NCBI GenBank assembly: GCA_038062915.1
Contig: JBBTWD010000016.1
Span: 27,522 to 91,521 of the forward strand
Direction of reading: 5' to 3'
Length of the DNA: 64,000 nucleotides
Origin: Patescibacteria group bacterium
GTDB taxonomy: Bacteria > Patescibacteriota > Microgenomatia > UBA8517
Below, one piece after another: positions 1 through 64,000 of this stretch (positions are counted from its first letter, which is position 1; each line of letters begins with the position of its first letter). A model generated the notes under the pieces. It was given only the letters and a program-made list of their open reading frames with translations, made no database searches and had not been told where the DNA came from. The position numbers and the translations under genes are program-made.

Positions 1-479
1 ATGAAAGCGGTTATTGGTAACAAACTAACCCTTTTTTCTTTTAATATTTTAACTCCAAGAAATATAAATAATGATGTGAATAAAAAGTGAAGTGCGTGTG
101 GATCGGCTTTAATAGCAACTGTCCACAAAGTTGGATTGACCGAAAGAAGAATCCCAAAAGTTATTGCAAGGAATAATTTTTTTGTAAGCTTGAATAGTAA
201 ATAAGAAAAAATATAAATACCCAGACTAACAAATATTGCCGAAAGAAAGTTCATTCTCCAGGCCACTGAATTAAAATGGAATATGGTCAGAAATATTTTA
301 CCAATGACCACATAAGTTGGGTAACCAGTAGGGTGGCCGATATCGAATGTGTAAGGGATGGTTTGAAATTCACCTGTGTCCCAAAATCCCACACCAGGCA
401 ATAAAGTTTTCAAATAAATCGCGAGAGGTAGTATGAAGGCAAGTATTAAAAACTTACCCATCCGAATTTGTTTATCCAT
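1..479 (-). CDS. GT-C fold membrane glycosyltransferase (DUF2723/protein O-mannosyltransferase-like), N-terminal part; runs off window start
   Basis: Minus-strand ORF starting ATG at 477-479 (MDKQIRMGKFLILAFILPLAIYLKTLLPGVGFWDTGEFQTIPYTFDIGHPTGYPTYVV...), open to position 1. The D.GE...GHPPGYP signature is typical of DUF2723 GT-C enzymes. Not in the ORF track because it is truncated by the window edge. Confidence 0.5.
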   Translation of the reverse strand, partial: MDKQIRMGKFLILAFILPLAIYLKTLLPGVGFWDTGEFQTIPYTFDIGHPTGYPTYVVIGKIFLTIFHFNSVAWRMNFLSAIFVSLGIYIFSYLLFKLTKKLFLAITFGILLSVNPTLWTVAIKADPHALHFLFTSLFIFLGVKILKEKRVSLLPITAF

Positions 480-1591
480 ATAACTCCCCAGAGGTTAACA
501 ACTACTCCAATAAAAAGTAGTATCCAATGATATTTTTTCAAACCCACTTTCTCGATGCCTTTAATGGTCAAAAGTGTCAAGAATGGATAAAAATCGACTG
601 CATACCTATAACCAAACTGGGTCCAACCTGTTCCACCTCTTAATGCAACTAGTATAAAGATCAAAATGACGGCTAGCCACAGCATCTTTGTGAGATTTTC
701 TTTAATTGGTGACCAAAACGCAAAAATGAAAACCGGGGTAGTTATCCAAATGGCAAGTCCGTACCACGAGGGTTGAATATATGGTGGGTGATTAAAAAAG
801 TTAGGAAGTTTTAGGAAGAGTATTTTTAAATGTTCTGGAATATAGGCGATATTTAGCATACCCTTAGAAAACCAGGGTTCAGAATAAATCCCAGGTATTA
901 GGAAGTATCCCTTATCTAAAACTGTCCCAAATCTTATAAAATTGTAGTAAAAATTAAACAATACAAAAGGAAGAATACCCAGTCCTAGATAAAAATATTT
1001 TTTAAACCAATCCTTATTAGCTAGTAGGTACAAAAACAAAGGAAGGGATAAAATTGTATGTAGACGTGATAAAAATGCGCTACCCAAAAAGATTCCAATG
1101 AGAAAAGAACGCCTTTTATTTAAACTTTCGTAAAGTGCAGCTGTAGTCAAAAAAGCGGCACTAACTTGCCCCAAATACCAAACCGAACCGGTTGCGGAAA
1201 GATACCAGACAATGCTTCCAAAGCCAATCATTATTCCAAAAAAAATAGCTAGTGGATAACTCTTTTTAAGTTTGTAAGAAATGGCCATTGTTAAAATAAT
1301 AATTCCAGCTCCCAAAATATGCGCTAGATATTGTTGTTCAAAGTTTTTTCCGAAGAAATAGACAAAAGGAAATGATAAAATTGCTGGCATAGGCGGCTGG
1401 ATTACATAGAACCTGCCTCCTGGCCCGGGAACCAGTTCAGATAACCAGTGGGGATTTTCACTTAGGTAGTATTTACCCTGCAGAAACGAACTGGAAAGTC
1501 GGGTAAAATAATCGTAAGGGGTTTTTCCTGCGGAAGTTAAATAATAAACAATGAGAGAAAAGACAAAAGCTAAAATAAAAAGTTTTTTCAT
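446..1591 (-). CDS. polytopic membrane protein, divergent paralog of the downstream GT-C glycosyltransferase
   Basis: 381 aa with many TM segments. N-terminus (MKKLFILAFVFSLIVYYLTSAGKTP) parallels the downstream gene N-terminus (MGKFLILAFILPLAIYLKTLLPGVGF) but lacks the D.GE/GHPxGYP signature. Confidence 0.45.
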   Translation of the reverse strand: MKKLFILAFVFSLIVYYLTSAGKTPYDYFTRLSSSFLQGKYYLSENPHWLSELVPGPGGRFYVIQPPMPAILSFPFVYFFGKNFEQQYLAHILGAGIIILTMAISYKLKKSYPLAIFFGIMIGFGSIVWYLSATGSVWYLGQVSAAFLTTAALYESLNKRRSFLIGIFLGSAFLSRLHTILSLPLFLYLLANKDWFKKYFYLGLGILPFVLFNFYYNFIRFGTVLDKGYFLIPGIYSEPWFSKGMLNIAYIPEHLKILFLKLPNFFNHPPYIQPSWYGLAIWITTPVFIFAFWSPIKENLTKMLWLAVILIFILVALRGGTGWTQFGYRYAVDFYPFLTLLTIKGIEKVGLKKYHWILLFIGVVVNLWGVIWINKFGWVSF

Positions 1592-3950
1592 ACATCCTAT
1601 TTTATACGTTTTATTCTTAGGATTAATAGTTAGACTTATTCTTTCGAATTTTGGAACCCTTCATCTTGATCAAGGGACTTTTACGGCGTGGAGCCGAATT
1701 CTTGCCGACGGAGGACTTAAGACTTTTTACAACGGTTGGAGTGACTACCTCCCGGGGTATTTATATGTTCTCTGGTTTTTGGGAAAAATAAATTTGCTGA
1801 ACATATTACCTCAAGTTGTTCTTTATAAACTTCCAGCAATTTTTGCCGACATATTTACTGGATACTTGATATATAAAATAGTCGGTAGAAAGTTTGGGAC
1901 ATTGGGTGCAAGTTTGTATATTTTTAATCCGGCAATTTTTGCCAATTCGACACTTTGGGGCCAAGTCGATTCGTTTACTATCCTATTTTCTTTGTTAGCT
2001 ATTTATTTACTACCCATACACTATCCGCTATCCGCCATTGCCTTGTCCGTAGGTACTCTTATTAAACCTCAAGCCGCATTCATAGCTCCACTTATCTTGA
2101 TAATGATGATTAGACACAAGTTTTCTCTAGCAAAAGTTTTAGCATTTATCTTTTTAGCATTTAGTATTTTTGTTCTCGCCTTTGTTCCTTTTTGGAACCA
2201 TGGAAATTTATTTGAGTTTATTTTTGGCCGTTTGACGGTCTCTGCAAATCAATATCCTTACACTGCCGTTAACGCATTTAATTTCTGGGGTCTTTTTGGT
2301 CAGTGGAAGCCAGATAATTTATATTTTCAATTTGGGGGTTATTTAATATTTTTGATCTCGTTTATTATTTTTGCAAAAAAAATAAAATCACAATATCTGC
2401 TTGCTGCCTTTTCTTTTTTGTTTTCTTTTTTGTTTTTTACTAGAATGCACGAAAGACACCTCCTCCCTGTTTTTGCCCCTTTGACAATACTTACAGCTAC
2501 CGAATCACTATACCTAATACCACTAGTTGGTCTCTCTTTTGCTTATATTTTAAATCTTCTCTACTCATATAGATGGATAACCAGTGATTTCTTGGTTTCA
2601 TTTGAGCCGTTTCCCGTAATAATTTTGAGTCTTGTTTCTTTCTTAATGCTCTTGTTTATTTCCCTGAAAACCAAAAATGTAAAAATACTGATTAATTCCC
2701 TGGTTAAATTCTTTAACAAAGGCAGGAAAGTTGTCCCCGAGAAGTTCCCCAAGTTTGCCATTCTACGTTCTACATCCTACTTGTTACTGTCCGTCATTCT
2801 TCTTTTTTCTTTTATATCACGAGTATATAAATTAAGTGAACCACCAAAAGATTATTTTGATGAGATTTATCACGCCTTCACCGCCCGTCTTGTTTTGCAT
2901 AATGACCCCAAGGCCTGGGAATGGTGGAATCCACATCCGGAAGGTTTTGCCTATGAGTGGACCCACCCGCCGCTTTCTAAATTAATGATGGCGGGGAGCA
3001 TGAAGATTCTTGGTGAAAATGCTTTTGGCTGGAGATTCCCGCAGGCGATTTTTGGAACGCTATCAATATTCATGATTTACCTTCTTTCCAAGAAAATATT
3101 TAACGACGAAATAATCAGTCTTTTATCCACGTTTATTTTCTCATTAGATGGGCTTTTTTTAGTGCTATCAAGAATGGCCATGAATGACGTCTATGTTTTA
3201 TTCTTCATGCTTTTAACGATTTATCTTTTTTTGAAAGAAAAAGATTTTTGGTCGGCGATTTCTTTGGGTCTTGCAATTGCTTCAAAATGGTCAGCCATTT
3301 GGGTAATTCCGATTTTATTTATCTTGTGGTTAAAACGTAAAAACAAATTCAAGCTTTCGACATTCTTGTTTTTTGGTCTATTACCTATTACTTGTTACAT
3401 ATTAACTTACCTACCTATGTTTTTAACCGGTCATGACTTGGGAACCTGGTGGGGGATGCAGAAACAGATGTGGTGGTACCATACTGGCCTACGTGCGACT
3501 CATCCATATACATCTGCCTGGTGGAGCTGGCCACTAATGACCCGGCCTGTTTACCTTTACACAAGCGATGAGGTGGGTGGCTTTGTCAGCAGAATCTATG
3601 CGATAGGAAACCCGCTTGTTTTTTGGTTTGGTTTAGTATCTATTTTTATGTCTTCAGTTTTTGCATATATTGAGCGAAATAGAAAACTTGGCTTAGTCGT
3701 GTTTGCATATTTAATCTTTTTTGTTCCGTGGGCAATCTCGCCTAGAATAATGTTTCTATATCATTATTTACCATCAATACCATTTTTGGCGATAGCCACG
3801 GGTTACATTCTTCGTCGAAACCCCAAGCTTGCTACATACTACATTCTACTTGCTACTGTTTTATTTGTTTACTTCTACCCTCACTGGGCAGGACTACAAA
3901 TTCCTCTTTGGCTAGACAAATCCTACTATTGGATGGAAAGCTGGAGATAA
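1551..3950 (+). CDS. large two-module GT-C membrane glycosyltransferase (PMT/GT39-like C-terminal module)
   Basis: 799 aa with about 20 predicted TM segments. The second half carries DEIYHAFTARL...WWNPHPEGFAYEWTHPPL, resembling the DE-motif loop of GT39/PMT mannosyltransferases. The first half is a separate GT-C-like module. Confidence 0.5.
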   Translation: MREKTKAKIKSFFIHPILYVLFLGLIVRLILSNFGTLHLDQGTFTAWSRILADGGLKTFYNGWSDYLPGYLYVLWFLGKINLLNILPQVVLYKLPAIFADIFTGYLIYKIVGRKFGTLGASLYIFNPAIFANSTLWGQVDSFTILFSLLAIYLLPIHYPLSAIALSVGTLIKPQAAFIAPLILIMMIRHKFSLAKVLAFIFLAFSIFVLAFVPFWNHGNLFEFIFGRLTVSANQYPYTAVNAFNFWGLFGQWKPDNLYFQFGGYLIFLISFIIFAKKIKSQYLLAAFSFLFSFLFFTRMHERHLLPVFAPLTILTATESLYLIPLVGLSFAYILNLLYSYRWITSDFLVSFEPFPVIILSLVSFLMLLFISLKTKNVKILINSLVKFFNKGRKVVPEKFPKFAILRSTSYLLLSVILLFSFISRVYKLSEPPKDYFDEIYHAFTARLVLHNDPKAWEWWNPHPEGFAYEWTHPPLSKLMMAGSMKILGENAFGWRFPQAIFGTLSIFMIYLLSKKIFNDEIISLLSTFIFSLDGLFLVLSRMAMNDVYVLFFMLLTIYLFLKEKDFWSAISLGLAIASKWSAIWVIPILFILWLKRKNKFKLSTFLFFGLLPITCYILTYLPMFLTGHDLGTWWGMQKQMWWYHTGLRATHPYTSAWWSWPLMTRPVYLYTSDEVGGFVSRIYAIGNPLVFWFGLVSIFMSSVFAYIERNRKLGLVVFAYLIFFVPWAISPRIMFLYHYLPSIPFLAIATGYILRRNPKLATYYILLATVLFVYFYPHWAGLQIPLWLDKSYYWMESWR

Positions 3951-3956
3951 GTTACC

Positions 3957-4361
3957 TTATTTTTCGCACTTGAGGATTCTGTCCCATCTTTTACATTGCT
4001 GATTGGTGAAACACCTCTTAAATCGTGTGGAGCATGAACCCCCTCCACAGGGATTATCCGCGTCACACTTGGTATGATTTCCGCCGCCACCCCCTCCGTC
4101 ATCGCTGGGTTCATAGCAACAAACAAGATCGCCTACACTACAGTCATCCGTCCTCCTTTTTTTATCTGGATGTCTACACTCAGGTTCAGACACACAATCG
4201 CCTCGTAATTGCAAACAAGTATCCCCCGCTGCTTTTTCTCGGATGTCTTGGGACTGCTTGACCAGAAGTACGCCGGCGACGATGGCGCCGACCAAAAAAA
4301 TAAGACTAACCAACTGCCAGGGCTTTTTATTTTCCCTTTTTCCTTTAAAAATTCTAAACAT
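3957..4361 (-). CDS. small membrane-anchored cysteine-rich extracytoplasmic protein
   Basis: 134 aa. N-terminal TM anchor, a poly-Gly stretch, and 15+ Cys in C..C spacing (CDADNPCGGGSCSTRFKRCFTNQQCKRW). Confidence 0.4.
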   Translation of the reverse strand: MFRIFKGKRENKKPWQLVSLIFLVGAIVAGVLLVKQSQDIREKAAGDTCLQLRGDCVSEPECRHPDKKRRTDDCSVGDLVCCYEPSDDGGGGGGNHTKCDADNPCGGGSCSTRFKRCFTNQQCKRWDRILKCEK

Positions 4362-4391
4362 GCTTACGTATAAACGCTATTACAAATTAAA

Positions 4392-4931
4392 TTAAATTGC
4401 AAGTAGCAGTGAGCCCATTATGACGAGTATTCCAAGTCCTGCTCCAAATACTGTTGGCCAGCTGGTTCCAGAGTTTGGAAGAGATGGCTGTGTTGGTGTT
4501 TGGGCCGAGGCACCAGCACATGTACAGTCAGTTTCTGCTACACACGAGGCGTTTCGGCAGAATCCCTGGTAGCAAATAAGATCACTCCCGCAGTTACTAT
4601 TGCTCCCACATGTTCCTCCGCAGGAATTTGGAGTACCGGGAGGTGAAGTTGGGGATTCAGTTGGCGTTGATGTTGCGGTACTGGTTGCCGTAGAAGTGGC
4701 GGTCGATGTTGCGGTTGCCGTGGCTGTAGCTGTAGCTGTTGATGTCGCACCAATCGTAAATGACAATGAGCAATTATTTGTTTCTGCAGCCCTTGGTTTA
4801 CTAGATGGTACATTTGGAGCCACCGGCTGTGCTCTCAATTGGTAAAGCCTGATAGCGGTAAAAATAGCAACTCCAGCTAGAACTAGAGTTATGATTATTA
4901 TTATTCCGGTTACAAATTTAGATTTTTTCAT
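4392..4931 (-). CDS. membrane-anchored protein with Thr/Ser/Ala-rich repeat linker and Cys-rich knot-like domain; C-terminal LPNSG + hydrophobic tail
   Basis: 179 aa. N-terminal TM, TATATATATSTATSTATSTATSTPTESPTSPP linker, CGGTCGSNSNCGSDLICYQGFCRNASC, and a C-terminus of SLPNSGTSW + 20 hydrophobic residues. Confidence 0.45.
   Translation of the reverse strand: MKKSKFVTGIIIIITLVLAGVAIFTAIRLYQLRAQPVAPNVPSSKPRAAETNNCSLSFTIGATSTATATATATATSTATSTATSTATSTPTESPTSPPGTPNSCGGTCGSNSNCGSDLICYQGFCRNASCVAETDCTCAGASAQTPTQPSLPNSGTSWPTVFGAGLGILVIMGSLLLAI
4660..4760 (-). repeat. short in-frame tandem codon repeats (GCxACx units) encoding the (T-A/S-T-A) linker
   Basis: Plus-strand gcggtNgccgtNgNtgtagctgt periodicity is visible directly. 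Confidence 0.7.
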
Positions 4932-4932
4932 A

Positions 4933-5796
4933 TTATTTCCATTGATTTAATATTTTAACTTGTGCTGAAATGTTAAATGTTGTTGTTCCTGCCGGAATTG
5001 TATAAAGATCACAAAATTCATTCTTGCCCCCGCCCGGCCTTTTACCTATCGTTTCCGGCCTTGTGGTTCCATTAACAGTGAACCTTGCGGCTGTAAATTG
5101 AACTCGATCTTGTGCTGGGGTAGTAGTTCCAGTTGCACAGAAATTAACTTGGTTATTAGCTTTGAGGCTAGAAAGCTGAGCTACACTTAGTTGCGTCCAT
5201 GTTGGAGAATAGGCTTTAATATTTTGACAACTAGCGGTGGGAGTGCCATCACCATCATTTACAACACATCTACCACACTTGTCACCAGAAAGAGGTATCC
5301 ATTTACATTTATCTGCCTTTTCTATAGTACATTCCCGTTCGGCAGTTGCGCAGTCTGTTGCCCCAGATTCAGAACAAGTTTCTTCGTATGCTTTTTCTGA
5401 AACACTTTGTTTTTGTTGGGTCAAGATTACTCCTCCGGCGATGCCGCCAATTAATAAAAATAATCCCAATATTGTTGCGATGATTTTTCCTCCGCCGAAT
5501 TTTTTCTTTGGTGGTGGGGAAACCATCATTGAGGACACGTCGTCTAGTGGTGCAGCTGTTCCACCACTTTCACTGGCGATTGGAGACTGGAGATTGGAGA
5601 CTGGCTGCGAGTCTTCAGTTGGCATAGATGAAATATCTGAAGTATCTGCCATTTGAAAGTCAGGGACAGTTATAACTGGATTATCGTCAACTGGGGGAAC
5701 TACCGGAGTTTGAACCGGATCTGTTTGAGTTGGGTCCAACTTCGCTGAAGCTCCGCTGGATAAATCAGATTGATTGGGCATGTTTATAGGTAACAA
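4933..5796 (-). CDS. bitopic protein: Pro/Ser-rich disordered N-terminal region, single TM, Cys-rich extracytoplasmic domain
   Basis: 287 aa. KKKFGGGKIIATILGLFLLIGGIAGGVIL TM at about residue 110. 14 Cys in the C-terminal half. Internal 12-bp tandem repeat (gattggagactg x2) at 5561-5590. Confidence 0.4.
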   Translation of the reverse strand: MLPINMPNQSDLSSGASAKLDPTQTDPVQTPVVPPVDDNPVITVPDFQMADTSDISSMPTEDSQPVSNLQSPIASESGGTAAPLDDVSSMMVSPPPKKKFGGGKIIATILGLFLLIGGIAGGVILTQQKQSVSEKAYEETCSESGATDCATAERECTIEKADKCKWIPLSGDKCGRCVVNDGDGTPTASCQNIKAYSPTWTQLSVAQLSSLKANNQVNFCATGTTTPAQDRVQFTAARFTVNGTTRPETIGKRPGGGKNEFCDLYTIPAGTTTFNISAQVKILNQWK

Positions 5797-7075
5797 AAGA
5801 CAGCGCCATAACGCCTATACCCAGAATAGAGAAAAGAATGGTCGGAGTCAAGTTACCAGTTTGAGGAATAGGCGCTGGGCTTGCAGTTACTTTTGGACTA
5901 GACGTTGGTTTAGCATTTGACGAGGCGGTGGGAGTTGGGGTTGCAGTTGTGGTCTCTCCAGAACCAGATGCCTCAAAGGCCGGAGCTTCACCCGCTTGAA
6001 CAACAAAATTTCTAGTTAGTTTTCTGGTTATTCCGGTTATATCTTTCCAGGAAATAGTAATTTTATGAACTCCAGGACTTAAATTTTCCGGTGGATTCCA
6101 ATTCCAAGATCCGGCAGTGCCAATAGTGACGGATGCTGTTATGGGATTTTCAGACTCGACAGTTATTGTTAATATAGTTCCTTTTGGCCCGTCACCAAAA
6201 AATTCTGGTTCGGTGCTAGTTACCACCTCTCCATCATCTAAACTCTCAAGGGTTACACTTTGAGCTGGTCCAGAAACGGGGACATTGTCGGCTACGGCGA
6301 ACTTGGATTTTTCTTCTGAATTTTCAGGAAGATCGACTTCGGCATTAGGTGTTCCTCCAGATGTTGATATTGGAAGGCTTCGAAAATCATGTGTTTGCCC
6401 AAGTACCATGGGTGGGGCGGGTTTAGCAGATTGTGGAAAAATTTGAGCGGTTGAAACATCCCCAGTTCCTGTCTCCACAAAAATTTCAACTAAGGTTTGC
6501 GCCTCGTTGATTTCTAGCAAGTTTTTTAAATCTTGAGTTCTTGTAGCCCCTAACTGAAAAACATAATTGCCGGTAGGAGAGGTTAATGTTGAGAGTATAT
6601 ATCCTTGAATATTTGCATAAACTAAGGCATTTTTGATTGTTTCCCCAGTTGAACTTATTACCGATCCTGATATAAGCACAGAATTTTCGCTAACATTTAA
6701 AGCAGATCCTGTTTTTGTTTTCCAGGGAATCCCATTGTTGTCAAACAGTATTCCTCCTGAATTTATTTTATAGGAGTATTCAGTTTCAGCCTTAAGATCG
6801 TTTAGTGCCACACTGTGAGTGAAAGACTTTTTGCTATCTTGAACCAATTTGTTTTGACCCCAAAGCACAAACCCGACAGACTCCTTGTCTGTAACCCAAG
6901 AGATTGTCAGACTAGTATCTGAAATATTAGAAACCCGTATATTTTTAGGCATTGCCTCTCCGGATGCTCCTAATCTAAAAATAGCTCTCGAATTAACTAA
7001 TATAACTCCAAAAAGTGTTCCAACAATTAAAACTATTAGTCCGAGTATTGTTGGAAGTTTATTTTTTTTAATCAT
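5765..7075 (-). CDS. surface protein with N-terminal signal-anchor, fibronectin type III-like domain, Ig-like/beta-sandwich region, Thr/Pro/Ser-rich stalk and C-terminal IPQTG sorting-signal-like motif
   Basis: The ORF track starts at a TTG at 7093, but the ATG at 7075-7073 (MIKKNKLPTILGLIVLIVG) is the likely start. IRVSNISDTSLTISWVT...YSYKI resembles FN3. The C-terminus is PIPQTGN-LTPTILFSILGIGVMALSFV-TYKHAQSI (motif + TM + basic tail). Confidence 0.5.
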   Translation of the reverse strand: MIKKNKLPTILGLIVLIVGTLFGVILVNSRAIFRLGASGEAMPKNIRVSNISDTSLTISWVTDKESVGFVLWGQNKLVQDSKKSFTHSVALNDLKAETEYSYKINSGGILFDNNGIPWKTKTGSALNVSENSVLISGSVISSTGETIKNALVYANIQGYILSTLTSPTGNYVFQLGATRTQDLKNLLEINEAQTLVEIFVETGTGDVSTAQIFPQSAKPAPPMVLGQTHDFRSLPISTSGGTPNAEVDLPENSEEKSKFAVADNVPVSGPAQSVTLESLDDGEVVTSTEPEFFGDGPKGTILTITVESENPITASVTIGTAGSWNWNPPENLSPGVHKITISWKDITGITRKLTRNFVVQAGEAPAFEASGSGETTTATPTPTASSNAKPTSSPKVTASPAPIPQTGNLTPTILFSILGIGVMALSFVTYKHAQSI

Positions 7076-7140
7076 AAGCGTAGCTTGTGACAAACTTTGT
7101 TTATCATAAGCGTAGCTTGTGACAAACTTTGTTTATCATG
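7071..7140. repeat. perfect 32-bp tandem direct repeat x2 plus 6-bp partial third copy
   Basis: atcataagcgtagcttgtgacaaactttgttt occurs at 7071-7102 and 7103-7134, then atcatg. The first copy overlaps the ATG (read on minus strand) of the FN3 gene. Confidence 0.9.
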
Positions 7141-7145
7141 AAATG

Positions 7146-7340
7146 TTACTCATTTCTATTTTGAATATCTCTAATAATATCTTGATCTAGGAATGGCACC
7201 AATGGTTTTGAGATTTCATCAGGTACCACCAAAGATGGTTTTACGACAACTGCTCGGTAAACGCTTAAAGATATCCACATAATTGCAGTTAGGGTTGTCA
7301 AAATTAAAATTGTAACAATGTTAGGAATTTTGTTTTTCAC
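7146..7340 (-). CDS. small single-TM protein (pilus-assembly associated?)
   Basis: 64 aa. N-terminal TM. Positioned between the pilO-like gene and the FN3 gene in the same operon. Confidence 0.3.
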   Translation of the reverse strand: MKNKIPNIVTILILTTLTAIMWISLSVYRAVVVKPSLVVPDEISKPLVPFLDQDIIRDIQNRNE

Positions 7341-7990
7341 TGGATAAACGGTAACCTGCCTGAAATTATAGCTACAATAATATTTCCACTTTCGGACGTA
7401 GTTGTATTAATTCCAAAGGCATCAATTTTTATCGGACGGCGCAAGTTTTCTAAGTCGCGGGCTGTAGAAATTATTCCCTGATAATTTCCACTAATACTAA
7501 TTGAAACAGTCATTTCTTTTGATCCTGTAGATAATGGTTTTAAACCAGCTTCCTTCTTCTTGGCCTGATCATCTTTTCCCAAAAGTATTATTTCTCCTAC
7601 AGATACACCCAAGACTTGAACGGCGTTTTTGCTTGCGACAGCTTGTATCTGCCCAACAAAAATTTCTGGCTGTGGTTGATTGGGGACGGCCAGGTCTACC
7701 AGTGGAATAACCCCTGAATTTTCAGAATAAAGACTGCTTGCGGTATCTAGATTTGCAATTTTCTGATCAAGTAAAGAAATAGTTTTTTCTTTCTCATTGA
7801 CTTCTTTAACCAAGGAGATAATGGTCAGGGCGGTAGGTTTTAGGGCAAATAAACCAAATATGGTTATTGTAATTAGGGAAAGAATAACTTCCAAAAACAT
7901 CTTGAGGTCACGGCGCTGTTTGTAAAGCACCACGACATTTAAAAAATACTCTTTGTACCGTAAATATTGTCCTCGCCATCCAAGTGCCAT
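7337..7990 (-). CDS. pilO: PilO-like type IV pilus assembly protein
   Basis: 217 aa. Basic N-terminus, one TM, coiled-coil, then a globular domain. Immediately follows the PilN-like gene with a 1-bp gap. Confidence 0.4.
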   Translation of the reverse strand: MALGWRGQYLRYKEYFLNVVVLYKQRRDLKMFLEVILSLITITIFGLFALKPTALTIISLVKEVNEKEKTISLLDQKIANLDTASSLYSENSGVIPLVDLAVPNQPQPEIFVGQIQAVASKNAVQVLGVSVGEIILLGKDDQAKKKEAGLKPLSTGSKEMTVSISISGNYQGIISTARDLENLRRPIKIDAFGINTTTSESGNIIVAIISGRLPFIQ

Positions 7991-7991
7991 A

Positions 7992-8531
7992 TTATTTTAT
8001 TAAAAGCTTGATATTAAAGACTGTTAGTGACGGATTATTTTCTGATGAATTTAGTTGACCGAGAGATATGTCTTTAAATGCGGCATCGGCGTTTAGATTG
8101 GAAATAAATTGAGCAATTCCCATTTCACTTCCAGCAACTCCTTTGATTTGGGCTGAAGTTTCCTGAAATGATATCGACTGAAGGCTAACCTCACCGGGTA
8201 CCTTGGCAACGATTTTAGCTATAGTATCGGAAGGTTTTTTCTCTTTTGATAGATCTTTAAAAATTTGGAGTTTTGCTTGTAAAGTTCTAAAACTTTTTTC
8301 AAAATCACTTTGGGCTTTTATTTGGGCAGTCTTAATTTGTAGTTGATCGTTTAGATCAGAGTTTTGAGCATCTAACCAAAATCGGGAAAGAAATGCTCCC
8401 ATAACTACCATTTCGGTGATTATTACAATATACCTAAAAGATGTCATTGCCCAACGAAGCAATCTCCCTAGCGTTGAAGCCTCAAATTCTTCTTGAGGAA
8501 GTAGATTGATTAACTTTTTTTTGGTAGCCAT
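7992..8531 (-). CDS. pilN: PilN-like type IV pilus assembly protein
   Basis: 179 aa. N-terminal INLLP signature (MATKKKLINLLPQEEF), single TM, coiled-coil. Confidence 0.55.
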   Translation of the reverse strand: MATKKKLINLLPQEEFEASTLGRLLRWAMTSFRYIVIITEMVVMGAFLSRFWLDAQNSDLNDQLQIKTAQIKAQSDFEKSFRTLQAKLQIFKDLSKEKKPSDTIAKIVAKVPGEVSLQSISFQETSAQIKGVAGSEMGIAQFISNLNADAAFKDISLGQLNSSENNPSLTVFNIKLLIK

Positions 8532-8546
8532 GCTACTTTCAATATA

Positions 8547-8795
8547 CTATTTTGATTTTGTTTTTGGAAGAAGCTTTGACAAAGCGCTTTTAATCCTGGC
8601 GGATTTATTTTTGTGGATAACTTTCTTTTTTGTGGCCCTGTCAGCCAATGAAGTTGCTTTGAATATCGAGTCTAGACTCTTAAGTTTTCTAGCTTTTCTT
8701 AAGGCCACTTCAAGCTTTGAAATGATAATTTTATTAACACTAGTTTTTTTATGGGAGCTTCTCAAGGCTCTTTTGGCTGTTTTAGTAACCGGCAT
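8547..8795 (-). CDS. rpsT: 30S ribosomal protein S20
   Basis: MPVTKTAKRALRSSHKKTSVNK... internal Met of the 95-aa ORF is the conserved bS20 start. Confidence 0.75.
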   Translation of the reverse strand: MPVTKTAKRALRSSHKKTSVNKIIISKLEVALRKARKLKSLDSIFKATSLADRATKKKVIHKNKSARIKSALSKLLPKTKSK

Positions 8796-8814
8796 CCCAA
8801 TAGTATAATCGACC

Positions 8815-10476
8815 TTGATAATGAAATCAATCAAAAACCTATTTAATTCACAACAAAAGACTGTTCTTTCCGCCGCGACAATTATTATGTTTATGGTTGT
8901 TGCCAGTCGAATCCTGGGTCTTGTTCGTCAAAGAGTTTTGGCAAGTTTTTTTACGCCAGATGAACTTTCACTTTTCTTTGCCGCGTTTCGCTTACCCGAT
9001 TTGGTTTTTGAGGTATTAGTTTTTGGGACCTTTTCAGCCGCATTTATCCCAGTTTTTACAGGACTTATCAAAAAAAACAAAAATGAGGCTTGGAAGGTGG
9101 CTACAACAGTTGTCAATATTGGATTTTTAGTTTTTTTAATTTTGGCAGGATTTTTAATCTTTTTTTCATCTCATCTTTATGGTGTTTTAGCTCCTGGATT
9201 CACAAATGGACAACAAGTAACAATAGTAAGGCTTACTAGAATTCTGTTTGCGGCCCAAGGCTTTTTTGTTATTAGTTACGTTTTAACTGCAGTTTTAGAA
9301 TCATCACGGCGTTTTTTAATTCCTGCGGTCGCTCCACTTTTTTATAACCTAGGAATCATTTTTGGTACACTAATTTTTGCTCCCAAGTTTCATCTTATGG
9401 CCCCAGTCATCGGGGTTATAGTGGGCTCTGCTCTGCATCTTTTAATTCAACTCCCCCTTTCTTTAAAACTTGGTTTCAGATTTAGGTCAAAAATTTCCAT
9501 TGATGATAATGTAAGAAAAATTGGAAGACTTGCACTCCCCAGAATTATTGAAGTTTCAGTGATTCAGGTTATGAAAACGGTCGAGCTTTTTTTGGCTTCA
9601 TTAATTTCAACTGCTTCATATACTTATTTTACTCTAGGCAACACCATTCAACTTATTCCAGTTGGACTTTTTGGGACATCGATAGCCAAAGCATCTCTAC
9701 CCACACTATCAAGACAGGTGGGCCAGCCAGGCGTTTTCAGGAAAACACTTTTTGATGCTCTATATCAGATGGTTTTTTTAATTTTGCCAGTTTCGGCCAC
9801 ATTGATAGTTTTAAGAATCCCCATAGTAAGGCTTATTTTTGGGACAGATATGTTTGATTGGGAAGCAACGGTCCAAACCGGAATGGTTGTTTCGGCATTC
9901 GCCGTTGGAGTTATCTTCCAAGCTGGTGCAAGTCTACTTTCAAGGGCATTTTATGCCATGCACGATACAAAGACTCCCGTTATTATTTCTATAATCTCAT
10001 TAATTATTAATATTAGCTTGGCATTTATTTTTGTCAAAGTTTTTAGTCTTCCCTCTTGGTCTCTGGCACTTGCCTACTCTATCGGAGTTTTTATACAAGG
10101 CGCCACTCTTTTTATAGTAATCAATAATCGTCTTAAAAATGGTCCGATTTGGAAACTTCTTTCCCCACTTTTTAAATCAGTATTTTCATCCGTAGTTTCA
10201 GGTGTCGTGATGTATTTTATGCTCAAGTTTTTTGATAGATGGGTTTGGATAAAAAATTCGCCGGCCAATCTTCCTTTTGAGAGGTTTGTTTTGGATACAA
10301 GATATGCCGGAAACCTTTTGGCATTAACCATGTTGGTAATTTTATCGGGCGCCTTGGCTTACTTTTTAACTTCTTATTTACTAAAATCTCAAGAATTAAC
10401 TAATTTTTTAAACTTGTTTAAACGATTTTTTATTTCAAGAAAAATAGAACCCATTTCAGACCTTGACAAGGGTTAG
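8815..10476 (+). CDS. murJ: lipid II flippase MurJ (MviN)
   Basis: 553 aa with 14 TM segments. ILGLVRQRVLASFFT N-terminal motif. Confidence 0.8.
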   Translation: MIMKSIKNLFNSQQKTVLSAATIIMFMVVASRILGLVRQRVLASFFTPDELSLFFAAFRLPDLVFEVLVFGTFSAAFIPVFTGLIKKNKNEAWKVATTVVNIGFLVFLILAGFLIFFSSHLYGVLAPGFTNGQQVTIVRLTRILFAAQGFFVISYVLTAVLESSRRFLIPAVAPLFYNLGIIFGTLIFAPKFHLMAPVIGVIVGSALHLLIQLPLSLKLGFRFRSKISIDDNVRKIGRLALPRIIEVSVIQVMKTVELFLASLISTASYTYFTLGNTIQLIPVGLFGTSIAKASLPTLSRQVGQPGVFRKTLFDALYQMVFLILPVSATLIVLRIPIVRLIFGTDMFDWEATVQTGMVVSAFAVGVIFQAGASLLSRAFYAMHDTKTPVIISIISLIINISLAFIFVKVFSLPSWSLALAYSIGVFIQGATLFIVINNRLKNGPIWKLLSPLFKSVFSSVVSGVVMYFMLKFFDRWVWIKNSPANLPFERFVLDTRYAGNLLALTMLVILSGALAYFLTSYLLKSQELTNFLNLFKRFFISRKIEPISDLDKG

Positions 10477-10491
10477 CACTCGAGATAAGAT
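10463..10491 (+). promoter_or_regulatory. sigma70-like promoter (TTGACA-17-TAAGAT) for hrcA operon
   Basis: TTGACA at 10463-10468 and TAAGAT at 10486-10491. Overlaps CIRCE. Confidence 0.45.
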
Positions 10492-10499
10492 ACTGCTAA
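10473..10499 (+). promoter_or_regulatory. CIRCE operator (HrcA binding site)
   Basis: TTAGCACTC-gagataaga-TACTGCTAA versus consensus TTAGCACTC-N9-GAGTGCTAA. Lies 3 nt upstream of the hrcA ATG. Confidence 0.75.
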
Positions 10500-10501
10500 C
10501 T

Positions 10502-11242
10502 ATGGCTGAAGGATTAACCGCAAGGCAAACACGAGTCTTAAAAGCTATTATCGACGAGTATATTGAAACTGCCGATGCGGTTGGCTCCGAGGCTCTCGAT
10601 AAAAAATATAATTTAGGGGTTTCTCCGGCTACGATCAGAAATGAGATGGTTTCTTTGACAAAATCTAATTATCTTAAACAACTACATACATCTGCGGGTC
10701 GCGTCCCCACCCCAACCGCGATGAAATTTTACATCGATCAACTAATGGAGGAAAAAGAGATGAGTTTGGTCGATGAAGTTAAAGCAAAAGAGGATGTTTG
10801 GGATTCTAGGGCAGACTTAAAGGATCTAATGGAGGAGGCAACACATGCTTTGTCTGATGCCACCCAAAGCCTGTCTGTTTCTGCGCTCCAAGAAGGAGCA
10901 AGTAATAGGTTTTGGCATTCAGGCTACTCCCATCTTTTTGAGAACCCAGAATTTTCAGATATACAGGCTTGTGCAAATATATTTTCATTACTTGAACAAG
11001 GAGAAAAAATGCAAAAGCTTTTTTTTGAGATTTCAGAACCCACCTCTCCTTTAGATATTTTATTTGGAGAAGAATTAGGCTGGCCGGAGTTGACGCCAGC
11101 TGGTATTATTGCGACACATTTTAATGTTCGAGGAAAACCCGCCATGCTTGCTATAATCGGACCATCAAGGGTTTCTTATTCGACACTGATCCCAGTTGTT
11201 AAATATTTTAAGGGATTAATTGAGGAGGTAGCATCAGCATGA
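10502..11242 (+). CDS. hrcA: heat-inducible transcription repressor HrcA (short form)
   Basis: MAEGLTARQTRVLKAIIDEYIETADAVGSEAL...SPATIRNEM. First gene of the hrcA-grpE-dnaK order. Confidence 0.75.
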   Translation: MAEGLTARQTRVLKAIIDEYIETADAVGSEALDKKYNLGVSPATIRNEMVSLTKSNYLKQLHTSAGRVPTPTAMKFYIDQLMEEKEMSLVDEVKAKEDVWDSRADLKDLMEEATHALSDATQSLSVSALQEGASNRFWHSGYSHLFENPEFSDIQACANIFSLLEQGEKMQKLFFEISEPTSPLDILFGEELGWPELTPAGIIATHFNVRGKPAMLAIIGPSRVSYSTLIPVVKYFKGLIEEVASA

Positions 11243-11628
11243 AAAACCAACTAGCCAGAGCTCTTGCTGATTATGATAACTTAAGAAAAAGAGTTGAAAC
11301 AGATAAAAACAATTTTGAAAAGTTGGCTAATTTAAGATTAGTGTTAAAATTATTACCAGTTTTAGATGTTTTGAAAAAAGCTCAAGAGCATGTTAAGGAC
11401 CCAGGAATTGCTGTCACCATTAAAGAATTTGAAGAAGCAATAAAAACTGAAGGGATAGAAGAAATAAAAGTTAAAGCTGGAGATGGGTTTAACCCAGAGC
11501 TTATGGAGGTTATCGAAGCTGTGGTTGGGAAAGCTGTTAATACAGTTGCAGAAATAGTGCAAACAGGTTATAAAATTATAGACGGGCCAGTAATAAGACA
11601 CACAAAAGTAAAAGTATGGCAAAAATAA
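11239..11628 (+). CDS. grpE: nucleotide exchange factor GrpE (short)
   Basis: [20 protein letters not shown] and [15 protein letters not shown] motifs. Confidence 0.7.
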
Positions 11629-11629
11629 T

Positions 11630-13540
11630 ATGAGTAAAATCATTGGAATTGATTTAGGAACAACAAATTCGGCCCTTTCTGTAATGGAGGCAGGACGCCC
11701 AGTGGTTATAGCAGCCTCTGACACCGGTCGTAATGTTACCCCATCAGTTGTTGAACCTATTAAAAATTTAGTGGGGGATGTGGCTAAACGTCAAATGATT
11801 CTTAACTCTAAAAATACAGTTTTCTCTGCCAAGCGCCTTATGGGTAGAAGATTTGAAGATAAAGAGGTCGAAAGAACTATCAAAATGGTTCCTTACGAAA
11901 TTGTAAAGGGTAAAAATGGAATGGCCGATATTAAAATTGGTGACAAAGTATTTACACCTCAAGAAATTGGAGCCAGGGTTTTAATGAAACTCAAAAAAGA
12001 TGCAGAGGCTTATCTTGGTGAAAAAGTAGAATCAGCAGTAATTACGGTTCCGGCCTACTTTGATGATGCCCAAAGGCAAGCTACGAAGCAAGCGGGCGAA
12101 ATTGCAGGACTTAAAGTTGAGCGAATAATTAATGAACCAACCGCGGCAGCTCTTGCATATGGGCTAGATAAGAAAAACGCTCATAAAATTGCTGTCTATG
12201 ATCTTGGTGGTGGAACATTTGATATTTCAGTGCTTGAATTGGGTGAGGGGGTATTTGAAGTTAAGGCTACAAATGGCGACACTCACCTTGGAGGAGATGA
12301 TTTTGATCAAACAATTGTTGAATATATAGTTGATGAATTTAAAAAGGAAAATGGCGGGCTTGATCTTTCAGCTGACAAACAAGCACTTCAAAGAGTAAGG
12401 GACGCCGCGGAGAAAGCAAAAATCGAGCTTTCTGCCGCAGAAGAAGTTGAAATAAACCAACCATACATTACTCAAAAAGATGGTCAACCACTTCATTTAA
12501 CTATGAAGTTGACAAGAGCAAAACTAGAAAGCTTGGTTGGGGAGTTAATCGAAAAAACAATGAAGCCGGTAGCTTTAGCCTTGAAAGACGCCAAATTAGA
12601 CCCACACGATATTAATGAAATTATTTTAGTAGGTGGAATGACAAGAATGCCAAAGGTGGTCGAAACTGTTAAAAATTTCTTTGGCAAAGATCCAAATAAA
12701 TCAGTCAACCCAGACGAGGTAGTAGCAATTGGAGCAGCTATTCAGGGCGGAGTATTAGGTGGAGAAGTAAAAGATATTTTGCTTTTGGATGTTACCCCAC
12801 TTACTTTAGCGATTGAGACTTTGGGTGGAGTAGCTACACCAATGATTCCAAGAAATACCACTATTCCTACAAGTAAAACTGAAACATTTTCAACTGCGGC
12901 TGATAATCAAACACAGGTTCAAATAGTGGTAACTCAAGGAGAGCGCCCAATGAGTGCCGATAATAAAACACTTGGAACGTTTACTCTTGATGGAATTCCT
13001 CCGGCCCCAAGAGGAGTGCCACAGGTTGAAGTAACTTTTGATATGGATGCATCGGGCATTTTGACAGTTACCGCAAAAGATAAAGCATCGGGAAAGACTA
13101 CAAACATAAAAATCACAGGAGCAGTGGGACTTTCCGACGAGGAAGTAAAAAGAATGCAGGAAGAAGCCGAAAAACACAAAGATGAAGATGAAAAGAAAGC
13201 AGAAGGTATTAAAGCAAAGAATAATGCTGACGGCCTAATTGCAACTGCAGAAAAGGCATTAAAAGATGCTGGAGACAAGGTTGATACTAAAATAAAAGAA
13301 GAAGTAGAAGAAAAAGTAAAAGCGCTTAAAGAAGTAGCGGGGAAAGACAGCTCAACTAAAGAAGAAATAGAAACCGCAACAAAAGATTTGAGTGATGTTT
13401 TGTCTTCAGTTGGCCAAGCGATGTATGGGGATCAAAACAAAACCAGTGAACCGGAGAACAGTGGAACCGAAGAACCGAAAACTGAAGGTTCTGAAAAGAA
13501 AAAACCAGAGGATGTTGAAGAAGGACAGGTGGTTGAATAA
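11630..13540 (+). CDS. dnaK: chaperone DnaK (Hsp70)
   Basis: [18 protein letters not shown] and other canonical motifs. 636 aa. Confidence 0.95.
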
Positions 13541-13905
13541 ATGGAATCTTTTTTTGGTCTTGTTGAAAGATATAGTTTTTCAAAATCTTCCAGTGAAGAA
13601 AAGGCTTTAAAAATATTGGCACAGCCAATAAGATATTATTTGAGGTTGGAATTGATGATGTTTTGGATCGAAATGCTACCGTCCTTAATTTAAAAAATTT
13701 AGGGAAGCCCTTTAATGGGGAATCGCTTCTGAAAATTATTTCTCGTGAAGTTTGGGAACAGGATGTGTTAAATGATAAAAAGGGAATTTTAATATCATTA
13801 CCAACAAACCATATTTCAAATTTAACAATCGATGATGTTGTTGTTAATTTGAAAGGTAAAGAATCAAACAAATTTGAATTGTCTTTTGCAACTTCATCTA
13901 AATAA
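13541..13905 (+). pseudogene. frameshifted ORF remnants of unknown origin
   Basis: A 51-aa ORF (MESFFGLVERYSF...) and an 80-aa ORF in a different frame occupy the spacer. No recognisable family. Confidence 0.25.
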
Positions 13906-13941
13906 TTACAAATTTATAATTTCTAGTTTAGAATAAGGGTT

Positions 13942-14004
13942 ATGTCTACAAAAACTGATTACTACGATATTTTAGGTTTAATTTTGGCAAGTGTTAGCCT
14001 TTGA
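13942..14004 (+). pseudogene. dnaJ-like 5' gene fragment (J-domain start only)
   Basis: [13 protein letters not shown] then divergence and a stop after 20 codons. The true dnaJ 430 bp downstream starts [13 protein letters not shown]. Confidence 0.55.
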
Positions 14005-14018
14005 GTTTTTTGAAGATT

Positions 14019-14117
14019 TTACTTTAGTTTGAGGAATTCTTTTTCTGAAGAGTCAGCCTTGTTGATGAAATTTCTTAACAAGCCAGGTTTTACATCTTTG
14101 GTTTGAATGAAGGCATT
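14019..14117 (-). pseudogene. HicA toxin C-terminal remnant
   Basis: The frame directly after the hicB stop reads NAFIQTKDVKPGLLRNFINKADSSEKEFLKLK. This resembles the HicA C-terminus (..KPGTLRSILKQAGL..EEF..LL). The N-terminal catalytic half is absent. Confidence 0.4.
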
Positions 14118-14384
14118 TTAGGCAGTTAAGACTGGATAAGAAACAGCAATTTTTGTAAAAAATGTTTCCGTTTTTTCTCTTGGAATCTCCAACCCTTCTT
14201 CTTCCATAACAGCAATTACACCTGAAATAGCCTCTTTGATGTTTCTAACTGCTTCTTCTATAGTTTCCCCTTGAGTTGCACAACCATCTAAAGCGGGAAC
14301 GGTAACAATATAGCCACCCTCTTCGGCAGGCTCAAATAGAACAGTATACTCTAAAATATTTTTGGTAATCTTTTTCATACCCAA
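14118..14384 (-). CDS. hicB: HicB-family antitoxin (N-terminal RNase H-like domain only)
   Basis: YTVLFEPAEEGGYIVTVPALDGCATQGETIEEAVRNIKEAI matches the HicB/UPF0150 core. Confidence 0.6.
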   Translation of the reverse strand: MGMKKITKNILEYTVLFEPAEEGGYIVTVPALDGCATQGETIEEAVRNIKEAISGVIAVMEEEGLEIPREKTETFFTKIAVSYPVLTA

Positions 14385-14421
14385 AATTATATCATAGATT
14401 TGGAAACAGATTTTGATATAA

Positions 14422-14448
14422 TTAGCATTATTAATTTATGAGTGCCAA
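14422..14448 (+). promoter_or_regulatory. degenerate CIRCE-like inverted repeat overlapping dnaJ start codon
   Basis: TTAGCATTA-ttaatttat-GAGTGCCAA (arms 7/9 and 8/9 versus consensus). The ATG of dnaJ is at 14438. Confidence 0.4.
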
Positions 14449-15304
14449 AACAGATTATTATGACATTTTGGGAGTAGGTAAGACTGCTTCTAGTGATGAA
14501 ATTAAAAAGGCATATAGAAAGCAAGCTCTCGAGTGGCATCCGGATAGACATAAAGATGAGAAAGAAGTTGCTGAAAAAAAATTCAAAGAAATAAACGAAG
14601 CATATCAAGTATTGTCCGACCCAAATAAACGCTCTTCATATGATCAATTTGGCTCAGCGGGTGGCCCAACAGGAAATCCATTTACTGGAGGTTTTTCGGG
14701 GCAATCCAGTCCGTTTACATATACCTGGTCATCGGGTGGGGACAGTAACCCGTTTGCAAACGCAGATTTTGGCGATCCATTTGATATTTTTGAAAGTTTC
14801 TTTGGTGGGGGAAATCCATTTGGAAGGTCTCAATCAAGATCTATTCCTCGTTATTCAATGACAATGGACTTTATGGATGCAGTAAAGGGCATAGAGAAAG
14901 AGATAGAGATAGAAAGAGGAAAAACAAGAAAAATTAAAATTCCTGCAGGAATTTATGAAGGAGCAAGAATTAATTTCGGAGACTTTACTCTTTCAGTTAA
15001 TATTAAACCCCATAAGGTATTTGAGCGCCAGGATGACGATATCTATGTAACAGTTGGCATTCCTTTTTCACTAGCAGTACTTGGAGGAGAAATTAGTGTT
15101 CCTGCGATCGATGAGGAAATAAAAATTAAAATTCGCCCAGGGACACAAAGCGGAGCAATGGTACGCCTTCGCGAACGAGGAGTTCCCCATCTTCATGGAA
15201 GAGGCCGTGGTGATGAATACGTGAGAATTAACATCCTAACACCAGATAAACTCACTCGAAACCAAAAAAGCATACTTGAAGAAATGAAAGAAGAGGGGCT
15301 TTAA
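14438..15304 (+). CDS. dnaJ: DnaJ-family co-chaperone lacking the CxxCxGxG zinc-finger region (class B/CbpA-like)
   Basis: J domain with HPD (EWHPDRH), Gly/Phe-rich region and C-terminal substrate-binding domains. Only 288 aa and no Cys repeats. Confidence 0.8.
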
Positions 15305-15349
15305 ACCTTCTTGTTAATTTAGCTTCTTTAAGGTAAACTTCAAGCTTGT

Positions 15350-16450
15350 ATGCAAGCAGCTAGAACAGAATTTTCACAAGCCTTAAAAGCAATCGCTGCA
15401 GAGCGAGGGCTTGACCCCAATGTTATTCTCGAAACCATTAAACAAGCAATAATTGCGGCCTATAGGCGAGACGCCAAAGAGCAGGGTGAAGAAATCGCAG
15501 AGGAAATCGAGATAGTGGCTCAAATCGACTCAGTTTCCGGTGAAACCAAGGTCTTTATAGATAAAAAAGACGTTACCCCTCCTGGTTTTGGAAGAATTGC
15601 GGCTCAAACAGCAAAACAAGTTATTCACCAAAAAATAAGAGAGGCAGAGAAAGGTGCAATTTTAGAGGAGTTTGAGGAAAAAGTAGGAGCTTTGGTTTCG
15701 GGACTTATTTTACGGTTTGATGGTCCAAATGTGAGAGTGGATCTGGGTAGAACCGAGGCTATAATGGAAGCTAGTGAGCGGATTTCAAATGAACGTCTTA
15801 ATTTAAACCAAAGACTTACATTCCTTCTGAAAGAAATAAAGGAAACTCCAAGAGGAAAAGATCTGTTTTTATCTCGAGCCGAACCTGAATTTATTAAAAA
15901 ACTTTTTGCCAGGGAAGTTCCGGAAGTTTCCTCGGGTGCTGTAGTGATTAAAGAAATTGCAAGAGAAGCCGGTGTCAGAACAAAAATTGCTGTTTTTTCA
16001 GAGCAGACCGGAGTTGACCCAGTTGGCTCTTGTGTGGGGCAAAAAGGAGTTAGGGTTCAAGCTGTAACAAATGAAGTTGGTGGAGAGAGGGTTGATGTTA
16101 TCCCTTGGAGCAAAGACGTTGCCGAACTAATAAAGTCGGCCTTGTCCCCCGCAGATGGCCTTACAGTCAAACTCAATGAGAAAGTGAAAGTTGCTAAAGT
16201 GCTTTGTCCGGAGGATCAACTCTCGATGGCCATAGGCAAAGATGGGCAAAATGTTCGTTTAACAGCAAAGTTGACGGGTTACCGAATTGAAGTTGAAGGA
16301 AATGGGGAAAGACTTGAGAAAGAGGTGGAGACGGAAAAAATAGAAGAGATTTTACCCATATCCGACGTTAATAAAATTACAAAAACTAAAGCTAGGAAAA
16401 TTGCTAAAAAATTAAAAAAGGAGAAAGCTGAAGAAGAGAAGCCGGAGTAA
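15350..16450 (+). CDS. nusA: transcription termination/antitermination factor NusA
   Basis: N-terminal NusA domain, S1 and KH regions. Directly precedes infB. Confidence 0.85.
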   Translation: MQAARTEFSQALKAIAAERGLDPNVILETIKQAIIAAYRRDAKEQGEEIAEEIEIVAQIDSVSGETKVFIDKKDVTPPGFGRIAAQTAKQVIHQKIREAEKGAILEEFEEKVGALVSGLILRFDGPNVRVDLGRTEAIMEASERISNERLNLNQRLTFLLKEIKETPRGKDLFLSRAEPEFIKKLFAREVPEVSSGAVVIKEIAREAGVRTKIAVFSEQTGVDPVGSCVGQKGVRVQAVTNEVGGERVDVIPWSKDVAELIKSALSPADGLTVKLNEKVKVAKVLCPEDQLSMAIGKDGQNVRLTAKLTGYRIEVEGNGERLEKEVETEKIEEILPISDVNKITKTKARKIAKKLKKEKAEEEKPE

Positions 16451-16455
16451 TATGT

Positions 16456-17790
16456 ATGAAAAAAAGAAATCCAATAGTTGTAGTTTTGGGGCATGTAGAT
16501 CACGGTAAGACTACGCTTCTTGATGCAATTCGAAAAACTAGTGTGGCTTCACGAGAGGCAGGAGGAATTACGCAAAGTATCGGGGCTTCTGTTGTAAACG
16601 GAATTTGTTTTATTGACACACCGGGGCACGCCGCCTTTGGTAAAATGAGGGGGCGTGGGACAAGGGTTGCAGATATAGCCATCTTGGTTGTTTCAGCAGA
16701 TGATGGGATTAAACCACAAACAAAAGAAGCGCTTGAGATGATTAAGGAAGCTAAAATTCCATTTATTGTTGCTCTAACAAAGATTGATATAGTAGGAGTT
16801 CGTCTAGAGATAGTTCGTGGCCAGCTTGAAAAAGAAGGGCTACTCTTTGAAGGTAGAGAAGGAGAGGTTCCACTCGTTTCACTTTCTGCCAAAACAGGAG
16901 AAGGGTTAAAAAACCTTCTTGAAACAATCACACTTCTTTCTGAAGTTAATAATGTTTCAGGCGACCTCAATGCTCCACTTGAAGCGGTTATCATCGAGTC
17001 GTTTAAAGATGCAAGAGGCCCGGTTACCAATATCATAGTCAGAAACGGGAATATTAAAGTTGGGGATCAAATTGATATAGATAACTTATCAGGAAAAGTA
17101 AGGGGAATCTTTAATGATAAAGGAGAATCTGTCCGAGAAGTCCTACCCGGTGAACCATCTCAAGTTATTGGTTTAACCCAAAAACAAGATGTTGGTCCAA
17201 GAAAAGTTTTGGGTGATGCTAGACGGTTGGCAGAAGATGAACTGCCAATTGTATTAAAAGCAGCAAATTCAGGGATACTTGAGGCAATTATTGCCTCACT
17301 ACCCCCTAAAGTTATAGTTGTCGACTATGGAATTGGAGACGTTTTAGGTAATGATATTCTAACTGCAAAAGTAGGTAATGCCTATGTTTTTGCCTTTGGA
17401 ACAAAAATTCCAAATAACATTGCAAAATTAGCAGAAACAGAAGGAGTAAGGGTTAAAAAATTTGATATCATTTATGAGTTAATTTCAGAAATTGAAGAAA
17501 CCTTAAAAGGTGGAAAAGTTCAAATATTAGGTAAGGCTCAAGTTTTAGCAAGTTTTCCTTTTAATAAAAAAAGCGTTGCTGGGTGTAGAGTTTTAACCGG
17601 TAGATTTAATAAGGGTGATCGCTTAATTTTAACCAGAGACGAAAAAGAAATTGGAAAAGCAAAAGCCCTGACAATTAAAAAACAGAAAGTAGACACAACT
17701 TCGGTTGGGGCTAATGAGGAATTTGGAGTAATCTTAGAACCCCAACTTGATTTCCAAGTTAATGATGTGTTACTATCGGTCACAAAATGA
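16456..17790 (+). CDS. infB: translation initiation factor IF-2 (minimal, 444 aa, no N-terminal extension)
   Basis: [17 protein letters not shown] and TKID G-domain motifs. Begins directly at the G domain. Confidence 0.85.
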   Translation: MKKRNPIVVVLGHVDHGKTTLLDAIRKTSVASREAGGITQSIGASVVNGICFIDTPGHAAFGKMRGRGTRVADIAILVVSADDGIKPQTKEALEMIKEAKIPFIVALTKIDIVGVRLEIVRGQLEKEGLLFEGREGEVPLVSLSAKTGEGLKNLLETITLLSEVNNVSGDLNAPLEAVIIESFKDARGPVTNIIVRNGNIKVGDQIDIDNLSGKVRGIFNDKGESVREVLPGEPSQVIGLTQKQDVGPRKVLGDARRLAEDELPIVLKAANSGILEAIIASLPPKVIVVDYGIGDVLGNDILTAKVGNAYVFAFGTKIPNNIAKLAETEGVRVKKFDIIYELISEIEETLKGGKVQILGKAQVLASFPFNKKSVAGCRVLTGRFNKGDRLILTRDEKEIGKAKALTIKKQKVDTTSVGANEEFGVILEPQLDFQVNDVLLSVTK

Positions 17791-18671
17791 ACGATTCTTT
17801 TTCTTCTTTGATTAGCTCTGCCAATTCTATTCTGGTGCTTTTGCCAAGTAAACCGTATTTCGATCAGGTAGCAGCAGGGCTTTCACTCTATCTCACTTTA
17901 AAAGATCAGAAACCAACTACAATTTTTTCATCTAGTTCGATGACCGTGGGCTTTAATAGATTAATTGGTGTAGACAAAATTTCTTCAAACCTTGGAGATA
18001 AAAATTTGGTGATTAAATTTACCAACTATGATGGAAATGGAATTGACAAAGTAAAAGCGGATTTAGAAAATGGAGAATTTATTTTGACAGTTATACCCAA
18101 ACCAGGCTTTAATTCTCCAAAAAAGGAGCAACTATCCCTATCAACTGCTGGGGTTTCTGCTGATTTATTAATCCTTATAGGGGGAGCAAGTGATTCTCAT
18201 TTTCCGGAATTGGCTGACAAGCAGTTGCAAGGAGTCAAAATCCTACATATTGGCACACGCGTTTTGACGAGTGATCGTGGGATTATGTCATTTGCAAAAC
18301 CTGGTTCTTCAGTCTCTGAACTTATTGCCTCCACAATTAAAGAAAATGGGATTCCAATGGATTCTGACTCTGCAACAAACCTAATTATGGGAATTGAGGA
18401 AGGGAGTAGTCATTTTGAAAGTAGCGAGGTAACTCCTGAAACATTTGAAATTTTTGCCCACCTTCTTCGAAATGGGGGTCAAAGAATGCCAAAAACAATA
18501 CCAGAGCCGAAGAGTTTCCCTATGGGAAGTATTCCGACTCAGCCTTTCGGACAAAAAGTATCACAAGTAGATCCGGTTTTAGAACAGATTGAGGCAAAAG
18601 AAGAGATTGTCGAGAATCCTCCACAAGATTGGTTACAACCAAAGATTTACAAAGGGACTAGCGTAAGTTAA
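17787..18671 (+). CDS. DHH/DHHA1-like (NrnA-like) protein with degenerate catalytic motifs
   Basis: 294 aa. In the infB-(rbfA)-nrnA-truB-rpsO-pnp neighbourhood. DxD appears as YFD and DHH as DSH, so it is probably inactive. Confidence 0.35.
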   Translation: MNDSFSSLISSANSILVLLPSKPYFDQVAAGLSLYLTLKDQKPTTIFSSSSMTVGFNRLIGVDKISSNLGDKNLVIKFTNYDGNGIDKVKADLENGEFILTVIPKPGFNSPKKEQLSLSTAGVSADLLILIGGASDSHFPELADKQLQGVKILHIGTRVLTSDRGIMSFAKPGSSVSELIASTIKENGIPMDSDSATNLIMGIEEGSSHFESSEVTPETFEIFAHLLRNGGQRMPKTIPEPKSFPMGSIPTQPFGQKVSQVDPVLEQIEAKEEIVENPPQDWLQPKIYKGTSVS

Positions 18672-18747
18672 GTTTATATGTTATCATTTGCAAGATGTTA
18701 ACAAGGTTTGCTCTGGAATGAGCCTACTTTGTTCCACATGACGACCT

Positions 18748-19017
18748 ATGGCATTAGCAAAAGATTTAAAGCTAGAATTAATAAAGAAATTTGCTCGAGA
18801 AAAAGGCGACACAGGTTCTCCTGAAGTTCAAATTGCGCTTCTCTCAACACAAATAGAGAAATTAACAGCTCACTTAAAGGAACATAAAAAAGATACTCAT
18901 TCAAGACGAGGGCTTTTGAGCATGGTAGCTAAAAGAAGAAGACTTTTGTCTTATCTTCAAAAACATGACGAGGGGCGTTATAAAGACCTCATTAAAGAAT
19001 TAAAATTAGACAAGTGA
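18748..19017 (+). CDS. rpsO: 30S ribosomal protein S15
   Basis: 89 aa. Canonical S15 sequence upstream of pnp. Confidence 0.9.
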
Positions 19018-21371
19018 AAAAAATAGAAAAATCAATTGAACTTGGAGGTAGAACCCTAACTTTAACTACAGGTGAACTTGCCCAGCAAGCCGCCGGCGCT
19101 GTTATGGCCAGACATGGCGATACTGTAGTTTTGGCTACTGTCGCTTCAGCGCCACTTAAAATTGAGCTCGACTATTTCCCTTTAACTTTAGAATATCAAG
19201 AAAAGCTTTACGCCGGCGGGCGAATCAAAGGTAGTCGCTGGGTTAAAAGAGAAGGCAGACCCACAGATGAAGAAATTCTTTCAGCTCGCCTGATAGACCG
19301 TTCAATTCGTCCACTTTTCCCTAAAACTTATAAACGTGAAGTCCAAGTAATTATCACGGTTCTTTCGGTAGATATGGAATCTGATCCATCAATTTTAAGT
19401 GCAATCGCGGCTTCAGCTGCAATTCATATATCAAATCTCCCCTGGAAGGGTCCTGTAGCTCCGCTTACCGTAGGACTTGTTGATGGAAAGTATTTAGTCA
19501 ATCCGACAGCAAAAGATTTAGAAGCTAGCTCGATGGACCTAACTGTTTCTTGCACAAAAGACGCCATTTTAATGGTCGAAGCTGGCGCACGCGAAGTAAC
19601 TGAAGAAGAAATTATTAAAGGTGTTGAGTTTGCAGTCAAAGAGTCAAAAGCAGTTCTAAAGTTAATTGAGGATATGGCTAAAGAGGTTGGGGTAGAAAGG
19701 GAAGTTTATAAAGAAGAAAAGCCTTCGGCCGAACTTGAATCACAAGTTAAAAAATTAGTTGGTAACAAAATTGAAGATTTAGTTAAAAACATGGCCTTTC
19801 ATGAAGGGCCAACTGGGGAATATGCGGAATTTGTTGATGCAGTTAAAAGTAACTTCGAGAAGGATGAAGATAAAAAGTTTGTTCTCGATATTGTTGACCA
19901 TTTAAAGAAAGACTTTATTCGTGAACAAATTCTCAAAAAAGGAAAACGACCAGATGGCAGAAAATTAACAGAGATTAGAGAACTATCAGGGCAAGTTGGA
20001 TATCTGCCTAGAGTTCATGGTTCGGCACTCTTTAAAAGAGGCCAAACCCATGTTTTATCAGTTGCTACTCTTGGAGCTTCCAAATTGGGTCAACTACTAG
20101 AGTCAGCCGAAGGAGAAGTTGAAAAACACTACATGCATCAGTACAACATGGCTCCTTTTGCGAGTGGTGAAACAGGAAGAGTGGGGAATCCTGGTAGGCG
20201 AGAAATTGGCCATGGTGCACTAGCTGAAAGGGCCTTGATACCAGTTATTCCTTCAATCGAGGAATTTCCATACGCAATTCGAGTAGTTTCAGAAGTAATG
20301 AGTTCAAACGGTTCAACATCAATGGCTAGTGTTTGTGGCTCCACCCTTTCTTTAATGGATGCTGGAGTCCCTATAAAATCGCCTGTAGCTGGAATAGCCA
20401 TGGGGCTTATATTTGGAGATAAGGCCATGCCTGCCGGTAGGCAGGAGTATGCGGTTCTCTCTGACATTATGGGGATTGAAGATTTTAATGGGGATATGGA
20501 CTTTAAAGTGGCGGGAACTTCTAAAGGAATCACGGCGCTCCAGTTAGATGTAAAAACATTAAATTTAACCAGTGAAATTTTACGTGAGGCACTCATACAA
20601 TCAAAAGATGCAAGAGCCAAGGTGATGAAGTCGATAACCGACATATTGAAAGCTCCGAGAGCTGAAGTTTCAGTATTTGCACCAAAGATCAAGGTTGTTA
20701 AGATTCCAGCAGACAGAATAGGAGAGTTTGTAGGACCTGGTGGAAAAGCTATCAAGAAATTAATAGCAGATACTGGAGCACAAATTGAAGTTAATGATGA
20801 TGGTGGAGTAAGTATTTCTGCAATTGACGAAAGTGCAATAGCTAAAGCTGTAACTTGGGTGGAAGGATTTGCAAAAGTAGTTGGGGCAGGTGAAGTTTAC
20901 GAAGGAACAGTAGCTAGAGTCTTAAATTTTGGAGCTTTTGTAGAAATCTTGCCCGGAAAAGAAGGGATGGTTCATGTTAGTGACATGGGTCAAGAGGGAT
21001 TTGTAGCAACAGCAGAAAGTGTCGTTAAAGTTGGAGATAAAATTCAAGTTCGAGTCAAAGAAATTGACGATATGGGCAGAATTAATTTGTCAATGAATTT
21101 AGATCCTGCAATGGATGAAAAAATCAGGGTTGAAAGATCCCACTTCGCTCCTCGCGGAGCTTCGAGGGACAATGCAAGAGGTGGGTTTGGTGGAGGAAGA
21201 TCATTTGGCGGTGGAGCAAGATCTGGTGGATACCAAAGAAGCGGAGGATTTTCCCCCAGAGGACGATCCTCTTTTGGAGGAAACAGAGATGGTCGTGGTG
21301 GGTCGGGTGGTCCCCACTTCCCAACTTCAAGATTGGTAGATGACAGCAGTAAAAAAGACTTCGGGAGATAA
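19014..21371 (+). CDS. pnp: polynucleotide phosphorylase with C-terminal RGG/Gly-Arg-rich tail
   Basis: Two RNase PH domains, KH and S1, then about 85 aa of [42 protein letters not shown]. Confidence 0.95.
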
Positions 21372-21380
21372 ACAACCTCT

Positions 21381-21408
21381 TTACAATCGTCTAATAATCG
21401 TCTATAAT
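21381..21408 (+). promoter_or_regulatory. sigma70-like promoter TTACAA-16-TATAAT with embedded direct repeat aatcgtcta x2, upstream of fic
   Basis: TTACAA at 21381-21386 and TATAAT at 21403-21408. aatcgtctaataatcgtcta fills the spacer. Confidence 0.4.
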
Positions 21409-21448
21409 ACGGCTAGTAGTGCCAAGCCTCGCTTAATATACGTCTAGT

Positions 21449-22498
21449 ATGTTTAATCCTAAATTTGCCATTACCAACAAACTCCTTTCAAATATTAAAG
21501 AAATAGGATCAATTATCACCGAACTTAACAATAGGAAATTTTCTAACCTAGTTCTGGTGGAAATGGAAAGGCTTGCTCGCGAAATCTCTTCGCATGCCTC
21601 AACTAGTATTGAAGGTAATCCACTACCATTAACCGATGTTAAACGACTGATTAAAACTGACCCGAAAAATATTCGTGATAGTGAAAAAGAAGTCCTAAAT
21701 TATAATAACGTCTTAAAACAAATAAACAAAAATCTTAAAAACAATAACATTCATTTTTCCCTAGATTTGATCTTAAAGATACAAAAAGGAGTTGTTGATG
21801 ATCTGCTACCAGATTACGACACAGGGGTGTTACGAAAGCGGCCAGTGTTTGTAAATAACCCGTCATTAAGAAAGGTAGTTTATCTACCTCCAGATCATTC
21901 TAATGTCCCCCTATTAATAGATGAACTGATTATGTTTATAAAAAGCAAGAGTGATGAAATAGACCCAATAATATTGGCGGGAATATTTCATAAACAATTT
22001 GTTTTAATCCATCCGTTTATAGATGGAAATGGAAGAACGACAAGACTACTCACAAAGATTTTACTTGCGGAAATGGGTCTGAATACTTTTAATTTGTTTA
22101 GTTTTGAAAATTATTACAATAAAAATGTAACAAGATATTTTGAATTTGTTGGAGAAATTGGTAATTACTATGAATTAAGTAAAAATGTTGATTTTACGAA
22201 GTGGCTTGAATATTTTACCGATGGAATTATTGATGAACTTTTAAGGGTTAAAAAGATACTTAGTATTCAAGTTGATCCTAAAAATGTAGTTTATAGTCAT
22301 GACCAAAAGGTGTTGGATTTTGTTGAAAAAAACGGATTTATTAAAAATAGTGATTACGCCAAGTTAATTAAGCGCTCAAAAGCTATGCGAGTAATCAATC
22401 TTAATAGACTAATTGAAATGGGTTTAATTGAGCGGAAAGGAAAAGGTAAGGCAACTTTTTATGTTTTAAAAAAGACTTTGGGAGATAAATTTCACTAA
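21449..22498 (+). CDS. Fic/DOC family protein (AMPylation-type active site) with C-terminal winged-helix region
   Basis: HPFIDGNGRTTR matches the Fic motif HxFx(D/E)GNGRxxR. 349 aa. Confidence 0.8.
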   Translation: MFNPKFAITNKLLSNIKEIGSIITELNNRKFSNLVLVEMERLAREISSHASTSIEGNPLPLTDVKRLIKTDPKNIRDSEKEVLNYNNVLKQINKNLKNNNIHFSLDLILKIQKGVVDDLLPDYDTGVLRKRPVFVNNPSLRKVVYLPPDHSNVPLLIDELIMFIKSKSDEIDPIILAGIFHKQFVLIHPFIDGNGRTTRLLTKILLAEMGLNTFNLFSFENYYNKNVTRYFEFVGEIGNYYELSKNVDFTKWLEYFTDGIIDELLRVKKILSIQVDPKNVVYSHDQKVLDFVEKNGFIKNSDYAKLIKRSKAMRVINLNRLIEMGLIERKGKGKATFYVLKKTLGDKFH

Positions 22499-22517
22499 TT
22501 AATATATAATCGGCCAA

Positions 22518-23066
22518 GTGAACGATAATTTAAAACAAAAAATTAGAATATTTCAGAATATCCTTAATAAAATTCCGGAATTTAGATATATTGGCGATCC
22601 AATCTTAAGAAAAAGAACTAAGAAAGTTAGTTTGTCTGAAGGAATTAAGATAGGTAATAAATTAGGTAAAGTTTTGATTAAATATAGAAAAATTGCAGGA
22701 TTTGGTAGAGGTCTGGCTGCCCCCCAAATTGGAATTGATAAATCTGTCTTTGTAAGCTTTGTTGATGACAAGCTTCAAATTTTTATTAATCCTGTAATAA
22801 CCAAAGTTTCAAAAACTAAAAATTACTTCAGGGAACTTTGTTTAAGCACGGGATTTATATGGGGAGATGTTAAGAGATCGGAATGGATGGAGCTTAAATG
22901 GACCAATGAGGCAGGAAAACTTCAAAAACAAAAGTTTGATAGTTTTATGGCAAGACTTATTCAACATGAATATGCACATTTGTTAGGGGAAACAAATTTA
23001 GACGCAGCTGAAAACAAAACTATTGAATTTGCCAAAAATCCACTTGAAGAAAAACTTCGTAGATAA
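22518..23066 (+). CDS. def: peptide deformylase
   Basis: GRGLAAPQIG, ELCLS and QHEYAHL correspond to PDF motifs 1-3. Confidence 0.8.
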   Translation: MNDNLKQKIRIFQNILNKIPEFRYIGDPILRKRTKKVSLSEGIKIGNKLGKVLIKYRKIAGFGRGLAAPQIGIDKSVFVSFVDDKLQIFINPVITKVSKTKNYFRELCLSTGFIWGDVKRSEWMELKWTNEAGKLQKQKFDSFMARLIQHEYAHLLGETNLDAAENKTIEFAKNPLEEKLRR

Positions 23067-23146
23067 GACACCTATTTATTATTAATTAAACTTCCACGAA
23101 TTAATTATATCACCATGTTTCAACTTCCTGTTATACTCTAATTGAT

Positions 23147-24193
23147 ATGGATTCTGCTGCCCAGGAAATTACCACTTTAGTTGATAGAGTTAAAAAAGCT
23201 TCAATGCCAGATAAGCTTCGTGAATTAGTACTCGTACGACTTAATCAACTTTCAAAATTAACCTCGTCTGCAACTTTTTTACCTGAATTTGATCGAATGG
23301 AAAAGTATATTGATTGGATTTGTGATCTTCCCTGGGACAAAAGAACGCAGGATATCCTTGACCTCGAGAATGCCAAGAAAGTTTTGGATGCACATCACTA
23401 TGGACTAGACGACATCAAAACTAGAGTTTTGGAGTATACGAGTGTGATGAAACTTAAACAAGAAAAAGGAGAGAGTAAGGACATATATCGTGCTCCAATT
23501 CTTTGTTTTGTGGGTTTAGTCGGAACAGGGAAAACTACGATTGCATTTTCAATTGCAGAAGCCCTAGGCCGGCCCATTGCTCGCATTCCTTTTGGAGGGA
23601 TGGGAGATCCACTAGATCTTCGAGGTCAGAGTAGAATGCACCCAGAAGCCGAACCGGGTAAAATTATTAAGGCACTGCGGGATTGCCAAAGCAGAAATCC
23701 TGTAATACTTCTTGATGAAATTGATAGGGTAACTGATCAAGGAAGGGCTTCTATAATGGGAGTTTTGGTTGAGCTACTTGATCCTAAACAAAACCACGCG
23801 TTTGTCGATCACTATATCGATTTTCCGTTTGATTTATCTGAAGCCTTGTTTATAGCTACAGCCAATAACACTACAAGTATAGCAACTGCCGTTATGGATA
23901 GATTAGAACCCATTGGGATGCCAAGCTATACCGATCAAGAAAAAATTATTATTGGACAGAAATATATAATGCCATCTGCGATGAAAGCGTCAGGACTTCC
24001 TAATGGAAGTTTGACCATTGATGATGACGTTTGGGCGAGTATAGTAAGGCCCCTTGGATATGATGCTGGAATTCGTACACTGGAAAGAAACATTGATGGA
24101 GTTGTAAGGAAAGTTGCTAAAATGATAGTAGAGGGAAAATCAACTTCAGCCCATATCACTTCTGCCAACGTTAAAGAATTTTTACCACAATAG
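23147..24193 (+). CDS. Lon-derived AAA+ ATPase module without LON N-domain and without S16 protease domain
   Basis: Lon pre-AAA helix (MPDKLRE...YIDWICDLPW), Walker A GLVGTGKTT, Walker B ILLDEIDR, sensor ATAN, and MDRLEPI..YTDQEK. The ORF stops where the Lon protease domain would start. Confidence 0.7.
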   Translation: MDSAAQEITTLVDRVKKASMPDKLRELVLVRLNQLSKLTSSATFLPEFDRMEKYIDWICDLPWDKRTQDILDLENAKKVLDAHHYGLDDIKTRVLEYTSVMKLKQEKGESKDIYRAPILCFVGLVGTGKTTIAFSIAEALGRPIARIPFGGMGDPLDLRGQSRMHPEAEPGKIIKALRDCQSRNPVILLDEIDRVTDQGRASIMGVLVELLDPKQNHAFVDHYIDFPFDLSEALFIATANNTTSIATAVMDRLEPIGMPSYTDQEKIIIGQKYIMPSAMKASGLPNGSLTIDDDVWASIVRPLGYDAGIRTLERNIDGVVRKVAKMIVEGKSTSAHITSANVKEFLPQ

Positions 24194-24207
24194 TATAAAA
24201 TAGGCTA

Positions 24208-24654
24208 GTGAAAATACTTATTATCTCTGATTCTCATGGTAATATTGCCAACATTAAGCATGTAATGGGTTTTGCAACCAACATAAATGCAAATGCTGTA
24301 ATTCACTGTGGGGATTGGGATAATTTAGAATCAGTTAAAACGGTTTTATCTTTCGGCATTCCCCTATATTCAGTTCTAGGAAATGCTGATACTGATCCGG
24401 GCTTTAAATTTAAAGAATTTTTAGAGGTCAATATTGATAATAGAAAAATTGGGGTTACACATAAACCAAGTGGTGTTAAGAAATATTTTGAAGGTAAAAA
24501 AATGGACATTATTTTTTGTGGACATTTACATTCGAAGGATGAAAGAATGTTAAATGAGGTAAGAGTTGCCCGTCCTGGAGCAATCCTAAATGGAATTAAT
24601 TTTGCGGTCTATGAAACTAAAGCAAATACAGTAGAATTTTTTCAAGATGAGTAA
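24208..24654 (+). CDS. metallophosphoesterase (YfcE/MJ0936-like)
   Basis: ISDSHGN, GDWDN, GNAD and GHLH motifs. 148 aa. Confidence 0.7.
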   Translation: MKILIISDSHGNIANIKHVMGFATNINANAVIHCGDWDNLESVKTVLSFGIPLYSVLGNADTDPGFKFKEFLEVNIDNRKIGVTHKPSGVKKYFEGKKMDIIFCGHLHSKDERMLNEVRVARPGAILNGINFAVYETKANTVEFFQDE

Positions 24655-25219
24655 ATACGAATTACTTCATAAACTAAAAGAAAAAATGGAAAAAGATAAT
24701 TCATTGCCTCTTAAAAAAGGCGCTAATAAATTAGTTTTTGGATCGGGAAATACTGAAGCAAAAGTTTTACTAATTGGAGAGGGACCAGGAAGAAATGAGG
24801 ATGTTCAGGGATTACCATTTGTTGGTCAAGCTGGAAAGTTATTAGATAAATTACTTTTGTTGGCAGGTTTAGAAAGAAAAAAAGTTTTTGTTACAAACGT
24901 GGTTCACCACAGACCTCCTGAAAATCGTGACCCATTTCCCAGTGAAATAGAAGCCTATGGCAAGTACCTTGACAAAATTCTGGAAATTATTAAACCCAAA
25001 TTAATCATAACTTTAGGTAGATTTTCCATGGCAAAATTTTTACCAAACGTTTACATAAGTTCAGTGCATGGTAAAAAGTTTGAGTTAATTGTTAATAGTA
25101 AAAAGTTAATTGTTATCCCCATGTATCATCCGGCGGCATCGTTACGCAATGGCAATGTTTTAGAACAAGAAAAGAAAGACTTCTTACATTTAAAAGAAAT
25201 ATTGAGTAAAATAAGATAA
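24647..25219 (+). CDS. uracil-DNA glycosylase family 4-like, cysteine-free (no Fe-S ligands)
   Basis: GEGPGRNED, PFVGQAGKLL and HPAA motifs. The protein has no Cys. Confidence 0.65.
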   Translation: MSKYELLHKLKEKMEKDNSLPLKKGANKLVFGSGNTEAKVLLIGEGPGRNEDVQGLPFVGQAGKLLDKLLLLAGLERKKVFVTNVVHHRPPENRDPFPSEIEAYGKYLDKILEIIKPKLIITLGRFSMAKFLPNVYISSVHGKKFELIVNSKKLIVIPMYHPAASLRNGNVLEQEKKDFLHLKEILSKIR

Positions 25220-26871
25220 TGGCTTTAAAGTTTATCGCTCTTTCCGGGACTGTCGGTGTAACCGAGAATCTCTATGTTTACGAAACAGATAGAGACATGA
25301 TGGTTGTTGATTGTGGTGTGGGATTTCCTGATCTTGAAATGCCTGGGGTAGAACTTGTTCTTCCCGATTTTTCTTACATTATTAAAAATAAAAACAAGTT
25401 ACGGGGAACAATCCTTTCTCAAGGACATGATGATCACGTTGGGGCCCTACCATTTCTTCTAAAGGAAGTGAATACTCCTATCTGGTGTACGGCTCTTGTC
25501 ACTGAATTTTTAAAAGTTAAGTTTAAAGATTATGGAGTTAAAAATTATCAAATTAATACATTTAACCCAGAACGAGATGTTTTTGAGGTGGGATCATTTA
25601 AAATTAATTCATTTAGGGTCACTCACTCGGTTCCCGACACTGTTGGTTTTGCAATCGATACCCCAGAAGGGAGAATCTTCCATGTGGCAGAGCATAAAAT
25701 GGACCAAACTTCAGTTGATGGGATGAGTTTTGACATTCTAAAAGCAAAAAAATTTGCGGATGAAAAAGAAGCGCTTTGTTTAATGTCTGATTGTTTGGGA
25801 TCAAATGACCCGGGATATACTCTAAGTGGAGTTTCTATTGAAGAAAATTTGCTAAAAATCGCAAAAAATGCTGGGCGCGGGGCCATTTATATGACTGCCA
25901 TCTCCTCAAGTATCGGAAGATTTCAGCAAATGATAAATGTTGCCACGAAGATTCATAGAAAAATTGTTCTTGTTGGCCGTTCCATTCAAAGTAAAGTTGA
26001 AATTGCTTATAACCTTGGTTATTTAAAATATTTACCAAGCCAAATAATCGATCTTAAAGAATCTCAAAAGTACGACGCGAGCCAAATCGTGTACATTATT
26101 GCCGGTTGTTATGGGCAAGTCGGAAGTTCTGTTTACAGACTTGCTCTAGGAGAACATGACAGAGTCAAAGCTAATCTAGGTGATACATTTATATTCTCGG
26201 CCGATCCCGGGCCAGCATACTCTAAAGAAGCCCAAGATTTAATTGTTGATGAATTAATTGATATTGGAGTAGATGTTCATTATTACGACTTAAATGAAGG
26301 ACTTCATGTTTCAGGTCATGGTAGCCAGGAGGACATTATAGAGTTATTTAAAATTGTCAAACCAAAATATTTTATTCCAACAGGTGGAACAATTAGATAT
26401 ATGTCTTCGTATCAAAAACTAGTTGTTGGTATGGGCAAACCTAAAGAAAATGTTTTTAGATTAAAGCCAGGTGAGAGTGTAATTTTTGAAAATGGAAATG
26501 CAAGGCGAGGAGAAACAATTAAAACAAGAGAGGTTATGGTCCACGGCCTTGGAATCGGAGATATTGGAAAGGTTGTTCTTGAAGATAGAACCGCACTGGG
26601 TAAAGAGGGGATTGTGGCCGTAACGCTTCTTGTTGGCAGAAACGGTATGGTTAGCAAAAAACCAGAAATGACTAGTCGGGGATTTGTTTTTGAACAAAAA
26701 TACCGTGGAATATTGGACGATGCGGCAAATAATTTACTGGACAATTTAAAAAGCAAAAAGGCTAAAAATATAGCGGAGTTAAAAAGTGTAACGGAGCATT
26801 TTTTAGAAAAATACTTTTTTGATAAAACTGGCCGCCGCCCCATGGTACTCCCCGTTGTAATTGAAGTATAA
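25219..26871 (+). CDS. rnj: ribonuclease J (metallo-beta-lactamase/beta-CASP)
   Basis: HGHDDHVGALPFLL and beta-CASP motifs. 550 aa. Confidence 0.85.
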   Translation: MALKFIALSGTVGVTENLYVYETDRDMMVVDCGVGFPDLEMPGVELVLPDFSYIIKNKNKLRGTILSQGHDDHVGALPFLLKEVNTPIWCTALVTEFLKVKFKDYGVKNYQINTFNPERDVFEVGSFKINSFRVTHSVPDTVGFAIDTPEGRIFHVAEHKMDQTSVDGMSFDILKAKKFADEKEALCLMSDCLGSNDPGYTLSGVSIEENLLKIAKNAGRGAIYMTAISSSIGRFQQMINVATKIHRKIVLVGRSIQSKVEIAYNLGYLKYLPSQIIDLKESQKYDASQIVYIIAGCYGQVGSSVYRLALGEHDRVKANLGDTFIFSADPGPAYSKEAQDLIVDELIDIGVDVHYYDLNEGLHVSGHGSQEDIIELFKIVKPKYFIPTGGTIRYMSSYQKLVVGMGKPKENVFRLKPGESVIFENGNARRGETIKTREVMVHGLGIGDIGKVVLEDRTALGKEGIVAVTLLVGRNGMVSKKPEMTSRGFVFEQKYRGILDDAANNLLDNLKSKKAKNIAELKSVTEHFLEKYFFDKTGRRPMVLPVVIEV

Positions 26872-26877
26872 TGAATC

Positions 26878-28983
26878 TTGCCTATGGCTAAGAATCATCA
26901 CAGAAGAAGACTTGATAAAAGAGGGTTTAAGTTAAAACTTAAAAGAGATACTGTCTTTTCTATTGTTCAGATTTTTTTCTTTGCCCTCGCCGGACTAGTT
27001 TTAATTTCCTTTTCCAGAACGGGCGCAATTTTGATGCGCTTCAACGATCTTTTAATCGCTTATTTCTCCTGGTCGGCAATTTTTTTACCTTTTGTTTTTC
27101 TTTCATTTGCATTTTTAATATCGAAAATAAAACTTATTATTGGTCAACCTAATGTAATAGTCGGATCACTTCTTTTTTTTCTTTCAATAATGGCAATTGG
27201 GCGCGCAGGTATATTGGGTCACGGAGCGTGGGAAGCTATTAGTATATTGATTACTGGGGTCGGAGCAGGAATTGTTTTAGCAGGAACTGCCCTAATTGGT
27301 TTAATTGTGCTTTTTAATACTTCAATTGATCAGGTGTTTAGGGTTGTCGCCAATATCATTTTAACCATCCGAGGCTATACTTTTGGAAACACCGATATTA
27401 AAATTGGAGGATCTCTTTCAAAAGGTCCTTTAAAAGTTTCCGGTGGTGGAATGGCCAAATCCCAAGTTGCCAATATGCCAAAAGAACCATTGGAACAAAA
27501 ACTTGTTAGTAATATACCTGGAGAAGAAAAAGTTTGGCACTACCCATCAATTGATTTGTTGGGCGAGGAAGAGGTGGGTAAGGCGGACCGAGGGGATATT
27601 AAGGGGAATGCCGCAATTATTGAAAAAACCCTTGAATCGTTTGGAATTACTGCCCACGTTGTTGAGGTTAATCTGGGTCCCGCCGTTACTCAATATGCTA
27701 TTGAGCTTGCTCATGGCACCAAGCTTTCTAAGATTACATCTTTGGAGCGTGATTTAGCACTAGCCCTTTCGGCTCCAACTGGGACAATTAGAATTGAAGC
27801 CCCGATTCCTGGAAGAAATTTGGTGGGAATAGAACTCCCCAATAGGAATGCAGAATTTGTACCGCTTAGAAAAATGATTGAAAGTGAAGCTATGTCTGGC
27901 AACCGCTCAAGATTAGCAGTTGCTTTGGGATTAGATGTTTCTGGTAGGGCAATTGTTGCCGATGTTTCTAAGATGCCACATATATTAATTGCTGGTCAAA
28001 CCGGATCTGGAAAGTCGATTTGTATCAACGCCTTTTTAGCATCGATTCTTTTTAGAGCTAGTCCATCTGAAGTTAAAATGATAATGGTCGACCCTAAACG
28101 AGTCGAGCTTACCCATTACAATGGCATTCCACATCTTCTTTCCCCTGTTATAGTAGAACCGAAAGAAGTTATCTCGGCTCTTCGTTGGATTTTAGCCGAA
28201 ATGGATAGGCGTTATAAACTTTTTGCTGAAGCGGGGGCCAGAAACATCGATAGTTACAATGAGATGTCAGGATTTCAAGCTCTTCCCTACATTTTATTAT
28301 TCATAGATGAACTCGCTGATATTATGCTTTTTTCTCCTGTTGAGGTTGAAGATGCGATTACCAGAATTGCTCAAATGAGTAGGGCTACTGGGATTCATAT
28401 GGTTCTAGCTACCCAAAGGCCATCAGTTGACGTTATAACTGGTCTTATCAAAGCCAATATTCCCTCTAGAATCGCTTTTGCAGTTGCGTCTCAAGTTGAT
28501 TCCCGGGTAATTCTCGATACTCAAGGAGCTGAAAAACTACTTGGAAAAGGGGATATGCTTTACCTTCCCCCGGAACAGGCAAAGCCAATGAGAATTCAAG
28601 GAGCTTTTGTTAATGACAAAGAAATTAACGCACTCGTATCTTTTATTAAAAATCAAGGTGTAACACCACAATATACACAGGAGGTTATAACCATGCAAAA
28701 GGCTGGGACGATTACGGTTTCAGGGATAAGTGGGGAGATTGATGATTTTTTCAAAGATGCCATTCGAGTCGTTTGCCAATATGAGAGAGCTAGCGCGTCA
28801 CTTCTCCAGAGAAGGCTGTCGATCGGATATGCAAGAGCTGCAAGAATTATGGATCAACTTGAAGATGGTGGTGTAATCGCGGCAAGCGATGGCACCAGTA
28901 AACCTCGAGAAGTTTTAGTGAAAAACGCAGAAGAGTTTATAGCAAATTTAGAAGGAAATGAAAACAATCGGCCAAATACTTAA
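26878..28983 (+). CDS. ftsK: DNA translocase FtsK/SpoIIIE
   Basis: N-terminal TM region. Motor domain GQTGSGKS with the gamma domain at the C-terminus. Confidence 0.9.
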   Translation: MPMAKNHHRRRLDKRGFKLKLKRDTVFSIVQIFFFALAGLVLISFSRTGAILMRFNDLLIAYFSWSAIFLPFVFLSFAFLISKIKLIIGQPNVIVGSLLFFLSIMAIGRAGILGHGAWEAISILITGVGAGIVLAGTALIGLIVLFNTSIDQVFRVVANIILTIRGYTFGNTDIKIGGSLSKGPLKVSGGGMAKSQVANMPKEPLEQKLVSNIPGEEKVWHYPSIDLLGEEEVGKADRGDIKGNAAIIEKTLESFGITAHVVEVNLGPAVTQYAIELAHGTKLSKITSLERDLALALSAPTGTIRIEAPIPGRNLVGIELPNRNAEFVPLRKMIESEAMSGNRSRLAVALGLDVSGRAIVADVSKMPHILIAGQTGSGKSICINAFLASILFRASPSEVKMIMVDPKRVELTHYNGIPHLLSPVIVEPKEVISALRWILAEMDRRYKLFAEAGARNIDSYNEMSGFQALPYILLFIDELADIMLFSPVEVEDAITRIAQMSRATGIHMVLATQRPSVDVITGLIKANIPSRIAFAVASQVDSRVILDTQGAEKLLGKGDMLYLPPEQAKPMRIQGAFVNDKEINALVSFIKNQGVTPQYTQEVITMQKAGTITVSGISGEIDDFFKDAIRVVCQYERASASLLQRRLSIGYARAARIMDQLEDGGVIAASDGTSKPREVLVKNAEEFIANLEGNENNRPNT

Positions 28984-29587
28984 AGATGGAAGGCAACGGA
29001 AAAAATACTCCCTTAAAAAACTTGAAGATCTCACGAAGATTAAAAGCGATTTTATAAGCGCAGTTGAAAACGAAGATTGGGGAGTTCTTCCGCCCTTTCC
29101 AACTGTTTTAGGATTTGTTAAAAGTGTCTCGGCGGCGTTGGGCATAGATGAAAAAATCGCAGTTGCCATACTCAAAAGAGATTATCCACCAAAAATAGAA
29201 GCGGTAAATCCAAAACCCGATGTTTCATCAAAATTTGTCTGGAGTCCAAAAATTACATTTGTCGTAGGGGTGGGAGTAGTCACAGCAGCAATATTGGGGT
29301 ATTTAGTCTTTCAATATTCCAGGTTTATTTCACCCCCCAAATTAGATATAGATTCGCCAGTAAATGGGCAAATTATTACAGGTCGTCTTGTGGTAGTTTC
29401 AGGAAAGACAGATTCAGATGCAAAAATTACAGCAAACAATCAAGCCGTACTGGTTAATTCTGATGGAAAGTTTGACACTAATCTTGAGGTTGATCTTGAG
29501 ACGAGGGAGGTTGTTATAAAGTCAATTTCTAGATCTGGTAAAGAAACGGTTATACATCGAACAATAAATGTTCGAGTAAATAACTAA
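28958..29587 (+). CDS. RodZ-like protein: XRE-type HTH, single TM, extracytoplasmic C-terminal domain
   Basis: N-terminal HTH (SLKKLEDLTKIKSDFISAVENEDWGVLP), TM at about residue 95, then a beta-rich C-terminal domain. Confidence 0.45.
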   Translation: MKTIGQILKDGRQRKKYSLKKLEDLTKIKSDFISAVENEDWGVLPPFPTVLGFVKSVSAALGIDEKIAVAILKRDYPPKIEAVNPKPDVSSKFVWSPKITFVVGVGVVTAAILGYLVFQYSRFISPPKLDIDSPVNGQIITGRLVVVSGKTDSDAKITANNQAVLVNSDGKFDTNLEVDLETREVVIKSISRSGKETVIHRTINVRVNN

Positions 29588-29663
29588 TTGCTCTAAGTGC
29601 TCTAATTGTTCTAATATTGCTTAGGTCAATTAGGTTAATTAGAAATTAGAAATTTTTATAAAC

Positions 29664-29897
29664 ATGGATCCAGTTCAAAGACTTTTAGTTATAGTGGTAG
29701 TTTCTTTAACACTCCTTTTGGTAATTGTTGGAGTGCAGGTTATGTTAATTATTATTGATTTGAGGCGGGCCATAAAAAGATTGAACAGTATTTTAGAAGA
29801 CGCGATTCTTGGAGGAGGTTTAATTCGTCCCGAGAAACTTACTTCTGTTCTTGAGATCCTTCGCAAAAACAAAACTCTTGAGTCCCACGGCGGCTAG
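29664..29897 (+). CDS. small membrane protein, unknown function
   Basis: 77 aa. One strongly hydrophobic helix. Preceded by an unusual ctaa/ttag repeat-rich spacer. Confidence 0.25.
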   Translation: MDPVQRLLVIVVVSLTLLLVIVGVQVMLIIIDLRRAIKRLNSILEDAILGGGLIRPEKLTSVLEILRKNKTLESHGG

Positions 29898-29918
29898 AAG
29901 TGGTATACTTTAGCCACG

Positions 29919-31685
29919 ATGGTTACGACAAATGAAGTTCGAGAAAAATATTTAAAATTTTTTGAAAAAAGGGGTCACAAAGTTATTCCCGCCTCCCCAC
30001 TTGTTTTAGAAAATGATCCTACGACCCTTTTTACTTCAAGCGGTATGCAACAAATGATTCCATATCTTAAAGGTGAAAAACATCCGTTGGGTAAAAGGTT
30101 GGTTGACTCGCAGCCCTCAATTAGAATGCAGGATCTTGATGAGGTGGCAGACAACAGACATTATTCTTTTTTCGAGATGCTTGGCAATTGGTCTCTGGGT
30201 GACTATTTTAAGAAAGAACAACTTGACTGGATTTGGGAATTTTACACAAAAGAATTGGGACTGGATAAAAAGAGATTATATGTTTCAATATTTGCTGGGA
30301 ACAATGATGTTCCAAAAGACACAGAAAGTTACGAGATTTGGAAAAGTCTGGGGGTAGAAGAGGGCCATATCCACTTCTATGGTGCCAAAAAGAACTGGTG
30401 GAGTATAAGTGGGCTCCCAGACAAAATGCCAGCAGGTGAAATCGGCGGACCAGATAGTGAAATTTTTTTTGAATTCGATTCAGTCGAACACAATACAAAA
30501 TTTGGTCAAGAATGTCACCCCAACTGTGACTGTGGAAAATTTCTTGAGATAGGCAATTCAGTTTTTATACAGTTCAAAAAAGAAGCGGATGGAACCTTGT
30601 CTGAACTGCCACAAAAAAATGTCGATTTTGGGGGAGGTTTAGAAAGAATCACGGCCGCGGTCAATAACGATCCTGATACATTTCATATTGATTCGTTTTC
30701 AGAAATAATCAAAAAAATAGAAGAAGAGGTTGGTATAAAATATAATTCAGATTCCAAAAAAGACAAAAATTTTAGAATAATCGCGGACCATATTCGTGCT
30801 TCGACGAGTTTATTAAAAGAGGGGATTCTACCGGCCAATAAATTACATGGTTATGCATTACGAAGACTGATTCGTCGCGCAATGTTTCATTTACACTTAC
30901 TTGGAGGGGGAGTTTCTGGAACAACTTTGGCCCATATTGCAGGAGACCCAGAAGGTGCAAAAGAAGGATTTATAGAAGAAGGTAAAAGATTTGCTGATGC
31001 CTTAAAGCGCGGACTTAAAAAATTAATCAATATTGTTTCAAATGATACCAAAGTTGATGGAAAAGTAGCCTTTGATTTATACCAAACAGGTGGCTTTCCA
31101 CTTGAACTTACACTTGAAATTCTTTCCCAGAATGAAATGACTTTTAATGAAGGCGCAAAAGAAGAATTTAAAAAAGAGTTTGAAAAACACAAAAATTTAA
31201 GTAGAACAACTTCAGCTGGAATATTTAAAGGTGGGTTGTCTGATAAATCTGATAAAACGGTTACAAAACTTCATACGGCAACACACCTACTTCATGCTGC
31301 ACTTCGAGAAATTATAGGTAGTCATGTCTCACAGAAAGGAAGCCATATAACTGCCGAAAGATTACGCTTTGATTTTTCTCATCAAAATAAACTTAGCGAT
31401 GAGGAAAAAACCGAAGTTGAAAATTTAATAAATAAAAAAATTAAAGAAAACTTACCAGTTTCTTTTAAAGAAACAAGTCTTGATGATGCGATTGTCCAAG
31501 GTGCATTACATTTTTTTGCTGAAAAATACGGAAAAGATGTTAAGGTCTACTCAATCGGTGATTTTTCAAAAGAAGTTTGTGGTGGCCCGCATGTGGGGAA
31601 CACCAGTGAGGTTGGTCGTGTTAAGATTATCAAACAGGAGAAAATTGGCGCGGGAGTTATTAGAATCTACGCTAGCTTACAATGA
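29919..31685 (+). CDS. alaS: alanyl-tRNA synthetase, short form lacking C-Ala domain
   Basis: Catalytic-core motifs (FFEMLGNWSLGDYFK) and editing-domain motifs (HTATHLLHAAL, CGGPHV). 588 aa. Confidence 0.85.
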   Translation: MVTTNEVREKYLKFFEKRGHKVIPASPLVLENDPTTLFTSSGMQQMIPYLKGEKHPLGKRLVDSQPSIRMQDLDEVADNRHYSFFEMLGNWSLGDYFKKEQLDWIWEFYTKELGLDKKRLYVSIFAGNNDVPKDTESYEIWKSLGVEEGHIHFYGAKKNWWSISGLPDKMPAGEIGGPDSEIFFEFDSVEHNTKFGQECHPNCDCGKFLEIGNSVFIQFKKEADGTLSELPQKNVDFGGGLERITAAVNNDPDTFHIDSFSEIIKKIEEEVGIKYNSDSKKDKNFRIIADHIRASTSLLKEGILPANKLHGYALRRLIRRAMFHLHLLGGGVSGTTLAHIAGDPEGAKEGFIEEGKRFADALKRGLKKLINIVSNDTKVDGKVAFDLYQTGGFPLELTLEILSQNEMTFNEGAKEEFKKEFEKHKNLSRTTSAGIFKGGLSDKSDKTVTKLHTATHLLHAALREIIGSHVSQKGSHITAERLRFDFSHQNKLSDEEKTEVENLINKKIKENLPVSFKETSLDDAIVQGALHFFAEKYGKDVKVYSIGDFSKEVCGGPHVGNTSEVGRVKIIKQEKIGAGVIRIYASLQ

Positions 31686-33691
31686 AAATGAATTTGAAAG
31701 ACTTTTTTGCCCAAAAAGAAAAACCGCCGGAAACGTATTGGTCATTGGTTCTTGAACCTGGTTGGGTACAGGCTGGTATTTGGCACATAACGGACAGTGT
31801 GGCTCAGGTGATAACAAGTAGTCCCGCAACGCCCTGGGAAGCTAACGATGAACTTATAGGGGCAATCGATACTGCACTTTCTTCCGCTGTTCAAAAACTT
31901 CCAGAAGGAGCTTCTGAACCCACAAAAACTGTTTTTGGGGTAAGTAGCAATTGGATAAAAGATGGAGAAATCGGTAGTGAATATCTAGAAAAAATTAAAA
32001 AGGTTTGTGAAGATCTTTCCTTAACCCCAACCGGCTTTGTAGTACTCCCCGAGGCAATCGCCCATTATTACAAATCTATTGAGGGGGTACCTATCAACTC
32101 TATAATTTTAGGTCTTGGTAAGAATTTTTTGGAGGTTTCTGTTTTTTCGTTGGGAAATTTAGTTGGAACATCAAGTGTTGCAAGGAGCGTTTCTTTAGCT
32201 GACGACGTGGTCGAGGGTTTATCAAGGTTTGAGGGGGCAAGCCCTCTTCCTTCTAGGATAATTATATTTAATGGTCGGGGTGGCGAACTTGAAGAAGCAA
32301 GAGATACCCTTTCCGGGGTTGCCTGGGATCAAAATACAAAAATCCAATTTTTACACACACCTAAGGTTGAAATTTTAGAATCCGACAAAAAAGTCCTTGC
32401 CACATCACTAGCTGGAGCGGCTGAAATTGGTCAGGCTTCAGCGATATCTAATGTTTCTGAAGTTTCAGCCACTACCTCACTTGCGAATCTTGGATTTTCT
32501 GTCGGGAAAGATGTTTCAGAGGAGGTTTTGCCACCCCCACCATCTCCTGTAGTCCAAAAGCCTGAACTTTACCTAACAAAACTAAAAAGTTTCTTTACTG
32601 GCAAAAAATTCACACCCCTTATAGTTATTTTTGGGGTTTTTATATTTGGTTTAATATTTTTTTGGTGGTTTTATCCTAAAGCCACAGTATCGATCTATGT
32701 TTCTCCTCAAAAGTTTGAGGAAGAGTTTGATATTTCATTTGATGTCAACGAAATTAATAAAGTAAGCGTTTCAGGAGAAAAAACTAAATCCGCAACCGGA
32801 ACGAAATTAATTGGAGAAAAAGCTAAAGGTGTCGTGAGTTTGAGAAATGGCACAGATTCTCCTATAAACTTTCCAGCTAGCACGGTTTTGGTGTCTTCGG
32901 GGGACTTAAGATTTAGTTTAAACGAAACCGCTTCGGTTTCTGCCGCAATTGACGCTGATAATCCGGGAACTGCCGGGGCCAATGTGACTGCTCTCGACCT
33001 TGGGTCGGCTTACAATTTAGCTAAAGATGAAGTTTTTAAGGTTGGCAATTATCCTAAGGCGGATGCTTATGCAAAATCTACTTTGGATTTTTCAGGCGGG
33101 TCAAGTAGGGAGATTTCAGCTGTAAACATAGAAGATCGAGAAAAACTCTTAAACGAATTAACAAACGAACTTTCCGATAAAGCTAGGGGGGAATTTTTGG
33201 TAAAAACTAATAATGATCAAGTTTTTGTTAATTCGTTTGCTGTTTTTGAAATAGATAAACAATCTTTTAGTCACAAGATTGGGGATGAGGCGGATACTCT
33301 AAAACTAGATCTATCCATGATCGCTACTGGAGTTATTACAAATAAGCAACGTTTGGCTGACTTTGTTAGGGAAAAATTAAAAGACAAAATTCCCCAGGGA
33401 TTTGTTTTAAGAGATACACAAGTGGATTATAAATTTGAATTTATAGATGCTGATGGGGAAAAATATAATTATAAAATGACTACAACCGTTAATTTTTTAC
33501 CAGAGATCAAAACAGAGGAAATAATCAAAAAGATCACTGGTAAGTTGCCTCAACTGGTTGAAGAGTATCTTTCATCAACTCCCGGTTTTTCTCGAGCCGA
33601 AATTCGCGTCACCCCTCTCCTTTTTGGTAAATTTGCAACTTTACCAAGGGTAGCTAAAAACATTACCATAGAGGTCGTAGCGGAAAAATGA
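31682..33691 (+). CDS. membrane protein: N-terminal actin-fold ATPase-like (PilM/FtsA-like) cytoplasmic domain, one TM, large extracytoplasmic domain
   Basis: 669 aa. LVLEPGWVQAGIW, LPEAIAHYY and IILGLGKNFLEVSVF are consistent with an ASKHA/PilM-FtsA fold. TM at about residue 315. Confidence 0.4.
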   Translation: MKMNLKDFFAQKEKPPETYWSLVLEPGWVQAGIWHITDSVAQVITSSPATPWEANDELIGAIDTALSSAVQKLPEGASEPTKTVFGVSSNWIKDGEIGSEYLEKIKKVCEDLSLTPTGFVVLPEAIAHYYKSIEGVPINSIILGLGKNFLEVSVFSLGNLVGTSSVARSVSLADDVVEGLSRFEGASPLPSRIIIFNGRGGELEEARDTLSGVAWDQNTKIQFLHTPKVEILESDKKVLATSLAGAAEIGQASAISNVSEVSATTSLANLGFSVGKDVSEEVLPPPPSPVVQKPELYLTKLKSFFTGKKFTPLIVIFGVFIFGLIFFWWFYPKATVSIYVSPQKFEEEFDISFDVNEINKVSVSGEKTKSATGTKLIGEKAKGVVSLRNGTDSPINFPASTVLVSSGDLRFSLNETASVSAAIDADNPGTAGANVTALDLGSAYNLAKDEVFKVGNYPKADAYAKSTLDFSGGSSREISAVNIEDREKLLNELTNELSDKARGEFLVKTNNDQVFVNSFAVFEIDKQSFSHKIGDEADTLKLDLSMIATGVITNKQRLADFVREKLKDKIPQGFVLRDTQVDYKFEFIDADGEKYNYKMTTTVNFLPEIKTEEIIKKITGKLPQLVEEYLSSTPGFSRAEIRVTPLLFGKFATLPRVAKNITIEVVAEK

Positions 33692-34380
33692 CTCAAAAAA
33701 TAATTCTTCGAATAGCAGCAGCAGTATCAGGGATATCTGGAACAATCATCCTAATTGGAGTGTTTTATCCAATTGTTTCATATAATAATACCTATTCTCA
33801 AAAATATCCAAATTTAATTTCACCCATCTCCGAAAAAAAACCAGTTAATATTGAAGAAGTAGATTATACCCAGGCAAGCAATTGGTTTACAGGAGGAGCA
33901 AAAAAAGAAGATTTTATTTCGAGTAAGGTTGAATATTACACGATTTCTATTCCAAAATTGAAGATCGAAAATGCAACAGTTGCCATAGGGGGGAATGATT
34001 TAAGTCAACACATTATTCAATATCCCGGGACAGCCCTACCCGGGAAGCGTGGTAACTCTGTCCTTTTTGGTCATTCGATCTTGCCCATTTTTTATAACCC
34101 TAAAGATTATCTATCGATTTTTTCTCTTTTACCGAGTTTAAAAATAGGAAACGAAATTTTTATTGAATATGACGGTGTTTCATATAAATACAGAGTTGAG
34201 AATATGTTCGAAGTTTTGCCTACCGATATTCAAGTTTTGGAGCAGGATGATTCTGATTCATTTTTATCTCTTGTAACCTGTGTTCCTCCGGGTGACCCCA
34301 GGAAACCAAAAAGGCTAATAGTCAGGGCAAGGGTGGTTCCACCAGAAGAACTTACATACAATGAAAATTCTAGCAATTGA
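33688..34380 (+). CDS. sortase family transpeptidase
   Basis: N-terminal TM anchor. His in VLFGHS, Cys in SLVTCVPPG (TLxTC-type) and a downstream conserved Arg (RLIVRARV). Confidence 0.6.
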   Translation: MTQKIILRIAAAVSGISGTIILIGVFYPIVSYNNTYSQKYPNLISPISEKKPVNIEEVDYTQASNWFTGGAKKEDFISSKVEYYTISIPKLKIENATVAIGGNDLSQHIIQYPGTALPGKRGNSVLFGHSILPIFYNPKDYLSIFSLLPSLKIGNEIFIEYDGVSYKYRVENMFEVLPTDIQVLEQDDSDSFLSLVTCVPPGDPRKPKRLIVRARVVPPEELTYNENSSN

Positions 34381-34708
34381 TTACGGTAGAAGTAAGATTG
34401 GGCTGGCCACAGCAGAGGGCCCCTTGGCAGGGCCCTGGAAGGTCGTTGGTTTAAACGAATTGAATGAAATTTTAAAAAAAGAAAAATTTGATAAATTGGT
34501 TGTTGGAGTTTCATCGGGAACTATGGCAGAGGAACAAAAAAAGTTTGCCAAAAATATCGGCGCTGAAACTTTTGATGAAACCTTAACTACTAAAGAGGCC
34601 CAAAGACTTTCGTTGGAAGCTGGAATGGGAAGGAAAAAAAGAAGAGATATGGAAGATGCATTTGCAGCAGCCCTTATGCTACAATCTTATTTGGACTCAA
34701 ATGTTTAA
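34361..34708 (+). CDS. ruvX: Holliday junction resolvase-like protein RuvX/YqgF
   Basis: MKILAIDYGRSKIGLATAEG with DE..T motifs. Typical alaS-proximal position. Confidence 0.75.
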   Translation: MKILAIDYGRSKIGLATAEGPLAGPWKVVGLNELNEILKKEKFDKLVVGVSSGTMAEEQKKFAKNIGAETFDETLTTKEAQRLSLEAGMGRKKRRDMEDAFAAALMLQSYLDSNV

Positions 34709-34895
34709 AAATGTCATAGCGCCGATTCAGGCATGGTTGCTCTCGCAAGGGAAATGCGTTGGTTGTGGGGCACTTCTTTCTGAAGGGAAAAGCAAGTCTA
34801 CTAAGTTTGGTGAACAAATAACTTGTAAAAAGTGTGGAAGAATTTTTATTAAAGAAAGCGGTAAGTATAGACGTGCACTTCTCGAAGAAGTGTAG
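34701..34895 (+). CDS. small zinc-ribbon protein (CxxC...CxxC)
   Basis: MFKNV...CVGCGALL...CKKCGRIF. Overlaps the ruvX stop by 8 bp. Confidence 0.4.
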   Translation: MFKNVIAPIQAWLLSQGKCVGCGALLSEGKSKSTKFGEQITCKKCGRIFIKESGKYRRALLEEV

Positions 34896-34902
34896 CTCGA
34901 AT

Positions 34903-35307
34903 TTCCAGTCCCCAATTGCCAGTCTCCAGTGAATTATCAAATTATAAATTACGAATTTTTCTTTTCAAGAGTGATTATTGATGAAGTTAATATTTTAACT
35001 ATCTCCTTACCTTCTGCGGTTAGCTCTCCACATTCTTGCTCTACTTTACCAAGTGCCTCCAATGCCTAAATATAATTTGCCCCAGGCGAAGCCGAAGATC
35101 TTATGAGTTGGCTTCCGTACTCAAGGTTAAACTGAGTTCTTGGTAGGGTTGAAGTTATTTTTTGGGATCTTTGTCCAAACCGCTTTAGTCTTTCCAAGAA
35201 AGCTTCTGAATCAAACTTACTGGTGGACATTATTTTAGTTTAGCACTTATAATTTGCAATTATTAACTCGTGATTCTTTGGAAACTGGAAACTGGCGACT
35301 GGAAACT
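34903..35307. repeat. pair of imperfect approximately 28-bp inverted repeats (ccagt-rich) flanking a roughly 350-bp non-coding/pseudogene segment
   Basis: tttccagtccccaattgccagtctccagt (34903-34931) versus the reverse complement of ggaaactggaaactggcgactggaaact (35280-35307). About 24 of 29 positions match. Confidence 0.5.
34949..35230 (-). pseudogene. small ORF interrupted by an in-frame TAG (54 + 38 codons), unknown family
   Basis: MSTSKFDSEAFLERLKRFGQRS...ANYI-(TAG)-ALEALGKVEQECGELTAEGKEIVKIL... Confidence 0.25.
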
Positions 35308-35326
35308 TTATACTTAGCTTTGACAA

Positions 35327-36250
35327 ATGAAACGACTATTACTTTTACCCATTGCTTTAGTTTTAATTGCTGTCACATTGGTCTTTTGGTTTAGGTCAAA
35401 TACAAAATCAGTTTCTTCTGACAAGAATTTTAAAGATTTCTTGATCGTAAAAGGATCGGGAGCAAGCCAAATTGGCAACAAGCTCTATGATGAAGATTTA
35501 ATTAAAAATCCATTGGTTTTCAAAATTTATATCCAGATATCGGGACAGGCTGGTAAAATTCAGGCAGGTGAGTACAGGCTCTCACCCAGCCTTTCTCTGT
35601 TTGAAGTAGTTACCCAACTACTCCGAGGACCGGCAGAAATTTGGATAACAATTCCGGAAGGACTTAGGCGTGAAGAAGTTGCAGAAAGATTTTCTAAGGC
35701 TTTGGGTAAAGATGAAGTTTTTACTAAAGAATTTTTAAGCTCATCTTCTGATGAAGAAGGATATCTTTTCCCAGATACATATCTTTTCCCTAAAACCGCT
35801 AGTGCTTCAGCAATTGTTAACAAAATGACAAACACTTTTGATAGCAGGACCTCAAAAATGAATCTAACGCGAGACCGGGTGATATTAGCCTCGTTAGTTG
35901 AAAGGGAAACAAAAACTAGTCAGGAGCGCCCAATTGTGGCTGGAATTTTACTCAATCGAATTGAGATTGGAATGGCTCTTCAGGTCGACGCTACTTTGCA
36001 ATATGTCAATGGCACATGGGGTTTAATTAATTCATCTGATAAAAAAACAAATTCGCCATATAACACATACAAATTTCCAGGGCTTCCTCCTGGTCCCATA
36101 GCAAGCCCCGGGTTAAGCTCTCTTGAGGCTGTGGTTAATCCAAGCGATTCTGATTACCTATATTATCTTCATAATTCAAAAGGACAAATTTATTATGCAA
36201 AAACACTGGCAGAACACAATGAAAATATAAGAAGGTACTTGACAGATTGA
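35327..36250 (+). CDS. mltG: endolytic murein transglycosylase MltG (YceG-like)
   Basis: N-terminal TM. YNTYKFPGLPPGPIASPG signature. Confidence 0.75.
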   Translation: MKRLLLLPIALVLIAVTLVFWFRSNTKSVSSDKNFKDFLIVKGSGASQIGNKLYDEDLIKNPLVFKIYIQISGQAGKIQAGEYRLSPSLSLFEVVTQLLRGPAEIWITIPEGLRREEVAERFSKALGKDEVFTKEFLSSSSDEEGYLFPDTYLFPKTASASAIVNKMTNTFDSRTSKMNLTRDRVILASLVERETKTSQERPIVAGILLNRIEIGMALQVDATLQYVNGTWGLINSSDKKTNSPYNTYKFPGLPPGPIASPGLSSLEAVVNPSDSDYLYYLHNSKGQIYYAKTLAEHNENIRRYLTD

Positions 36251-36323
36251 TAATTCAATTTATAATCTCCACTTAGGCGTACAAGCAGGATCGGTACGTC
36301 CTTTCTGTGTCTACTAAAAGCTA

Positions 36324-39300
36324 ATGACTCAAGCTAAAAAACGTCGAAATTTCGGAAAAGAAGAAAAAGATCTACCTGAAATTAATTTGTCGTTGGTTCA
36401 AAAAGAATCTTGGGGGTGGTTTTTGACGGAAGGGATAAAAGAAGAACTTGTTAACGTTTCACCAATTGATGACTTTACTGGAAAAAACTGGCAGCTTAAA
36501 CTTGGCGACCACACTCTTCTTCCCCCGACAATTACTCCAAAAGTGGCTGAAATTAAAGGATTAACATATTCATCTTCACTTAAAATTCGTGCAACCCTAG
36601 TTAATAAAAAAACAGGTAAAGAAGTATCTCAAGATGTATTTTTAGGAGATGTACCTCAAATGACAACTCGAGGAACATTTATTGTCAACGGTATTGAACG
36701 AGCTGTTATTAACCAAATAGTGCGCTCTCCTGGAGTTTATTTTTCTGGAGAACTCGACGCATCGAGTGGCCGAATATTATATAAAGCAGAGGTCAGGCCA
36801 CTTCACGGAAGCTGGTTGGAATTTGAAGTAACCAGGAGCGATCTTATTTATGCTAGAATTGATAGACGCCGAAAGGTTTTGGCGACTGTATTTTTAAGGG
36901 CAATTGGGGTCGCGACAGACCAAGAAATAGCTTCTGTTTTTGCAGATATAGATAAAGGGGCCGATCATAAATATATAGGCACCACTCTTGCAAAAGACTT
37001 GGCTAAATCCAGAGAAGAAGCCCTGCTTGAAATTTATAGAAAACTTCGTCCAGGAGAACCTGTGATCTTGGACAATGCCAAATCTCTTTTTGAAACTCTT
37101 TTCCTTGACCATAGAAGATACGATATGGGAAAGGTGGGCAGATTCAAAGTAAATAGAAGGCTTGGACTCAATCTTCCCAATGATAAGGCGACATGGGTTT
37201 TAACCAAACAAGATGTGGTGGCCACACTTTCTTACTTAATTAATCTTCAAAATGGTATCGGTAGGATTGACGATATTGACCATTTGGCAAATAGGCGGCT
37301 CCGTCGTGTTGGGGAGCTTGTTGCTGTTAACGCTTTTCGAGTTGGACTACTTCGGCTTGAGAGGTCAATTAAAGAGAAAATGAGTTTAATTTCCCCCGAT
37401 GATAAACCGCTTCCAGCAAACTTGATTAATGCAAGACCTTTGATCGCCTCTCTTAATGAATTTTTCAGAAGTAACCAACTTTCTACAATTCTGGATGATA
37501 CGAATCCATTAAGTGAAGTTGATAATTTAAGGCGTGTATCTGTTTTGGGGCCAGGTGGAATCAATAGGGAGAGGGCAAGCTTTTCAATCCGTGACGTTAA
37601 TGCCTCACAATATGGCAGGATTGATCCCGTAAGATCTCCGGAAGGTCCTAATATTGGACTTGTTACCTATTTGGCTTTATATGCAAGAGTTAACGAGTTT
37701 GGATTTATAGAAACACCATATAGGAAAGTTGAGAAAAAGAAAATCACAAGCGAAACTGTTTATTTGGCCGCAGATGATGAAGAAAATTTTTACATTACCC
37801 ATTCAGGCGTAAATATAGACAAAAACGGAAATATTACTGACAAGCGTGTGCCATTGAGGTTTGCTGGTAAGTTTATTGAAGGATCAAGTGACTTGGTCAA
37901 CTATATTGATGTAACACCAAGACAGGTTATAGGTGCTTCGGCTTCTTTAATTCCGTTCTTGGCCAACGATGAAGGAAACAGAGCGCTTATGGGAAGCAAT
38001 ATGCAGTGTCAATCTGTCCCCCTTGTTAATCCGGAATCACCGATTATAGGAACCGGAATGGAAGGGATTATTGCTCAAGGCATGGGAAGAGTAATTAGGG
38101 CTAGGCACGCAGGGGTAGTTGAGTACGCTGATAATGAAAAAGTAGTCGTAAAACTAGATGCAAAAATATCAATAGATTCAAAGACCAATGAAGAAGAAAT
38201 AATTGAAGGTGGCAGAAAAGAAGTTTACGGTTTAACTAAATTTAGACGTACCGCCCATTCGACATGCTATAACCAGATTTTAAGAGTTTCGCCTGGCGAT
38301 AGGGTTCAGGCAGGGGATCTTCTTATTGATGGCCCAGCCTCTCAAAATGGAGAGCTTGGACTGGGTCGTAATTTAGTAATTGCCTATACAAATTTTGGGG
38401 GTTATGGATTCGAGGATGCAATTTTAGTTTCAGATAGACTAGTTAGAGAAGACCTTTTGACATCCGTCCATATTGAAGAATACGACGCTGAAGTAGTTGA
38501 CACCAAACTGGGTCCCGAAGAGCTTACTCGGGATATTCCCAATGTTGCAGAAATGGAACTTGCAAGTCTTGCAGAGGATGGAATTGTGGTAATCGGTGCT
38601 GAAGTTTCTCCAAACGATATATTGGTGGGTAAAATAGCCCCTAAGGGAGAGACTGAACTAACAAGTGAGGAAAGATTATTAAGAGCCATCTTTGGAGAAA
38701 AAGCCAGAGAAGTAAGAGATACGTCATTACGTGTTCCACATGGAGAAAAAGGAATTGTGGTTGATGTACAAGTTTTAGATCGTGAGAAAGGTGATGAACT
38801 AGGGCCCGGCGTAATTAAAAAAGTAGTTGTCAAGGTTGCTCAAATTAGAAAAATAACTGTTGGAGATAAGGTTGCTGGTCGACATGGGAATAAGGGAGTT
38901 ATTGCCAAGATCATGCCCGTAGGTGATATGCCATATTTAGATGACGGAACACCGGTTGACATTATCATTTCTCCACTTTCTGTTTTATCCCGTATGAACT
39001 TAGGTCAACTGATGGAAGCCCACCTTGGCTGGGCACTTAGTAAAAAAGGTGAAAAGGTCGCACTACCTGTTTTTGATAAAATTGATGAAAATATTATAGC
39101 TCGCGAACTGGAAGAAGCAGGACTTCCGGTTAATGGAAAAACCAGACTTCATGATGGAAGAACCGGCGAGGTTTTTAAAGAAGATACTGTAGTGGGGATT
39201 AGTTACATTATGAAACTTACCCACATGGTTGAGGATAAAACTCATGCCAGGTCCACCGGCCCATACTCACTTGTTACCCAGCAACCACTGGGCGGAAAAG

Positions 39301-39638
39301 CCCAAATGGGTGGCCAGAGACTTGGGGAAATGGAAGTCTGGGCGCTTGAGGCACATAGAGCCAGCCATACCTTGCAAGAAATGCTTACTATTAAAAGTGA
39401 TGATGTAACAGGAAGAGCTAAAGCTTTTGAGGCAATTGTCAAAGGAATAGATATCCCAGAGGCAACTATTCCTGAATCGTTTAAAGTACTTGTTCGCGAA
39501 CTAAATTCACTATGTCTTTTTATAGAACCCAAAGGGGTAAGATTTGTTAAAGAAGATGAGGTTATCGGCCTTGCTGGGCAGGAGTTGGCTAAAGAGGCTG
39601 GAGCCGAAATCGTAGCAACGGAGGAAGTGGTATTATGA
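36324..39638 (+). CDS. rpoB: DNA-directed RNA polymerase subunit beta
   Basis: 1104 aa with canonical beta-subunit blocks. Confidence 0.97.
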   Translation: MTQAKKRRNFGKEEKDLPEINLSLVQKESWGWFLTEGIKEELVNVSPIDDFTGKNWQLKLGDHTLLPPTITPKVAEIKGLTYSSSLKIRATLVNKKTGKEVSQDVFLGDVPQMTTRGTFIVNGIERAVINQIVRSPGVYFSGELDASSGRILYKAEVRPLHGSWLEFEVTRSDLIYARIDRRRKVLATVFLRAIGVATDQEIASVFADIDKGADHKYIGTTLAKDLAKSREEALLEIYRKLRPGEPVILDNAKSLFETLFLDHRRYDMGKVGRFKVNRRLGLNLPNDKATWVLTKQDVVATLSYLINLQNGIGRIDDIDHLANRRLRRVGELVAVNAFRVGLLRLERSIKEKMSLISPDDKPLPANLINARPLIASLNEFFRSNQLSTILDDTNPLSEVDNLRRVSVLGPGGINRERASFSIRDVNASQYGRIDPVRSPEGPNIGLVTYLALYARVNEFGFIETPYRKVEKKKITSETVYLAADDEENFYITHSGVNIDKNGNITDKRVPLRFAGKFIEGSSDLVNYIDVTPRQVIGASASLIPFLANDEGNRALMGSNMQCQSVPLVNPESPIIGTGMEGIIAQGMGRVIRARHAGVVEYADNEKVVVKLDAKISIDSKTNEEEIIEGGRKEVYGLTKFRRTAHSTCYNQILRVSPGDRVQAGDLLIDGPASQNGELGLGRNLVIAYTNFGGYGFEDAILVSDRLVREDLLTSVHIEEYDAEVVDTKLGPEELTRDIPNVAEMELASLAEDGIVVIGAEVSPNDILVGKIAPKGETELTSEERLLRAIFGEKAREVRDTSLRVPHGEKGIVVDVQVLDREKGDELGPGVIKKVVVKVAQIRKITVGDKVAGRHGNKGVIAKIMPVGDMPYLDDGTPVDIIISPLSVLSRMNLGQLMEAHLGWALSKKGEKVALPVFDKIDENIIARELEEAGLPVNGKTRLHDGRTGEVFKEDTVVGISYIMKLTHMVEDKTHARSTGPYSLVTQQPLGGKAQMGGQRLGEMEVWALEAHRASHTLQEMLTIKSDDVTGRAKAFEAIVKGIDIPEATIPESFKVLVRELNSLCLFIEPKGVRFVKEDEVIGLAGQELAKEAGAEIVATEEVVL

Positions 39639-42600
39639 ACGAGCAACAAAACGACCTGAAAAACCTAGGTGATTTTTCCAGTCTTGTTGTGAGGTTGGCA
39701 TCGTCAGATGAAATAAGACGATGGAGTAGGGGTGAGGTTACAAAACCTGAAACGATTAATTACAGAACCCTCAAACCCGAAAAAGACGGTCTTTTTGACG
39801 AAAGAATTTTTGGGCCAACCAAAGACTGGGAGTGTTATTGTGGTAAATATAAAAGGATTAGATATAAAGGAGTAATTTGTGATAAATGTGGAGTTGAAGT
39901 AACACAAAGTAGAGTAAGACGAGAGAGAATGGGACATATAACACTAGCCACTCCTACCGCCCATGTTTGGTTTTTTAAAGGGGCACCTTCTAAAATATCA
40001 CTTCTTCTTGGGGTTCCCCCTCGTGGAATGGAGCAGGTAATTTATTTTGCCAGATACCTTGTTATTAATGTTGACGAAGAAAAGAAAAAAATAGCAGTCA
40101 AAAATATTACTAGTGCCATGGACGAGAGACTCAAAGAGACAATGGAATCGTATAGAGAGAAACGCGAAGCCCTTTCGGCTGAAGGTGTAATTGCAAAAGA
40201 AAAGATAAAAGAAAAAATAAAAGATAAGGAACAGGCTTCTTTGGCGATATCAGAAATAGAGTTAGACCTAAGAAAGAAAGATGTGGCAATAACAGAAGAA
40301 GAAAAATCAACTATAGTAAAAACAGAGCAACTTTTTGAAAATTTGATTTCAGTTGTCAAAGTTCTTAAACCACTAAGTATTTTAAGCGAGGAAGAGTATG
40401 ACGAGCTTGGTGTGCATGGAGCTTCAGACTTTTTTACAGCTGGAATGGGTGCTGATGCATTGCTTTCAGCAGTCGAAAAAATAGATCTTGAAACTATCTC
40501 AAAGACCTTGCGAGAAGAAATAGGAAGTGCTAAGGGGGGAAGTTCAAGATATATTAAATTAGTTAAAAGATTAAAATTAATTGATGGACTAAGAAGGGCT
40601 AAGGTTGACCCTTCTTGGATGATTCTTAAGGTTTTGCCGGTTTTACCCCCAGACCTAAGACCTATGGTTCAGCTTTCGGGGGGCAGGTTTGCAACAAGTG
40701 ACTTAAATGATCTTTATAGGCGAGTAATAAATAGGAACAATCGTCTTAAACATTTGATTGGACTAGGTGCCCCAGAGATAATTTTAAGAAACGAGAAAAG
40801 AATGTTGCAAGAATCGGTTGATTCACTAATTGATGCCTCTCAAAGGAAAGCAACAAGAAAATCCCGAGGTCGCCAACCATTAAGGTCTTTATCTGACATG
40901 CTTCGAGGTAAACAAGGTAGGTTCAGACAGAATTTATTAGGTAAAAGAGTCGACTATTCGGGACGAAGCGTAATTATTATTGGCCCAGAACTTAAGCTTA
41001 ATCAATGTGGACTTCCCAAAGATATGGCTCTTGAGATGTTTAAACCATTTGTTTTGAGGGAAATGATATCAAGAGGTATCGCCCCCAACGTTAAAAGTGC
41101 AAAGAACATGTTAGAGCGCCGTCCTCCGGAAGTGTTTGATATTTTGGAAGAAATTACAAAAGATCATCCAGTTCTACTTAACAGAGCGCCTACATTACAC
41201 AAGCTTTCAATTCAAGCTTTTTACCCCGTTTTAATTGAAGGAAGTGCCATCAGAGTTCATCCTGCGGTCTGTGCGGCCTTTAATGCTGATTTTGACGGGG
41301 ATCAAATGGCGGTTCACGTCCCCTTGTCCTCAAAAGCAATCGAGGAAGCTAAAACCCTAATGCTTCCTGAAAATAATCTCCTTCGACCTTCTGATGGTAG
41401 CCCTGTTGCCACTCCATCTACAAAAGAAATAGCTTTGGGGGTTTATTATTTAACATCAGAAGATTCAAGAATTTCGCTATATCAGAGTATTTTAGGAGAT
41501 AGAGATGAAGCAATAACTGCATACCAAGCTGGGAAAATCGAAGTTCGACAAAAAATTAAAGTAAGGCTTGATAAGACAATTATAGAAACAACCCCTGGCA
41601 GAATTCTTTTTAACGAAGTTCTTCCTGAAAATTTTGATTTTGTTAATGAGGCGATAACATCTTCAGTCATAAAGACGCTTTTTAGCACAGCATATTTAAC
41701 CTGTTCACGCTCTCGTGTTACACAAATGGTAGACGATATTAAAGATCTAGGATTTTTTGGAGGAACAATTTCAGGCCTATCTTTCGGAATATTTGACGCT
41801 AAACTTTATCCAGGAAAAGGTAAGGCGCTTTTAGAAGCAGATGCAAGAGTTACAGAGATTGATGAGAATTTTGCACAAGGTTTAATTACAGCCGAGGAGA
41901 AAAAACGTTTAAATCAAGAAGTTTGGATCGAAACGGCTGAAGATCTTTCTGACAAGACCTGGGATGGGCTTGAGGCAACCAATCCAATAAGAATAATTAT
42001 CGACGCTAAAGTGGGGCGTGCTTCAAAAGACCAAGTTAAACAGCTAGCAGCAATTCGTGGACTTGTGGTTGATCCTTTAGGAAAAATCGTTGAGCTTCCA
42101 ATTAAATCTAATTTCAGAGAGGGTTTGTCAATTTTTGAATATGTCACTTCATCTAGAGGTTCTAGGAAAGGTTTAACCGATACTGCGATTAAAACTGCGG
42201 ATGCAGGATATCTAACTAGGAGACTTGTTGATGTTGCCCATGATGTTTTGATCCGGCATGAGGATTGTGGAACCAAAGATGGGTTTGAAATTAGGAAAGA
42301 TGTTAGGTCGGGATCTTTTGTTAATAGAATTACAGGCAGATTTGTAGCAAAAGATATTCTAACCAAAATGAGCAAGAAACCACTTGTTGTTGCGGGGGAT
42401 CTTATAGAGGAGGAAATGGCCAAAAAGATTGATGAAGTTGGAATAACTGAAGTGGTAATTAGGTCTCCCCTAACATGTGAGTCAAGATATGGGATGTGTG
42501 TTAAATGTTATGGTTGGGATCTGGGAACCAAGAGCTTGGTGGAAGTTGGAATGCCGGTCGGAGTCGTTGCTGCCCAATCAATTGGAGAACCTGGCACCCA

Positions 42601-43363
42601 GCTTACTTTAAAAACTAAACATGCGGCTGGGATTATTGGAGTTGACGTTACTCAAGGATTGCCTCGTGTTGAAGAATTGGTTGAAAGCAGAACCCCAAAA
42701 GTTGTTTCTGCATTATCTGAAATTACAGGTAAGGCAAGAATAGGTGAAACAGATGCTGGCTGGAAGGTTGTTATTTCTTCGGGAAGGGGAGCTCCTAAAG
42801 AAGAAAGAGAATATATAATTCCAAAAACATTACAACTAGCCATAAAAGACGGTGAAGTGGTTGAGGCCGGACAGCCATTATCTCATGGGCCACTTGATGT
42901 TAAAGATGTCCTTTCGATTAGAGGTGTCCGTGCGGCTCAAGAATATGTTGTTCATGAAATTCAAAAAGTCTATGAGTCACAGGGAATTCCAATAAATGAT
43001 AAACATTTTGAAGTGATTGTCAGAAAGATGACTGATGAGGTTAGAATTGTAACTCCTGGGGATACACAGTTCTTACCAGGTGAGCTTGCAAGCAGAACAA
43101 TGTTTCAAGAGGAAAATGATAAAACCTTGGCTGCTGGTGGAGAACCGGGGAGTGCACAGCAGGTGGTCTTGGGGATTACCAGGCGCGCCCTTTATACAGA
43201 TAGCTGGCTTTCAGCGGCATCATTTGAACAAACAACAGACGTTTTAACAGAAGCTTCACTATTTAGCCGTGAAGACAGGTTACTTGGTTTGAAAGAAAAT
43301 GTTATTATAGGCAGGCTGATTCCTGTGAGTGCAGAAAGGGCCCATTTAGATGCCAACAATTAA
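39635..43363 (+). CDS. rpoC: DNA-directed RNA polymerase subunit beta'
   Basis: 1242 aa. NADFDGD catalytic motif. ATGA overlap with rpoB. Confidence 0.97.
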
Positions 43364-43775
43364 TCAACTAGTCAGAGGTGGTAGGAAAGTTATCCAAAAA
43401 AAGACAAAAACCACGTCTCTTAAACGTTGGTTTAATGCTAAAGATAGAGTTTACAGTGAAACCGCTTCCCCTTTTAAACGTGGAGTAGTTTTGGCAGTTA
43501 GAACCATGACGCCAAGGAAGCCAAATTCAGCCCTAAGAAAGGTCGCAAGAGTGAGACTTTCTAATAAACAAGAGGTCACAGCTTATATTCCGGGTGAGGG
43601 GCATGAACTTGCAGAGCACTCAATCATTTTGGTGCGGGGTGGTCGCGTTAAAGACCTTCCGGGTGTAAGATACAAAATTGTTCGTGGGAAATTTGATACG
43701 ACAGGTGTGGTTGGCAGGTTAAAAGGAAGGAGTAAATATGGCGCGAAAAGGAGCAGTAAAACCAAGGCAAGTTAA
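43350..43775 (+). CDS. rpsL: 30S ribosomal protein S12
   Basis: [13 protein letters not shown]... Confidence 0.95.
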
Positions 43776-44217
43776 TTTAGACCCTATTTATGACAGCATA
43801 CTTGTAACAAAGCTGGTAAATAGGAGCATGCGTGATGGAAAAAAGAGTGTCGCCCAGAAAGAAATTTATAAGGCTTTTGATTTGATCAAAGAAAAACTAA
43901 AAGATGATCCGATAAAAATCTTCACACTTGCCATTGAAAATATTAAACCTTCGATGGAAGTTAAAGCAAGAAGAGTTGGGGGAGCCGCTTATCAGGTTCC
44001 TCAAGCGGTTAGAGGGCCAAGAAAAGAGTCATTGGCCATTAGGTGGCTCATTGAGATTGCTAATAAAAGATCTAATTCGGAGTTCCACACATATGCTGGA
44101 AAACTAGCGGCAGAAATAATTGAGGCTTCAAAAAGCGAAGGTGGAGCGGTCAAGAAAAGAACCGACATGGAGCGAGTAGCCGAGGCAAACAAGGCATTTT
44201 CCCACTTTAGGTGGTAA
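43738..44217 (+). CDS. rpsG: 30S ribosomal protein S7
   Basis: 159 aa. Canonical S7. Confidence 0.95.
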
Positions 44218-44226
44218 CAAATCGAT

Positions 44227-44466
44227 ATGACGATATCTTTCACAACAAGTAGTAGTAATGTTAGTAAAGAAAGAATGTATGCACCGTTAGGAGCCCAGAC
44301 CATGAGAGAATTACCTGATTTTGATGCTATAAAAGAAGAAGATCTTCAAGTTGGTACTTCAGTTGGAGCGAGTCCGATTGTTCCACGCACTTGGGTCGAT
44401 CCCGATAAACATATATATTTGCACGGTGAAGAAGGTGTATTGGCTGCCCTAAAAAACAAAAGATAG
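44227..44466 (+). CDS. hypothetical small protein
   Basis: 79 aa, no recognisable family. Convergent with the PIN gene. Confidence 0.25.
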   Translation: MTISFTTSSSNVSKERMYAPLGAQTMRELPDFDAIKEEDLQVGTSVGASPIVPRTWVDPDKHIYLHGEEGVLAALKNKR

Positions 44467-44468
44467 TA

Positions 44469-44912
44469 CTACTGCTCCAGGTTTAAAATAGTTATTTCTT
44501 GTACAAACTCTTTTGGTGAAACTATTTTTATACCTCTAAAGTTTTTAATTAGTAAAACATGTTTTTTATCACCACTAACAATGTAATCGGCTTTGGCCTC
44601 AAAAGCACAAGAAAAGAGTTTGTCATCATCTGAATCGAGCGAAGTTTTGACATTAATTTCTTCAGGAACAATTATTGAAGTTTTCAAAAGTTCAGCAGAA
44701 ACATTTTGAATTTCGGTTTGACTTAGCTTTATAAATTTTTGAACCTTTGGATAATTAAAAGCTCTTTCTAAATCTCTTAAAATAGAAAATGAAGTCGCAA
44801 ATAAAATCTTATCTTGCCTCCAAAGTTTTAGAATCAGAGAGGGTGGGGTATTTGAGAAAGCAAGACCGCTTAAGATTACATTAACATCAGGAACAACTAT
44901 GACTGGAATCAT
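44469..44912 (-). CDS. PIN-domain toxin (VapC-like/TA-system PIN family)
   Basis: VVPDVNVILSGL N-terminus and DSDDDKLFSCAFEAKADYIVSGDKKHVL acidic-pocket motifs. Confidence 0.65.
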   Translation of the reverse strand: MIPVIVVPDVNVILSGLAFSNTPPSLILKLWRQDKILFATSFSILRDLERAFNYPKVQKFIKLSQTEIQNVSAELLKTSIIVPEEINVKTSLDSDDDKLFSCAFEAKADYIVSGDKKHVLLIKNFRGIKIVSPKEFVQEITILNLEQ

Positions 44913-45157
44913 ATCTGATTTGTTGCTTCGTCAATCGCAGCTTGAACTTCTGACTGTTTGTATTTTGAAGTATTTTTGCGAATCTTTTCAATTGTTTTAA
45001 AAAGTCTATCTTTTGATTCCTGTCTGTATTTTCGAAATTGTTCAAATTGAATCATAGAAACTAGCACCGCCTTTGGCTTTCCTGCACGTTCGATTATAAA
45101 AGCCATTTGTTTCAAATCAACTTGGTCAAGATAGGTTCCAGGCTGTTTTCTAAAATT
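44909..45157 (-). CDS. Phd/YefM-type antitoxin
   Basis: MNFRKQPGTYLDQVDLKQMAFIIERAGKPKAVLVSMIQFEQF. Stop overlaps the PIN start (ATGA-type coupling). The start may instead be at 45202. Confidence 0.5.
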   Translation of the reverse strand, partial: NFRKQPGTYLDQVDLKQMAFIIERAGKPKAVLVSMIQFEQFRKYRQESKDRLFKTIEKIRKNTSKYKQSEVQAAIDEATNQI

Positions 45158-45591
45158 CATGGCACTAATTGAAGCTGTACCTGAAAGCGAATTGTTTATC
45201 ATAATTATATCAATTATAGTAATTACAACAGTCTTGTCAAGTATCACTTTACATCTTGACTTCCGCAGAGAGAGAGTAATATTTGGGTTGAAATGAACTG
45301 GAAAGAATTTCTCACAACTCCATTTACTGTGGAAAAAGAAGCTACTGGAGTTTATCTTGGTCACGCTATCGACGCTCAAAAGGACTTAGAAGTAATTGAA
45401 GCGGTTCAGTTAGGCGGACATGTACCACCTGGCTTAGATGCTATTAAAAGAAGAGCTGCCATAAACGCAAGAAGAGCCAATGATCAATTAAAACATGAAT
45501 CTCCGATGCCAGGGGTAAAAGACTAGGTTATCTCATTGATCCCCAAACCTATCTCTGTTAAAATCACTCTTGCTCCGGAAGGAGTTTTTGT

Positions 45592-47760
45592 ATGGCGGAA
45601 GTAGCAAAGAAAAAGGCGAGCATTATCATGACGGCCACAAAGGACCGTAATGTTCCTTTGGAAAAGATCCGAAATATTGGGATTATCGCCCACATTGATG
45701 CGGGTAAAACAACAACTACTGAAAGATTATTGTTCGAGACAGGCCGAACGTACAAGCAAGGCTCCGTCGATGATGGAACAACGGTAACTGACTGGATGGC
45801 CCAAGAGAGAGAACGAGGAATTACTATAGTTTCTGCGGCAATTACAGCCTTTTGGGATATTAAAAACACAACTTCAGTTGAATCTGGGCATTATAGAATT
45901 AACTTAATTGACACCCCGGGCCATATTGATTTTACGGCAGAAGTTGAGCGCTCATTACGTGTTTTGGATGGAGCTGTTATGGTTTTTGATGGTAGAACTG
46001 GAGTTGAAAGTCAAAGTGAAACTGTTTGGAGGCAGGCTGATAAATATAATGTTCCCAGAATCTGCGTACTTAATAAATTAAATTTAATTGGAGCTGATTT
46101 TGAAGGATCAATTAAATCAATTCACGAGAGACTTGGTGCCAATGCAGCGCCCGTTATTATTCCAATAGGTCAGGAACATGACCATCGAGGAGTTGTTGAT
46201 TTAGTTAAAATGAGGGCATTTACTTTTAAGGCCATTGAGGATGCAAATTTAACTGAAGGCGAAATCCCTACCGAATTTGTCGAAATGGCCAAGAAATATA
46301 GAGTTCATCTACTTGAAAAAGCCTGTGAGTTTGACGATGAAGCACTGTCAAAGTTTTTAGAAGGTCAGGAAATTGATGAGCTAATTCTTAAAAGGGCGAT
46401 TAGAAAGGGAGTAATTTCTGGTAAATTCTTCCCTATTTTTGGAGGGGACAATAGGACCGCAGAAGCACAACTTTTATTAAATGGAGTTGTTGAATATTTG
46501 CCTTCACCAACAGACCTTCCACCAGTATCTGGAATTGATACTAAAACTGGTGAAAAAACCCAAAGGGAAAGAAAAAGTGACGCACAGCTTAGTGCCTTGG
46601 CTTTTAAAGTAATGACAGATCCACATGTCGGTAGACTTGTTTATATGAGAGTTTATTCAGGTACTCTTAAGGCTGGTCAGGCAGTTTATAATTCAACCAA
46701 ACAAGTTGCCGAAAGAATAGGAAAACTGGTTTTACTTCATGCAGATCAAAGGGAATTAATAGAAGAAGCTTATGCTGGAGAAATTGTGGCTGTTGTTGGA
46801 GTAAAAGATACAACTACTGGAGACACAATTTCTGATTCGGGGAACCCAATTGTTCTTGAGTCAATAAGTTTTCCAGAACCTGTTATCTCGCTTGCAATCG
46901 AACCCGCCACAAAAAGCGATCAAGAAAAAATGGGACTTGCCTTAGGAAAACTTTCTGATGAGGATCCTACATTTAGAATTAAAAGTAATCCCGAAACAGG
47001 GCAAACTATTATCTCCGGAATGGGAGAACTCCAGCTTGAAGTATTGGTTGATCGTATGAAGAGAGAGTTTAATGTGGAGGCTACAACTGGGGCTCCACAA
47101 GTAGCCTATAAAGAGACGATCAAGAAAATTGGTGAAGGAGAAGGAAAATATATAAGACAAACCGGAGGACGTGGACAGTATGGACATGCTTTACTTCGTC
47201 TTGAGCCATTGGGTCGTGGAGAAGGATTTGAATTTAAGAGCGAGATTAAGGGCGGATCTATTCCCCAGGAATACATTTCTCCAATCGAAAAGGGAGTCAA
47301 AGAAAAGATGGAAAATGGGGTTATGGCGGGATTCCCTATGGTTGACATGAGAGTAATAGTTTTCGATGGTAGTTTCCATGACGTAGATTCAAGTGAAATT
47401 GCATTCAAAATTGCAGGTTCGATGGCACTTGAGGACGCTTTCAAAAAATCCGATCCAATACTTCTTGAGCCAGTAATGAAAGTTGAAGTTTCAACTCCAG
47501 ATGAATTTATGGGAGATGTAATCGGGGATCTTTCAAGTAAAAGGGCACAAGTGTCGGGAACTGACAAAAGAGGAACAATGACAGTTGTTAATGCTTTAGC
47601 ACCTTTGGCTGAACTTTCAGGATATGCCACAAAACTTAGATCTCTATCCCAAGGACGAGCAAGCTACTACATGGAGCCAAGCCACTACGAAGAAGTACCT
47701 AGAAACATTGCTGATGCTATTGTTGCCAAGGCCGGTAAGATCACAATGGCAAGAGGGTAG
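45592..47760 (+). CDS. fusA: elongation factor G
   Basis: AHIDAGKTT, DTPGH and NKLN motifs. 722 aa. Confidence 0.97.
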   Translation: MAEVAKKKASIIMTATKDRNVPLEKIRNIGIIAHIDAGKTTTTERLLFETGRTYKQGSVDDGTTVTDWMAQERERGITIVSAAITAFWDIKNTTSVESGHYRINLIDTPGHIDFTAEVERSLRVLDGAVMVFDGRTGVESQSETVWRQADKYNVPRICVLNKLNLIGADFEGSIKSIHERLGANAAPVIIPIGQEHDHRGVVDLVKMRAFTFKAIEDANLTEGEIPTEFVEMAKKYRVHLLEKACEFDDEALSKFLEGQEIDELILKRAIRKGVISGKFFPIFGGDNRTAEAQLLLNGVVEYLPSPTDLPPVSGIDTKTGEKTQRERKSDAQLSALAFKVMTDPHVGRLVYMRVYSGTLKAGQAVYNSTKQVAERIGKLVLLHADQRELIEEAYAGEIVAVVGVKDTTTGDTISDSGNPIVLESISFPEPVISLAIEPATKSDQEKMGLALGKLSDEDPTFRIKSNPETGQTIISGMGELQLEVLVDRMKREFNVEATTGAPQVAYKETIKKIGEGEGKYIRQTGGRGQYGHALLRLEPLGRGEGFEFKSEIKGGSIPQEYISPIEKGVKEKMENGVMAGFPMVDMRVIVFDGSFHDVDSSEIAFKIAGSMALEDAFKKSDPILLEPVMKVEVSTPDEFMGDVIGDLSSKRAQVSGTDKRGTMTVVNALAPLAELSGYATKLRSLSQGRASYYMEPSHYEEVPRNIADAIVAKAGKITMARG

Positions 47761-47770
47761 GATCTTCTAA

Positions 47771-47799
47771 TTGACATAAAAATTGAAAGATAGTATATT
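47771..47799 (+). promoter_or_regulatory. near-consensus sigma70 promoter TTGACA-17-TATATT
   Basis: Lies 11 bp after the fusA stop and drives a 69-aa ORF. Confidence 0.5.
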
Positions 47800-47805
47800 T
47801 ACGAT

Positions 47806-48016
47806 CATGAATCAGGACGATTTAGCCAAAGTTACAGCGGAGGAATTAACCAAACTATTCGAAAATGGTAGGGCGAAATTAACTCGATCTGTTGGCAATT
47901 ATCACGTATTGAGTATAGACAATGAAACAGTTGGAGGCATGTTTCAAAATTCATATGAAGGACCGTATGTCATTAAAGTTGGAGAGCGGATTGTCGGTTT
48001 TACGACTGACCGATAA
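47806..48016 (+). CDS. hypothetical small protein between fusA and tuf
   Basis: MNQDDLAKVTAEELTKLFENGRAKL... The ORF-track start at 47783 lies inside the promoter, so the ATG at 47806 is preferred. Confidence 0.35.
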
Positions 48017-48024
48017 TTTCCCTG

Positions 48025-48054
48025 TTGACAGGCGTGATTAGCCTCGAATATAAT
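48025..48054 (+). promoter_or_regulatory. consensus sigma70 promoter TTGACA-18-TATAAT upstream of tuf
   Basis: Perfect hexamers at 48025-48030 and 48049-48054. Confidence 0.55.
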
Positions 48055-48063
48055 TCAAGTTAT

Positions 48064-48090
48064 CAAGAGCAAGTTTGCTCTTGTTTATTT
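48064..48090 (+). terminator. perfect 9-bp stem hairpin + T-rich tract (terminator of small ORF and/or 5' stem-loop of tuf mRNA)
   Basis: caagagcaa-gt-ttgctcttg followed by tttattt. Confidence 0.4.
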
Positions 48091-48135
48091 GCCCGAAAAT
48101 TTGTATACTAATCGCTAGTAACTAATAACTAACAC

Positions 48136-49326
48136 ATGGCAGACGCAAAACAAAAATTTGATAGAACAAAACCACATGTAAACGTTGGCACCATTGGTCA
48201 TGTTGATCATGGTAAAACCACACTTACTTCAGCTATTACTATGGTTTTGGCCAAGCAAGGGCTTGCTAAAGCTAAAACTTATGCAGATATAGATAGCGCT
48301 CCGGAAGAAAAGGAACGAGGGGTTACAATCAATCTTTCTCATCAAGAGTACGAAACAAAGAAACGTCACTATGCCCACATAGACGCTCCGGGGCACGCAG
48401 ATTACATCAAGAACATGATTACAGGAGCGGCCCAAATGGATGGCGCTATTTTGGTTGTTTCAGCGGCCGATGGACCCATGCCTCAAACTCGAGAACATGT
48501 AATTTTAGCCAGACAGGTTAATGTTCCAGCGCTCGTAGTCTTTCTTAATAAATGTGATACGGTTGACGATCCTGAAATCATTGACTTGGTTGAAGCAGAT
48601 GTCCGAGAGCTTCTAAAGAAGTATGAGTACGAAGGTGACAAAGTCCCTGTAATTAGAGGATCCGCTCTTAAGGCAACCGAGGGGGACGCGGAGGCCGAGA
48701 AAAAGATTCTAGAGCTTATGGAAGCGGTTGATACTTATATCCCAGATCCGGTCCGAGATGTAGATAAACCATTCCTAATGCCTGTTGAGGATGTATTTAC
48801 CATCCAAGGCCGTGGTACGGTTGTCACGGGTAGAGTCGAAAGAGGACAAATCAAAGTTAACGAAGAAATTGAAATTGTTGGGATTAAAGACACTCAAAAG
48901 TCAGTTGTAACCGGGCTTGAGATGTTCAGAAAAACCTTGGACGATGCTATGGCAGGAGATAATGTTGGTGTACTACTTCGCGGTATCGAAAAAGATCAGG
49001 TAGAACGTGGTCAGGTTTTGGCTAAGTCTGGAAGTGTAACTCCTCATACAGAATTTGAAGCTGAAGTGTACATTTTAAGCAAAGAAGAAGGTGGAAGACA
49101 TACGCCATTCTTCACAGGTTACAAACCGCAATTCTATATTAGAACAGCCGATGTTACGGGTGAGGCTACTCTTCCAGAAGGAATTGAAATGGTTATGCCT
49201 GGAGACAATGCTAAGATGAAAGTTAAGTTAATTCAGCCAGTTGCAGCAGAAGAAGGTTTAAGATTTGCAATTCGAGAGGGTGGACATACAGTTGGAGCTG
49301 GTGTAATCACTAAGATTTTGGCCTAA
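48136..49326 (+). CDS. tuf: elongation factor Tu
   Basis: [15 protein letters not shown] and NKCD motifs. 396 aa. Confidence 0.97.
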
Positions 49327-49365
49327 AAACTGCACCATCTGGGTGATGTAAGCACATTAAAGAGA

Positions 49366-49680
49366 ATGGCGACTAATTTGCGCTTGAGAGTTAAACTCAA
49401 AGGCTACGATCATAGGGTCATAGATGAGGCGGCAGGAAAAATTATTGATACCGCTTTATCTTCAGGTGCAAAAATAATTGGGCCCATTCCTCTCCCCACA
49501 AAAAGAACATTAATCCCAGTTGTCCCTTCGACTTCTCGTGGAATAAAGAATGCACAGGAACATTTTGAAATTCTAATCCACAAGCGCTTAATTGATATTC
49601 TTGATCCATCTCCTCGTACTGTTGACTCCCTGGGCAACCTTGATCTTCCAGCTGGAGTTTCTATAGAAATCAAAATGTAA
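49366..49680 (+). CDS. rpsJ: 30S ribosomal protein S10
   Basis: 104 aa. Canonical S10. Confidence 0.95.
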   Translation: MATNLRLRVKLKGYDHRVIDEAAGKIIDTALSSGAKIIGPIPLPTKRTLIPVVPSTSRGIKNAQEHFEILIHKRLIDILDPSPRTVDSLGNLDLPAGVSIEIKM

Positions 49681-49722
49681 ACATTTTGTGAAATTAAGAT
49701 GTAAGTCTGCTATAAGCGTAGC

Positions 49723-49751
49723 TTGCAACGGGCTGCTTAAACCGTTATAAT
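49723..49751 (+). promoter_or_regulatory. sigma70-like promoter TTGCAA-17-TATAAT in rpsJ-rplC spacer
   Basis: Hexamers at 49723-49728 and 49746-49751. Confidence 0.5.
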
Positions 49752-49811
49752 TCCCCCATAACATGAAAGTGGTTAATAGGTTCAACCACAGCAGGTAGTC
49801 TTTGTTAGGAT

Positions 49812-49849
49812 GCTTCTAATTTAGAAGCGCCTACAAGGGCGCTTTTTTT
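49812..49849 (+). terminator. intrinsic terminator with overlapping alternative hairpin (attenuator-like) just upstream of rplC
   Basis: Hairpin A: gcttctaa-t-ttagaagc (49812-49828). Hairpin B: aagcgcc-tacaag-ggcgctt + TTTTTTT (49825-49849). The two share gaagc, so they are mutually exclusive. Confidence 0.6.
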
Positions 49850-49854
49850 GTTTA

Positions 49855-50574
49855 ATGACCATGCTTAATACTGTACTTGGTTCAAAACAGGGTACGAGTC
49901 AAACCTTTTTAGAAGGATTTAGAATTGCTGTGACAAAAATTACAGCTGGGCCATGTGTCGCAACTCAAGTTAAGAAAATGGAACCAGATGGTTACTGGGC
50001 GATCCAATTAGGATTTGGGACCAAAAGAATTAAGAATATAACCAAACCCCAGAAAGGTCACTTCAAAAGTTCAAATTCCACACCAAGATTCGTTAGAGAG
50101 ATTAGATTAGATAAAGAGCCAGAGACAAAAGTCGGAGATGTAATAAAAGTTTCCGACATTTTTGATATTGGGGACATTATAGCCGTAACCGGCACCTCTA
50201 AAGGGAAAGGTTTTGCGGGAGTAGTCAAACGTCACCATTTTCGGGGTGGGCCAAGAACACATGGACAGTCAGACAGGGAGCGTGCACCTGGTTCAATAAG
50301 TCAAGGAACAACCCCAGGGAGGGTCCATAGAGGTAAGAGAATGGCGGGTAGGATGGGTGGAGAAACTGTAACAGTTAAGAATCTACATATAATTTCTATC
50401 GATCCTGAAAAAAATGAACTAGTCGTTTCGGGACCGACCCCAGGAATTCCAGGATCACTTTTAACAATTAGAAAGATTAAAAAAGGAAGCTTGAAAGAAC
50501 TTGAAAAAGAAGTCGTGGCACAAGTGGTTGAAGGAGAGCCAGAGGCAGCTGCAACTAAAGATGTTAAAAATTAA
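49855..50574 (+). CDS. rplC: 50S ribosomal protein L3
   Basis: Canonical L3. Confidence 0.95.
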   Translation: MTMLNTVLGSKQGTSQTFLEGFRIAVTKITAGPCVATQVKKMEPDGYWAIQLGFGTKRIKNITKPQKGHFKSSNSTPRFVREIRLDKEPETKVGDVIKVSDIFDIGDIIAVTGTSKGKGFAGVVKRHHFRGGPRTHGQSDRERAPGSISQGTTPGRVHRGKRMAGRMGGETVTVKNLHIISIDPEKNELVVSGPTPGIPGSLLTIRKIKKGSLKELEKEVVAQVVEGEPEAAATKDVKN

Positions 50575-51163
50575 TACATATTCTATAAAAGGAACAAAAT
50601 TGGCAGACTATAGTTTACCTAAAGAGTTTGATATTAAGCCAAATTTAAACTTATTGGCTCAAGGCATCAGGGTCTATGAGGATATGTCCCATACCGGATT
50701 AAGAAAAACAAAAACAAGGGCTGAAATCAATAGAACTGGGAAAAAAGTTTATAAACAAAAAGGTACAGGTGGGGCAAGACATGGAAGTAGAAGGGCGCCA
50801 ATCTATGTTGGTGGTGGTATAGCACATGGTCCAAGGCCGATAAGAAGAATGCTATCACTTCCCGCCAAAATGAAGCTAAAAGCTAAAACGATGGCAATTT
50901 CATTTAAAGTACAAAAAAAGGAAGCCGTTTTACTTGATGGGGTCGGAAAAATTAAGAAAACAAATGAAGCTGGTAATGTTGTTAATAAACTTGGGAGAGT
51001 TAGTGGGGTTACAAGGTTTACATTTGCATTACTTAAGCACAATATTGCCTTTAGAAACATTGAAAAAGTAAATATTGTTCCGTTTAAAGATCTAAATGCT
51101 TGGCAAATATTAACAGGTGGACTTTTGGTAATCGATAAAGAAGTTTTTAACAAAAAATCATGA
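50561..51163 (+). CDS. rplD: 50S ribosomal protein L4
   Basis: Start taken at MLKINTYSIKG, an internal Met of the track ORF. Confidence 0.9.
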   Translation: MLKINTYSIKGTKLADYSLPKEFDIKPNLNLLAQGIRVYEDMSHTGLRKTKTRAEINRTGKKVYKQKGTGGARHGSRRAPIYVGGGIAHGPRPIRRMLSLPAKMKLKAKTMAISFKVQKKEAVLLDGVGKIKKTNEAGNVVNKLGRVSGVTRFTFALLKHNIAFRNIEKVNIVPFKDLNAWQILTGGLLVIDKEVFNKKS

Positions 51164-51441
51164 TCCAGCCAATTTTTACAGAAAAAACAACAAGGCTTGC
51201 TAAAGAAGGGAAATATACTTTTTTAGTTTCTGCCCGAGACGTTAAAAGTATGCTTAAAAGTGAAATTGCCAGCCTTTTTAAGGTTCATGTTAAAAGTATT
51301 AGAATACTTAAGACTGGAGGCGAGGCTAAAAGAAATTCAAAGGGAATAAAGGTCACTAAATTAGCTAGTAAAAAAGCGATAGTGACACTTAAAGCAGGCG
51401 AAAAAATCGACTTATTTGACGAGAAGAAGAAAAAGAAATAA
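51160..51441 (+). CDS. rplW: 50S ribosomal protein L23
   Basis: 93 aa L23. Confidence 0.9.
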   Translation: MIQPIFTEKTTRLAKEGKYTFLVSARDVKSMLKSEIASLFKVHVKSIRILKTGGEAKRNSKGIKVTKLASKKAIVTLKAGEKIDLFDEKKKKK

Positions 51442-51445
51442 GAAT

Positions 51446-52192
51446 ATGATTAAAAAATTACAAACAATATTATCTAAAAAAGCAGGGAGAAGAAATGGAA
51501 AGGTGACAGTTCGTCACCAGGGTGGACGAGAAAAAAGATTTTTGCGAGAAATTGATTTTAAGAGAGATAAAAAAGATGTTTGGGGTAGGGTTGAAGGTAT
51601 TGAGTATGATCCAAACAGAAACTCAAGTATCGCTAGGATTTTATACGAAGATGGAGACAGAAGGTATATTTTAGCTCCAATAGGGTTTAAAATTGGAGAT
51701 AGGGTAATTAGTTCCAACACTGCTCCGGTTGAGCCTGGGAATAATCTTGCTTTAGCGAGTATTCCAGTGGGGACACAGGTTCACAATATTGAGCTTCGCC
51801 CAGGCAAAGGTGGCCAACTTGTTAAAAGCGCAGGTAGCGCTGCAGTTATTTTTGGAAAAGAGGAATTGTGGGTTTTAATTAAGCTACCATCGGGTGAGAT
51901 TAGAAGATTTTACCCACACTGTTTTGCCACAATAGGTCAGGTGGGAAATATTGAAGCTAAAGAAAGAGTTTGGCGCAAGGCTGGAATAAAACGTCATATG
52001 GGGATTAGGCCAACTGTAAGAGGGGTCGCGATGAATCCAGATTCTCATCCTCACGGAGGAGGAGAGGGTAGAAGCGGAATCGGTATGAAAGGTCCTAAGA
52101 CAGTTTATGGTCGAAGCGCAGTGGGTAAGACTAGACTAAAGAAAAAATATAGTAGTAAATTTATCGTTTCCGGACGTGGAGGGAAAAGATGA
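51446..52192 (+). CDS. rplB: 50S ribosomal protein L2
   Basis: Start taken at MIKKLQT. Shorter than typical L2. Confidence 0.9.
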
Positions 52193-52470
52193 GCAGAAGC
52201 ACTAAAAAGGGACCATATGTAGACATCAATCTGACTAAAAAGGTCGGGTGTGGCATGGGAACAAAAGACGCTCCTATAAAAACATGGGCAAGGGCAAGTC
52301 AAATTGCTCCGGATTTTGTGGGTAAATATTTTCAAGTTCATAACGGACGAATCTTTATAGACGTTTTTGTAACCGAAGACATGGTGGGACATAGATTGGG
52401 CGAATTTTCTCCGACCAGAACATTTAGGGGTCATGGGGAAATAGTAAAGAGAACATTAGATAAGACCTAA
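52189..52470 (+). CDS. rpsS: 30S ribosomal protein S19
   Basis: 93 aa S19. Confidence 0.95.
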
Positions 52471-52471
52471 A

Positions 52472-52870
52472 ATGGAAAAGGATTTTATTTCAACACAAAA
52501 ATATCTAATAGTCGGGCCAAGAAAGGTCAGGGATGTAGTTGCATTAATTAAAAAACTTAAACCATTGGACGCCATAGCAAAATTAGAATTTATTAATAAA
52601 AAGTCATCTGATTTTTTGATTAAAGTCATTAAAACCGCAATTGCTCAAGCTAAGGTTGCAGGGGTTACCGATACTGACTTAATTTTTAAAGAAATTCAAA
52701 TTGGGGAAGGACCAAGGCTTAAGAGGGGGCGTCCTGCTTCAAGAGGAAGATGGCATCCTTACAAAAAGAGAATGTGTCACGTTAGAGTCGTATTGACAAC
52801 GCGCGAAGTACCAAAAGTAGAAAAAGTATCAAAAGCCAAAAAAACAAAGAAAGATGTCACACAAAGTTAA
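52472..52870 (+). CDS. rplV: 50S ribosomal protein L22
   Basis: 132 aa L22. Confidence 0.9.
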   Translation: MEKDFISTQKYLIVGPRKVRDVVALIKKLKPLDAIAKLEFINKKSSDFLIKVIKTAIAQAKVAGVTDTDLIFKEIQIGEGPRLKRGRPASRGRWHPYKKRMCHVRVVLTTREVPKVEKVSKAKKTKKDVTQS

Positions 52871-53486
52871 CCCAGTCGGTATAAGAATCGGAACATTTTT
52901 GCCTTGGAAATCAAGGTGGTTTGCCAATAATACGAATTTCAAAGACTTTCTAATTGAAGACATAAAGATTAGAAAAGGTTTAATGGAAAAACTTAAGCTC
53001 GCTGGAGTTACATCAGTCGAGATCGAAAGATTGCCAAAAAGTATGGTAATAAATATCTTTGTTAGCCGACCAGGGGTAGTTATCGGCAGGGGTGGCGCTG
53101 GAATTGAAGATGTTAAAAAATTAGTATTAAAGTTTGCCAAAAATCCAAGTCACAAAATTGATATAAGAATTAATGAAATAAAAAGTCCAGAACTTTCGGC
53201 GTATTTAGTTTTGGGTAGAATTATATCGGAGCTTGAAAGAAGAATTCCACATAGGCGTGTTGTTCAAAAAACAATGGAACGAGTTATGTCTGCTGGAGCT
53301 TTGGGCGTTAAAGTCACACTAGGAGGACGGATTAATGGGGCTGAAATTGGTAGGGTTGAAAAATTTCATCAAGGATCAGTACCAAGCCAAACCTTGAGAG
53401 AAGAAATAGATTATGCCCAAATGCCAGCCCTACTTAAAAGAGGCTATGTAGGTGTAAAAGTTTGGATTCATAAAAAGAAAGATTAA
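52854..53486 (+). CDS. rpsC: 30S ribosomal protein S3
   Basis: KH domain and S3 C-terminal domain. 210 aa. Confidence 0.95.
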   Translation: MSHKVNPVGIRIGTFLPWKSRWFANNTNFKDFLIEDIKIRKGLMEKLKLAGVTSVEIERLPKSMVINIFVSRPGVVIGRGGAGIEDVKKLVLKFAKNPSHKIDIRINEIKSPELSAYLVLGRIISELERRIPHRRVVQKTMERVMSAGALGVKVTLGGRINGAEIGRVEKFHQGSVPSQTLREEIDYAQMPALLKRGYVGVKVWIHKKKD

Positions 53487-53506
53487 TCACGATTTCTAAT
53501 CGAACA

Positions 53507-53920
53507 ATGTTACAACCAAAAAGAAGGACATATATAAAAGATTTTAGGGGCAGGAGAAGGGGGGTCGCATCCAGGGGGAGCGCTATTGCCTTTGGTGAAT
53601 ATGCTCTAAAGGCTCAAGAAGTTGCTTGGGTGACAACAGCTCAAATCGAAGCCGCACGTCGGGCCATAACACATGCTTTAAGAAAAGGTGGACGTGTTTG
53701 GATAAGAATCTTTCCAGATAAGCCGATTTCAGCTCGTCCTGCAGGAAAAAGAATGGGTGGCGGAAAAGGCGATATCTCAACATATGTTGCAGTTGTTAGA
53801 CCTGGAGTGATTCTTTTTGAGGTAGCTGGAGCCGAGAAAAGTATAGTTGTCGATGCATTTAACAAAGCATCTGCTAAACTACCCATTGCGACAAAAATTA
53901 TAAGCCGAGAGGAAAACTAA
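53507..53920 (+). CDS. rplP: 50S ribosomal protein L16
   Basis: 137 aa L16. Confidence 0.95.
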   Translation: MLQPKRRTYIKDFRGRRRGVASRGSAIAFGEYALKAQEVAWVTTAQIEAARRAITHALRKGGRVWIRIFPDKPISARPAGKRMGGGKGDISTYVAVVRPGVILFEVAGAEKSIVVDAFNKASAKLPIATKIISREEN

Positions 53921-53921
53921 G

Positions 53922-54071
53922 ATGAAAAAGAAAGATTTATTAGATTATCGAACAAAAGAAATTAAAGATTTAATAAAGCTTGTGGTTGAAAAGAAACTGG
54001 TGCCATCTAAAAATTCTAGACGTGAAGTTGCACAAATTTTAACAATTATTAAAGAAAAACAGCTCAAATGA
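53922..54071 (+). CDS. rpmC: 50S ribosomal protein L29 (49 aa; below ORF-track threshold)
   Basis: MKKKDLLDYRTKEIKDLIKLVVEKKLV... The TGA stop overlaps the rpsQ ATG. Confidence 0.8.
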   Translation: MKKKDLLDYRTKEIKDLIKLVVEKKLVPSKNSRREVAQILTIIKEKQLK

Positions 54072-54286
54072 AAATATTTACGGGTCAAGTAATCGCATTA
54101 AAAAATGAAAAAACAGCTACTGTGTCAGTCGCTAGGGTTACAGTGCATCCTTTATATAAGAAAAGATTAAGAAGGCTAAAGAAATATCAAGTCCATGATG
54201 AAATTGAAACAAAAATTGGGGACAAGGTCAGTTTTATTGCCAGTAAACCCTACAGTAAGACGAAGAAGTGGAGGATTATCAAATGA
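54068..54286 (+). CDS. rpsQ: 30S ribosomal protein S17
   Basis: 72 aa S17. Confidence 0.9.
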   Translation: MKIFTGQVIALKNEKTATVSVARVTVHPLYKKRLRRLKKYQVHDEIETKIGDKVSFIASKPYSKTKKWRIIK

Positions 54287-54648
54287 TACAGTTGAGATCA
54301 ATATTAAAACCAGCAGACAATAGTGGCGCCAAAAGGCTTATGGTAATAGGATTACCCGGGAAAATAGGCAAATTCGCGTCATTGGGTGATGTTGTCTTAT
54401 GTGTTACTCAAGGAGCTGATTCGGCCGGGGCGGTACTGGACCATGAAAAAGTATCAGTTTTAATTGTTAGAACGAGGAAAGAGGTAGGTAGGAAAGATGG
54501 AACTTATGTTCGGTTTGATGATAACGCAGGTGTAGTTATCGATAAACAGGGGCTTCCTCGTGGAACGCGTATATTTGGCCCAGTTGCCCGTGAAGTCAAA
54601 GAAGTTGGATACAATAAAATCGCTTCGTTAGCAAGGGAGGTTGTATGA
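54283..54648 (+). CDS. rplN: 50S ribosomal protein L14
   Basis: Start at MIQLRSILKPADNSGAK. Confidence 0.95.
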   Translation: MIQLRSILKPADNSGAKRLMVIGLPGKIGKFASLGDVVLCVTQGADSAGAVLDHEKVSVLIVRTRKEVGRKDGTYVRFDDNAGVVIDKQGLPRGTRIFGPVAREVKEVGYNKIASLAREVV

Positions 54649-54953
54649 TCAAATTTAAATTGGGCGACAATGTAAGGATTATGACTGGAAAAGACAAAGG
54701 CAGAGAGGGAAAAATTGAGAAAATTTTTCCTAAAGAGGCCAAAGTTTTGATCCCTGGAATGAATATTTACAAGAAACATGTTAAAGGTGTGGGGGAAGTT
54801 AAGGGTGGAATTTACGACTTACCACGCCCCATTGGATTGGGTAAAATAGCTTTGGTTTGTCCCAAATGCAAAAAGATTACAAGAGTTGGTTTTCGAATGG
54901 CAGGTAGTCAAAAAGTTAGAATATGTAAGAAGTGTAAAAAGGAAATATCATGA
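54645..54953 (+). CDS. rplX: 50S ribosomal protein L24
   Basis: KOW domain. 102 aa. Confidence 0.9.
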   Translation: MIKFKLGDNVRIMTGKDKGREGKIEKIFPKEAKVLIPGMNIYKKHVKGVGEVKGGIYDLPRPIGLGKIALVCPKCKKITRVGFRMAGSQKVRICKKCKKEIS

Positions 54954-55468
54954 GCAGACTTAAAGACAAATATATAAAAGGGTTTAATCCTAAAGAAGAT
55001 CTTTCATTTCCAAAGCTTGTGAAGGTTACCTTAAATTTAGGTATAGGCAATATTGCTAAAAATGCCCCTGCTCTTGAGGTTTTGAAAAAAGACATCGCAG
55101 CAATTTCGGGCCAGATGCCATCAATTAGACCAGCTAAGGTTTCTATTGCAAGTTTTGGAATAAGGGCTGGAATGCCAGTTGGATTATCAGTGACCTTAAG
55201 AGGAGAAAGAATGTATTCTTTCTTGGACCGTCTTTTTTCCATAGTTCTCCCTCGGCTTAGAGATTTTAGAGGAATTCCAACTAAATCGTTTGATAGCTTT
55301 GGCAACTATACTTTAGGTTTAGCCGAACATACAGTTTTTCCAGAAATTGATACTGCAAAAGGAAATAACCCGCATGGCATGGAAATTACAATTGTGACAA
55401 CTGCAAAAAATAAAGAAGACGCTAGAAAACTTTTAGAACTTTTAGGTTGTCCCTTTGAAAAACCATGA
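54950..55468 (+). CDS. rplE: 50S ribosomal protein L5
   Basis: 172 aa L5. Confidence 0.95.
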
Positions 55469-55650
55469 GTACAGTAGCTAAAGAAGTCCGAGAGACTAAA
55501 AAATTAAAATATAAAGGCCGATATAGAAATAGATGTAGAATTTGTGGCAGAGGCCGTGGATATCTAAGGAAATTTGGTCTATGTCGTCTATGTTTCCGTG
55601 AACACGCATTAAAAGGGGAAGTCCCAGGCGTTAGAAAGGCATCATGGTAG
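55465..55650 (+). CDS. rpsN: 30S ribosomal protein S14 type Z (zinc-binding)
   Basis: 61 aa. [20 protein letters not shown]. Confidence 0.9.
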
Positions 55651-55997
55651 CCGACTTTTTAATTCGAATAAAAAATGCTGTTATGGCAAAAAATAAAGAA
55701 GTGAAAATTGTATCAAACAAGCATGTTTTGGCTGTGGCCAATTCTCTTAAAAAATTAGGTTTTTTGGAGAAAGTTGAGGCTGATAAGGTGACACTTTCCT
55801 TTATGGACAAAAAACCGATTCTTATGGATATAAAACTTGTATCAAAACCTGGGCGAAGAATTTATATTGGAGCTCGTGAGTTGGAAAAAAGAAAGAAGCC
55901 ATCAATTCTTTTGATATCTACTCCTATAGGGATAATTTCGTCTAAACAAGCTTTGAAAAGTAGGATTGGAGGGGAGGTATTAGCTGAAGTACTATAA
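55644..55997 (+). CDS. rpsH: 30S ribosomal protein S8
   Basis: 117 aa S8. Confidence 0.9.
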
Positions 55998-56015
55998 TTT
56001 CAGCGAAATTAAATC

Positions 56016-56567
56016 ATGAGTAAAATAGGCAAACAACCGGTATTAATTCCAGAGGGTGTAAAAGTAGAACTAAATGATAAATTGGTTAGGATTACTGGTC
56101 CCAAAGGAACCCTAGAGAGAAAGTTACCTCGTGCGATTGAGGTGGTTTTCAAGGATGGCCAGATTGATGTTAAAAGGAAGTCAAATTCGAAAGTAGCTAC
56201 AAGCTTACATGGAACAATCCGTTCACTAATAAACAATATGGTTAAGGGTGTAACAGAGGGCTTTATTCGTCAGCTAGAGCTTATTGGAACCGGTTTTAGA
56301 GCAGAGGTTGTGGGTAGTGATATATCGCTTATTGTGGGTTATTCACACCCTGTTAAAATTCAAGCTCCCGAAGGAGTTAACTTTAAGGTTGAAAAAATGA
56401 TAATTACAGTTAGCGGATTTGATAAAGAGGTGGTTGGTCAAGTAGCTGCCAATGTAAGAGCTGTAAGGCCACCCGAGCCATATAAAGGAAAAGGAATTAA
56501 ATATGTGGAAGAGGTTATAAGAAGAAAGCCTGGTAAAGCAGCAGCAGCTAAAACCACAGTAGCCTAA
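56016..56567 (+). CDS. rplF: 50S ribosomal protein L6
   Basis: 183 aa L6. Confidence 0.95.
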
Positions 56568-56571
56568 TATT

Positions 56572-56886
56572 ATGGAAATAAAAAGAAAGAGATATATACA
56601 AAGGAAAAGAAGGGTACGCTCAAGGATCGAAGGATCACCCGAGAGGCCCAGGCTTTCTGTTTTTAGATCTAATAAATATGTTTATGCTCAAATAATCGAT
56701 GACATTAAGGGTGTAACTTTGGTGTCGGCTCATGGAATTGATCCCAAAAGTGTAGGTGAGGAAATTGCCAAAAAGGCAATAAAAAAGAAAATAGAAAGCG
56801 TTGTTTTTGATAGAGGAGGTTTTAAGTATCATGGAAGGGTAATGGCTGTAGCTGTTGCAGCAAGAGAGGGGGGACTTAAATTATGA
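56572..56886 (+). CDS. rplR: 50S ribosomal protein L18
   Basis: 104 aa L18. Confidence 0.9.
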
Positions 56887-57377
56887 TGAGAAGACAATAT
56901 AATAACCAGAATCAGTTTGCCTTTAGTGAATTTGAAGAAACAGTTGTTCAAATAAATAGAATTTCTAAAAAAACCAAAGGAGGAAATCAAATCCGTTTTT
57001 CTGCGCTTGTTGTGGTTGGAGATAAAAAAGGAAAGGTGGGTGTGGGACTGGCTAAGGCCACGGACGTTCGAAATGCAATTAGGAAGGCAATCGAGGCCGC
57101 TAAAAGAAAAATGATTAAAGTCCCGCTTGCTGGTACTACTGTACCTTATTCCGTAAATGAGAAATTTTCAGCAGCTAGAGTACTTGTTAAGCCAGCTCCT
57201 CCTGGAAGCGGTATTATTGCCGGAGGGCCAATGAGGGTAGTTTTGGAGGCGGCTGGAATAAGAGACGTGGTAGGTAAGATATTGGGTACAAAAAATAAAA
57301 TTTCTAATGTTTATGCAACCCTAAAAGCGCTATCATCAATCTATGCAATTGCCAAAAGTCGTAACAAAATCGAATAA
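56883..57377 (+). CDS. rpsE: 30S ribosomal protein S5
   Basis: 164 aa S5. Confidence 0.95.
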
Positions 57378-57759
57378 AAGAGTTGGCCGCGGAATAGGAT
57401 CCGGAAAAGGAGGCCATACTTCTGGTCGTGGACAAAAAGGTCAAAGAAGTAGGGGGAAAATCGGAATTTTATTTGAAGGAGTAAAAATGAAGAAGTCGCT
57501 TATTAAAAGACTTCCTCTTTCTCGTGGTAAAGGAAAATTTAAATCAAAGAATGGGCCAATTGTAGTCAACATGGAAGTCTTAAATATTATGCCTACTGGG
57601 TCAATTGTTAATATCGAGAGCTTGGTTAAGGCAGGAATTGTAGATAGTAAGGATGCTAAAAAATATGGAGTTAAAATATTAGGTAAGGGAACACTTACTA
57701 AAAAATTAAAAATAGAACTTCCCATGTCCAAGTCAGTTGCCAAAAGACTAGCTAAATGA
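57343..57759 (+). CDS. rplO: 50S ribosomal protein L15 (directly after S5; no L30 gene)
   Basis: [23 protein letters not shown]. Confidence 0.9.
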   Translation: MQLPKVVTKSNKRVGRGIGSGKGGHTSGRGQKGQRSRGKIGILFEGVKMKKSLIKRLPLSRGKGKFKSKNGPIVVNMEVLNIMPTGSIVNIESLVKAGIVDSKDAKKYGVKILGKGTLTKKLKIELPMSKSVAKRLAK

Positions 57760-59039
57760 TTCAATCTATTGCCCATTTCTTTTTAAAAGTAGTAAAGTCC
57801 CCCTCTATTAGGAGAAAACTGTTTATTACTGGAATAATTTTGATGGTTTTTCGCTTGGCGGCCCATATCCCAGCTGCGGGGATAGATAGAACTACACTTT
57901 CAGCGCTTTTTGCAGGAAGCCCGCTTCTATCACTACTCGATGTTTTTTCTGGGGGAACACTGGCCAATTTTTCTGTACTAGCATTGGGTCTAAACCCTTA
58001 TATTAATGCTTCTATTATTTTTCAACTTTTAGGCTACGTAGTTCCAAGTATTGAAGCGCTTCAAAAAGAGGGAGAGTATGGTCAGGAAAAAATAAATCAA
58101 TACACAAGACTTTTAAGTGTCCCCTTGGCGGCACTTCAAGCGTTTGGAATGTATGCTCTCCTTAAGGGTCAGAATATCATTCCAAATTTATCAACAATTT
58201 CACTCATTTCTTTGATTTTGACAATGGTTGCGGGTACCGTTTTTGCCGTTTGGTTGGGAGAGTTGATCACAGAGTATGGATTTAAAAATGGGATATCCAT
58301 CCTAATATTTACGGGGATAGTAGCAAGGCTCCCCGTTACCCTTGGGCAATCTGCTAGTATCATCGGGTCGGCAGATGTAATTAAGGTGGTTATATTTTTG
58401 GTTGCAGCCATAATCGTTGTGGGGCTAATTGTTTTTATGGGTGAAGCAGCTCGCCAAATCCCCATTCAATATGCCAGAAAGAGAACTGCTGGTGGCCTTC
58501 CATCTTCTTCTTATTTGCCTTTAAGATTAAACCAGGCAGGAGTGATACCAATTATATTTGCGGTATCTTTGGTTTTACTACCATCACTTTTGGGCCAATT
58601 TTTGGGAAATTCAGCCAATCCTAATATTGCAAATTTTGCTAGAGGTATTAGTACTGCATTTGATCCCCAAGGAGTTGTCTATAATCTTATATATTTCCTT
58701 TTGGTTTTTGGTTTCACATACTTCTATACTGCTATAGTTTTTAATCCAGATAAAATATCTGAAAATTTACAAAAAGGAGGTGGATTTGTTCCTGGAATCC
58801 GGCCGGGTCCCGAAACTGCTAAATATCTTTCTTTCGTGTTATCTAGAATTACTGTGGTTGGAGGGGTATTTTTGGGGCTTGTTGCGGTTTTGCCATCATT
58901 TTTCCAGAATTTTATTGGTGTAGCTAATTTAGCAATAGGAGGGACTGGGATTTTGATTGTGGTTTCTGTGGTTCTTGAGATGATTCGGGAAATGGAAGGT
59001 GAACTTGTTATGGGTAGCTACGACAAGTTAATTAGATGA
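57756..59039 (+). CDS. secY: preprotein translocase subunit SecY
   Basis: 427 aa with 10 TM segments. Confidence 0.95.
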   Translation: MIQSIAHFFLKVVKSPSIRRKLFITGIILMVFRLAAHIPAAGIDRTTLSALFAGSPLLSLLDVFSGGTLANFSVLALGLNPYINASIIFQLLGYVVPSIEALQKEGEYGQEKINQYTRLLSVPLAALQAFGMYALLKGQNIIPNLSTISLISLILTMVAGTVFAVWLGELITEYGFKNGISILIFTGIVARLPVTLGQSASIIGSADVIKVVIFLVAAIIVVGLIVFMGEAARQIPIQYARKRTAGGLPSSSYLPLRLNQAGVIPIIFAVSLVLLPSLLGQFLGNSANPNIANFARGISTAFDPQGVVYNLIYFLLVFGFTYFYTAIVFNPDKISENLQKGGGFVPGIRPGPETAKYLSFVLSRITVVGGVFLGLVAVLPSFFQNFIGVANLAIGGTGILIVVSVVLEMIREMEGELVMGSYDKLIR

Positions 59040-59587
59040 ACTTATTGATATTAGGCCCCCAAGGATCGGGTAAAGGAACGCAAGCTAAAATATTAGTAGA
59101 GAAATTTGGTTTTTTTTATCTGGAATCTGGTGAATTTTTGAGAGAAATTGCAGTAAGTAATGATGTCTTAAAAAAAATGATGGATGAGGGACTGTTTGTT
59201 CCAGATAATGAAATGGTTTCCTATATTACGGCCTTCTTAGATTCAAAGGGAATTTATGGCAATATACTTTTCGACGGTTTTCCAAGAAATATTGAGCAGT
59301 ATAAATTTCTTAAAAATTGGCTAAATGATAAACAAGTAGTGATTGATCTTGTTTTAGTCTTAAAAATAGACGAAGAAGAGTCGGTCGAAAGGTTAATTTT
59401 AAGAGGGAGAGAAGATGACAATCTAGACTCAATTAAAAAAAGGCTATCTCTTTATACTCAAAAAACTGAAATTTTAATTCAAGAATTAAAGAAAGAAATT
59501 AAAGTGGTTGAAGTTGATGGAGAAAGATCGGTTGAAGCGATTTCTGGTGATTTAATTAAGATTATCAATGATATCAATCAAAACTGA
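59036..59587 (+). CDS. adk: adenylate kinase
   Basis: GPQGSGKGTQ P-loop. 183 aa. Confidence 0.9.
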   Translation: MNLLILGPQGSGKGTQAKILVEKFGFFYLESGEFLREIAVSNDVLKKMMDEGLFVPDNEMVSYITAFLDSKGIYGNILFDGFPRNIEQYKFLKNWLNDKQVVIDLVLVLKIDEEESVERLILRGREDDNLDSIKKRLSLYTQKTEILIQELKKEIKVVEVDGERSVEAISGDLIKIINDINQN

Positions 59588-60338
59588 CGAAGAAATAAAA
59601 ATCATGGCCGAGGGTGGGGCTATACTTGCTCGTGTCAAAACCAAACTCGGCAATACCATAAAAGAAGGAGTAACTGCGATGGAAATTGAGAAATTGGCGA
59701 ATAAGCTGATTTCAGACGAAGGTGCCGAGGCTTCTTTCAAAAAGGTTCCGGGATATCATTGGGCAACGTGTATCAATGTTAATGAAGGTTTGGTCCATGG
59801 CATACCCAATCCAAGTGTCGTTTTTAAAAAAGGTGATTTAGTAAGCGTGGATGTTGGACTTTTTTTTAAAGGTTTTCATACTGATACCTCAATCTCGGTT
59901 GGAATCGATCTGTCAGATGATAGTAAAAAGTTTTTAGAGGTGGGCAAAAAGGCACTAAAAGAGGCAATTGCTAAAGCAAGAGTGGGTAATCATATTTATG
60001 ATATTTCAGAAAGGATAGAGAAAATAGTAACTGAAGCAGGGTATTGTCCTATTAGAGCTTTAGTGGGGCACGGAGTGGGAAGAGAGTTGCATGAAGAGCC
60101 ACAGATTCCATGTTTCCTGCCTGCCGGCAGGCATGGCCTGCCTGGTAAGATCGAAGAAAGTCCAGAGATTGTTGAGGGGATGATTTTAGCTATTGAGGTC
60201 ATGTATGCTTTGGGAAGCGATAAAGTACATATTTTAGAAGACGGGTGGACAATAGCCATGCGTGATGATAAAATATCAGCACTTTTCGAGGAGACTGTCG
60301 CTGTTACCCTAAAGGGTCCTAAAGTATTGACGGTCTAG
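59568..60338 (+). CDS. map: methionine aminopeptidase type I
   Basis: Pita-bread fold motifs. Confidence 0.9.
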   Translation: MISIKTDEEIKIMAEGGAILARVKTKLGNTIKEGVTAMEIEKLANKLISDEGAEASFKKVPGYHWATCINVNEGLVHGIPNPSVVFKKGDLVSVDVGLFFKGFHTDTSISVGIDLSDDSKKFLEVGKKALKEAIAKARVGNHIYDISERIEKIVTEAGYCPIRALVGHGVGRELHEEPQIPCFLPAGRHGLPGKIEESPEIVEGMILAIEVMYALGSDKVHILEDGWTIAMRDDKISALFEETVAVTLKGPKVLTV

Positions 60339-60352
60339 TCGCCGTTTTTTGT

Positions 60353-60568
60353 ATGAAGCAAAATATTGTTACAGAGATTGACGGGGTTATTACCCAGGCA
60401 TTACCTAACACAATGTTTAGAGTGGAACTGACTGACGGTAGATTAATCTTAGCTACTCTTAAAGGTAAGATGAGAAAGGCTTATGTTAGGATTTTTCCAG
60501 GAGATAAAATCAAGATCGAAATGACACCGTACGACGAAGATAGAGGAAGAATAGTATTTAAGTATTAA
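60353..60568 (+). CDS. infA: translation initiation factor IF-1
   Basis: 71 aa S1-like. Confidence 0.9.
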   Translation: MKQNIVTEIDGVITQALPNTMFRVELTDGRLILATLKGKMRKAYVRIFPGDKIKIEMTPYDEDRGRIVFKY

Positions 60569-60619
60569 AATGAATTATAAGCATAGCTTAGCAAAATATT
60601 ATTATAAGAAAGGAATTTT

Positions 60620-60733
60620 GTGAAAGTTTCAAGTTCAATAAAACCAAGGTGTAAAGACTGTAAATATGTCAAAAGAGGTGGGGTTTTATATATCATTTGT
60701 AGAAACCCCAGGCATAAACAGCGTCAAGGATAA
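60620..60733 (+). CDS. rpmJ: 50S ribosomal protein L36 (GTG start; below ORF-track threshold)
   Basis: (M)[36 protein letters not shown]. Confidence 0.8.
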
Positions 60734-60741
60734 TTTAAATT

Positions 60742-61155
60742 ATGTCAAGAATTGTAGGAGTTGAATTACAAGATAATTGGAAAGTAGATTTTGCTCTAAC
60801 GAGAATTAAGGGTATTGGTTGGAGCTTGGCTAAAAAACTGATAGAAGAAGCCAAGATTGATAGCAGTAAGAGGGTTTCTGATTTAACTGCAGATGATGTC
60901 GCTAAGATTTCTAGCTTACTTGAAAAGCATCCAACAGAGGGAGAGCTTTTTAGAGTAGTTAGGGGGAACATTCAAAGACTTCAAGCGATTGGATCATATA
61001 GGGGTTTGAGGCACACAAAGAATCTGCCAGCACGAGGACAAAGGACTAAAACAAATGCGCGCACAAAAAGGGGTAAAAGAAAGACAGTAGGAGCGTTCAA
61101 AAAAGAAGTTTTAAGTAAGATGCAGACGGGAGAGAAAACAGATGCTAAAAAGTAA
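60742..61155 (+). CDS. rpsM: 30S ribosomal protein S13
   Basis: 137 aa S13. Confidence 0.95.
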   Translation: MSRIVGVELQDNWKVDFALTRIKGIGWSLAKKLIEEAKIDSSKRVSDLTADDVAKISSLLEKHPTEGELFRVVRGNIQRLQAIGSYRGLRHTKNLPARGQRTKTNARTKRGKRKTVGAFKKEVLSKMQTGEKTDAKK

Positions 61156-61528
61156 GACAAAAAATACAATCAAAAAAGAAGTTAGTCTTGCAAAAGTTTA
61201 TATTGCCGCATCTTTTAACAATACTCTTATAACCGTAGTAGATGAGTTGGGTAATACTCTAGCTTGGGGATCGTCAGGGGCGTCTGGGTTTAAAGGAACC
61301 AGGAAGGCTACCCCATATGCGGCAACCACAGCAGTTGAGACAACAATCAAAAAAGTGATTAATGAAATTGGGGTAAAGGAAGTTGAGATTTATGTTAAAG
61401 GGCCAGGATCGGGTAGAGATGCCGCGCTTCGAGCTATCAGGTCATCTGGAGTCACAATCTCGCTTATTGCTGATGTTACACCTGTTCCACATAATGGCCC
61501 AAGGCCAAAAAAGAAAAGGAGAGCATAA
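61142..61528 (+). CDS. rpsK: 30S ribosomal protein S11
   Basis: 128 aa S11. Confidence 0.95.
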   Translation: MLKSKTKNTIKKEVSLAKVYIAASFNNTLITVVDELGNTLAWGSSGASGFKGTRKATPYAATTAVETTIKKVINEIGVKEVEIYVKGPGSGRDAALRAIRSSGVTISLIADVTPVPHNGPRPKKKRRA

Positions 61529-61553
61529 GCGAAGCTTAAGACTTTGTCAAAAA

Positions 61554-62150
61554 ATGAGATACACAGGACCAAAAGATAGATTAAGTCGACGAGAAGGAGT
61601 TGATTTATTTGGTCGTGGATCAAAATTGACCCGTCTTAATATTCCACCTGGGGTTCATGGCCCTAAAGGTACCCGTGGATCTTCCCAGTATGGTCGCCAG
61701 TTAAGGGAAAAACAGAAGGTTAAAAGAATCTATGGAGTAATGGAGGCGCAATTTAGAAGATATATAGATTCAGCTTTTAAGGTAAAGGGGAATACGGGAG
61801 AGGCTATTCTTTCAAGTTTAGAAAGACGTCTTGACAATGTTGTTTATCGTCTCGGTTTTAGCCCAACAAGAGCATCGGCAAGACAGATTGTTTCTCACGG
61901 ACACGCTGTGGTAAATGGGAAAAAAGTGAACATACCATCGTATCAGGTGAATATTTCTGATACAATCTCCATTGATTCTAAAGCTTTATCAGTTCCTGAA
62001 GTCAAGAAAAGTTTGGAAGATAAGGACATAAAGATTCCAGAATGGTTGGAAAAAAAGGCTGCAGTTGGTAAGATTAAGCGCTTGCCTAGGCGTGAAGATG
62101 TGTCAGAACCAGTTAGTGAACAAGATATAGTTGAGTTTTACAGCAGATAG
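61554..62150 (+). CDS. rpsD: 30S ribosomal protein S4
   Basis: Start at MRYTGPKDRLSRREG, an internal Met of the track ORF. Confidence 0.9.
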   Translation: MRYTGPKDRLSRREGVDLFGRGSKLTRLNIPPGVHGPKGTRGSSQYGRQLREKQKVKRIYGVMEAQFRRYIDSAFKVKGNTGEAILSSLERRLDNVVYRLGFSPTRASARQIVSHGHAVVNGKKVNIPSYQVNISDTISIDSKALSVPEVKKSLEDKDIKIPEWLEKKAAVGKIKRLPRREDVSEPVSEQDIVEFYSR

Positions 62151-62165
62151 TTATAAAATACCCGA

Positions 62166-63083
62166 ATGCACGACCCAATGTTCGAAATTAAAGAAGAAAC
62201 CTTGAAGGGCGGATATGGAAAATTTGTCATTTCCCCACTCGCTCAAGGTTATGGGCTTACGTTGGGTAACTCTTTAAGACGAGTTCTTTTAACCTCTTTA
62301 CCTGGACTAGCGGTTACTTCAGTCAAAATCAACGGAGTGAAGCATCAATTCTCAAGCCTCGTGGGTATGAAAGAGGATGTGGTTGAATTTATTTTAAACT
62401 TAAAAAAAGTTAGATTTTCTTCCCAAACAGATGGCCCCATAAAGGCAAGTCTGGATGTAAGTAAAGCGGGACAAGTTACTGCGGGTGACATTAAAGTTGG
62501 GGCGGGAACTAAGGTCATAAACCCAGATTTAATTTTGTCTACCCTAAATAAAGGCATCAAACTTTCTGCCGAAATCACAATCGAAATTGGAGTAGGTTAT
62601 TCACCAGCAGAGGAAAGGTCAGTTAGCGTTGTAGGATTAATCCCAGTTGATGCATCTTTCTCACCGGTTAAAAGAGTTAGTTATAAAATTGAGGAAACTC
62701 GTGTCGGGCGGCTTACTAATTATGACAAACTAATTTTAGAACTTTGGACCGATGAGGCTTCCTCGCCCAAAGAGGCAATGGTTACAGCTTCAAAGATTTT
62801 AGTTTCTTACTTTAGTCAGATAGTAAACCCAAAGAAGGTCGACAAGCCAAAAGCAGTTAAAGAAACTGATTTGGGACCCGTTGGAAAGCTTTCGGTTGAG
62901 GAAATAGGGCTCCCCACAAGAGTAGCTAATGCATTAATTAAAGCGGGATATGAAACAGTTGAGGGCGTTGTTAATGCTAAAAAGGCCGATTTGGTCAAAG
63001 TAAGAAACTTGGGTGAAAAATCATTAAAGATTGTAGCTGCTGCACTGGGACAAAAAGGAGTAGAGTTTCTCCAACATGAATAA
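62166..63083 (+). CDS. rpoA: DNA-directed RNA polymerase subunit alpha
   Basis: 305 aa with N-terminal domain and alpha-CTD. Confidence 0.9.
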   Translation: MHDPMFEIKEETLKGGYGKFVISPLAQGYGLTLGNSLRRVLLTSLPGLAVTSVKINGVKHQFSSLVGMKEDVVEFILNLKKVRFSSQTDGPIKASLDVSKAGQVTAGDIKVGAGTKVINPDLILSTLNKGIKLSAEITIEIGVGYSPAEERSVSVVGLIPVDASFSPVKRVSYKIEETRVGRLTNYDKLILELWTDEASSPKEAMVTASKILVSYFSQIVNPKKVDKPKAVKETDLGPVGKLSVEEIGLPTRVANALIKAGYETVEGVVNAKKADLVKVRNLGEKSLKIVAAALGQKGVEFLQHE

Positions 63084-63453
63084 AAGGGTTTATGGCAAAA
63101 AACTTTCAAGAAGTAGACCTGCCAGGGAAGCGCTTTTTGCTTCCCTCATTAGTTCTCTGATAATTAGGGGGAAAATAACAACTACAAAAGCGAAAGTTCA
63201 AGCTATTAAAGGCCAAATTGGGAAATATTTGAGTTTAGCCAAAAAGGGAACTCTGGACGGCCGGCGCCGAGTTTTAGCCGACCTAGATAATAGCAAGGAA
63301 CCAGTAAAGGTCTTGTTTTCCAAAAAATTTAAACATTTGAAAATTATAAATTTACCAGCTAGAAAAGGAGACAATGCTTCCATGGCAAGAATTGAATTAG
63401 TAGAAGAAGAAACAAAAAATGAAAACCTACCAACCAAAAGCAAAAGAAGTTAA
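63076..63453 (+). CDS. rplQ: 50S ribosomal protein L17
   Basis: 125 aa L17. Confidence 0.9.
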   Translation: MNKRVYGKKLSRSRPAREALFASLISSLIIRGKITTTKAKVQAIKGQIGKYLSLAKKGTLDGRRRVLADLDNSKEPVKVLFSKKFKHLKIINLPARKGDNASMARIELVEEETKNENLPTKSKRS

Positions 63454-63829
63454 AAGAAATTGGCATTTAATTGACGCAAAAGGCCAAGTATTAGGTAGAC
63501 TTTCCACTAAAATATCTGGGCTTTTGATGGGTAAAGGTAAAACCAATTATTCGACCCATATGGACATGGGCGACTTTGTTGTTGTTTTAAATTCAGAGAA
63601 TATAGAGGTTACAGGAAAGAAAAGTTCACAAAAAGTCTATAGAAGGCATTCTGGGTATCCTAACGGACTTAAAGAAGAATCATATAAAAAAATCTTAGAA
63701 AATCATCCAGAGCGAATAATTACACATGCAGTTAACGGAATGCTCCCAGATAATCGCTTAAAAAATGAAAGATTAAAGAGGTTAAAGGTTGTTATCGGAA
63801 GTAAAAATCCATATGAAAGTAAATTCTAA
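63419..63829 (+). CDS. rplM: 50S ribosomal protein L13
   Basis: 136 aa L13. Confidence 0.9.
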   Translation: MKTYQPKAKEVKRNWHLIDAKGQVLGRLSTKISGLLMGKGKTNYSTHMDMGDFVVVLNSENIEVTGKKSSQKVYRRHSGYPNGLKEESYKKILENHPERIITHAVNGMLPDNRLKNERLKRLKVVIGSKNPYESKF

Positions 63830-64000
63830 GAACTATACATACGCAATAGGAAGAAGAAAAGAGTCTAGTGCTCGAGTTAGGCTTTTTAAAGGTAAAGGAG
63901 AAAATCAAATTAATTCTAAACCTGCTAATGAGTACTTTCAACAAGAAGTGGCCAAAAAAGTTTTAGGTAAACCTTTTGAGGTTACAGAAACTTCTGATAA
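63813..64000 (+). CDS. rpsI: 30S ribosomal protein S9, 5' part (continues past window end)
   Basis: MKVNSKNYTYAIGRRKESSARVRLF... Confidence 0.85.
   Translation, partial: MKVNSKNYTYAIGRRKESSARVRLFKGKGENQINSKPANEYFQQEVAKKVLGKPFEVTETSD

Follow-up and report, generated by a model that had tools for sequence, protein, structure and literature searches.

Lon has long been discussed for protease-independent, chaperone-like activities, and in LonC (Meiothermus taiwanensis type) one of the two Lon activities was lost: the protease is kept and the AAA-like domain is ATPase-dead. In current classifications, which list LonC among the Lon subfamilies, a protease domain is said to follow the ATPase domain in every Lon polypeptide (PMC9569914). 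The axial pore loops of AAA+ unfoldases grip and pull the substrate, as has been stated for Lon (PMC9569914), and the HI(CC) region of LonA resembles the H1/M region of ClpB (PMC6722904). EcLon(235-584), a fragment obtained by limited proteolysis of E. coli Lon, crystallised as an open helical hexamer (PDB 6N2I).

Here we analysed a 64-kb stretch of DNA from a Patescibacteria group bacterium (64,000 nucleotides, hereafter the window). It encodes a 348-aa protein whose family is widespread in ultra-small CPR bacteria and naturally departs from this two-domain arrangement, the Lon motor having been kept for its ATPase alone. The family is the mirror image of LonC: LonC keeps the protease, while the CPR family keeps the ATPase without the protease. 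It also bears on the chaperone-like activities discussed for Lon.

The helical bundle, the AAA+ alpha/beta domain and the lid are shared with LonA (E. coli Lon, B. subtilis LonA and human LONP1; MEROPS S16) at 35-43% identity, and Walker A/B, sensor-1, the Arg finger and sensor-2 stand at equivalent positions. However, the CPR protein has neither the N-terminal substrate-binding domain nor the S16 Ser-Lys protease domain of LonA, and the CPR family has altered pore loops and a Walker A of the form GL(V/A/Q)G instead of GPPG. The boundaries of EcLon(235-584) are almost identical to those of the CPR protein, but the former is a laboratory fragment with canonical pore loops, while the latter is a natural, conserved product with rebuilt loops. 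ClpB/Hsp104 resembles the CPR protein as an HCLR-clade AAA+ ring acting without an attached peptidase (the ring being predicted in the case of the CPR protein). By contrast, ClpB is built from two AAA+ tiers, carries an M domain and conserves its pore-loop tyrosines, whereas the CPR protein is single-tiered, retains only a vestige of the helical domain and lacks a conserved aromatic. Some degenerate pore loops are also present in multi-module Lons (e.g., P0121-P0128), which carry two to four tandem AAA+ modules and one Lon_C; unlike the CPR protein, these retain the C-terminal S16 domain.

A Lon-derived AAA+ module without N-domain or protease domain

An earlier sequence-only reading of this DNA had described a protein of 348 aa, similar to Lon from the pre-AAA helix through the lid and with intact Walker A/B, sensor-1 and Arg finger. 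The ORF was present as described (23147-24193), and all of the motifs named were found, with K129, D190, E191, N240 and R252 as their residues. The gene and its features are listed below; counts refer to the 66 protease-less family members compared in this work.

23147..24193, + strand: stand-alone LonA-type AAA+ ATPase gene (ATG start, 348 aa plus stop)
23147..23464, + strand: helical region at the N-terminus, residues 1-106 (counterpart of the three-helix bundle / C-terminal part of the LonA HI(CC) domain)
23513..23539, + strand: Walker A GLVGTGKTT, residues 123-131 (G123, G126, G128, K129 and T130 invariant in 66/66)
23702..23725, + strand: Walker B VILLDEID, residues 186-193 (D190 and E191 invariant in 66/66)
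23864..23902, + strand: sensor-1 Asn240 to Arg-finger Arg252 (N240 and R252 invariant in 66/66)
24074..24076, + strand: sensor-2 Arg310, in the lid (invariant in 66/66)

The Lon likeness was obtained consistently with Pfam, TIGR00763, phmmer against the PDB and Foldseek. The Pfam matches of the protein were AAA (PF00004, residues 119-254, 59 bits) and Lon_lid (PF22667, residues 280-332, 44.5 bits). In the same protein, Pfam gave no Lon_C (S16, PF05362) at E<=0.01 and no LON N-domain (PF02190). The TIGR00763 model ('endopeptidase La') was matched only at positions 252-572 of its 795, with 322.6 bits, about half of the curated cut-off (608.05 bits). The NF008053 score was 238.6 bits vs. a cut-off of 891. 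In the PDB, phmmer gave E values of 1e-67 to 1e-78 against LonA chains, with B. subtilis Lon (3m6a, E 9e-78) among the best-matching solved structures; the other best matches were Thermus, yeast, human LONP1, Meiothermus, Yersinia and E. coli Lon, all of them LonA. Best matches to non-Lon AAA+ families had been named as a possible objection to the Lon assignment; the best matches were all Lon.

The AlphaFold2 model, built from 20 family sequences, had a mean pLDDT of 90.5 and a pTM of 0.83, and placed helices at residues 2-17, 22-37, 44-60, 73-83 and 88-106 of the N-terminal region. Foldseek aligned it to LonA/LONP1 chains with TM scores of 0.82-0.88. On 6n2i, residues 1-342 of the query were superposed on chain residues 4-335 (TMq 0.86, TMt 0.88). 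In E. coli Lon, the alignment of the N-terminal helical region begins at residue 244, and the C-terminal end falls at residue ~581, about four residues short of the AAA+/P boundary (584/585), in agreement with the earlier statement that the protein stops at the border between the AAA+ and protease domains.

No S16 domain or N-domain was detected elsewhere in the 64-kb window: tblastn with eight full-length LonA proteins matched only 23132-24190, and the claim that no S16 gene is adjacent therefore held. An in-frame protease continuation was also sought; no Lon_C-like sequence is present downstream in any frame. The 348-aa protein is thus confirmed as a Lon-derived AAA+ module without an N-domain and without a protease domain. 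Since it has no S16 domain, no N-domain, a score under the curated cut-off and no pore-loop Tyr (see below), it should not be classified as a Lon protease.

A single-origin family of CPR bacteria

More than 120 clusters at 83-100% identity, all of exactly 348 aa, were found in the NCBI, JGI, ENA and Logan assemblies. An exhaustive search of cluster representatives revealed further protease-less relatives at 40-56% identity (348-669 aa), which end within a few residues of the lid, with the exception of P0160 and P0172 (tails of about 75 and 195 aa). No Pfam domains were found in these two tails or in the N-terminal extensions of the relatives; the extensions of P0129, P0137, P0140 and P0146 are visibly P/Q/T-rich, low-complexity sequences.

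Next to these searches, loci were scanned using one genome per species (51 CPR loci and 29 canonical Lon loci from other phyla). The CPR loci were titled Shapiro-, Ames-, Woese-, Levy-, Davies-, Roizman- and Gottesmanbacteria and WWE3, and a few Saccharibacteria or Nomurabacteria; some of these MAGs are evidently mislabelled. The ORF stopped 0-8 residues past the lid in all of the 51 CPR loci, compared to a tail of 190-290 aa, at the place of the LonA S16 domain, in all of the 29 non-CPR loci.

The phylogeny of the AAA+ module suggested in the sequence-only reading was run by neighbour joining on 193 trimmed modules. All 66 protease-less sequences fell into one bipartition (bootstrap 96/100), and the multi-module Lons P0164, P0178, P0198, P0213 and P0218 were placed outside this clade. 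Against three relatives, pN was 0.11-0.19 and pS 0.75-0.84 (dS is saturated, and only the proportions are meaningful); pN/pS was about 0.15 for the window gene (pN ~0.11, pS ~0.75). The protease-less proteins are a single-origin family of CPR bacteria, present in Microgenomates lineages, WWE3 and some others.

These data bear on the simplest alternative, a full-length lon cut by a frameshift or a premature stop, that is, a pseudogene or an assembly artefact. The truncated architecture itself would fit such an origin, but nothing more does. Stop and length are identical in the >120 clusters, which come from independent assemblies, and the stop is shared by the 51 CPR species; the proteins form one clade, and pN is far below pS. 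Moreover, a complete phosphoesterase gene begins 14 bp past the stop. The frameshift for which a check had been proposed, as well as a pseudogene or a recent truncation, is therefore ruled out, and an assembly error is very unlikely.

The protein could also be half of a split Lon, working with an S16 protease encoded elsewhere, or a modulating subunit co-assembled with a canonical Lon. Its end falls inside the AAA+/P linker, and a C-terminal motif common to 28 of the 66 family members ([FY]-[LI]-P-x-[WY]) could in principle dock a partner. However, when S16 segments from 12 LonA proteins were used as tblastn queries, no S16 domain was found in the window or across the 58 related CPR loci (692 kb), and the N-terminal LonA segments found no Lon N-domain in the 692 kb around the family genes. 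The nearest source-named canonical LonA modules are from Anaerolineales and Clostridiales, not from CPR bacteria, and the pore loops required for feeding a protease are not conserved (see below). We consider a split Lon improbable, and its wording as a 'remnant of a split Lon' in the sequence-only reading does not fit a monophyletic family under purifying selection.

There is no dedicated model for the family in Pfam (2025) or NCBIfam (June 2026). Its members are labelled 'AAA family ATPase' in NCBI and, misleadingly, 'ATP-dependent Lon protease' in JGI, and the label 'hypothetical protein' also occurs. Owing to the JGI label, inventories of CPR proteostasis may overcount proteases. Full-text searches of the literature outside subscription journals turned up no account of a Lon lacking its protease, nor any of Lon in CPR bacteria. 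The protease-less Lon-type ATPase family is conserved and unnamed. Retained genes tend to be important in minimal genomes, and the family is probably important to its CPR hosts.

Pore loops, ATPase site and predicted activity

The 66 protease-less family members were compared residue by residue with 122 canonical LonA modules (window numbering). Both pore loops are remodelled:

23621..23659, + strand: pore loop 1, RGQSRMHPEAEPG, residues 159-171
23726..23761, + strand: pore loop 2, RVTDQGRASIMG, residues 194-205

The pore loop 1 consensus is RGHRRTY[VI]GA[ML]PG in LonA and RGxS[RK]xxx[DE]AEPG in the family, compared to RGQSRMHPEAEPG in the window. The positions that differ are:

Position 165: Tyr in 122/122 LonA; aromatic in 20/66 family members; His in the window
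Position 166: Val/Ile in 121/122 LonA; Pro in 41/66 family members; Pro in the window
Position 167: Gly in 119/122 LonA; Asp/Glu in 58/66 family members; Glu in the window
Position 169: Met/Leu in 114/122 LonA; Glu in 61/66 family members; Glu in the window
Position 199 (pore loop 2): Phe/Tyr/Trp in 86/122 LonA; Ala/Ser/Gly in the family; Gly in the window
Positions 201-203 (pore loop 2): Gly-Asp-Pro in 120-122 of 122 LonA; not kept in the family; Ala-Ser-Ile in the window

Most family members have His, Ser, Arg or Asn at position 165, and the 20 that keep Phe or Tyr usually have Pro next to it. The rebuilt loops went unremarked in the sequence-only reading.

The ATPase site, by contrast, is strictly kept. 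None of the 66 family members deviates at K129, D190, E191, N240, R252 or R310; the last three correspond to Asn473, Arg484 and Arg542 of EcLonA (PMC9569914). Other motifs around this site differ from LonA: the family Walker A is GL(V/A/Q)G(T/V)GKT(T) vs. GPPGVGKTS in LonA, with Leu at position 124 in 60/66 members vs. Pro in 117/122 LonA, and the pre-sensor-2 motif is RPLG(F/Y)D vs. xxYTRE. The invariance of the catalytic residues argues for ATP turnover as the selected activity, while the unconserved aromatic and the added acidic residues argue against a general, Lon-style threading motor.

The proposal of an unfoldase in the sequence-only reading has thus become doubtful. The corresponding alternative is a non-canonical unfoldase or disaggregase, a ring which, like ClpB or ClpX acting without a peptidase, would use its modified loops to thread polypeptides and let them go in an unfolded state. 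It is consistent with the invariance of every ATPase and ring-communication residue checked, with the aromatic kept at position 165 in 20/66 members, and with the retained helical bundle, which is related to the ClpB H1/M region (PMC6722904). However, position 165 is not aromatic in most members, the window included; the hydrophobic residue that follows is replaced by Pro in 41/66; Gly and Met/Leu are replaced by two acidic residues; and the pore-loop-2 aromatic is gone. Further evidence on both sides comes from the genomic context (below), and altogether we regard this alternative as unlikely.

We favour, with moderate confidence, a ring ATPase derived from LonA that acts as a non-proteolytic, chaperone-like remodeller or assembly factor and not as a general threading motor. 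Of the LonA architecture, only the three-helix bundle, the AAA+ alpha/beta domain and the Lon lid are kept; the N-terminal substrate-binding and S16 domains are absent from the family, with ATP binding, hydrolysis and the trans-acting Arg finger remaining under strict constraint. The protein is predicted to assemble into a Lon-like ring and to hydrolyse ATP; two observations point this way, the invariance of the trans-acting Arg finger and the hexamer formed by EcLon(235-584) in crystals. The P domain and the N region contribute to the oligomerisation of LonA, a counterpoint to ring formation without them. The grip of pore loop 1 is replaced by a loop containing Pro and Asp/Glu, and general threading to a protease would have been given up; it is the loss of the Tyr-Val/Ile grip and of the pore-loop-2 aromatic that points to a protein no longer working as a general motor feeding a protease. 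The ATP would then be spent on remodelling or assembling specific clients; the acidic loops might suggest that these are basic (a speculation). The 20/66 members that keep Phe/Tyr in pore loop 1 are a counterpoint to the non-threading reading, and some gripping of polypeptides is possible in them.

The family is a natural experiment on the Lon AAA+ ring without the N and P domains. If it is indeed a dedicated CPR AAA+ machine, it would represent a previously unrecognised class of stand-alone bacterial AAA+ remodellers, and the 'Lon' calls in CPR metabolic reconstructions would be wrong.

Genomic context

The window comes from a Microgenomates-type CPR bacterium; identical or near-identical proteins carry the source names 'Patescibacteria group bacterium' and 'Candidatus Microgenomates bacterium'. 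It has a low GC content (about 0.34-0.45), and almost all of its genes are on the + strand. The local order is hrcA, grpE, dnaK, dnaJ, nusA, infB, a 294-aa unknown, rpsO, pnp, fic, def (peptide deformylase, just upstream) and the Lon-like gene, followed by a metallophosphoesterase, UDG, RNase J (rnj), ftsK, an HTH_25 protein and alaS; the names rpsO, pnp and alaS were taken from related loci in which these genes are labelled. Starting with the Lon-like gene, the genes overlap or are separated by gaps of <=14 bp. The setting of the Lon-like gene is one of housekeeping genes. Two further features were located around it:

21380..21408, + strand: promoter-like site TTTACA-17-TATAAT, the best of the region, upstream of fic-def-LonAAA-MPE-UDG-rnj (an 11/12 consensus match only)
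24208..24654, + strand: YfcE-like metallophosphoesterase gene (GTG start, 148 aa), 14 bp downstream of the Lon-like gene

The metallophosphoesterase which the sequence-only reading had placed after the ATPase gene is present. Its N-terminus is MKILIISDSHG, and it scored 83.2 bits with PF12850 (Metallophos_2, cut-off 27) and 53.5 bits with TIGR00040 (YfcE), slightly under the cut-off of 56.25. However, it is lineage-specific: it was found downstream only in the window and its closest relatives (L001-L005, L007 and L008), and in 2 of the 39 loci with >=3 kb of downstream sequence. As it is confined to the closest relatives, it was rejected as a functional partner and is considered an incidental neighbour. 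UDG was downstream in 16/39 informative loci, and the insertion of fic and def between pnp and the Lon-like gene was observed in this window only.

The recurring frame consists of rpsO-pnp upstream and rnj-ftsK downstream of the Lon-like gene. Upstream, pnp was found on the same strand in 28/42 informative loci (at <=500 bp in 19); downstream, rnj was found in 28/39 (at <=300 bp in 12). Even a 40%-identical member is flanked by rpsO-pnp and ftsK; other genes intervene there, and rnj is missing. This frame raises the alternative that the protein is an ATPase partner of PNPase and RNase J in a degradosome-like assembly, an arrangement that holds to 40-50% protein identity and into WWE3. However, long syntenic blocks are common in CPR genomes, which makes adjacency alone weak evidence; MPE, UDG, fic, def and pilM-like genes are freely inserted between the members of the block; and 14 of the 42 loci that extend far enough upstream have other neighbours. 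In addition, an acidic module (pI 5.8 in the window protein; family median 5.9, mildly acidic) with acidic pore loops is ill-suited to RNA binding. We know of no Lon-type ATPase in a degradosome, and such a partnership appears rather improbable.

Chaperonin genes adjoin one subclade, a point in favour of both the unfoldase and the chaperone-like remodeller: six loci (L024, L027, L032, L034, L036 and L043) are head-to-head with groES-groEL, and a seventh, on a short contig (L030), has groES as a neighbour. Against both, no heat-shock operator was found at the gene. CIRCE-like sites in the window were only those at 10473 and 14422, beside hrcA-grpE-dnaK and dnaJ, and no CIRCE/HrcA element was present upstream of the Lon-like gene here or in the 51 loci, the groES-adjacent subclade included. 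There is thus no sign of heat-shock regulation, and control of the gene by HrcA/CIRCE was rejected. Ordered by likelihood, the alternatives are the unfoldase, then the PNPase/RNase J partner, then the split Lon, with the artefact refuted.

Under the favoured reading of a non-proteolytic remodeller, the protein would be expressed as a housekeeping gene of the rpsO-pnp...rnj-ftsK block. A broader version of it, which we offer tentatively and hold to be unlikely as a whole, is that an early CPR lineage turned Lon into a dedicated protease-independent AAA+ machine, a ring with acidic, Pro-containing pore loops for specific, probably basic, clients, functionally tied to the PNPase/RNase J/ribosome-biogenesis block.

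Promoter-like sites in the region were not above the shuffled expectation in number. None was found in the 80-bp gap upstream of the Lon-like gene, and no terminator-like site was found in 21300-25400. Neither Rfam families nor tRNA genes were detected in the window. Anti-phage defence was considered and rejected, as PADLOC gave generic AAA+ matches (IetA, DolB and TRIP13) of <=21 bits. The 799-aa ORF at 1551-3950, examined as a candidate full-length Lon of the window, is a PMT-type glycosyltransferase. Three loci form a third group, in which SufS-like and VirB4-like genes are found close to the family gene. Finally, the 80-bp gap contains an AT-rich inverted repeat at 23077-23109.

Termini of the protease-less family and multi-module relatives

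In the exhaustive search of representatives, bit scores were highest for multi-module Lon proteins of 900-1700 aa from outside the window (P0121-P0128 and others), in which a tandem array of two to four Lon-type AAA+ modules precedes one Lon_C (S16 protease) domain. In several of the extra modules the pore loops or Walker A motifs were degenerate.

Within the protease-less family, several members from outside the window (P0129, P0137, P0139, P0140 and P0146) harbour N-terminal extensions of 50-330 aa. Pro, Gln and Thr were abundant in the extensions that were read (P0129, P0137, P0140 and P0146), and a Pfam scan of P0139 and P0146 revealed no domain in this region. The window protein itself is not extended at this end. 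At the other end, the C-terminal residue was aromatic (Trp or Tyr) in 28 of the 66 members, whose usual tail motif was N-[VIL]-K-x-[FY]-[LI]-P-x-[WY]. The clade of the window protein ends one residue short of the aromatic position, with KEFLPQ (window 24173-24190), and another subgroup ends with LPDQGPLS. The tail may be a mere remnant of the AAA+/P linker (the junction of ATPase and protease domains in LonA), or it may be a docking motif.

Genes upstream of the Lon-like gene

Two genes separate pnp from the Lon-like gene (LonAAA) in the window (21449-23066):

21449-22498, Fic-domain gene (PADLOC single-gene defence model SoFic, 155 bits)
22518-23066, peptide deformylase gene

Neither was detected by tblastn (E<=1e-5) at the equivalent position of any related locus, and the pair looks like a lineage-specific insertion. 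GC content was low (0.341) across 22001-24000.

Across the CPR loci, a conserved protein of approximately 290-320 aa with no Pfam match is encoded in the infB-rpsO interval, a position held by rbfA and truB in many bacteria:

17787-18671 in the window
5673-6641 in the related locus L001
the infB-rpsO interval in most related loci

The CPR-type block nusA-infB-rpsO-pnp-LonAAA-rnj-ftsK was also present in several public MAG records whose titles name an 'uncultured Gammaproteobacteria', 'Pseudomonadales' or 'Candidatus Methanoperedens' source (loci L006-L008, L010, L011, L017, L018 and others). These organism names appear to be wrong.

Heat-shock repeats and window-wide features

Two CIRCE-like inverted repeats were found, with 2 and 3 mismatches respectively against TTAGCACTC-N9-GAGTGCTAA (chance expectation 0.01):

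10473-10499, at the start of hrcA-grpE-dnaK
14422-14448, just 5' of dnaJ

Their presence at these genes suggests that the HrcA heat-shock regulon is conserved in this CPR genome.

The whole 64 kb (1-64000) yielded neither a tRNA or tmRNA nor any Rfam match at the gathering threshold. GC content was raised at 4001-6000 (0.454 vs. 0.36-0.39 in the flanks), where three ORFs lacking any Pfam match are followed by a domain-bearing one:

3957-4361, minus strand, ORF
4392-4931, minus strand, ORF
4933-5796, minus strand, ORF
5765-7093, next ORF, with Ig-like and fn3 domains

From approximately 8.8 kb onwards the plus strand carries almost all of the genes, and the cumulative GC skew rises steadily.

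Follow-up and report, generated by a model that had tools for sequence, protein, structure and literature searches.

In the window (the whole 64,000-nucleotide stretch of DNA analysed here), we found that a gene encoding a 669-aa bitopic membrane protein, hereafter gene X, forms a conserved pair with the sortase gene next to it. The gene X protein joins a predicted cytoplasmic actin-like (ASKHA) domain with degenerate nucleotide-binding motifs to an external domain resembling a phage baseplate wedge protein. With somewhat less than even confidence, we propose that the pair is a Microgenomatia-wide two-gene module in which gene X serves as a non-enzymatic transmembrane scaffold for a housekeeping sortase. 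Its almost constant position upstream of the sortase gene suggests an undescribed helper for surface protein attachment. The features are listed in Table 1.

Table 1. Positions of gene X, its parts, the sortase gene and related genes in the window
Feature	Position	Strand	Basis
Gene X, 669-aa bitopic membrane protein	31682..33691	+	ORF, homologs, AlphaFold model
Predicted minimal ASKHA (actin-like) domain, aa 1-258	31682..32455	+	DSSP of model, Foldseek, column conservation, hhalign
Linker, cytoplasmic, disordered, length-variable, aa 259-307	32456..32602	+	pLDDT, homolog gaps
Motif [E/P]E-L-G-F-x-x-G-x-D-V inside linker, aa 268-278	32483..32515	+	Homolog alignment
Single TM helix, N-in/C-out, aa 308-330	32603..32671	+	AlphaFold model, alignment
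External domain, aa 331-669 (339 aa), probable baseplate wedge J/gp47 (PF04865) homolog	32672..33688	+	HMM, Foldseek
Sortase, 230 aa	33688..34380	+	PF04203, TIGR01076, triad
alaS, 588 aa, upstream in the transcription unit of gene X in this lineage; context outside the module	29919..31685	+	Pfam tRNA-synt_2c, tRNA_SAD
ruvX (context)	34361..34708	+	PF03652
mltG/YceG	35327..36250
Candidate sortase substrate, 442-aa FN3/Big_13 surface protein, end ...PIPQTGN + TM + KH	5765..7093	-	Pfam, C-terminal signal scan
Candidate sortase substrate, 179 aa, Thr/Ala-rich, Cys-rich, end ...LPNSG + TM	4392..4931	-	C-terminal signal scan

Gene X represents a large family of bitopic membrane proteins

The 669-aa open reading frame of the original prediction was reproduced, together with its ATGA overlaps with alaS (31682-31685) and with the sortase gene (33688-33691), with one caveat on the alaS side. 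A second in-frame ATG at 31688 gives a 667-aa protein that fits the homolog N-terminus MNLKDF... and matches a 667-aa NCBI model (P0001) at 100%, suggesting that the true start may lie two codons later, 3 nt past the alaS stop and with no overlap. Because more than 776 full-length homologs were found after 90% clustering and the family comprises 3,976 clusters (50% identity, E<=1e-30), gene X is a real gene. Among named sources the family was seen only in Microgenomatia, a single class of the ultra-small CPR bacteria. It is large but unstudied, and a literature search found no paper describing it.

The AlphaFold model of the gene X protein (mean pLDDT 86) has four parts, an ASKHA domain, a disordered linker, a TM helix and an external domain, and shows no signal peptide. 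The earlier description of a cytoplasmic domain, a TM helix and about 330 external residues agrees with this model. The TM helix, whose hydrophobic core spans about residues 312-330, terminates in a conserved W-W-F-x-P-K-A, and its Lys-rich side is the N-terminal, cytoplasmic one. Residues 261-307 of the linker have pLDDT below 50 and show gaps and variable length among homologs. Inside it lies the ELGF motif, whose G and F are kept in all 50 diverse homologs, down to about 25% identity, while its flanks vary. Since this motif is invariant within a disordered linker, it points to a docking interaction, and we regard it as a candidate docking peptide.

The partner gene encodes a sortase with an intact active site

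The downstream gene product has an N-terminal TM anchor and an external catalytic domain, and matched PF04203 (78.5 bits, cut-off 26.6, E 4.7e-22) and TIGR01076 (46.8 bits, cut-off 39.35). Its catalytic triad H129, C198 (LVTC, TLxTC-type) and R209 is invariant in 84 distinct sortases linked to gene X. None of the NCBIfam sortase class models A-F was reached, the best being class C with 48 bits against a cut-off of 160, and D, E and F fell far below; matches in the PDB were weak and to class C/D-type sortases. By its sequence, the enzyme is thus not assignable to classes A-F. A sortase family has been reported as 'near ubiquitous in Microgenomates' (Meheust et al. 2019, PMC6744442). Two proteins of the window that end in sorting-type signals are plausible substrates (Table 1).

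The cytoplasmic domain is predicted to have a minimal actin-like fold

DSSP analysis of the AlphaFold model showed two beta-beta-beta-alpha-beta-alpha-beta-alpha lobes with no 1B, 1C or 2B inserts in residues 1-258. The best Foldseek match of this region was P. aeruginosa PilM (5eq6, E 3.5e-8), and further matches were Ppx/GppA, FtsA, EutJ, ROK and BT_3980 (E 3.5e-8 to 1e-6, prob 1.0, TMt up to 0.51), with Ppx, EutJ and BT_3980 scoring about as high as PilM. PilM structures carry an FtsA-like 1C subdomain inserted in the first lobe, and this type of insertion, shared by PilM, FtsA and GspL, is absent from the 258-aa domain of the model. Models of PilM, FtsA, MreB and T2SSL from Pfam and NCBIfam gave no match at E<=0.1 to the window protein or 50 homologs, and hhalign comparisons with E. 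coli FtsA, HofM, GspL, EutJ and MreB were no better than shuffled controls (P of 0.33 for HofM, 0.54 for FtsA and 0.29 for GspL). The actin fold that had been predicted for the N-terminal region is therefore borne out by the model and by Foldseek, as an ASKHA assignment by fold alone, without sequence-level support, but the more specific PilM/FtsA-like label is not. FtsA itself was considered as the identity of gene X and rejected: there is no SHS2_FTSA or FtsA HMM match and no 1C subdomain, a TM helix takes the place of the C-terminal amphipathic helix, and the neighbours are alaS and the sortase gene.

At the phosphate-1 position, gene X reads E25-P-G27-W instead of DxG[T/S]. The phosphate-2 position reads G144-L145-G146...L150-E151 instead of DxGGGT; the GGGT loop is gone, and the Asp is replaced by Gly144 in 49 of the 50 sequences. 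The adenosine motif reads D197-G198-K instead of GG. The register of these motifs is backed by local hhalign matches to the phosphate-2 loops of FtsA, MreB and DnaK. The alignments thus indicate degenerate nucleotide-binding motifs, and the former description of the domain as ATPase-like was overstated.

The external domain resembles baseplate wedge protein J/gp47

PF04865 matched in all 50 homologs, weakly (best E 2.5e-7), and precomputed hits to it exist for many relatives; the window protein itself scored 17.4 bits, under the gathering cut-off of 21.1. A match to phrog_6 (baseplate wedge) had an E of 0.0065. Modelled alone, the external domain reached a pLDDT of 92.6, and Foldseek aligned it over 330-370 columns with seven independent baseplate structures (prob 1.0, E 2e-6 to 5e-4): phi812 (9euf_I), A-1(L) (8kea_b), XM1 (7kh1_A5), diffocin (8v3w_0), Mu gp47-type (9ki1_H), phiCD508 and Pa193. 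Among 40 matches in BFVD, those with names were mostly 'Baseplate J like'. Because global TM-scores were low (0.2-0.26), the probable homology of this domain to the phage baseplate wedge protein J/gp47 rests on local 3Di and sequence similarity together with the weak HMM matches. The original prediction had missed this identity.

Gene neighbourhoods and alternative explanations

The sortase gene directly follows gene X in 81 of the 83 non-redundant loci (both exceptions are due to insertions), with short intergenic gaps (median 32 nt), and alaS lies directly upstream of gene X in 77 of 82 loci. Three unrelated neighbourhoods were found. The window and loci L001-L084, L087, L092 and L100 have the order alaS-gene X-sortase-ruvX, and in the window the sortase gene overlaps ruvX by 20 nt. 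Roizmanbacteria-type genomes (L085, L088-L090, L099) have VanW and SBP genes before the pair and PBP1a after it, and in L086 the pair is flanked by mltG(-) and tkt(-). Since the sortase gene remains adjacent across all three, the conserved unit is the pair and not the alaS/ruvX setting. The proposed link between gene X and the sortase thus gained support from stable adjacency, whereas the insertion of gene X between alaS and ruvX holds in the window's lineage but not in Roizmanbacteria-type genomes, where the pair sits between SBP and class A PBP genes.

Peptidoglycan genes are frequent in the flanks (mltG, PBP1a, VanW/PG_binding_4, RodZ-like, FtsK). This speaks for the scaffold proposal, but it also raises the explanation that gene X acts in envelope growth or division, connecting cytoplasm and peptidoglycan synthesis in the manner of FtsA/RodZ, with the sortase beside it only through a shared wall-biogenesis regulon. 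Such a role fits the window-type flanks, with FtsK, MltG and a RodZ-like HTH_25-TM protein, the Roizmanbacteria-type flanks, with class A PBP and VanW/PG_binding_4, and the presence of FtsA among the Foldseek matches. We nevertheless consider it unlikely, though deserving of some weight: the sole neighbour kept in every context is the sortase gene and no peptidoglycan gene, the locus lies outside a dcw/ftsZ context, FtsA and SHS2 HMM matches and the 1C subdomain are missing, and a baseplate-J ectodomain has no precedent among divisome or elongasome proteins.

The adjacency could also reflect nothing more than inherited gene order, without functional ties between the two genes, gene X having an unrelated role such as adhesin or receptor. 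Because synteny in Woesebacteria extends over the entire stretch of 10 genes between ftsK and rpoB inclusive, adjacency within that group is weak proof by itself. The pair, however, stayed together when alaS, ruvX and mltG were lost from its sides in two or more independent rearrangements, and its short gaps and the ATGA overlap in the window also make this explanation distinctly improbable.

PilM is encoded with pilN/pilO and binds the N-terminus of PilN. The pilN/pilO genes of the window (7337-8531) have no upstream pilM, yet PilN retains an INLLP-type N-terminus, and with PilM as top Foldseek match and a bitopic topology like that of GspL, gene X might be taken for the PilM-equivalent of a type IV pilus, a GspL-like fusion serving these orphan genes. 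This we find very improbable. Gene X lies about 23 kb away on the other strand and was never beside pil genes in about 90 loci, so the suggested tie to pilN/pilO found no support; PilM_2 and T2SSL HMMs failed to match in 50 homologs, the hhalign scores to HofM and GspL are noise, the 1C-type insert is lacking, and other ASKHA folds score about as high. For CPR bacteria, Meheust et al. (2019, PMC6744442) also list a PilM family of its own, fam000148.

The homology of the ectodomain to baseplate J/gp47 would fit a prophage or tailocin baseplate gene that was left behind or domesticated (e.g. as decoy, defence component or receptor blocker), but we find this scarcely credible for gene X. PHROGs detected no further tail genes, and neither another wedge gene nor any gene for sheath, tube or hub was found nearby; gene X is surrounded by housekeeping genes at every locus, with no contractile-tail, tailocin or T6SS-like cluster. 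PADLOC gave no match, the GC content equals that of the surroundings, and gene X is vertically inherited and kept in its full length throughout a bacterial class, in thousands of clusters.

Proposed role of gene X

As a scaffold for the sortase, gene X would act on both sides of the membrane. The sortase is expected to be anchored on the same side as the external domain of gene X, and we infer a physical interaction between them. The wedge-like domain would serve as a platform near the wall-building machinery, where it would hold in position, stabilise or gate the housekeeping sortase together with LPxTG-type substrates of this enzyme; these may include the IPQTG and LPNSG proteins of the window. 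Inside the cell, the ASKHA domain and the ELGF peptide might offer a docking site to a partner in the cytoplasm or bring about self-association. The logic would be that of GspL or PilM-PilN, in which a connection across the membrane links an actin-like module in the cytoplasm to an assembly domain outside. The adjacency also fits co-regulation of two envelope proteins that act independently, and we know of no sortase system that needs such a partner.

A more elaborate version, which we regard as quite unlikely, is that the gp47/J-like ectodomains assemble, like the wedges of a baseplate, into a ring-shaped platform on the external face of the membrane, nucleating or anchoring a sortase-built surface fibre or attachment organelle, with the actin-fold domains and the ELGF peptide controlling assembly from inside. 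If true, this would be a CPR surface machine that either derives from a baseplate component of contractile tails or gave rise to one.

Comparison with known systems

EutJ (3h1q) and BT_3980 (3hrg) are the best size-normalised fold matches to gene X (TMt 0.50-0.51) and share its core of about 250 aa with two lobes and no large inserts, but both are soluble, whereas gene X is membrane-tethered and has degenerate phosphate motifs; hhalign found no sequence similarity between E. coli EutJ and gene X. With baseplate wedge J/gp47 (T4 gp6 class, PF04865), the ectodomain aligns across 330-370 columns, but gene X is cellular, membrane-anchored, fused to a cytoplasmic ASKHA domain and encoded in a housekeeping operon.

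Gram-positive sortases (housekeeping class A/E, class C pilus) are likewise membrane-anchored Cys transpeptidases with a His-Cys-Arg triad, and as in their systems, LPxTG-like substrates are encoded and some contexts lie beside peptidoglycan synthases. The gene X-linked sortase differs from them in meeting no NCBIfam class model A-F, and an obligate ASKHA/baseplate-J membrane partner is absent from the sortase systems described in the literature searched.

GspL/EpsL of type II secretion and PilM-PilN of type IV pili have a ferredoxin-like external domain (PilN/GspL) where that of gene X is baseplate-J-like, and GspL and PilM carry the 1C/domain-II insert that gene X lacks, along with T2SSL/PilM_2 HMM matches. 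Their partners are GspE/GspM or PilB/PilN/PilO, whereas the conserved partner of gene X is a sortase, with no gsp genes nearby. Both nevertheless share with gene X the N-in/C-out bitopic layout, in which a single TM helix joins a cytoplasmic actin-like domain to an assembly domain outside, and the likeness would extend to the proposed role, that of a scaffold without catalysis that couples the cytoplasm to extracytoplasmic assembly.

Gene organization of the X locus

The genome behind the window is of the Patescibacteria (CPR), Microgenomates/Woesebacteria type. The gene for X, a bitopic membrane protein, lies between alaS and a sortase gene. The ORFs, their lengths and the ATGA overlaps at 31682-31685 (alaS/X) and 33688-33691 (X/sortase) are as originally predicted, with the caveat that the true X start may be a second ATG at 31688; since this codon fits the consensus start of the homologs, X may be 667 aa long. 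The sortase and ruvX genes overlap by 20 nt. A terminator scan showed no terminator-like plus-strand sites at the gene junctions between alaS and the CxxC gene, where neighbouring genes lie close together and mostly overlap, and strong promoter-like sites in the scanned locus were found only ahead of mltG and rpoB. An Rfam scan of both strands of the locus gave no match.

Positions of the genes, linker motif and candidate sortase substrates in the window
Feature	Position	Strand	Basis
Candidate substrate, LPNSG + TM	4392-4931	-	C-terminal signal
Candidate substrate, IPQTG + TM + KH	5765-7093	-	C-terminal signal
alaS	29919-31685	+	ORF and Pfam
X, 669-aa ORF	31682-33691	+	
[E/P]E-L-G-F-x-x-G-x-D-V motif (X aa 268-278)	32483-32515	+	Alignment of 50 diverse homologs
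Sortase, 230 aa	33688-34380	+	Pfam PF04203, 4.7e-22
ruvX	34361-34708	+	Pfam RuvX
Small CxxC ORF, 79 aa, two CxxC pairs	34656-34895	+	
mltG	35327-36250	+	Pfam YceG/MltG
rpoB	starts 36324		

The CxxC ORF, which has no family assignment, overlaps the ruvX 3' end by 53 nt, and almost every related locus has it at this place, ahead of mltG. Two more genes of the syntenic block lie between ftsK and alaS, at 28958-29897 (plus strand): one encodes a RodZ-like protein (HTH_25, TM and an external domain like Glucodextran_B), the other a conserved TM protein of 77 aa. Translation factors are short: AlaRS stops with the tRNA_SAD domain, at only 588 aa, and IF-2 (16456-17790) reaches only 444 aa. A PIN-domain toxin and Phd/YefM antitoxin pair at 44469-45379, on the opposite (minus) strand between rpsG and fusA, interrupts an otherwise conserved str operon.

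The cytoplasmic part of X has a predicted actin-like fold with degenerate motifs

X was modelled with AlphaFold2 from an alignment of 50 sequences (mean pLDDT 86), and the model has four parts. Two lobes of beta-beta-beta-alpha-beta-alpha-beta-alpha topology, one after the other, make up residues 1-258; they are the ASKHA/actin-like core and carry no inserted subdomains; residues 259-307 are disordered and differ in length among homologs; residues 308-330 form a single TM helix; and the rest is the ectodomain. The N-side of the helix is Lys-rich, indicating that the N-domain is cytoplasmic and the C-terminal part external. With probability 1.0 in each case, Foldseek searches of the PDB matched the N-domain to P. 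aeruginosa PilM (E 3.5e-8), Ppx/GppA phosphatases, FtsA, EutJ, a ROK repressor and BT_3980. Normalised for size, EutJ and BT_3980, both minimal ASKHA proteins, matched best (TMt 0.50-0.51).

The Pfam/NCBIfam models for PilM, FtsA, MreB, T2SSL/GspL, Ppx and Hsp70 found no match at E<=0.1 in X or the 50 homologs. We also compared the N-domain profile by hhalign with E. coli K-12 FtsA, HofM (the PilM homolog), GspL, EutJ and MreB, with the DnaK of the window and with shuffled controls, and no comparator rose above the controls. A family-level assignment of the N-domain was therefore rejected, and the modelled N-domain is assigned to ASKHA at the level of fold only.

In hhalign, the top local matches to FtsA, MreB and DnaK agree in setting X residues 133-164 on the phosphate-2 loop of these proteins, which supports our reading of the motifs. 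By column conservation, phosphate-1 (consensus DxG[T/S]) reads E25-P-G27-W; phosphate-2 (consensus DxGGGT) reads G144-L145-G146-x-x-x-L150-E151, with Asp replaced by Gly in 49/50 sequences; and the adenosine motif (consensus GG) reads D197-G198-K. Because all three are degenerate, ATP hydrolysis by the N-domain appears unlikely. Thus, the actin-like fold of the original prediction is borne out by the model, whereas its label of a PilM/FtsA-like ATPase is not.

The motif in the linker (ELGF) stands out from the otherwise variable, disordered cytoplasmic segment, its G and F being present in 50/50 homologs, and the AlphaFold model leaves the peptide undocked. ASKHA proteins typically bind short peptides, as FtsA does the FtsZ tail, PilM the PilN N-terminus and ParM ParR. 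Judged from its conservation, the ELGF peptide is probably a docking motif for a partner.

The ectodomain of X resembles baseplate J/gp47 proteins

The most unusual feature of X, absent from the original prediction, is a cellular, membrane-anchored baseplate J/gp47 ectodomain. Residues 331-669, modelled separately (pLDDT 92.6, pTM 0.71), matched J/gp47-class baseplate wedge proteins of phage phi812, cyanophage A-1(L), XM1, Mu, phiCD508, Pa193 and the diffocin tailocin over 330-370 aligned columns (Foldseek probability 1.0, E 2e-6 to 5e-4). A viral structure library gave 40 matches at E<1e-3, mostly "Baseplate J like" where named. Global TM-scores against baseplate chains stayed at a low 0.2-0.26, in line with what a long, hinged chain of several domains should give. 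PF04865 (Baseplate_J) matched 50/50 homologs (best E 2.5e-7) and scored 17.4 bits in the window protein, under the gathering score of 21.1; PHROGs gave a weak match to a baseplate wedge family over the same residues, and some sources already label relatives of X "baseplate J/gp47 family protein". Fold and sequence evidence on the ectodomain agree. A PDB sequence search with the X family profile returned only a chance antibody match. We considered the W-W-F-Y-P-K-A stretch that closes the TM helix on its external side as a YPK pilin-type sortase acceptor and rejected it because the Lys is S, T, R or L in 12/50 diverse homologs.

X and the sortase form a conserved pair

Searched with the family profile, 1.84 billion cluster representatives yielded 3,976 X family clusters at E<=1e-30 (12,289 at E<=1e-3), and each of the top 150 is a full-length protein of 670-820 aa. 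With 100% identity, X matches P0001, an NCBI protein from a MAG, which is labelled "Patescibacteria group bacterium". Named members belong to Woesebacteria, Blackburnbacteria, Roizmanbacteria or the "Microgenomates group", and the 80/80 related GTDB loci retrieved carry titles of Woesebacteria or Microgenomates or are obviously mislabelled. The complete Woesebacteria-type block also occurs in many MAGs titled "uncultured Gammaproteobacteria", "Alphaproteobacteria bacterium" or "Candidatus Marinimicrobia" (loci L005, L006, L018, L019 and many others; P0289), which are evidently mislabelled Patescibacteria.

In Woesebacteria the order is ftsK, RodZ-like, 77-aa TM protein, alaS, X, sortase, ruvX, CxxC, mltG, rpoB. 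Since this whole block is syntenic, X-sortase adjacency inside it proves little, and we sampled outward by looking up the contigs of the most divergent family members. A clade including Candidatus Roizmanbacteria (loci L085, L088, L089, L090 and L099) has VanW/PG_binding_4 on the opposite strand, followed by SBP_bac_1, X, sortase and a class A PBP; locus L086 has X and sortase between mltG and transketolase genes, both on the opposite strand; and the window-type order recurs in the distant members L087, L092 and L100. Of 83 non-redundant loci with enough downstream sequence, 81 have the sortase start no more than 400 nt from X (median gap 32 nt); in the other two an inserted gene intervenes, but the sortase still follows on the strand of X. 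alaS is directly upstream of X in 77/82 loci. The predicted X-sortase coupling thus holds, and the conserved unit is this pair, kept in different gene neighbourhoods; "an insertion between alaS and ruvX", as first described, does not apply to neighbourhoods that carry the pair without these genes.

The inserted genes encode a 1,440-aa cytoplasmic protein (L055, 8228-12550) and a short-chain dehydrogenase (SDR; L075, 8200-8892); they are sporadic cargo, uninformative on function. In the Roizmanbacteria-type loci, SBP_bac_1 is tightly coupled upstream of X (gaps 1-40 nt), its product has a long acidic/Pro-rich N-terminal extension, and no ABC permease genes are adjacent. It was rejected as a sortase substrate, as it has no C-terminal sorting signal.

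The sortase and its candidate substrates

The sortase was already noted as near-universal in Microgenomatia (Meheust et al., PMC6744442). Across 84 distinct X-linked sequences, H129, C198 (of the LVTC stretch) and R209 never vary, so these sortases appear to be active enzymes. The sortase fits none of the class A-F NCBIfam models, and among solved structures it is closest, though weakly, to class C/D-type sortases. The window sortase and 84 homologs also share an invariant TCxPPG, W66 and G18/P28 in or just past the TM anchor, which may be a signature of this sortase clade.

Exactly two window proteins, both encoded downstream of pilN/pilO, carry LPxTG-like C-terminal signals, and these are the obvious candidate substrates. 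They belong to a cluster (3957-7340, minus strand) of small TM-anchored proteins, Cys-rich and of Thr/Ala/Ser low complexity, where local GC is high (0.454 at 4001-6000 vs ~0.38 elsewhere). The stretches 7337-8531 and 8547-8834 (both minus strand) cover pilN (PF05137), a pilO-like gene and, upstream of these in place of pilM, rpsT; the PilN N-terminus, MATKKKLINLLPQEE, has an "LINLLP" of the PilM-binding kind.

Discussion

X spans the membrane with a degenerate actin fold inside and a baseplate-wedge-like domain outside, and an intact membrane-anchored sortase, whose catalytic domain is on the same side as the ectodomain, is encoded directly downstream. Our proposal is that X acts as a non-enzymatic scaffold, which would hold the housekeeping sortase and the sortase substrates in place, or regulate them, close to the machinery that builds the wall; the cytoplasmic domain of X would dock a partner or self-associate. 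This is consistent with the recurrent peptidoglycan-gene neighbours (mltG, PBP1a, VanW, RodZ-like and FtsK), with the invariant ELGF peptide, and with baseplate J/gp6-class proteins of contractile tails being oligomeric platform builders by nature. That the ectodomains form a ring-shaped platform, like a baseplate, for a surface structure built by the sortase is rather doubtful.

The strongest alternative, that X serves division or elongation and the sortase is merely co-regulated, is conceivable but unlikely. It is improbable that the adjacency is mere inherited synteny, an explanation weakened by the three independent gene contexts of the pair. The orphan pilN/pilO, with an INLLP-type PilN N-terminus, no pilM upstream and no canonical PilM encoded anywhere in the window, suggest X as a PilM substitute; this is very unlikely, as X lacks the 1C subdomain, PilM HMM similarity and pil neighbours, and a separate PilM family is reported in CPR (PMC6744442). 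Nothing links X to pilus genes, contrary to the tie originally suggested. A prophage remnant or defence role is scarcely credible given the housekeeping context, the class-wide conservation, the absence of other tail genes and of any PADLOC match.

Microgenomatia are a large uncultivated CPR class whose cell-surface biology, with attachment, episymbiosis and wall anchoring, is for the most part little known. Their near-universal sortase comes with an equally conserved, structurally unusual partner, in which a TM helix links an actin fold to a domain like that of phage baseplates. If sortase and X cooperate, sortase function in this class depends on a new accessory scaffold, and X would also be a clear case of a cell employing a baseplate wedge fold other than in a tail or T6SS apparatus. 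The pair is a concrete two-protein target for heterologous reconstitution, and its description corrects uninformative labels ("baseplate J/gp47 family protein", "hypothetical protein") on thousands of database entries.

Full-text literature searches with sortase plus baseplate, Patescibacteria or actin-like terms returned no description of X or of its pairing with a sortase. The CPR Pam pilus, built of chaperone-usher-like parts without a sortase or ASKHA component (bioRxiv 10.64898/2026.03.03.709456), was rejected as a related system. GspL/EpsL resemble X in their degenerate ASKHA motifs and bitopic layout. X would thus be a bitopic ASKHA scaffold of the GspL kind, differing by its phage-baseplate ectodomain and its sortase partner.

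Follow-up and report, generated by a model that had tools for sequence, protein, structure and literature searches.

How does a toxin-antitoxin (TA) pair come to lie antisense inside rpsL-rpsG-fusA-tuf, the str operon, an arrangement of translation genes that is supposed to be inviolable? The pair in question occupies part of a 64,000-nucleotide stretch of DNA (hereafter the window) from a Patescibacteria group bacterium of the Microgenomatia (GenBank assembly GCA_038062915.1, contig JBBTWD010000016.1). The answer that we consider quite probable is that it forms a self-contained, VapBC-like type II TA cassette of ~785 bp, housed in a cargo slot that is specific to the lineage and situated between rpsG and fusA of Woesebacteria-like Patescibacteria.

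A first-pass annotation of the window had set the pair on the strand opposite to rpsG and fusA, and the ORF listing and the sequence agree with this placement (Table 1). The two backbone genes are 1374 nt apart. Because independent assemblies of other sequencing runs, from Hainich groundwater samples (L001, L002 and L090-L094; L numbers denote related loci), show the identical order of genes, the layout is not chimeric, and an assembly artefact of that sort is ruled out. With E values as high as 1 allowed, Rfam returned no structured RNA or riboswitch for the rpsG-fusA and fusA-tuf spacers. The interval described by the annotation also holds a second orphan ORF, ORF77, that went unmentioned there.

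Table 1. Features of the rpsG-fusA interval and its neighbours in the window, with the basis of each assignment.
Feature	Position	Strand	Basis
rpoC	39635-43363	+	ORF listing
rpsL	43350-43775	+	ORF listing
rpsG (ribosomal protein S7), left backbone gene	43738-44217	+	PF00177, 182 bits
ORF79, small hypothetical protein	44227-44466	+	ORF listing
TA cassette, variable segment of ~785 bp (promoter/operator, antitoxin and toxin only)	44467-45253	-	L087 comparison, ORF79 stop, GC trough
PIN-domain toxin (PIN_3/TIGR00305, VapC-like), 147 aa	44469-44912	-	profiles, conserved residues, AlphaFold, Foldseek
Phd/YefM-family antitoxin, 97 aa	44909-45202	-	PF02604, conserved N-terminal motif
Putative operator, two direct repeats of ~12 nt: TGTTGTAATTAC (45230-45219) and TGATATAATTAT (45212-45201)	45201-45230	-	read from sequences
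TA promoter: TTGACA (45240-45235), 16-nt spacer, TATAAT (45218-45213)	45213-45240	-	12/12 sigma-70 consensus
P*, divergent promoter-like element: TTGACT TCCGCAGAGAGAGAG TAATAT	45256-45283	+	9/12 consensus match
ORF77, orphan small ORF between TA cassette and fusA	45293-45526	+	ORF listing
Promoter-like site before fusA: TTGATC, 17-nt spacer, TAAAAT	45536-45564	+	consensus match only
fusA (EF-G), right backbone gene	45592-47760	+	Pfam GTP_EFTU, EFG_III, EFG_IV, EFG_C
Second-spacer orphan ORF, between fusA and tuf	47783-48016	+	ORF listing
tuf, followed by rpsJ	48136-49326 (tuf)	+	ORF listing

The larger protein of the pair is a PIN-fold toxin of the PIN_3/TIGR00305 family, with predicted RNase activity. 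It scores 48 bits against PF13470 PIN_3 (cut-off 27) and 66.3 bits against TIGR00305 (cut-off 29.15); the family assignment, for which the annotation had proposed an HMM check, thus passes both curated cut-offs. An alignment of the window protein with 10 homologues shows D9, S41, D96 and D115 to be invariant, and the motif ADYIVSGDKKHV makes up residues 108-119. Position 47 is D or E in 10 of the 11 aligned sequences; position 42 is E in distant homologues and F or W in the clade of the window, F being the residue in the window itself. The second catalytic acidic residue is accordingly ambiguous: D47 is the likely equivalent of E42, and by analogy with VapC we take it to be the probable fourth acidic residue of the toxin. 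An AlphaFold model built on the homologue alignment has a pLDDT of 90.6 and a pTM of 0.87, and when it is compared with the PDB using Foldseek the top 25 structures are almost all PIN domains, at TM 0.5-0.65. The best matches, PDB entries 7vwo and 1o4w included, comprise the SMG6 PIN domain, VapC4, VapC15, PcrIIC1, an M. tuberculosis TA complex, AF0591 and, at rank 25, VapC20. By sequence, the toxin had no significant match in the PDB: no solved structure is a relative at that level.

It is conceivable that such a protein is a domesticated or inactive nuclease, an RNA-maturation factor for example, and that the pair no longer works as a TA. The replacement of E42 of distant PIN_3 proteins by F/W would fit such a history, as would the position of the pair among translation genes and a match, albeit a very weak one, to an rRNA maturation protein of NCBIfam (16.6 bits against a cut-off of 300). 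We nevertheless regard this as highly improbable: the three aspartates and the S/T remain invariant, with an acidic residue at position 47; antitoxin, gene overlap and promoter/operator layout are conserved in the way expected of an active TA; and the pair is absent from close relatives, which would be unexpected of a housekeeping factor.

The smaller protein matches the PhdYeFM profile PF02604 above its curated cut-off (29.8), the short form scoring 30.9 bits and the 97-aa form, aligned from the third profile position on, 33.5 bits; the Phd/YefM assignment of the annotation, likewise put forward for an HMM check, therefore stands. At the level of subfamily membership is marginal, judged by a score of 17.6 for the 84-aa form against NCBIfam TIGR01552 (phd_fam), under the cut-off of 20.8, and the match to P1 Phd structures is weak. 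Three points make the ATG at 45202 a better-placed start than the internal Met at 45160: ahead of that Met, L004, L005 and L006 preserve the sequence S/T-I-S-A-M-D/N-F/L-R; the PF02604 score is higher for the longer form; and gene callers picked that form. The antitoxin stop and toxin start overlap by 4 nt (ATGA, 44909-44912), as the overlapping arrangement reported by the annotation would have it. The pairing is no peculiarity of this window: a Phd homologue lies directly upstream of the PIN_3 gene in 28 of 80 related metagenomic loci, and PIN_3-Phd pairing is conserved across many of them.

Expression of the pair can be read from its upstream region, where the antitoxin ATG lies only 10 nt beyond the -10 box of a promoter with full sigma-70 consensus; a TA mRNA with little or no leader is therefore predicted. 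This layout—TTGACA, a spacer of 16-18 nt, TATAAT, 10 nt, ATG—is kept upstream of homologous antitoxins in seven other loci (L004, L005, L006, L175, L176 and L177 included), down to an antitoxin identity of 46% to that of the window. The direct repeats on either side of the -10 box have a matching pair, of consensus TGTAkTAATTA, in L004, L006, L175 and L176, and are a putative antitoxin binding site. Promoter and operator were called purely from consensus match and conservation. In autoregulated Phd/YefM operons short repeats overlap the promoter, as they do here. For a TA promoter/operator from which a leaderless mRNA can be predicted, the locus makes a clean comparative case.

We propose the following mode of action. 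The strong sigma-70-type promoter would yield a leaderless or near-leaderless bicistronic mRNA in which the ATGA overlap couples translation of the 97-aa antitoxin to that of the 147-aa PIN RNase. The antitoxin would neutralise the toxin and, alone or complexed with it, would repress its own promoter through the two direct repeats. Upon loss of the antitoxin, the PIN toxin would be free to cut RNA (tRNA or rRNA, in VapC-like fashion) and so arrest translation.

How far the cassette extends is defined by a near-identical strain, L087, represented by a contig of 504 nt that comes from a different well tapping the same aquifer. Its ORF77 is 92% identical in amino acids to that of the window, and the DNA downstream is identical; to the left of the position equivalent to window 45254, a DUF559 endonuclease gene on the plus strand, of which the contig includes the 3' end, takes the place of the TA. 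The presence of DUF559 in place of the TA bounds the cassette to about 44467-45253: homology between window and L087 resumes at 45254, the right edge, and the left edge is the ORF79 stop. The -35 box of the TA promoter stands 14 nt inside the right boundary. GC content falls to 0.29-0.35 over 44450-45200, as against 0.40-0.45 in the flanks. No significant direct or inverted repeats flank the cassette, and no recombinase gene is present in the 1.37-kb rpsG-fusA interval; without either, it does not qualify as a mobile element, whether transposon, integron cassette or prophage. PADLOC returned no match to known anti-phage defence families.

ORF79, which starts 9 nt beyond the rpsG stop, had been counted as part of the insertion. 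This proved not to be so: the C-terminal 45 amino acids are 58% identical (E 7e-17) to those of ORF63, which follows rpsG at the same position in L010, a locus that has no TA, and ORF79 is therefore independent of the cassette. Otherwise it has no Pfam or NCBIfam match, and a search of 5.8 billion proteins found only itself.

The annotation had viewed the pair as splitting one of the most conserved bacterial operons, and by implication as a private and recent arrival. To place the junction in its lineage, a fusA-based scan of GTDB species representatives gave 80 loci, in which rpsG-fusA gaps were mapped by tblastn. The gap is 200 nt or less in 40 of them, 201-500 nt in 20 and more than 500 nt in 11; three are without rpsG within 3 kb or more upstream of fusA, and six are uninformative. 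The interruption is real, and its rarity was overstated, for 14 of the 74 informative species representatives (~19%) have either a gap above 500 nt or no rpsG upstream of fusA. Just three (L008, L013 and L014) of the nine closest relatives, whose fusA is 75-87% identical, have an intact, compact junction of 32-55 nt. Elsewhere the contents are diverse: 339 nt with an orphan ORF in L007; an antisense Trp-repressor-like gene in L009; membrane ORFs in L011; the ORF79 homologue, an antisense Band_7 gene and an orphan ORF in L010; and 4.2 kb, DUF559 and ORF6N genes included, in L028. In L012 the 1.8 kb available upstream of fusA is without rpsG, and a 548-aa membrane-like ORF lies there on the opposite strand. 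A different TA-like pair, DUF433 with DUF5615/PIN-like, occupies the same junction in the Portnoybacteria locus L056, on the operon strand. Such varied inserts among relatives indicate that the junction is a recurrent cargo site in these bacteria. The str order, then, is often interrupted in Patescibacteria and a TA may persist long within it, which bears on how tiny genomes arrange transcription of translation genes and where they store accessory and conflict genes.

The TA family itself recurs at this site in at least seven genomes: the window, L004, L005, L006, L098, L175 and L176. The six others have PIN proteins 40-76% and fusA products 78-92% identical to those of the window, and in them the TA is mostly divergent to fusA, as it is here. 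The arrangement in L006 (PIN 76%) is fusA, an orphan ORF, then divergent Phd-PIN; in L004 (74%) it is rpsG, ORF84, ORF79', antisense Band_7-PIN-Phd, ORF89, fusA. L005, from Woesebacteria GCA_016195365.1 (54%), has fusA divergent to Phd-PIN, followed by methyltransferase and ABC-F genes and rpsG. The PIN gene of L176 (52%) overlaps the rpsG stop and has ABC ATPase and NUDIX genes on its other side; that of L098 (44%) converges on an orphan ORF and rpsG; and L175 (PIN 40%, partial; Phd 67%) has tuf, fusA, ORF70, then divergent Phd-PIN. Where homology is more remote (Phd 46%, PIN 32%), the genes lie upstream of rho and not at the str junction, and no str genes were found near metagenomic PIN_3 relatives of 36% identity or less on long contigs.

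This distribution bears directly on whether a selfish TA module broke the str operon recently, by horizontal insertion, in one organism only. The GC trough over the cassette, a near-identical strain that does without it and the compact junctions of L008, L013 and L014 could all be read in that sense. Such an event is unlikely, in our judgement, when the same family sits at the same junction, and mostly in the same orientation, in six further genomes; recurrence at 40-76% PIN identity speaks of long residence in the clade or of repeated exchange and not of a single recent event, and the private origin implicit in the annotation is not supported. By the identity of their rpsG and fusA, genomes with the TA are intermingled with genomes that lack it, and this fits both long residence with repeated loss and exchange between relatives by recombination.

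A cassette in a lineage-typical cargo site raises the question of how fusA is transcribed. The annotation had the TA promoter firing into the fusA leader; its direction is the reverse of this, for on the minus strand it points to rpsG. Since the cassette is transcribed toward ORF79 and rpsG, co-transcription of fusA with rpsL-rpsG would be interrupted. It is P* and the promoter-like site at 45536-45564 that face fusA, the latter being followed by a good Shine-Dalgarno match (AAGGAG) ahead of the fusA ATG. On this layout fusA would be uncoupled from the rpsL-rpsG transcript and served by P*, by the second site, or by both. At the other end of the cassette the ORF79 and PIN stops are convergent, 2 nt apart. 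An intrinsic terminator was considered there and rejected: no terminator-like hairpin was found at the convergence, the region folding no better than shuffled sequence. Transcripts from the ORF79 side and from the TA unit probably overlap.

P*, whose general form is TTGA(A/C)(T/A)T(T/C)CGCAGAGAGAGAG(AG)TAnTAT with an ATG 7-10 nt downstream (10 nt in the case of ORF77), is conserved in L087, L004, L010 (twice), L098 and L175. Each copy is at the rpsG/fusA junction and each stands just before a different small ORF: on the fusA side ORF77 and the ORFs that take its place, without homology to it, in L004, L010 and L175, on the rpsG side ORF63 of L010, the ORF79 homologue, and ORF88 of L098. An exact match to the core is absent from L006 and L007. 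In 1.3 Mb of related loci the element is confined to this junction, it occurs once in the 64-kb window, and viral contigs gave no match to it. P* and the TA promoter are back to back in the window, where their -35 boxes are 15 bp apart, and in L004 and L175.

Might the TA then be coupled to expression of translation factors, the antitoxin, bound at the shared divergent promoter region, co-regulating P* and ORF77-fusA, or the toxin striking the EF-G site of the ribosome as VapC20 does? Conservation of the back-to-back promoters in three loci and of TA-fusA adjacency would accord with such a role, and so would the presence among the structural matches of VapC20, a sarcin-ricin loop cleaver, and the adjacency of more distant homologues to rho, also a gene-expression gene. 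Against these points, the TAs of L176 and L098 adjoin rpsG, the promoter side being occupied by other genes or fusA not being in view; P* occurs without a TA in L010 and L087; the fold matches do not separate possible toxin targets; and vertical inheritance of the occupant of a hot spot explains the adjacency equally well. Coupling is on balance very improbable. We can also imagine an organised cargo slot in this Woesebacteria clade, in which P* (in the form TTGAAT TCCGCAGAGAGAGAG TAnTAT, ATG 7-10 nt downstream) would drive unrelated, fast-evolving, leaderless small ORFs and a long-resident Phd-PIN would share the control region beside it, linking the state of the TA to P*/fusA output; this too we think quite unlikely.

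The small ORFs downstream of P* have little in common. ORF77 matches no Pfam or NCBIfam family, and an exhaustive search yielded one strain variant, the 92% identical copy of L087, and a weak match to a 5171-aa repeat protein, which we judged unreliable, its score being summed over 14 weak stretches. The two strain copies differ at six nonsynonymous and no synonymous positions; this gives no sign of purifying selection, although with six differences significance is out of reach. The ORFs in the position of ORF77 in L004, L006, L007, L010 and L175 are mutually unrelated, and among fusA-adjacent small ORFs of different genomes we found no homology except that between ORF79 and ORF63 of L010.

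Set beside known systems, the Phd-PIN pair is a familiar one. PIN_3 (PF13470 / COG1569 / TIGR00305) has already been catalogued among TA toxin families, within the VapC group (PMC5499597). As in VapBC systems with PIN_3, the gene of a small PIN toxin with conserved acidic residues follows that of a small DNA-binding antitoxin and overlaps it; the window antitoxin differs in being of Phd/YefM type and not RHH_6/VapB, the partner of PIN_3 in a survey of Tn3-family transposons, where PIN-Phd pairs are also known (PMC7157771). With Phd-Doc and YefM-YoeB it shares the N-terminal Phd/YefM signature and the placing of the antitoxin gene first, whereas its partner is a PIN RNase in place of Doc or YoeB, its mRNA is predicted to be leaderless and AT-rich direct repeats on either side of the -10 box form its putative operator. 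No feature sets the pair outside the VapBC-like type II kind; it is thus a TA of known type in a site that is unusual but typical of the lineage, and it reveals no new kind of system. The only mildly unexpected points are that the junction behaves as a hot spot and that P* is conserved before unrelated small ORFs. We searched the literature for TA modules within the str operon and found nothing relevant. Compared with the canonical rpsL-rpsG-fusA-tuf operon, the window keeps gene order and strand; it differs in that rpsG and fusA are split by the antisense TA and two small ORFs, and in that fusA and tuf, too, are separated by another orphan ORF.

The promoter-like element P*, with the consensus TTGAAT TCCGCAGAGAGAGAG TAnTAT followed by ATG 7-10 nt downstream, is conserved across related genomes, where it turned up nowhere but at their rpsG-fusA junction. 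The 64-kb window has a single copy, and a search of viral contigs for the element returned no match. The small ORFs that follow it, of 63-89 codons, are unrelated to one another.

Copies of P* and the antitoxin gene of a rho-adjacent pair
Feature	Locus	Coordinates	Strand
P* copy	window	45256-45292	
P* copy	L004	446-482	-
P* copies (two)	L010	3612-3648 and 4643-4680	
P* copy	L087	179-215	
P* copy	L098	892-928	-
P* copy	L175	4946-4990	-
Phd of rho-adjacent pair	L177	6001-6318	

In the window the small ORF is ORF77 (45293-45526), which can be compared with its copy in L087 (216-449), a contig from a near-identical strain of the neighbouring Hainich well H51. The two copies differ by six substitutions, all of them nonsynonymous; their non-coding flanks differ at 1 position in 92 nt. 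ORF77 may be either fast-evolving or untranslated. An exhaustive phmmer search matched its residues 8-50 to P0030, a protein of 5171 aa, with E = 1e-24, a value summed from 14 weak stretches. The part matched is a repeat unit (APFTYYFDLNGAFLGHL...) of this giant surface-type protein, and the match is probably an artefact of repeat summation.

L087 also carries a DUF559/Vsr-like endonuclease gene (2-175) in place of the Phd/YefM-PIN_3 toxin-antitoxin cassette of the window: position 45254 is a site of allelic variation at strain level between the two. Another toxin-antitoxin-like pair, DUF433 with DUF5615/PIN-like, is seen at the same junction in a Portnoybacteria locus (L056, 4248-4821), on the operon strand. 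More distant Phd-PIN_3 homologues lie directly upstream of, and on the same strand as, rho, the gene for the transcription termination factor (L177-L180), with the promoter/leaderless layout of the window pair.

Downstream of the junction, fusA itself is extended at its N-terminus by about 12 residues (MAEVAKKKASII; window 45592-45630) ahead of the usual start region; in the closest relatives (L007-L010) the extension can be aligned from residue 1. Between fusA and tuf lies an orphan ORF of 77 aa (47783-48016), which has no family match and shows weak similarity (29%) to an ORF in the same spacer of L175. Upstream of tuf (48025-48083) is a second perfect match to the promoter consensus (12/12; TTGACA, 18-nt spacer, TATAAT), directly followed by an 8-bp hairpin and T-run (48064-48083), which could be a leader/attenuator or could terminate the orphan ORF ahead of it. 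The fusA-tuf spacer is variable among relatives too, exceeding 1 kb in, for example, L010 and L011.

Follow-up and report, generated by a model that had tools for sequence, protein, structure and literature searches.

A conserved promoter and terminator/antiterminator leader of the rplC operon in Woesebacteria-type Patescibacteria

Introduction

Autogenous control of ribosomal-protein operons is a textbook mode of regulation, and the leaders known to exert it are narrowly distributed; to our knowledge, nearly all of them are sensed by a ribosomal protein. The S10 leader of E. coli works through a NusA-dependent pause that is stabilised by L4, not through a covarying antiterminator, and we know of no ORF within it. 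In Bacillus subtilis the rplJL and infC leaders are bound by L10(L12)4 and L20 when these are in excess, and the terminator forms. A different logic is seen in trp-type attenuators, where the stop codon of a short ORF sits immediately ahead of the upstream antiterminator strand, and in the bmrCD and vmlR leaders of B. subtilis, where the choice between terminator and antiterminator depends on the state of a ribosome that translates a short ORF, stalling leads to read-through and the peptide itself is largely unimportant. Bacteria of the candidate phyla radiation combine tiny genomes and a small number of regulators with unusual ribosomes, and we know of nothing that has been established on how they balance ribosome synthesis.

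Short ORFs also occur in ribosomal-protein leaders; that of B. subtilis rplJL encodes a translated leader peptide, located downstream of the terminator, which counteracts Rho (PMC4538822). Directly upstream of rplC-rplD-rplW-rplB, a conserved RNA has been described as the L4-Archaeoglobi candidate leader (Eckert and Weinberg 2020, PMC7247131). Here we describe a 64-kb stretch of DNA (the window) from a Woesebacteria-type Patescibacterium, a member of the candidate phyla radiation, in which the spacer between rpsJ (S10) and rplC (L3) holds the promoter of the rplC (L3-L4-L23-L2...) operon together with its 5' leader. Like known r-leaders, this leader is a structured, conserved RNA in the 5' UTR of ribosomal-protein genes, and we regard it as a well-supported cis-regulatory RNA that is absent from RNA family libraries. 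It has the appearance of a transcription attenuator; its transcription start, the translation of its mini-ORF, the direction of its response and its physiological meaning are what we infer from the sequence.

The rplC Operon and Its Promoter

In the window, rpsJ occupies 49366..49680 on the plus strand, as recognised from its ORF and translation; its product has 74–82% identity to S10 of two related loci, L001 and L002, and no terminator was found after the gene. The ORF of rplC, which heads the regulated operon (rplC-rplD-rplW-rplB-rpsS and onward), lies at 49855..50574 on the same strand and opens with ATG ACC ATG from 49855. The homologous start of relatives corresponds to 49861, and an identical 237-residue protein with its start at 49861 is present in a public collection, the nearest named relatives being L3 proteins of Woesebacteria. 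The spacer that follows the end of rpsJ (49680) measures 174 nt; counted up to the second ATG it is 180 nt long. The original prediction had set this spacing against a usual contiguous S10 operon, which overstates the rule; in E. coli the rpsJ-rplC spacer is 32 nt, and S10-L3 spacers of 90–250 nt occur in many lineages. No Shine-Dalgarno sequence was found at rplC, and such sequences are missing from about half of the genes in the window, tuf, rpsJ and rplC among them.

A consensus scan placed the promoter of the rplC operon within the spacer on the plus strand, with a -35 box TTGCAA (49723-49728), a 17-nt spacer and a -10 box TATAAT (49746-49751); 10 of the 12 consensus positions match. A 65-residue minus-strand ORF (49588-49785) overlaps rpsJ and this promoter. 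Consensus matches alone prove nothing in this DNA, since between 45000 and 64000 neither promoter-like sites (36 found vs 44.5 expected from shuffles) nor terminator-like sites (17 found vs 15.9 expected) exceeded their shuffled counts. The same place in each of the 19 relatives with the promoter region available is occupied by CTTGC[GA]-17-TATAAT, with a TGn preceding the -10 box in most of them and absent in the window itself; the promoter originally proposed for the spacer is thus present and conserved.

Judged from the -10 box, transcription would start near 49758, giving a leader transcript of ~92 nt (49758..49849, plus strand) whose 3' end, in case of termination, is the U-tract. As the 8–60 nt that follow the U-tract are too short to hold a promoter, rplC would be expressed only via read-through of the terminator. 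The original prediction had called for RNA structure prediction, and a 97-nt leader sequence folded better than 200 of 200 dinucleotide shuffles (z = -4.2). Two covariance models of the element, R1 and R2, had their sole match in the window at 49757-49859, with 129 and 101 bits. Immediately after the U-tract is GTTTAATGAC (49850..49859, plus strand), which contains the first rplC ATG (49855); it is near-invariant in the alignments and is kept even where the L3 start sits 30–60 nt further downstream.

Distribution among Relatives and Linkage to rplC

We found the promoter, leader and terminator ahead of rplC on 23 distinct Woesebacteria-like contigs, among which L3 identity falls as low as ~50–60%; conservation in relatives, on which the original prediction had been staked, holds for the whole arrangement. 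The same relatives do not support a tie of the element to the S10 gene: rplC is unlinked from rpsJ and retains the promoter and leader in L169, L175, L181 and L183, and in L001 and L170 the leader is separated from rpsJ by another gene. The element follows rplC and not rpsJ and, because it also occurs next to upstream genes other than rpsJ, we assign it to the rplC operon.

Among the 186 sources searched (with R2, or with R1 for 14 close relatives) the element was always directly upstream of rplC and nowhere else, and at loci with a divergent or unrelated upstream gene rplC has no other promoter. Both findings argue against an independent sRNA gene, in which the promoter, the 92-nt transcript and the terminator would form a stand-alone unit that lies before rplC by chance. 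The anatomy would fit such a gene, the chance-level Rfam matches reported below are all to terminator-containing sRNAs, and terminated attenuator RNAs can act in trans, as is reported for rnTrpL (PMC7968998); however, the covarying antiterminator described below would be purposeless in a stand-alone sRNA, and we consider this explanation very improbable.

The 186 sources do not include 85 loci, mostly metagenome contigs from outside the candidate phyla radiation, and the metagenome scan supplied at least 8 useful loci. Neither R1 nor R2 had significant matches in a second subgroup of leaders (L086, L088, L090, L091) or in other Microgenomates lineages. The distant Microgenomates leaders have the architecture and an ORF in common, without a shared motif like the hairpin P1 described below, and the wider leader family is linked by architecture only, without a statistical model.

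Comparison with the E. coli S10 Leader and RNA Families

At gathering score, Rfam 15 had no match in the window or in 18 related loci; at E ≤ 10 on 49600-49900 it returned only terminator-containing sRNAs, at least 27 bits below their thresholds, and searches for a tRNA or tmRNA found none. As no Rfam 15 model matches the E. coli S10 leader, the negative result is uninformative on homology to that leader. With filters off, R2 scored at best 5.2 bits (E = 7) on the region upstream of E. coli rpsJ, and no similarity in sequence or structure to that leader, with its hairpins HD and HE, was found; the present leader is not the relocated E. coli-type S10 leader that had been suggested. The two are alike in that each applies, or here appears to apply, negative control at transcription to a large ribosomal-protein operon containing rplC and rplD, and in that an intrinsic terminator hairpin with a U-run lies shortly before the first regulated gene. 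Unlike the E. coli leader, which is upstream of rpsJ, the one described here is downstream of rpsJ and directly before rplC, has a promoter of its own and is linked to rplC even without rpsJ. The L4-Archaeoglobi candidate differs as well, being archaeal and having a different motif with no terminator switch reported (PMC7247131), and it has no Rfam match to the window.

The Terminator and the Covarying Antiterminator

The intrinsic terminator (49823..49849, plus strand) consists of a 10-bp stem (49823-49832/49837-49846) with the loop ACAA and the GC core GCGCC/GGCGC, and of a U7 tract encoded by seven T at 49843-49849, the first four of which also close the stem; the U7 tract ends 5 nt before the first ATG of rplC (49855). 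With a stem energy of -14.0 kcal/mol it ranked top in a scan for terminator-like sites in 45000-64000, and under strict criteria it was one of only two terminator-like hairpins on both strands of the whole 64 kb. Its core is conserved in the close subgroup, where the terminator stem and P1 gave no usable covariation, the sequences being too invariant; more distant leaders have compensated changes in the stem.

The original prediction had opposed to this terminator (49823-49846, with T7 to 49849) a hairpin A (49811-49829). Both hairpins are present, and they are mutually exclusive because GAAGCG is common to both. As the competitor of the terminator, however, hairpin A is insufficient alone: it is a real hairpin that forms only the inner helix (49811-49818 with 49822-49829) of a larger antiterminator of ~43 nt (49798..49840, plus strand). 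The outer helix of the latter pairs 49798-49809 (GTCTTTGTTAGG) with 49830-49840, that is, with the end of the terminator 5' arm, the terminator loop and the first bases of the 3' arm. This antiterminator is found in the minimum-free-energy structure of the leader and in the RNAalifold consensus.

Covariation, for which the original prediction had asked, is clear in the antiterminator: two-sided changes occur in 14 of 17 pairs of the helix, and 93% of cells are paired. For the whole structure (P1 and antiterminator) none of 500 shuffles reached the observed values, and slid controls were at most 60% paired. We used a covariance-model alignment here because plain MAFFT alignments misaligned the terminator 5' arm; such an alignment leans toward the modelled structure, and the result is backed by an alignment-free permutation test of the pairing between the segment that follows P1 and the terminator loop, in which 1 of 20,000 permutations did as well. 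In this comparison the segments paired with the loops of their own leaders at -6.66 kcal/mol, vs -4.99 +/- 0.39 kcal/mol with the loops of other leaders.

Across leaders the antiterminator has predicted energies of -10.7 to -18.7 kcal/mol and the terminator of -7.1 to -17.0 kcal/mol, and which of the two is the minimum-free-energy fold varies with the relative. The closeness of these energies would suit a partial attenuator with no dedicated sensor, set kinetically, in which polymerase speed, NTP levels or NusA/NusG decide, the read-through fraction is fixed or depends on growth rate and the mini-ORF is incidental or protects the transcript. A leader of ~92 nt without a domain of ligand-binding size is in keeping with this idea, as is the general scarcity of regulators in genome-reduced bacteria of the candidate phyla radiation. 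We nevertheless hold it to be improbable, since the conserved P1, linker and ORF frame upstream of the switch have the look of a selected input module.

The Mini-ORF and Hairpin P1

The leader of the window begins with the mini-ORF MKVVNRFNHSR* (49763..49798, plus strand; ATG AAA GTG GTT AAT AGG TTC AAC CAC AGC AGG TAG), which is putatively translated. It has no Shine-Dalgarno sequence and a predicted 5' UTR of ~5 nt; the former is not odd here, given that about half of the genes in the window share this trait. Inside the mini-ORF lies hairpin P1 (49769..49789, plus strand), formed by GTGGTT (49769-49774), a 9-nt loop and AACCAC (49784-49789). P1 is 95% paired in 15 relatives and covaries little because its sequence (GUGGUU/AACCAC) is almost invariant. 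Residues V-V and N/S-H recur in the encoded peptides because the P1 arms encode them; neither conservation of the peptide nor runs of regulatory codons were found in the mini-ORFs, and an attenuator of the amino-acid type, for which regulatory codons would be needed, was ruled out.

Every leader begins with a mini-ORF of 7–19 codons (non-homologous in L001), and relatives retain the start codon, the frame and a stop close by. Subgroup 1, to which the leader of the window belongs, comprises 16 leaders; in all of them the ATG lies 11–15 nt past the -10 box. The 3' arm of P1 (CCAC) follows the ATG at a spacing of 27 or 30 nt without exception; an extra codon after the ATG contributes 3 nt or none, and the loop of P1 spans 9 or 12 nt. 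Length changes of 2, 4 or 5 nt occur only downstream of the stop codon. When 13 leaders were sampled, 11 of which could be parsed, frame 0 had no stop between the ATG and CCAC, against 12 in frame +1 and 11 in frame +2. A UAG precedes UCUU in 9 of the 10 leaders that have this position in frame and in none of the 6 that have it out of frame (Fisher point probability 0.0009, kinship ignored); these six leaders each have another in-frame stop at -10 to +5 nt from the antiterminator 5' strand, and in 16 of the 16 the stop ends between -10 and +5 nt relative to the UCUU anchor of this strand. These statistics draw on few independent lineages and on criteria picked after viewing the data; the mini-ORF was also kept in two leaders obtained after the hypothesis had been formed, as MRVVMIDISHD* in L181 and MVVNMLVNHG* in L183.

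Leaders of unrelated sequence (L007/L026, L065, L005 and L015) likewise have a 5' ATG ORF, of 11–17 codons. In L007/L026, L065 and L015 its final codons run into the strand complementary to the terminator loop, and in L005 its stop lies 7 nt before that strand; a shuffled leader would contain such an ORF with a probability of 0.07–0.18 per lineage. The second subgroup has a homologous ORF, GTG GAG NNN GTT CGT NNN NNN TAA, whose stop is 12–16 nt before the antiterminator strand in L086, L088, L090 and L091, which is too far for simple occlusion by a ribosome. In L001 the homologous ATG is absent, and a different ORF ends within P1.

A Possible Ribosome-Sensing Attenuator

Taking the switch and the mini-ORF together, we tentatively propose ribosome-mediated attenuation, in which a ribosome that reaches the end of the mini-ORF keeps the antiterminator from forming, in favour of the terminator. 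RNA polymerase would make ~92 nt after leaving the promoter, with two exclusive folds open to the transcript. By default the antiterminator (49798-49840) would form and transcription would read through into rplC; we expect this default because the antiterminator forms first and has a stability equal to or above that of the terminator. In the repressed state the antiterminator 5' strand (GUCUUUGUUAGG, which begins with the G of the UAG stop) would be unavailable, the terminator (49823-49846 and U7) would form and transcription would halt 8 nt before rplC. The sensor would be translation of the 11-codon mini-ORF, starting ~5 nt from the transcript 5' end, as a ribosome at the UAG would cover the next ~9 nt, i.e., the antiterminator 5' strand; P1, inside the ORF and beside its start codon, may compete with initiation and so set the sensitivity. 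Plentiful free ribosomes would then lead to efficient translation of the leader and to termination, and scarce or stalled ribosomes to read-through and more ribosomal-protein synthesis.

Extended beyond this locus, the proposal becomes somewhat more speculative: the main ribosomal-protein operon of Woesebacteria, and probably of Microgenomates at large, might be governed by a ribosome-sensing attenuator in which idle ribosomes bring about termination via a nearly leaderless mini-ORF. If true, ribosomal-protein synthesis would be fed back from the capacity of free or active ribosomes, not from free ribosomal protein, and would be relieved by ribosome stalling, e.g., by antibiotics that target L3, L4 or L22. 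Were the mini-ORF the sensor, this would be ribosome-mediated attenuation of the ribosome's own genes, a direct read-out of translational capacity, of which we found no example in the literature searched. The organisms are uncultured, and the clean terminator/antiterminator switch is directly testable in heterologous or in vitro systems.

The attenuators of trp, his, leu, pheA and pheST resemble the leader in having a 5' short ORF with its stop near the antiterminator strand and an alternative terminator. They differ in regulating genes for amino-acid enzymes where the present leader regulates ribosomal-protein genes, and, unlike them, it has no regulatory codon runs, no conserved peptide, no Shine-Dalgarno sequence and only a very short 5' UTR. 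As no hairpin of the 1:2 type overlaps the antiterminator, read-through rather than super-attenuation would be expected when the mini-ORF is not translated. The bmrCD and vmlR leaders act on resistance genes, unlike the present one, whose operon (L3, L4, L22 and others) belongs to core ribosome biogenesis, with which it is conserved.

Several observations count against a ribosome as the sensor: the encoded peptide is not conserved; the lack of a Shine-Dalgarno sequence combined with a 5' UTR of 4–8 nt is an unproven context for initiation; transcripts arriving from tuf-rpsJ would carry the mini-ORF internally; and neither the stop-to-strand distances of the second subgroup nor the ORF of L001 suits the mechanism. 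The second-subgroup geometry speaks at the same time for the main rival, autogenous control, in which a ribosomal protein in excess of rRNA (L4 by analogy with E. coli, or possibly L3 or another) would bind the leader, so that the terminator forms. Its site would be P1 and the linker (…AACCAC-GAUAGGUAG-UCUUCG), the antiterminator 5' strand being occluded by the bound protein. The position before rplC-rplD is the expected place for a leader of the L4 type, and the Archaeoglobi candidate likewise lies upstream of rplC (PMC7247131). P1 and the linker are conserved by sequence and not by covariation, as is typical of a protein site; a P1 that hardly varies in sequence is in keeping with recognition by a sequence-specific binder, e.g., a protein. 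Because nearly all known leaders of such operons are protein-sensed, the prior also favours autogenous control, and a ribosomal protein as the sensor would make this the first L4- or L3-type leader in the radiation, invented independently of that of E. coli.

The B. subtilis rplJL leader provides a precedent for a protein-driven terminator/antiterminator leader that coexists with a leader peptide (PMC4538822). It is like the present leader in belonging to ribosomal-protein genes, in its exclusive antiterminator and terminator, in its read-through default and in its short ORF; unlike it, rplJL has as its sensor a protein-bound anti-antiterminator, no counterpart of which was found here, and its peptide is encoded downstream of the terminator where the present ORF is upstream and ends at the antiterminator (PMC4538822). 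Besides this missing anti-antiterminator structure, autogenous control leaves unexplained the conserved ATG, the frame and the stop adjoining the antiterminator, as well as the confinement of indels upstream of the stop to multiples of three; no motif is shared with the E. coli S10 leader, and the distant Microgenomates leaders have no common P1-like motif. Nothing that we found points specifically to L4, which the original prediction had invoked by likeness to E. coli. The 5' halves of five leaders showed no sequence similarity above shuffles to 16S and 23S rRNA, the rRNAs compared being those of E. coli and not of the host, which makes this a weak comparison. On balance we view control by a ribosomal protein as rather unlikely and, because the stop of the conserved mini-ORF touches the antiterminator, ribosome-mediated attenuation as at least as likely.

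A further protein-based reading, which we judge highly unlikely, involves NusB and S10 (NusE, encoded by the adjacent upstream gene), which might act on a conserved, boxA-like AGUCUU(U/C)GAAGG and thereby keep the antiterminator from forming or recruit an antitermination complex. It draws on the segment UCUUUGAAA of L084 and L001, which we take to resemble the boxA of ribosomal RNA operons. In gamma-proteobacteria, boxA elements have been reported upstream of rpsJ and other translation genes (PMC5725501), which lends the reading some support; however, changes in the segment parallel those in the terminator loop, which befits a paired strand and not a fixed protein site, and the regulated gene here is rplC, not rpsJ. 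Compared by eye, only TCTT(T) of the boxA consensus GYTCTTTAANA (PMC5725501), which may not be the consensus of this phylum, is matched, and most relatives have TCTTCG, so that boxA was set aside as a candidate. On the minus strand, a terminator-like site at 49789-49769 is the complement of P1.

A promoter, leader and terminator between rpsJ and rplC

The L3 protein encoded at 49861–50574 has an identical entry in the public protein collection and, among named proteins, is most closely related to those of 'Candidatus Woesebacteria', and the nearest genomes in the L3 genome scan were a Patescibacteria MAG and a Woesebacteria chromosome; judged by sequence, the source of the window is a Woesebacteria-type Patescibacterium. 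The local gene order is fusA, a 77-residue ORF, tuf, rpsJ (49366–49680), a spacer, rplC (49855 or 49861 to 50574), rplD, rplW, rplB and onward. All parts named in the original prediction are present in the spacer sequence, i.e., a promoter (TTGCAA-17-TATAAT, 49723–49751), hairpin A (49811–49829) and a terminator consisting of a GC-rich hairpin (49823–49846) that runs into seven T, 8 nt before the first rplC ATG, each on the forward strand. In a consensus scan of this AT-rich DNA neither promoter-like sites (36 versus 44.5 expected) nor terminator-like sites (17 versus 15.9 expected) exceeded chance; the rplC-leader terminator was the best ranked, and strict criteria left only two terminator-like hairpins on both strands of the 64 kb, this one and a site upstream of tuf.

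The fold of the 97-nt leader was more stable than that of all 200 shuffled versions (z = −4.2). Its minimum-free-energy structure is a single long hairpin (49798–49840) with hairpin A as the inner helix and an outer helix between GUCUUUGUUAGG and a stretch that takes in the last part of the terminator's 5′ arm, the loop and the first bases of the 3′ arm. The folding model makes this hairpin the full antiterminator; hairpin A, originally taken as the structure excluding the terminator, is real, but the minimum-free-energy competitor is the longer hairpin and not hairpin A alone. Across leaders the antiterminator has predicted energies of −10.7 to −18.7 kcal/mol and the terminator of −7.1 to −17.0 kcal/mol; because of these antiterminator energies, and because the antiterminator is transcribed first, read-through would be the expected default, so that a regulatory input should act by blocking the antiterminator.

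Conservation and covariation in related leaders

Related loci were gathered by the L3 genome scan, by a metagenome scan with an alignment of the L3 N-terminus, and by 12 contig look-ups of L3 homologues, giving 23 distinct Woesebacteria-clade leaders and more distant Microgenomates (for the metagenomes, among the matches listed). All collected leaders, directly upstream of rplC, have the promoter CTTGC[GA]-17-TATAAT, in most cases with TGn before the −10 box, followed by a leader of ~90–100 nt ending in a GC-rich terminator and U-tract; the predicted arrangement is thus conserved in relatives. Its position in these sequences ties the element to rplC, not to rpsJ: in four loci (L169, L175, L181 and L183) the rplC operon has no linkage to rpsJ and lies behind unrelated genes (GT87, His_Phos_1), and in two others (L001, 2332–2670; L170, 582–920) a 112-residue ORF with a faint Nfu_N match separates rpsJ from the rplC leader. 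Two covariance models of the leader, R1 and R2, found a single significant site in the window (49757–49859) and a single site in each related locus, in every case preceding rplC; they found nothing significant in the non-CPR loci searched (L003–L099), which are mostly from other phyla. A weak R2 match on the reverse strand (36705–36786, 18 bits, E = 1.4) is most likely due to chance.

Pairs were counted in a covariance-model alignment of 15 leaders, which leans towards the modelled structure. Of the 17 antiterminator pairs in this alignment, 14 have changes on both sides, with 93% of cells paired; when P1, a hairpin at 49769–49789, was included, none of 500 shuffles came up to the values seen in the real leaders, and pairing fell to 60% or less once the partner strand was slid. 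RNAalifold, given the same alignment, predicted of its own accord a consensus made up of P1 and the antiterminator. Owing to the bias of the model-based alignment we added an alignment-free test, in which the 22 nt after P1 in 21 leaders paired with their own terminator loops at −6.66 kcal/mol and with the loops of others at −4.99 ± 0.39 kcal/mol; the own-loop value was matched or beaten in 1 of 20,000 permutations. The covariation called for by the original prediction was therefore found for the antiterminator. In the close subgroup neither the terminator core (GCGCC/GGCGC) nor P1 (GUGGUU/AACCAC) covaries, both being conserved and nearly invariant; for the terminator core this is expected, since every base of it is paired whichever of the two structures forms. 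More distant leaders do have compensated changes in the terminator stem (GGUGCC/GGCACC, GCGAC/GUCGC, CCCGC/GCGGG).

As the gap between the U-tract and rplC is too short for a promoter, the operon can be expressed from here only by read-through of the terminator, which makes the element an attenuator by construction. Together with the conserved promoter, leader and terminator and the covarying antiterminator, this leaves the originally proposed attenuator-like reading well supported, and we regard it as very probable.

The sequence GUUUAAUGRC directly after the U-tract (49850–49859; also in L001, L084, L085, L165, L170 and L175) is almost invariant, and is kept even where the L3 start (MINT...) lies 30–60 nt further downstream, in which case small post-terminator ORFs open there; that of L001 overlaps the L3 start by ATGA. 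These ORFs recall the leader peptide that follows the terminator in B. subtilis rplJL.

A leader mini-ORF and candidate regulatory signals

Every leader examined has a short ORF at its start, which in the window encodes MKVVNRFNHSR (ATG at 49763 to TAG at 49798, forward strand). The 16 leaders of the window's subgroup have the ATG 11–15 nt past the −10 box, predicting a 5′ UTR of only ~4–8 nt; roughly one in two genes of the window, tuf, rpsJ and rplC among them, has no Shine-Dalgarno sequence, which makes this type of initiation normal here. All 16 place the 3′ arm of P1 27 or 30 nt from the ATG (0 or 3 nt separate ATG and GTGGTT, and the loop of P1 has 9 or 12 nt); past the stop codon, distances differ by 2, 4 and 5 nt. 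Between ATG and CCAC, the 11 leaders that could be parsed have no stops in frame versus 12 and 11 in the other frames. A conserved UAG abuts the antiterminator strand in 9 of the 10 leaders that have this position in frame and in none of the 6 in which an indel shifts it out of frame (Fisher point probability 0.0009, relatedness ignored), its G being the first paired base of the antiterminator in the RNAalifold consensus; in those six a different in-frame stop lies between 5 nt upstream of the strand's conserved UCUU and 10 nt past its first base. The mini-ORF is also retained in L181 and L183, which were fetched after the hypothesis was formed. Distant Microgenomates with unrelated leader sequences (L007/L026, L065, L005 and L015) have ATG ORFs of 11–17 codons at the leader start, ending in overlap with the strand that pairs best with the terminator loop or, in L005, 7 nt before it; a shuffled leader would contain an ORF of this kind with a probability of 0.07–0.18 per lineage. 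The peptide sequences are not conserved, and no regulatory codons were found in the mini-ORFs.

These sequence features make translation of the mini-ORF a plausible, if tentative, candidate for the sensor, and we infer the ribosome-sensing mechanism as a whole from them. Once the stop codon occupies its A site, a ribosome would cover roughly the next 9 nt, i.e., the 5′ strand of the antiterminator, and the terminator would form; with no ribosome on the mini-ORF the antiterminator would form and the operon would be transcribed. Given the lack of regulatory codons, the signal would be the ease of mini-ORF translation, that is, free or active ribosome capacity, providing negative feedback on ribosomal-protein synthesis. 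P1 lies 0–3 nt past the start codon, where it would be in competition with initiation and might also pause the polymerase.

The second subgroup (L086, L088, L090 and L091) has a homologous ORF, GTG GAG NNN GTT CGT NNN NNN TAA, that stops 12–16 nt before the antiterminator strand, a poor fit to the ribosome model, and L001 has no homologous ATG and instead a different 19-codon ORF, with its ATG 6 nt past the −10 box, ending in P1. Both cases, and the near-invariance of P1, which suggests a sequence-specific binder, speak for an alternative in which one of the operon's ribosomal proteins (by analogy, L4) would bind P1 and the segment following it and so mask the antiterminator, in the manner of L10(L12)4 on the B. 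subtilis rplJL leader (PMC4538822); we consider this somewhat less likely than sensing through the mini-ORF. In a comparison of the 5′ halves of five leaders with E. coli 16S and 23S rRNA, sequence similarity did not exceed that of shuffles.

An SD-like GGAGG(UG) occurs within the mini-ORFs of L002, L086, L090, L065 and L007, and the terminator loops of L002 and the second subgroup are CCUCC-like and could pair with GGAGG (−11.2 kcal/mol in L002), which may constitute a second or alternative antiterminator pairing.

Relation to known leaders

The element resembles the terminator/antiterminator leaders of ribosomal-protein operons, being closest in mechanism to those of B. subtilis rplJL and infC, and its ORF geometry is closest to the trp and pheST attenuators, a trp-type arrangement. 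Membership of the E. coli S10 leader family was rejected, as the position is wrong, similarity is absent and the logic is different; the suggestion of an L4-controlled S10 leader relocated to this spacer is unsupported. The element matched no Rfam family, nor did any family reach its gathering score anywhere in the 64-kb window; the E. coli S10 leader itself (L185, 472–708) had no match in Rfam release 15 up to E = 1, so the classical leader is absent from that library. In Eckert and Weinberg's survey of ribosomal leaders, Archaeoglobi alone have a listed L4 candidate in front of rplC and this radiation has no entry, and full-text literature searches turned up no case of a ribosomal-protein operon in Patescibacteria controlled by a leader peptide or an attenuator; the element is of a known regulatory kind, but in a lineage without any earlier description of such control.

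S10–L3 spacers of ~100–150 nt also occur in Bacteroidota/Ignavibacteria loci (L012, L014, L017–L019, L022, L023 and others) and may hold a different, undescribed leader; the two that we read (L012 and L014) are GC-rich with no terminator. Those of Chloroflexota loci are mostly 10–60 nt.

No tRNA or tmRNA genes were found in the whole 64-kb window. The 77-residue ORF between fusA and tuf (47783–48016, within 47771–48016; alternative start ATG at 47808) is preceded by a promoter-like TTGACA-17-TATATT. Upstream of tuf (48025–48135) there is a perfect TTGACA-18-TATAAT promoter (48025–48054) and, a few bases past its expected start, a hairpin (48064–48083) with a U-rich run, but no mini-ORF. In L001, too, tuf is preceded by the promoter, a 5′ hairpin with a different stem sequence and a U-run (about 421–495), and the arrangement may serve either as a 5′ stabiliser or as a second attenuator.
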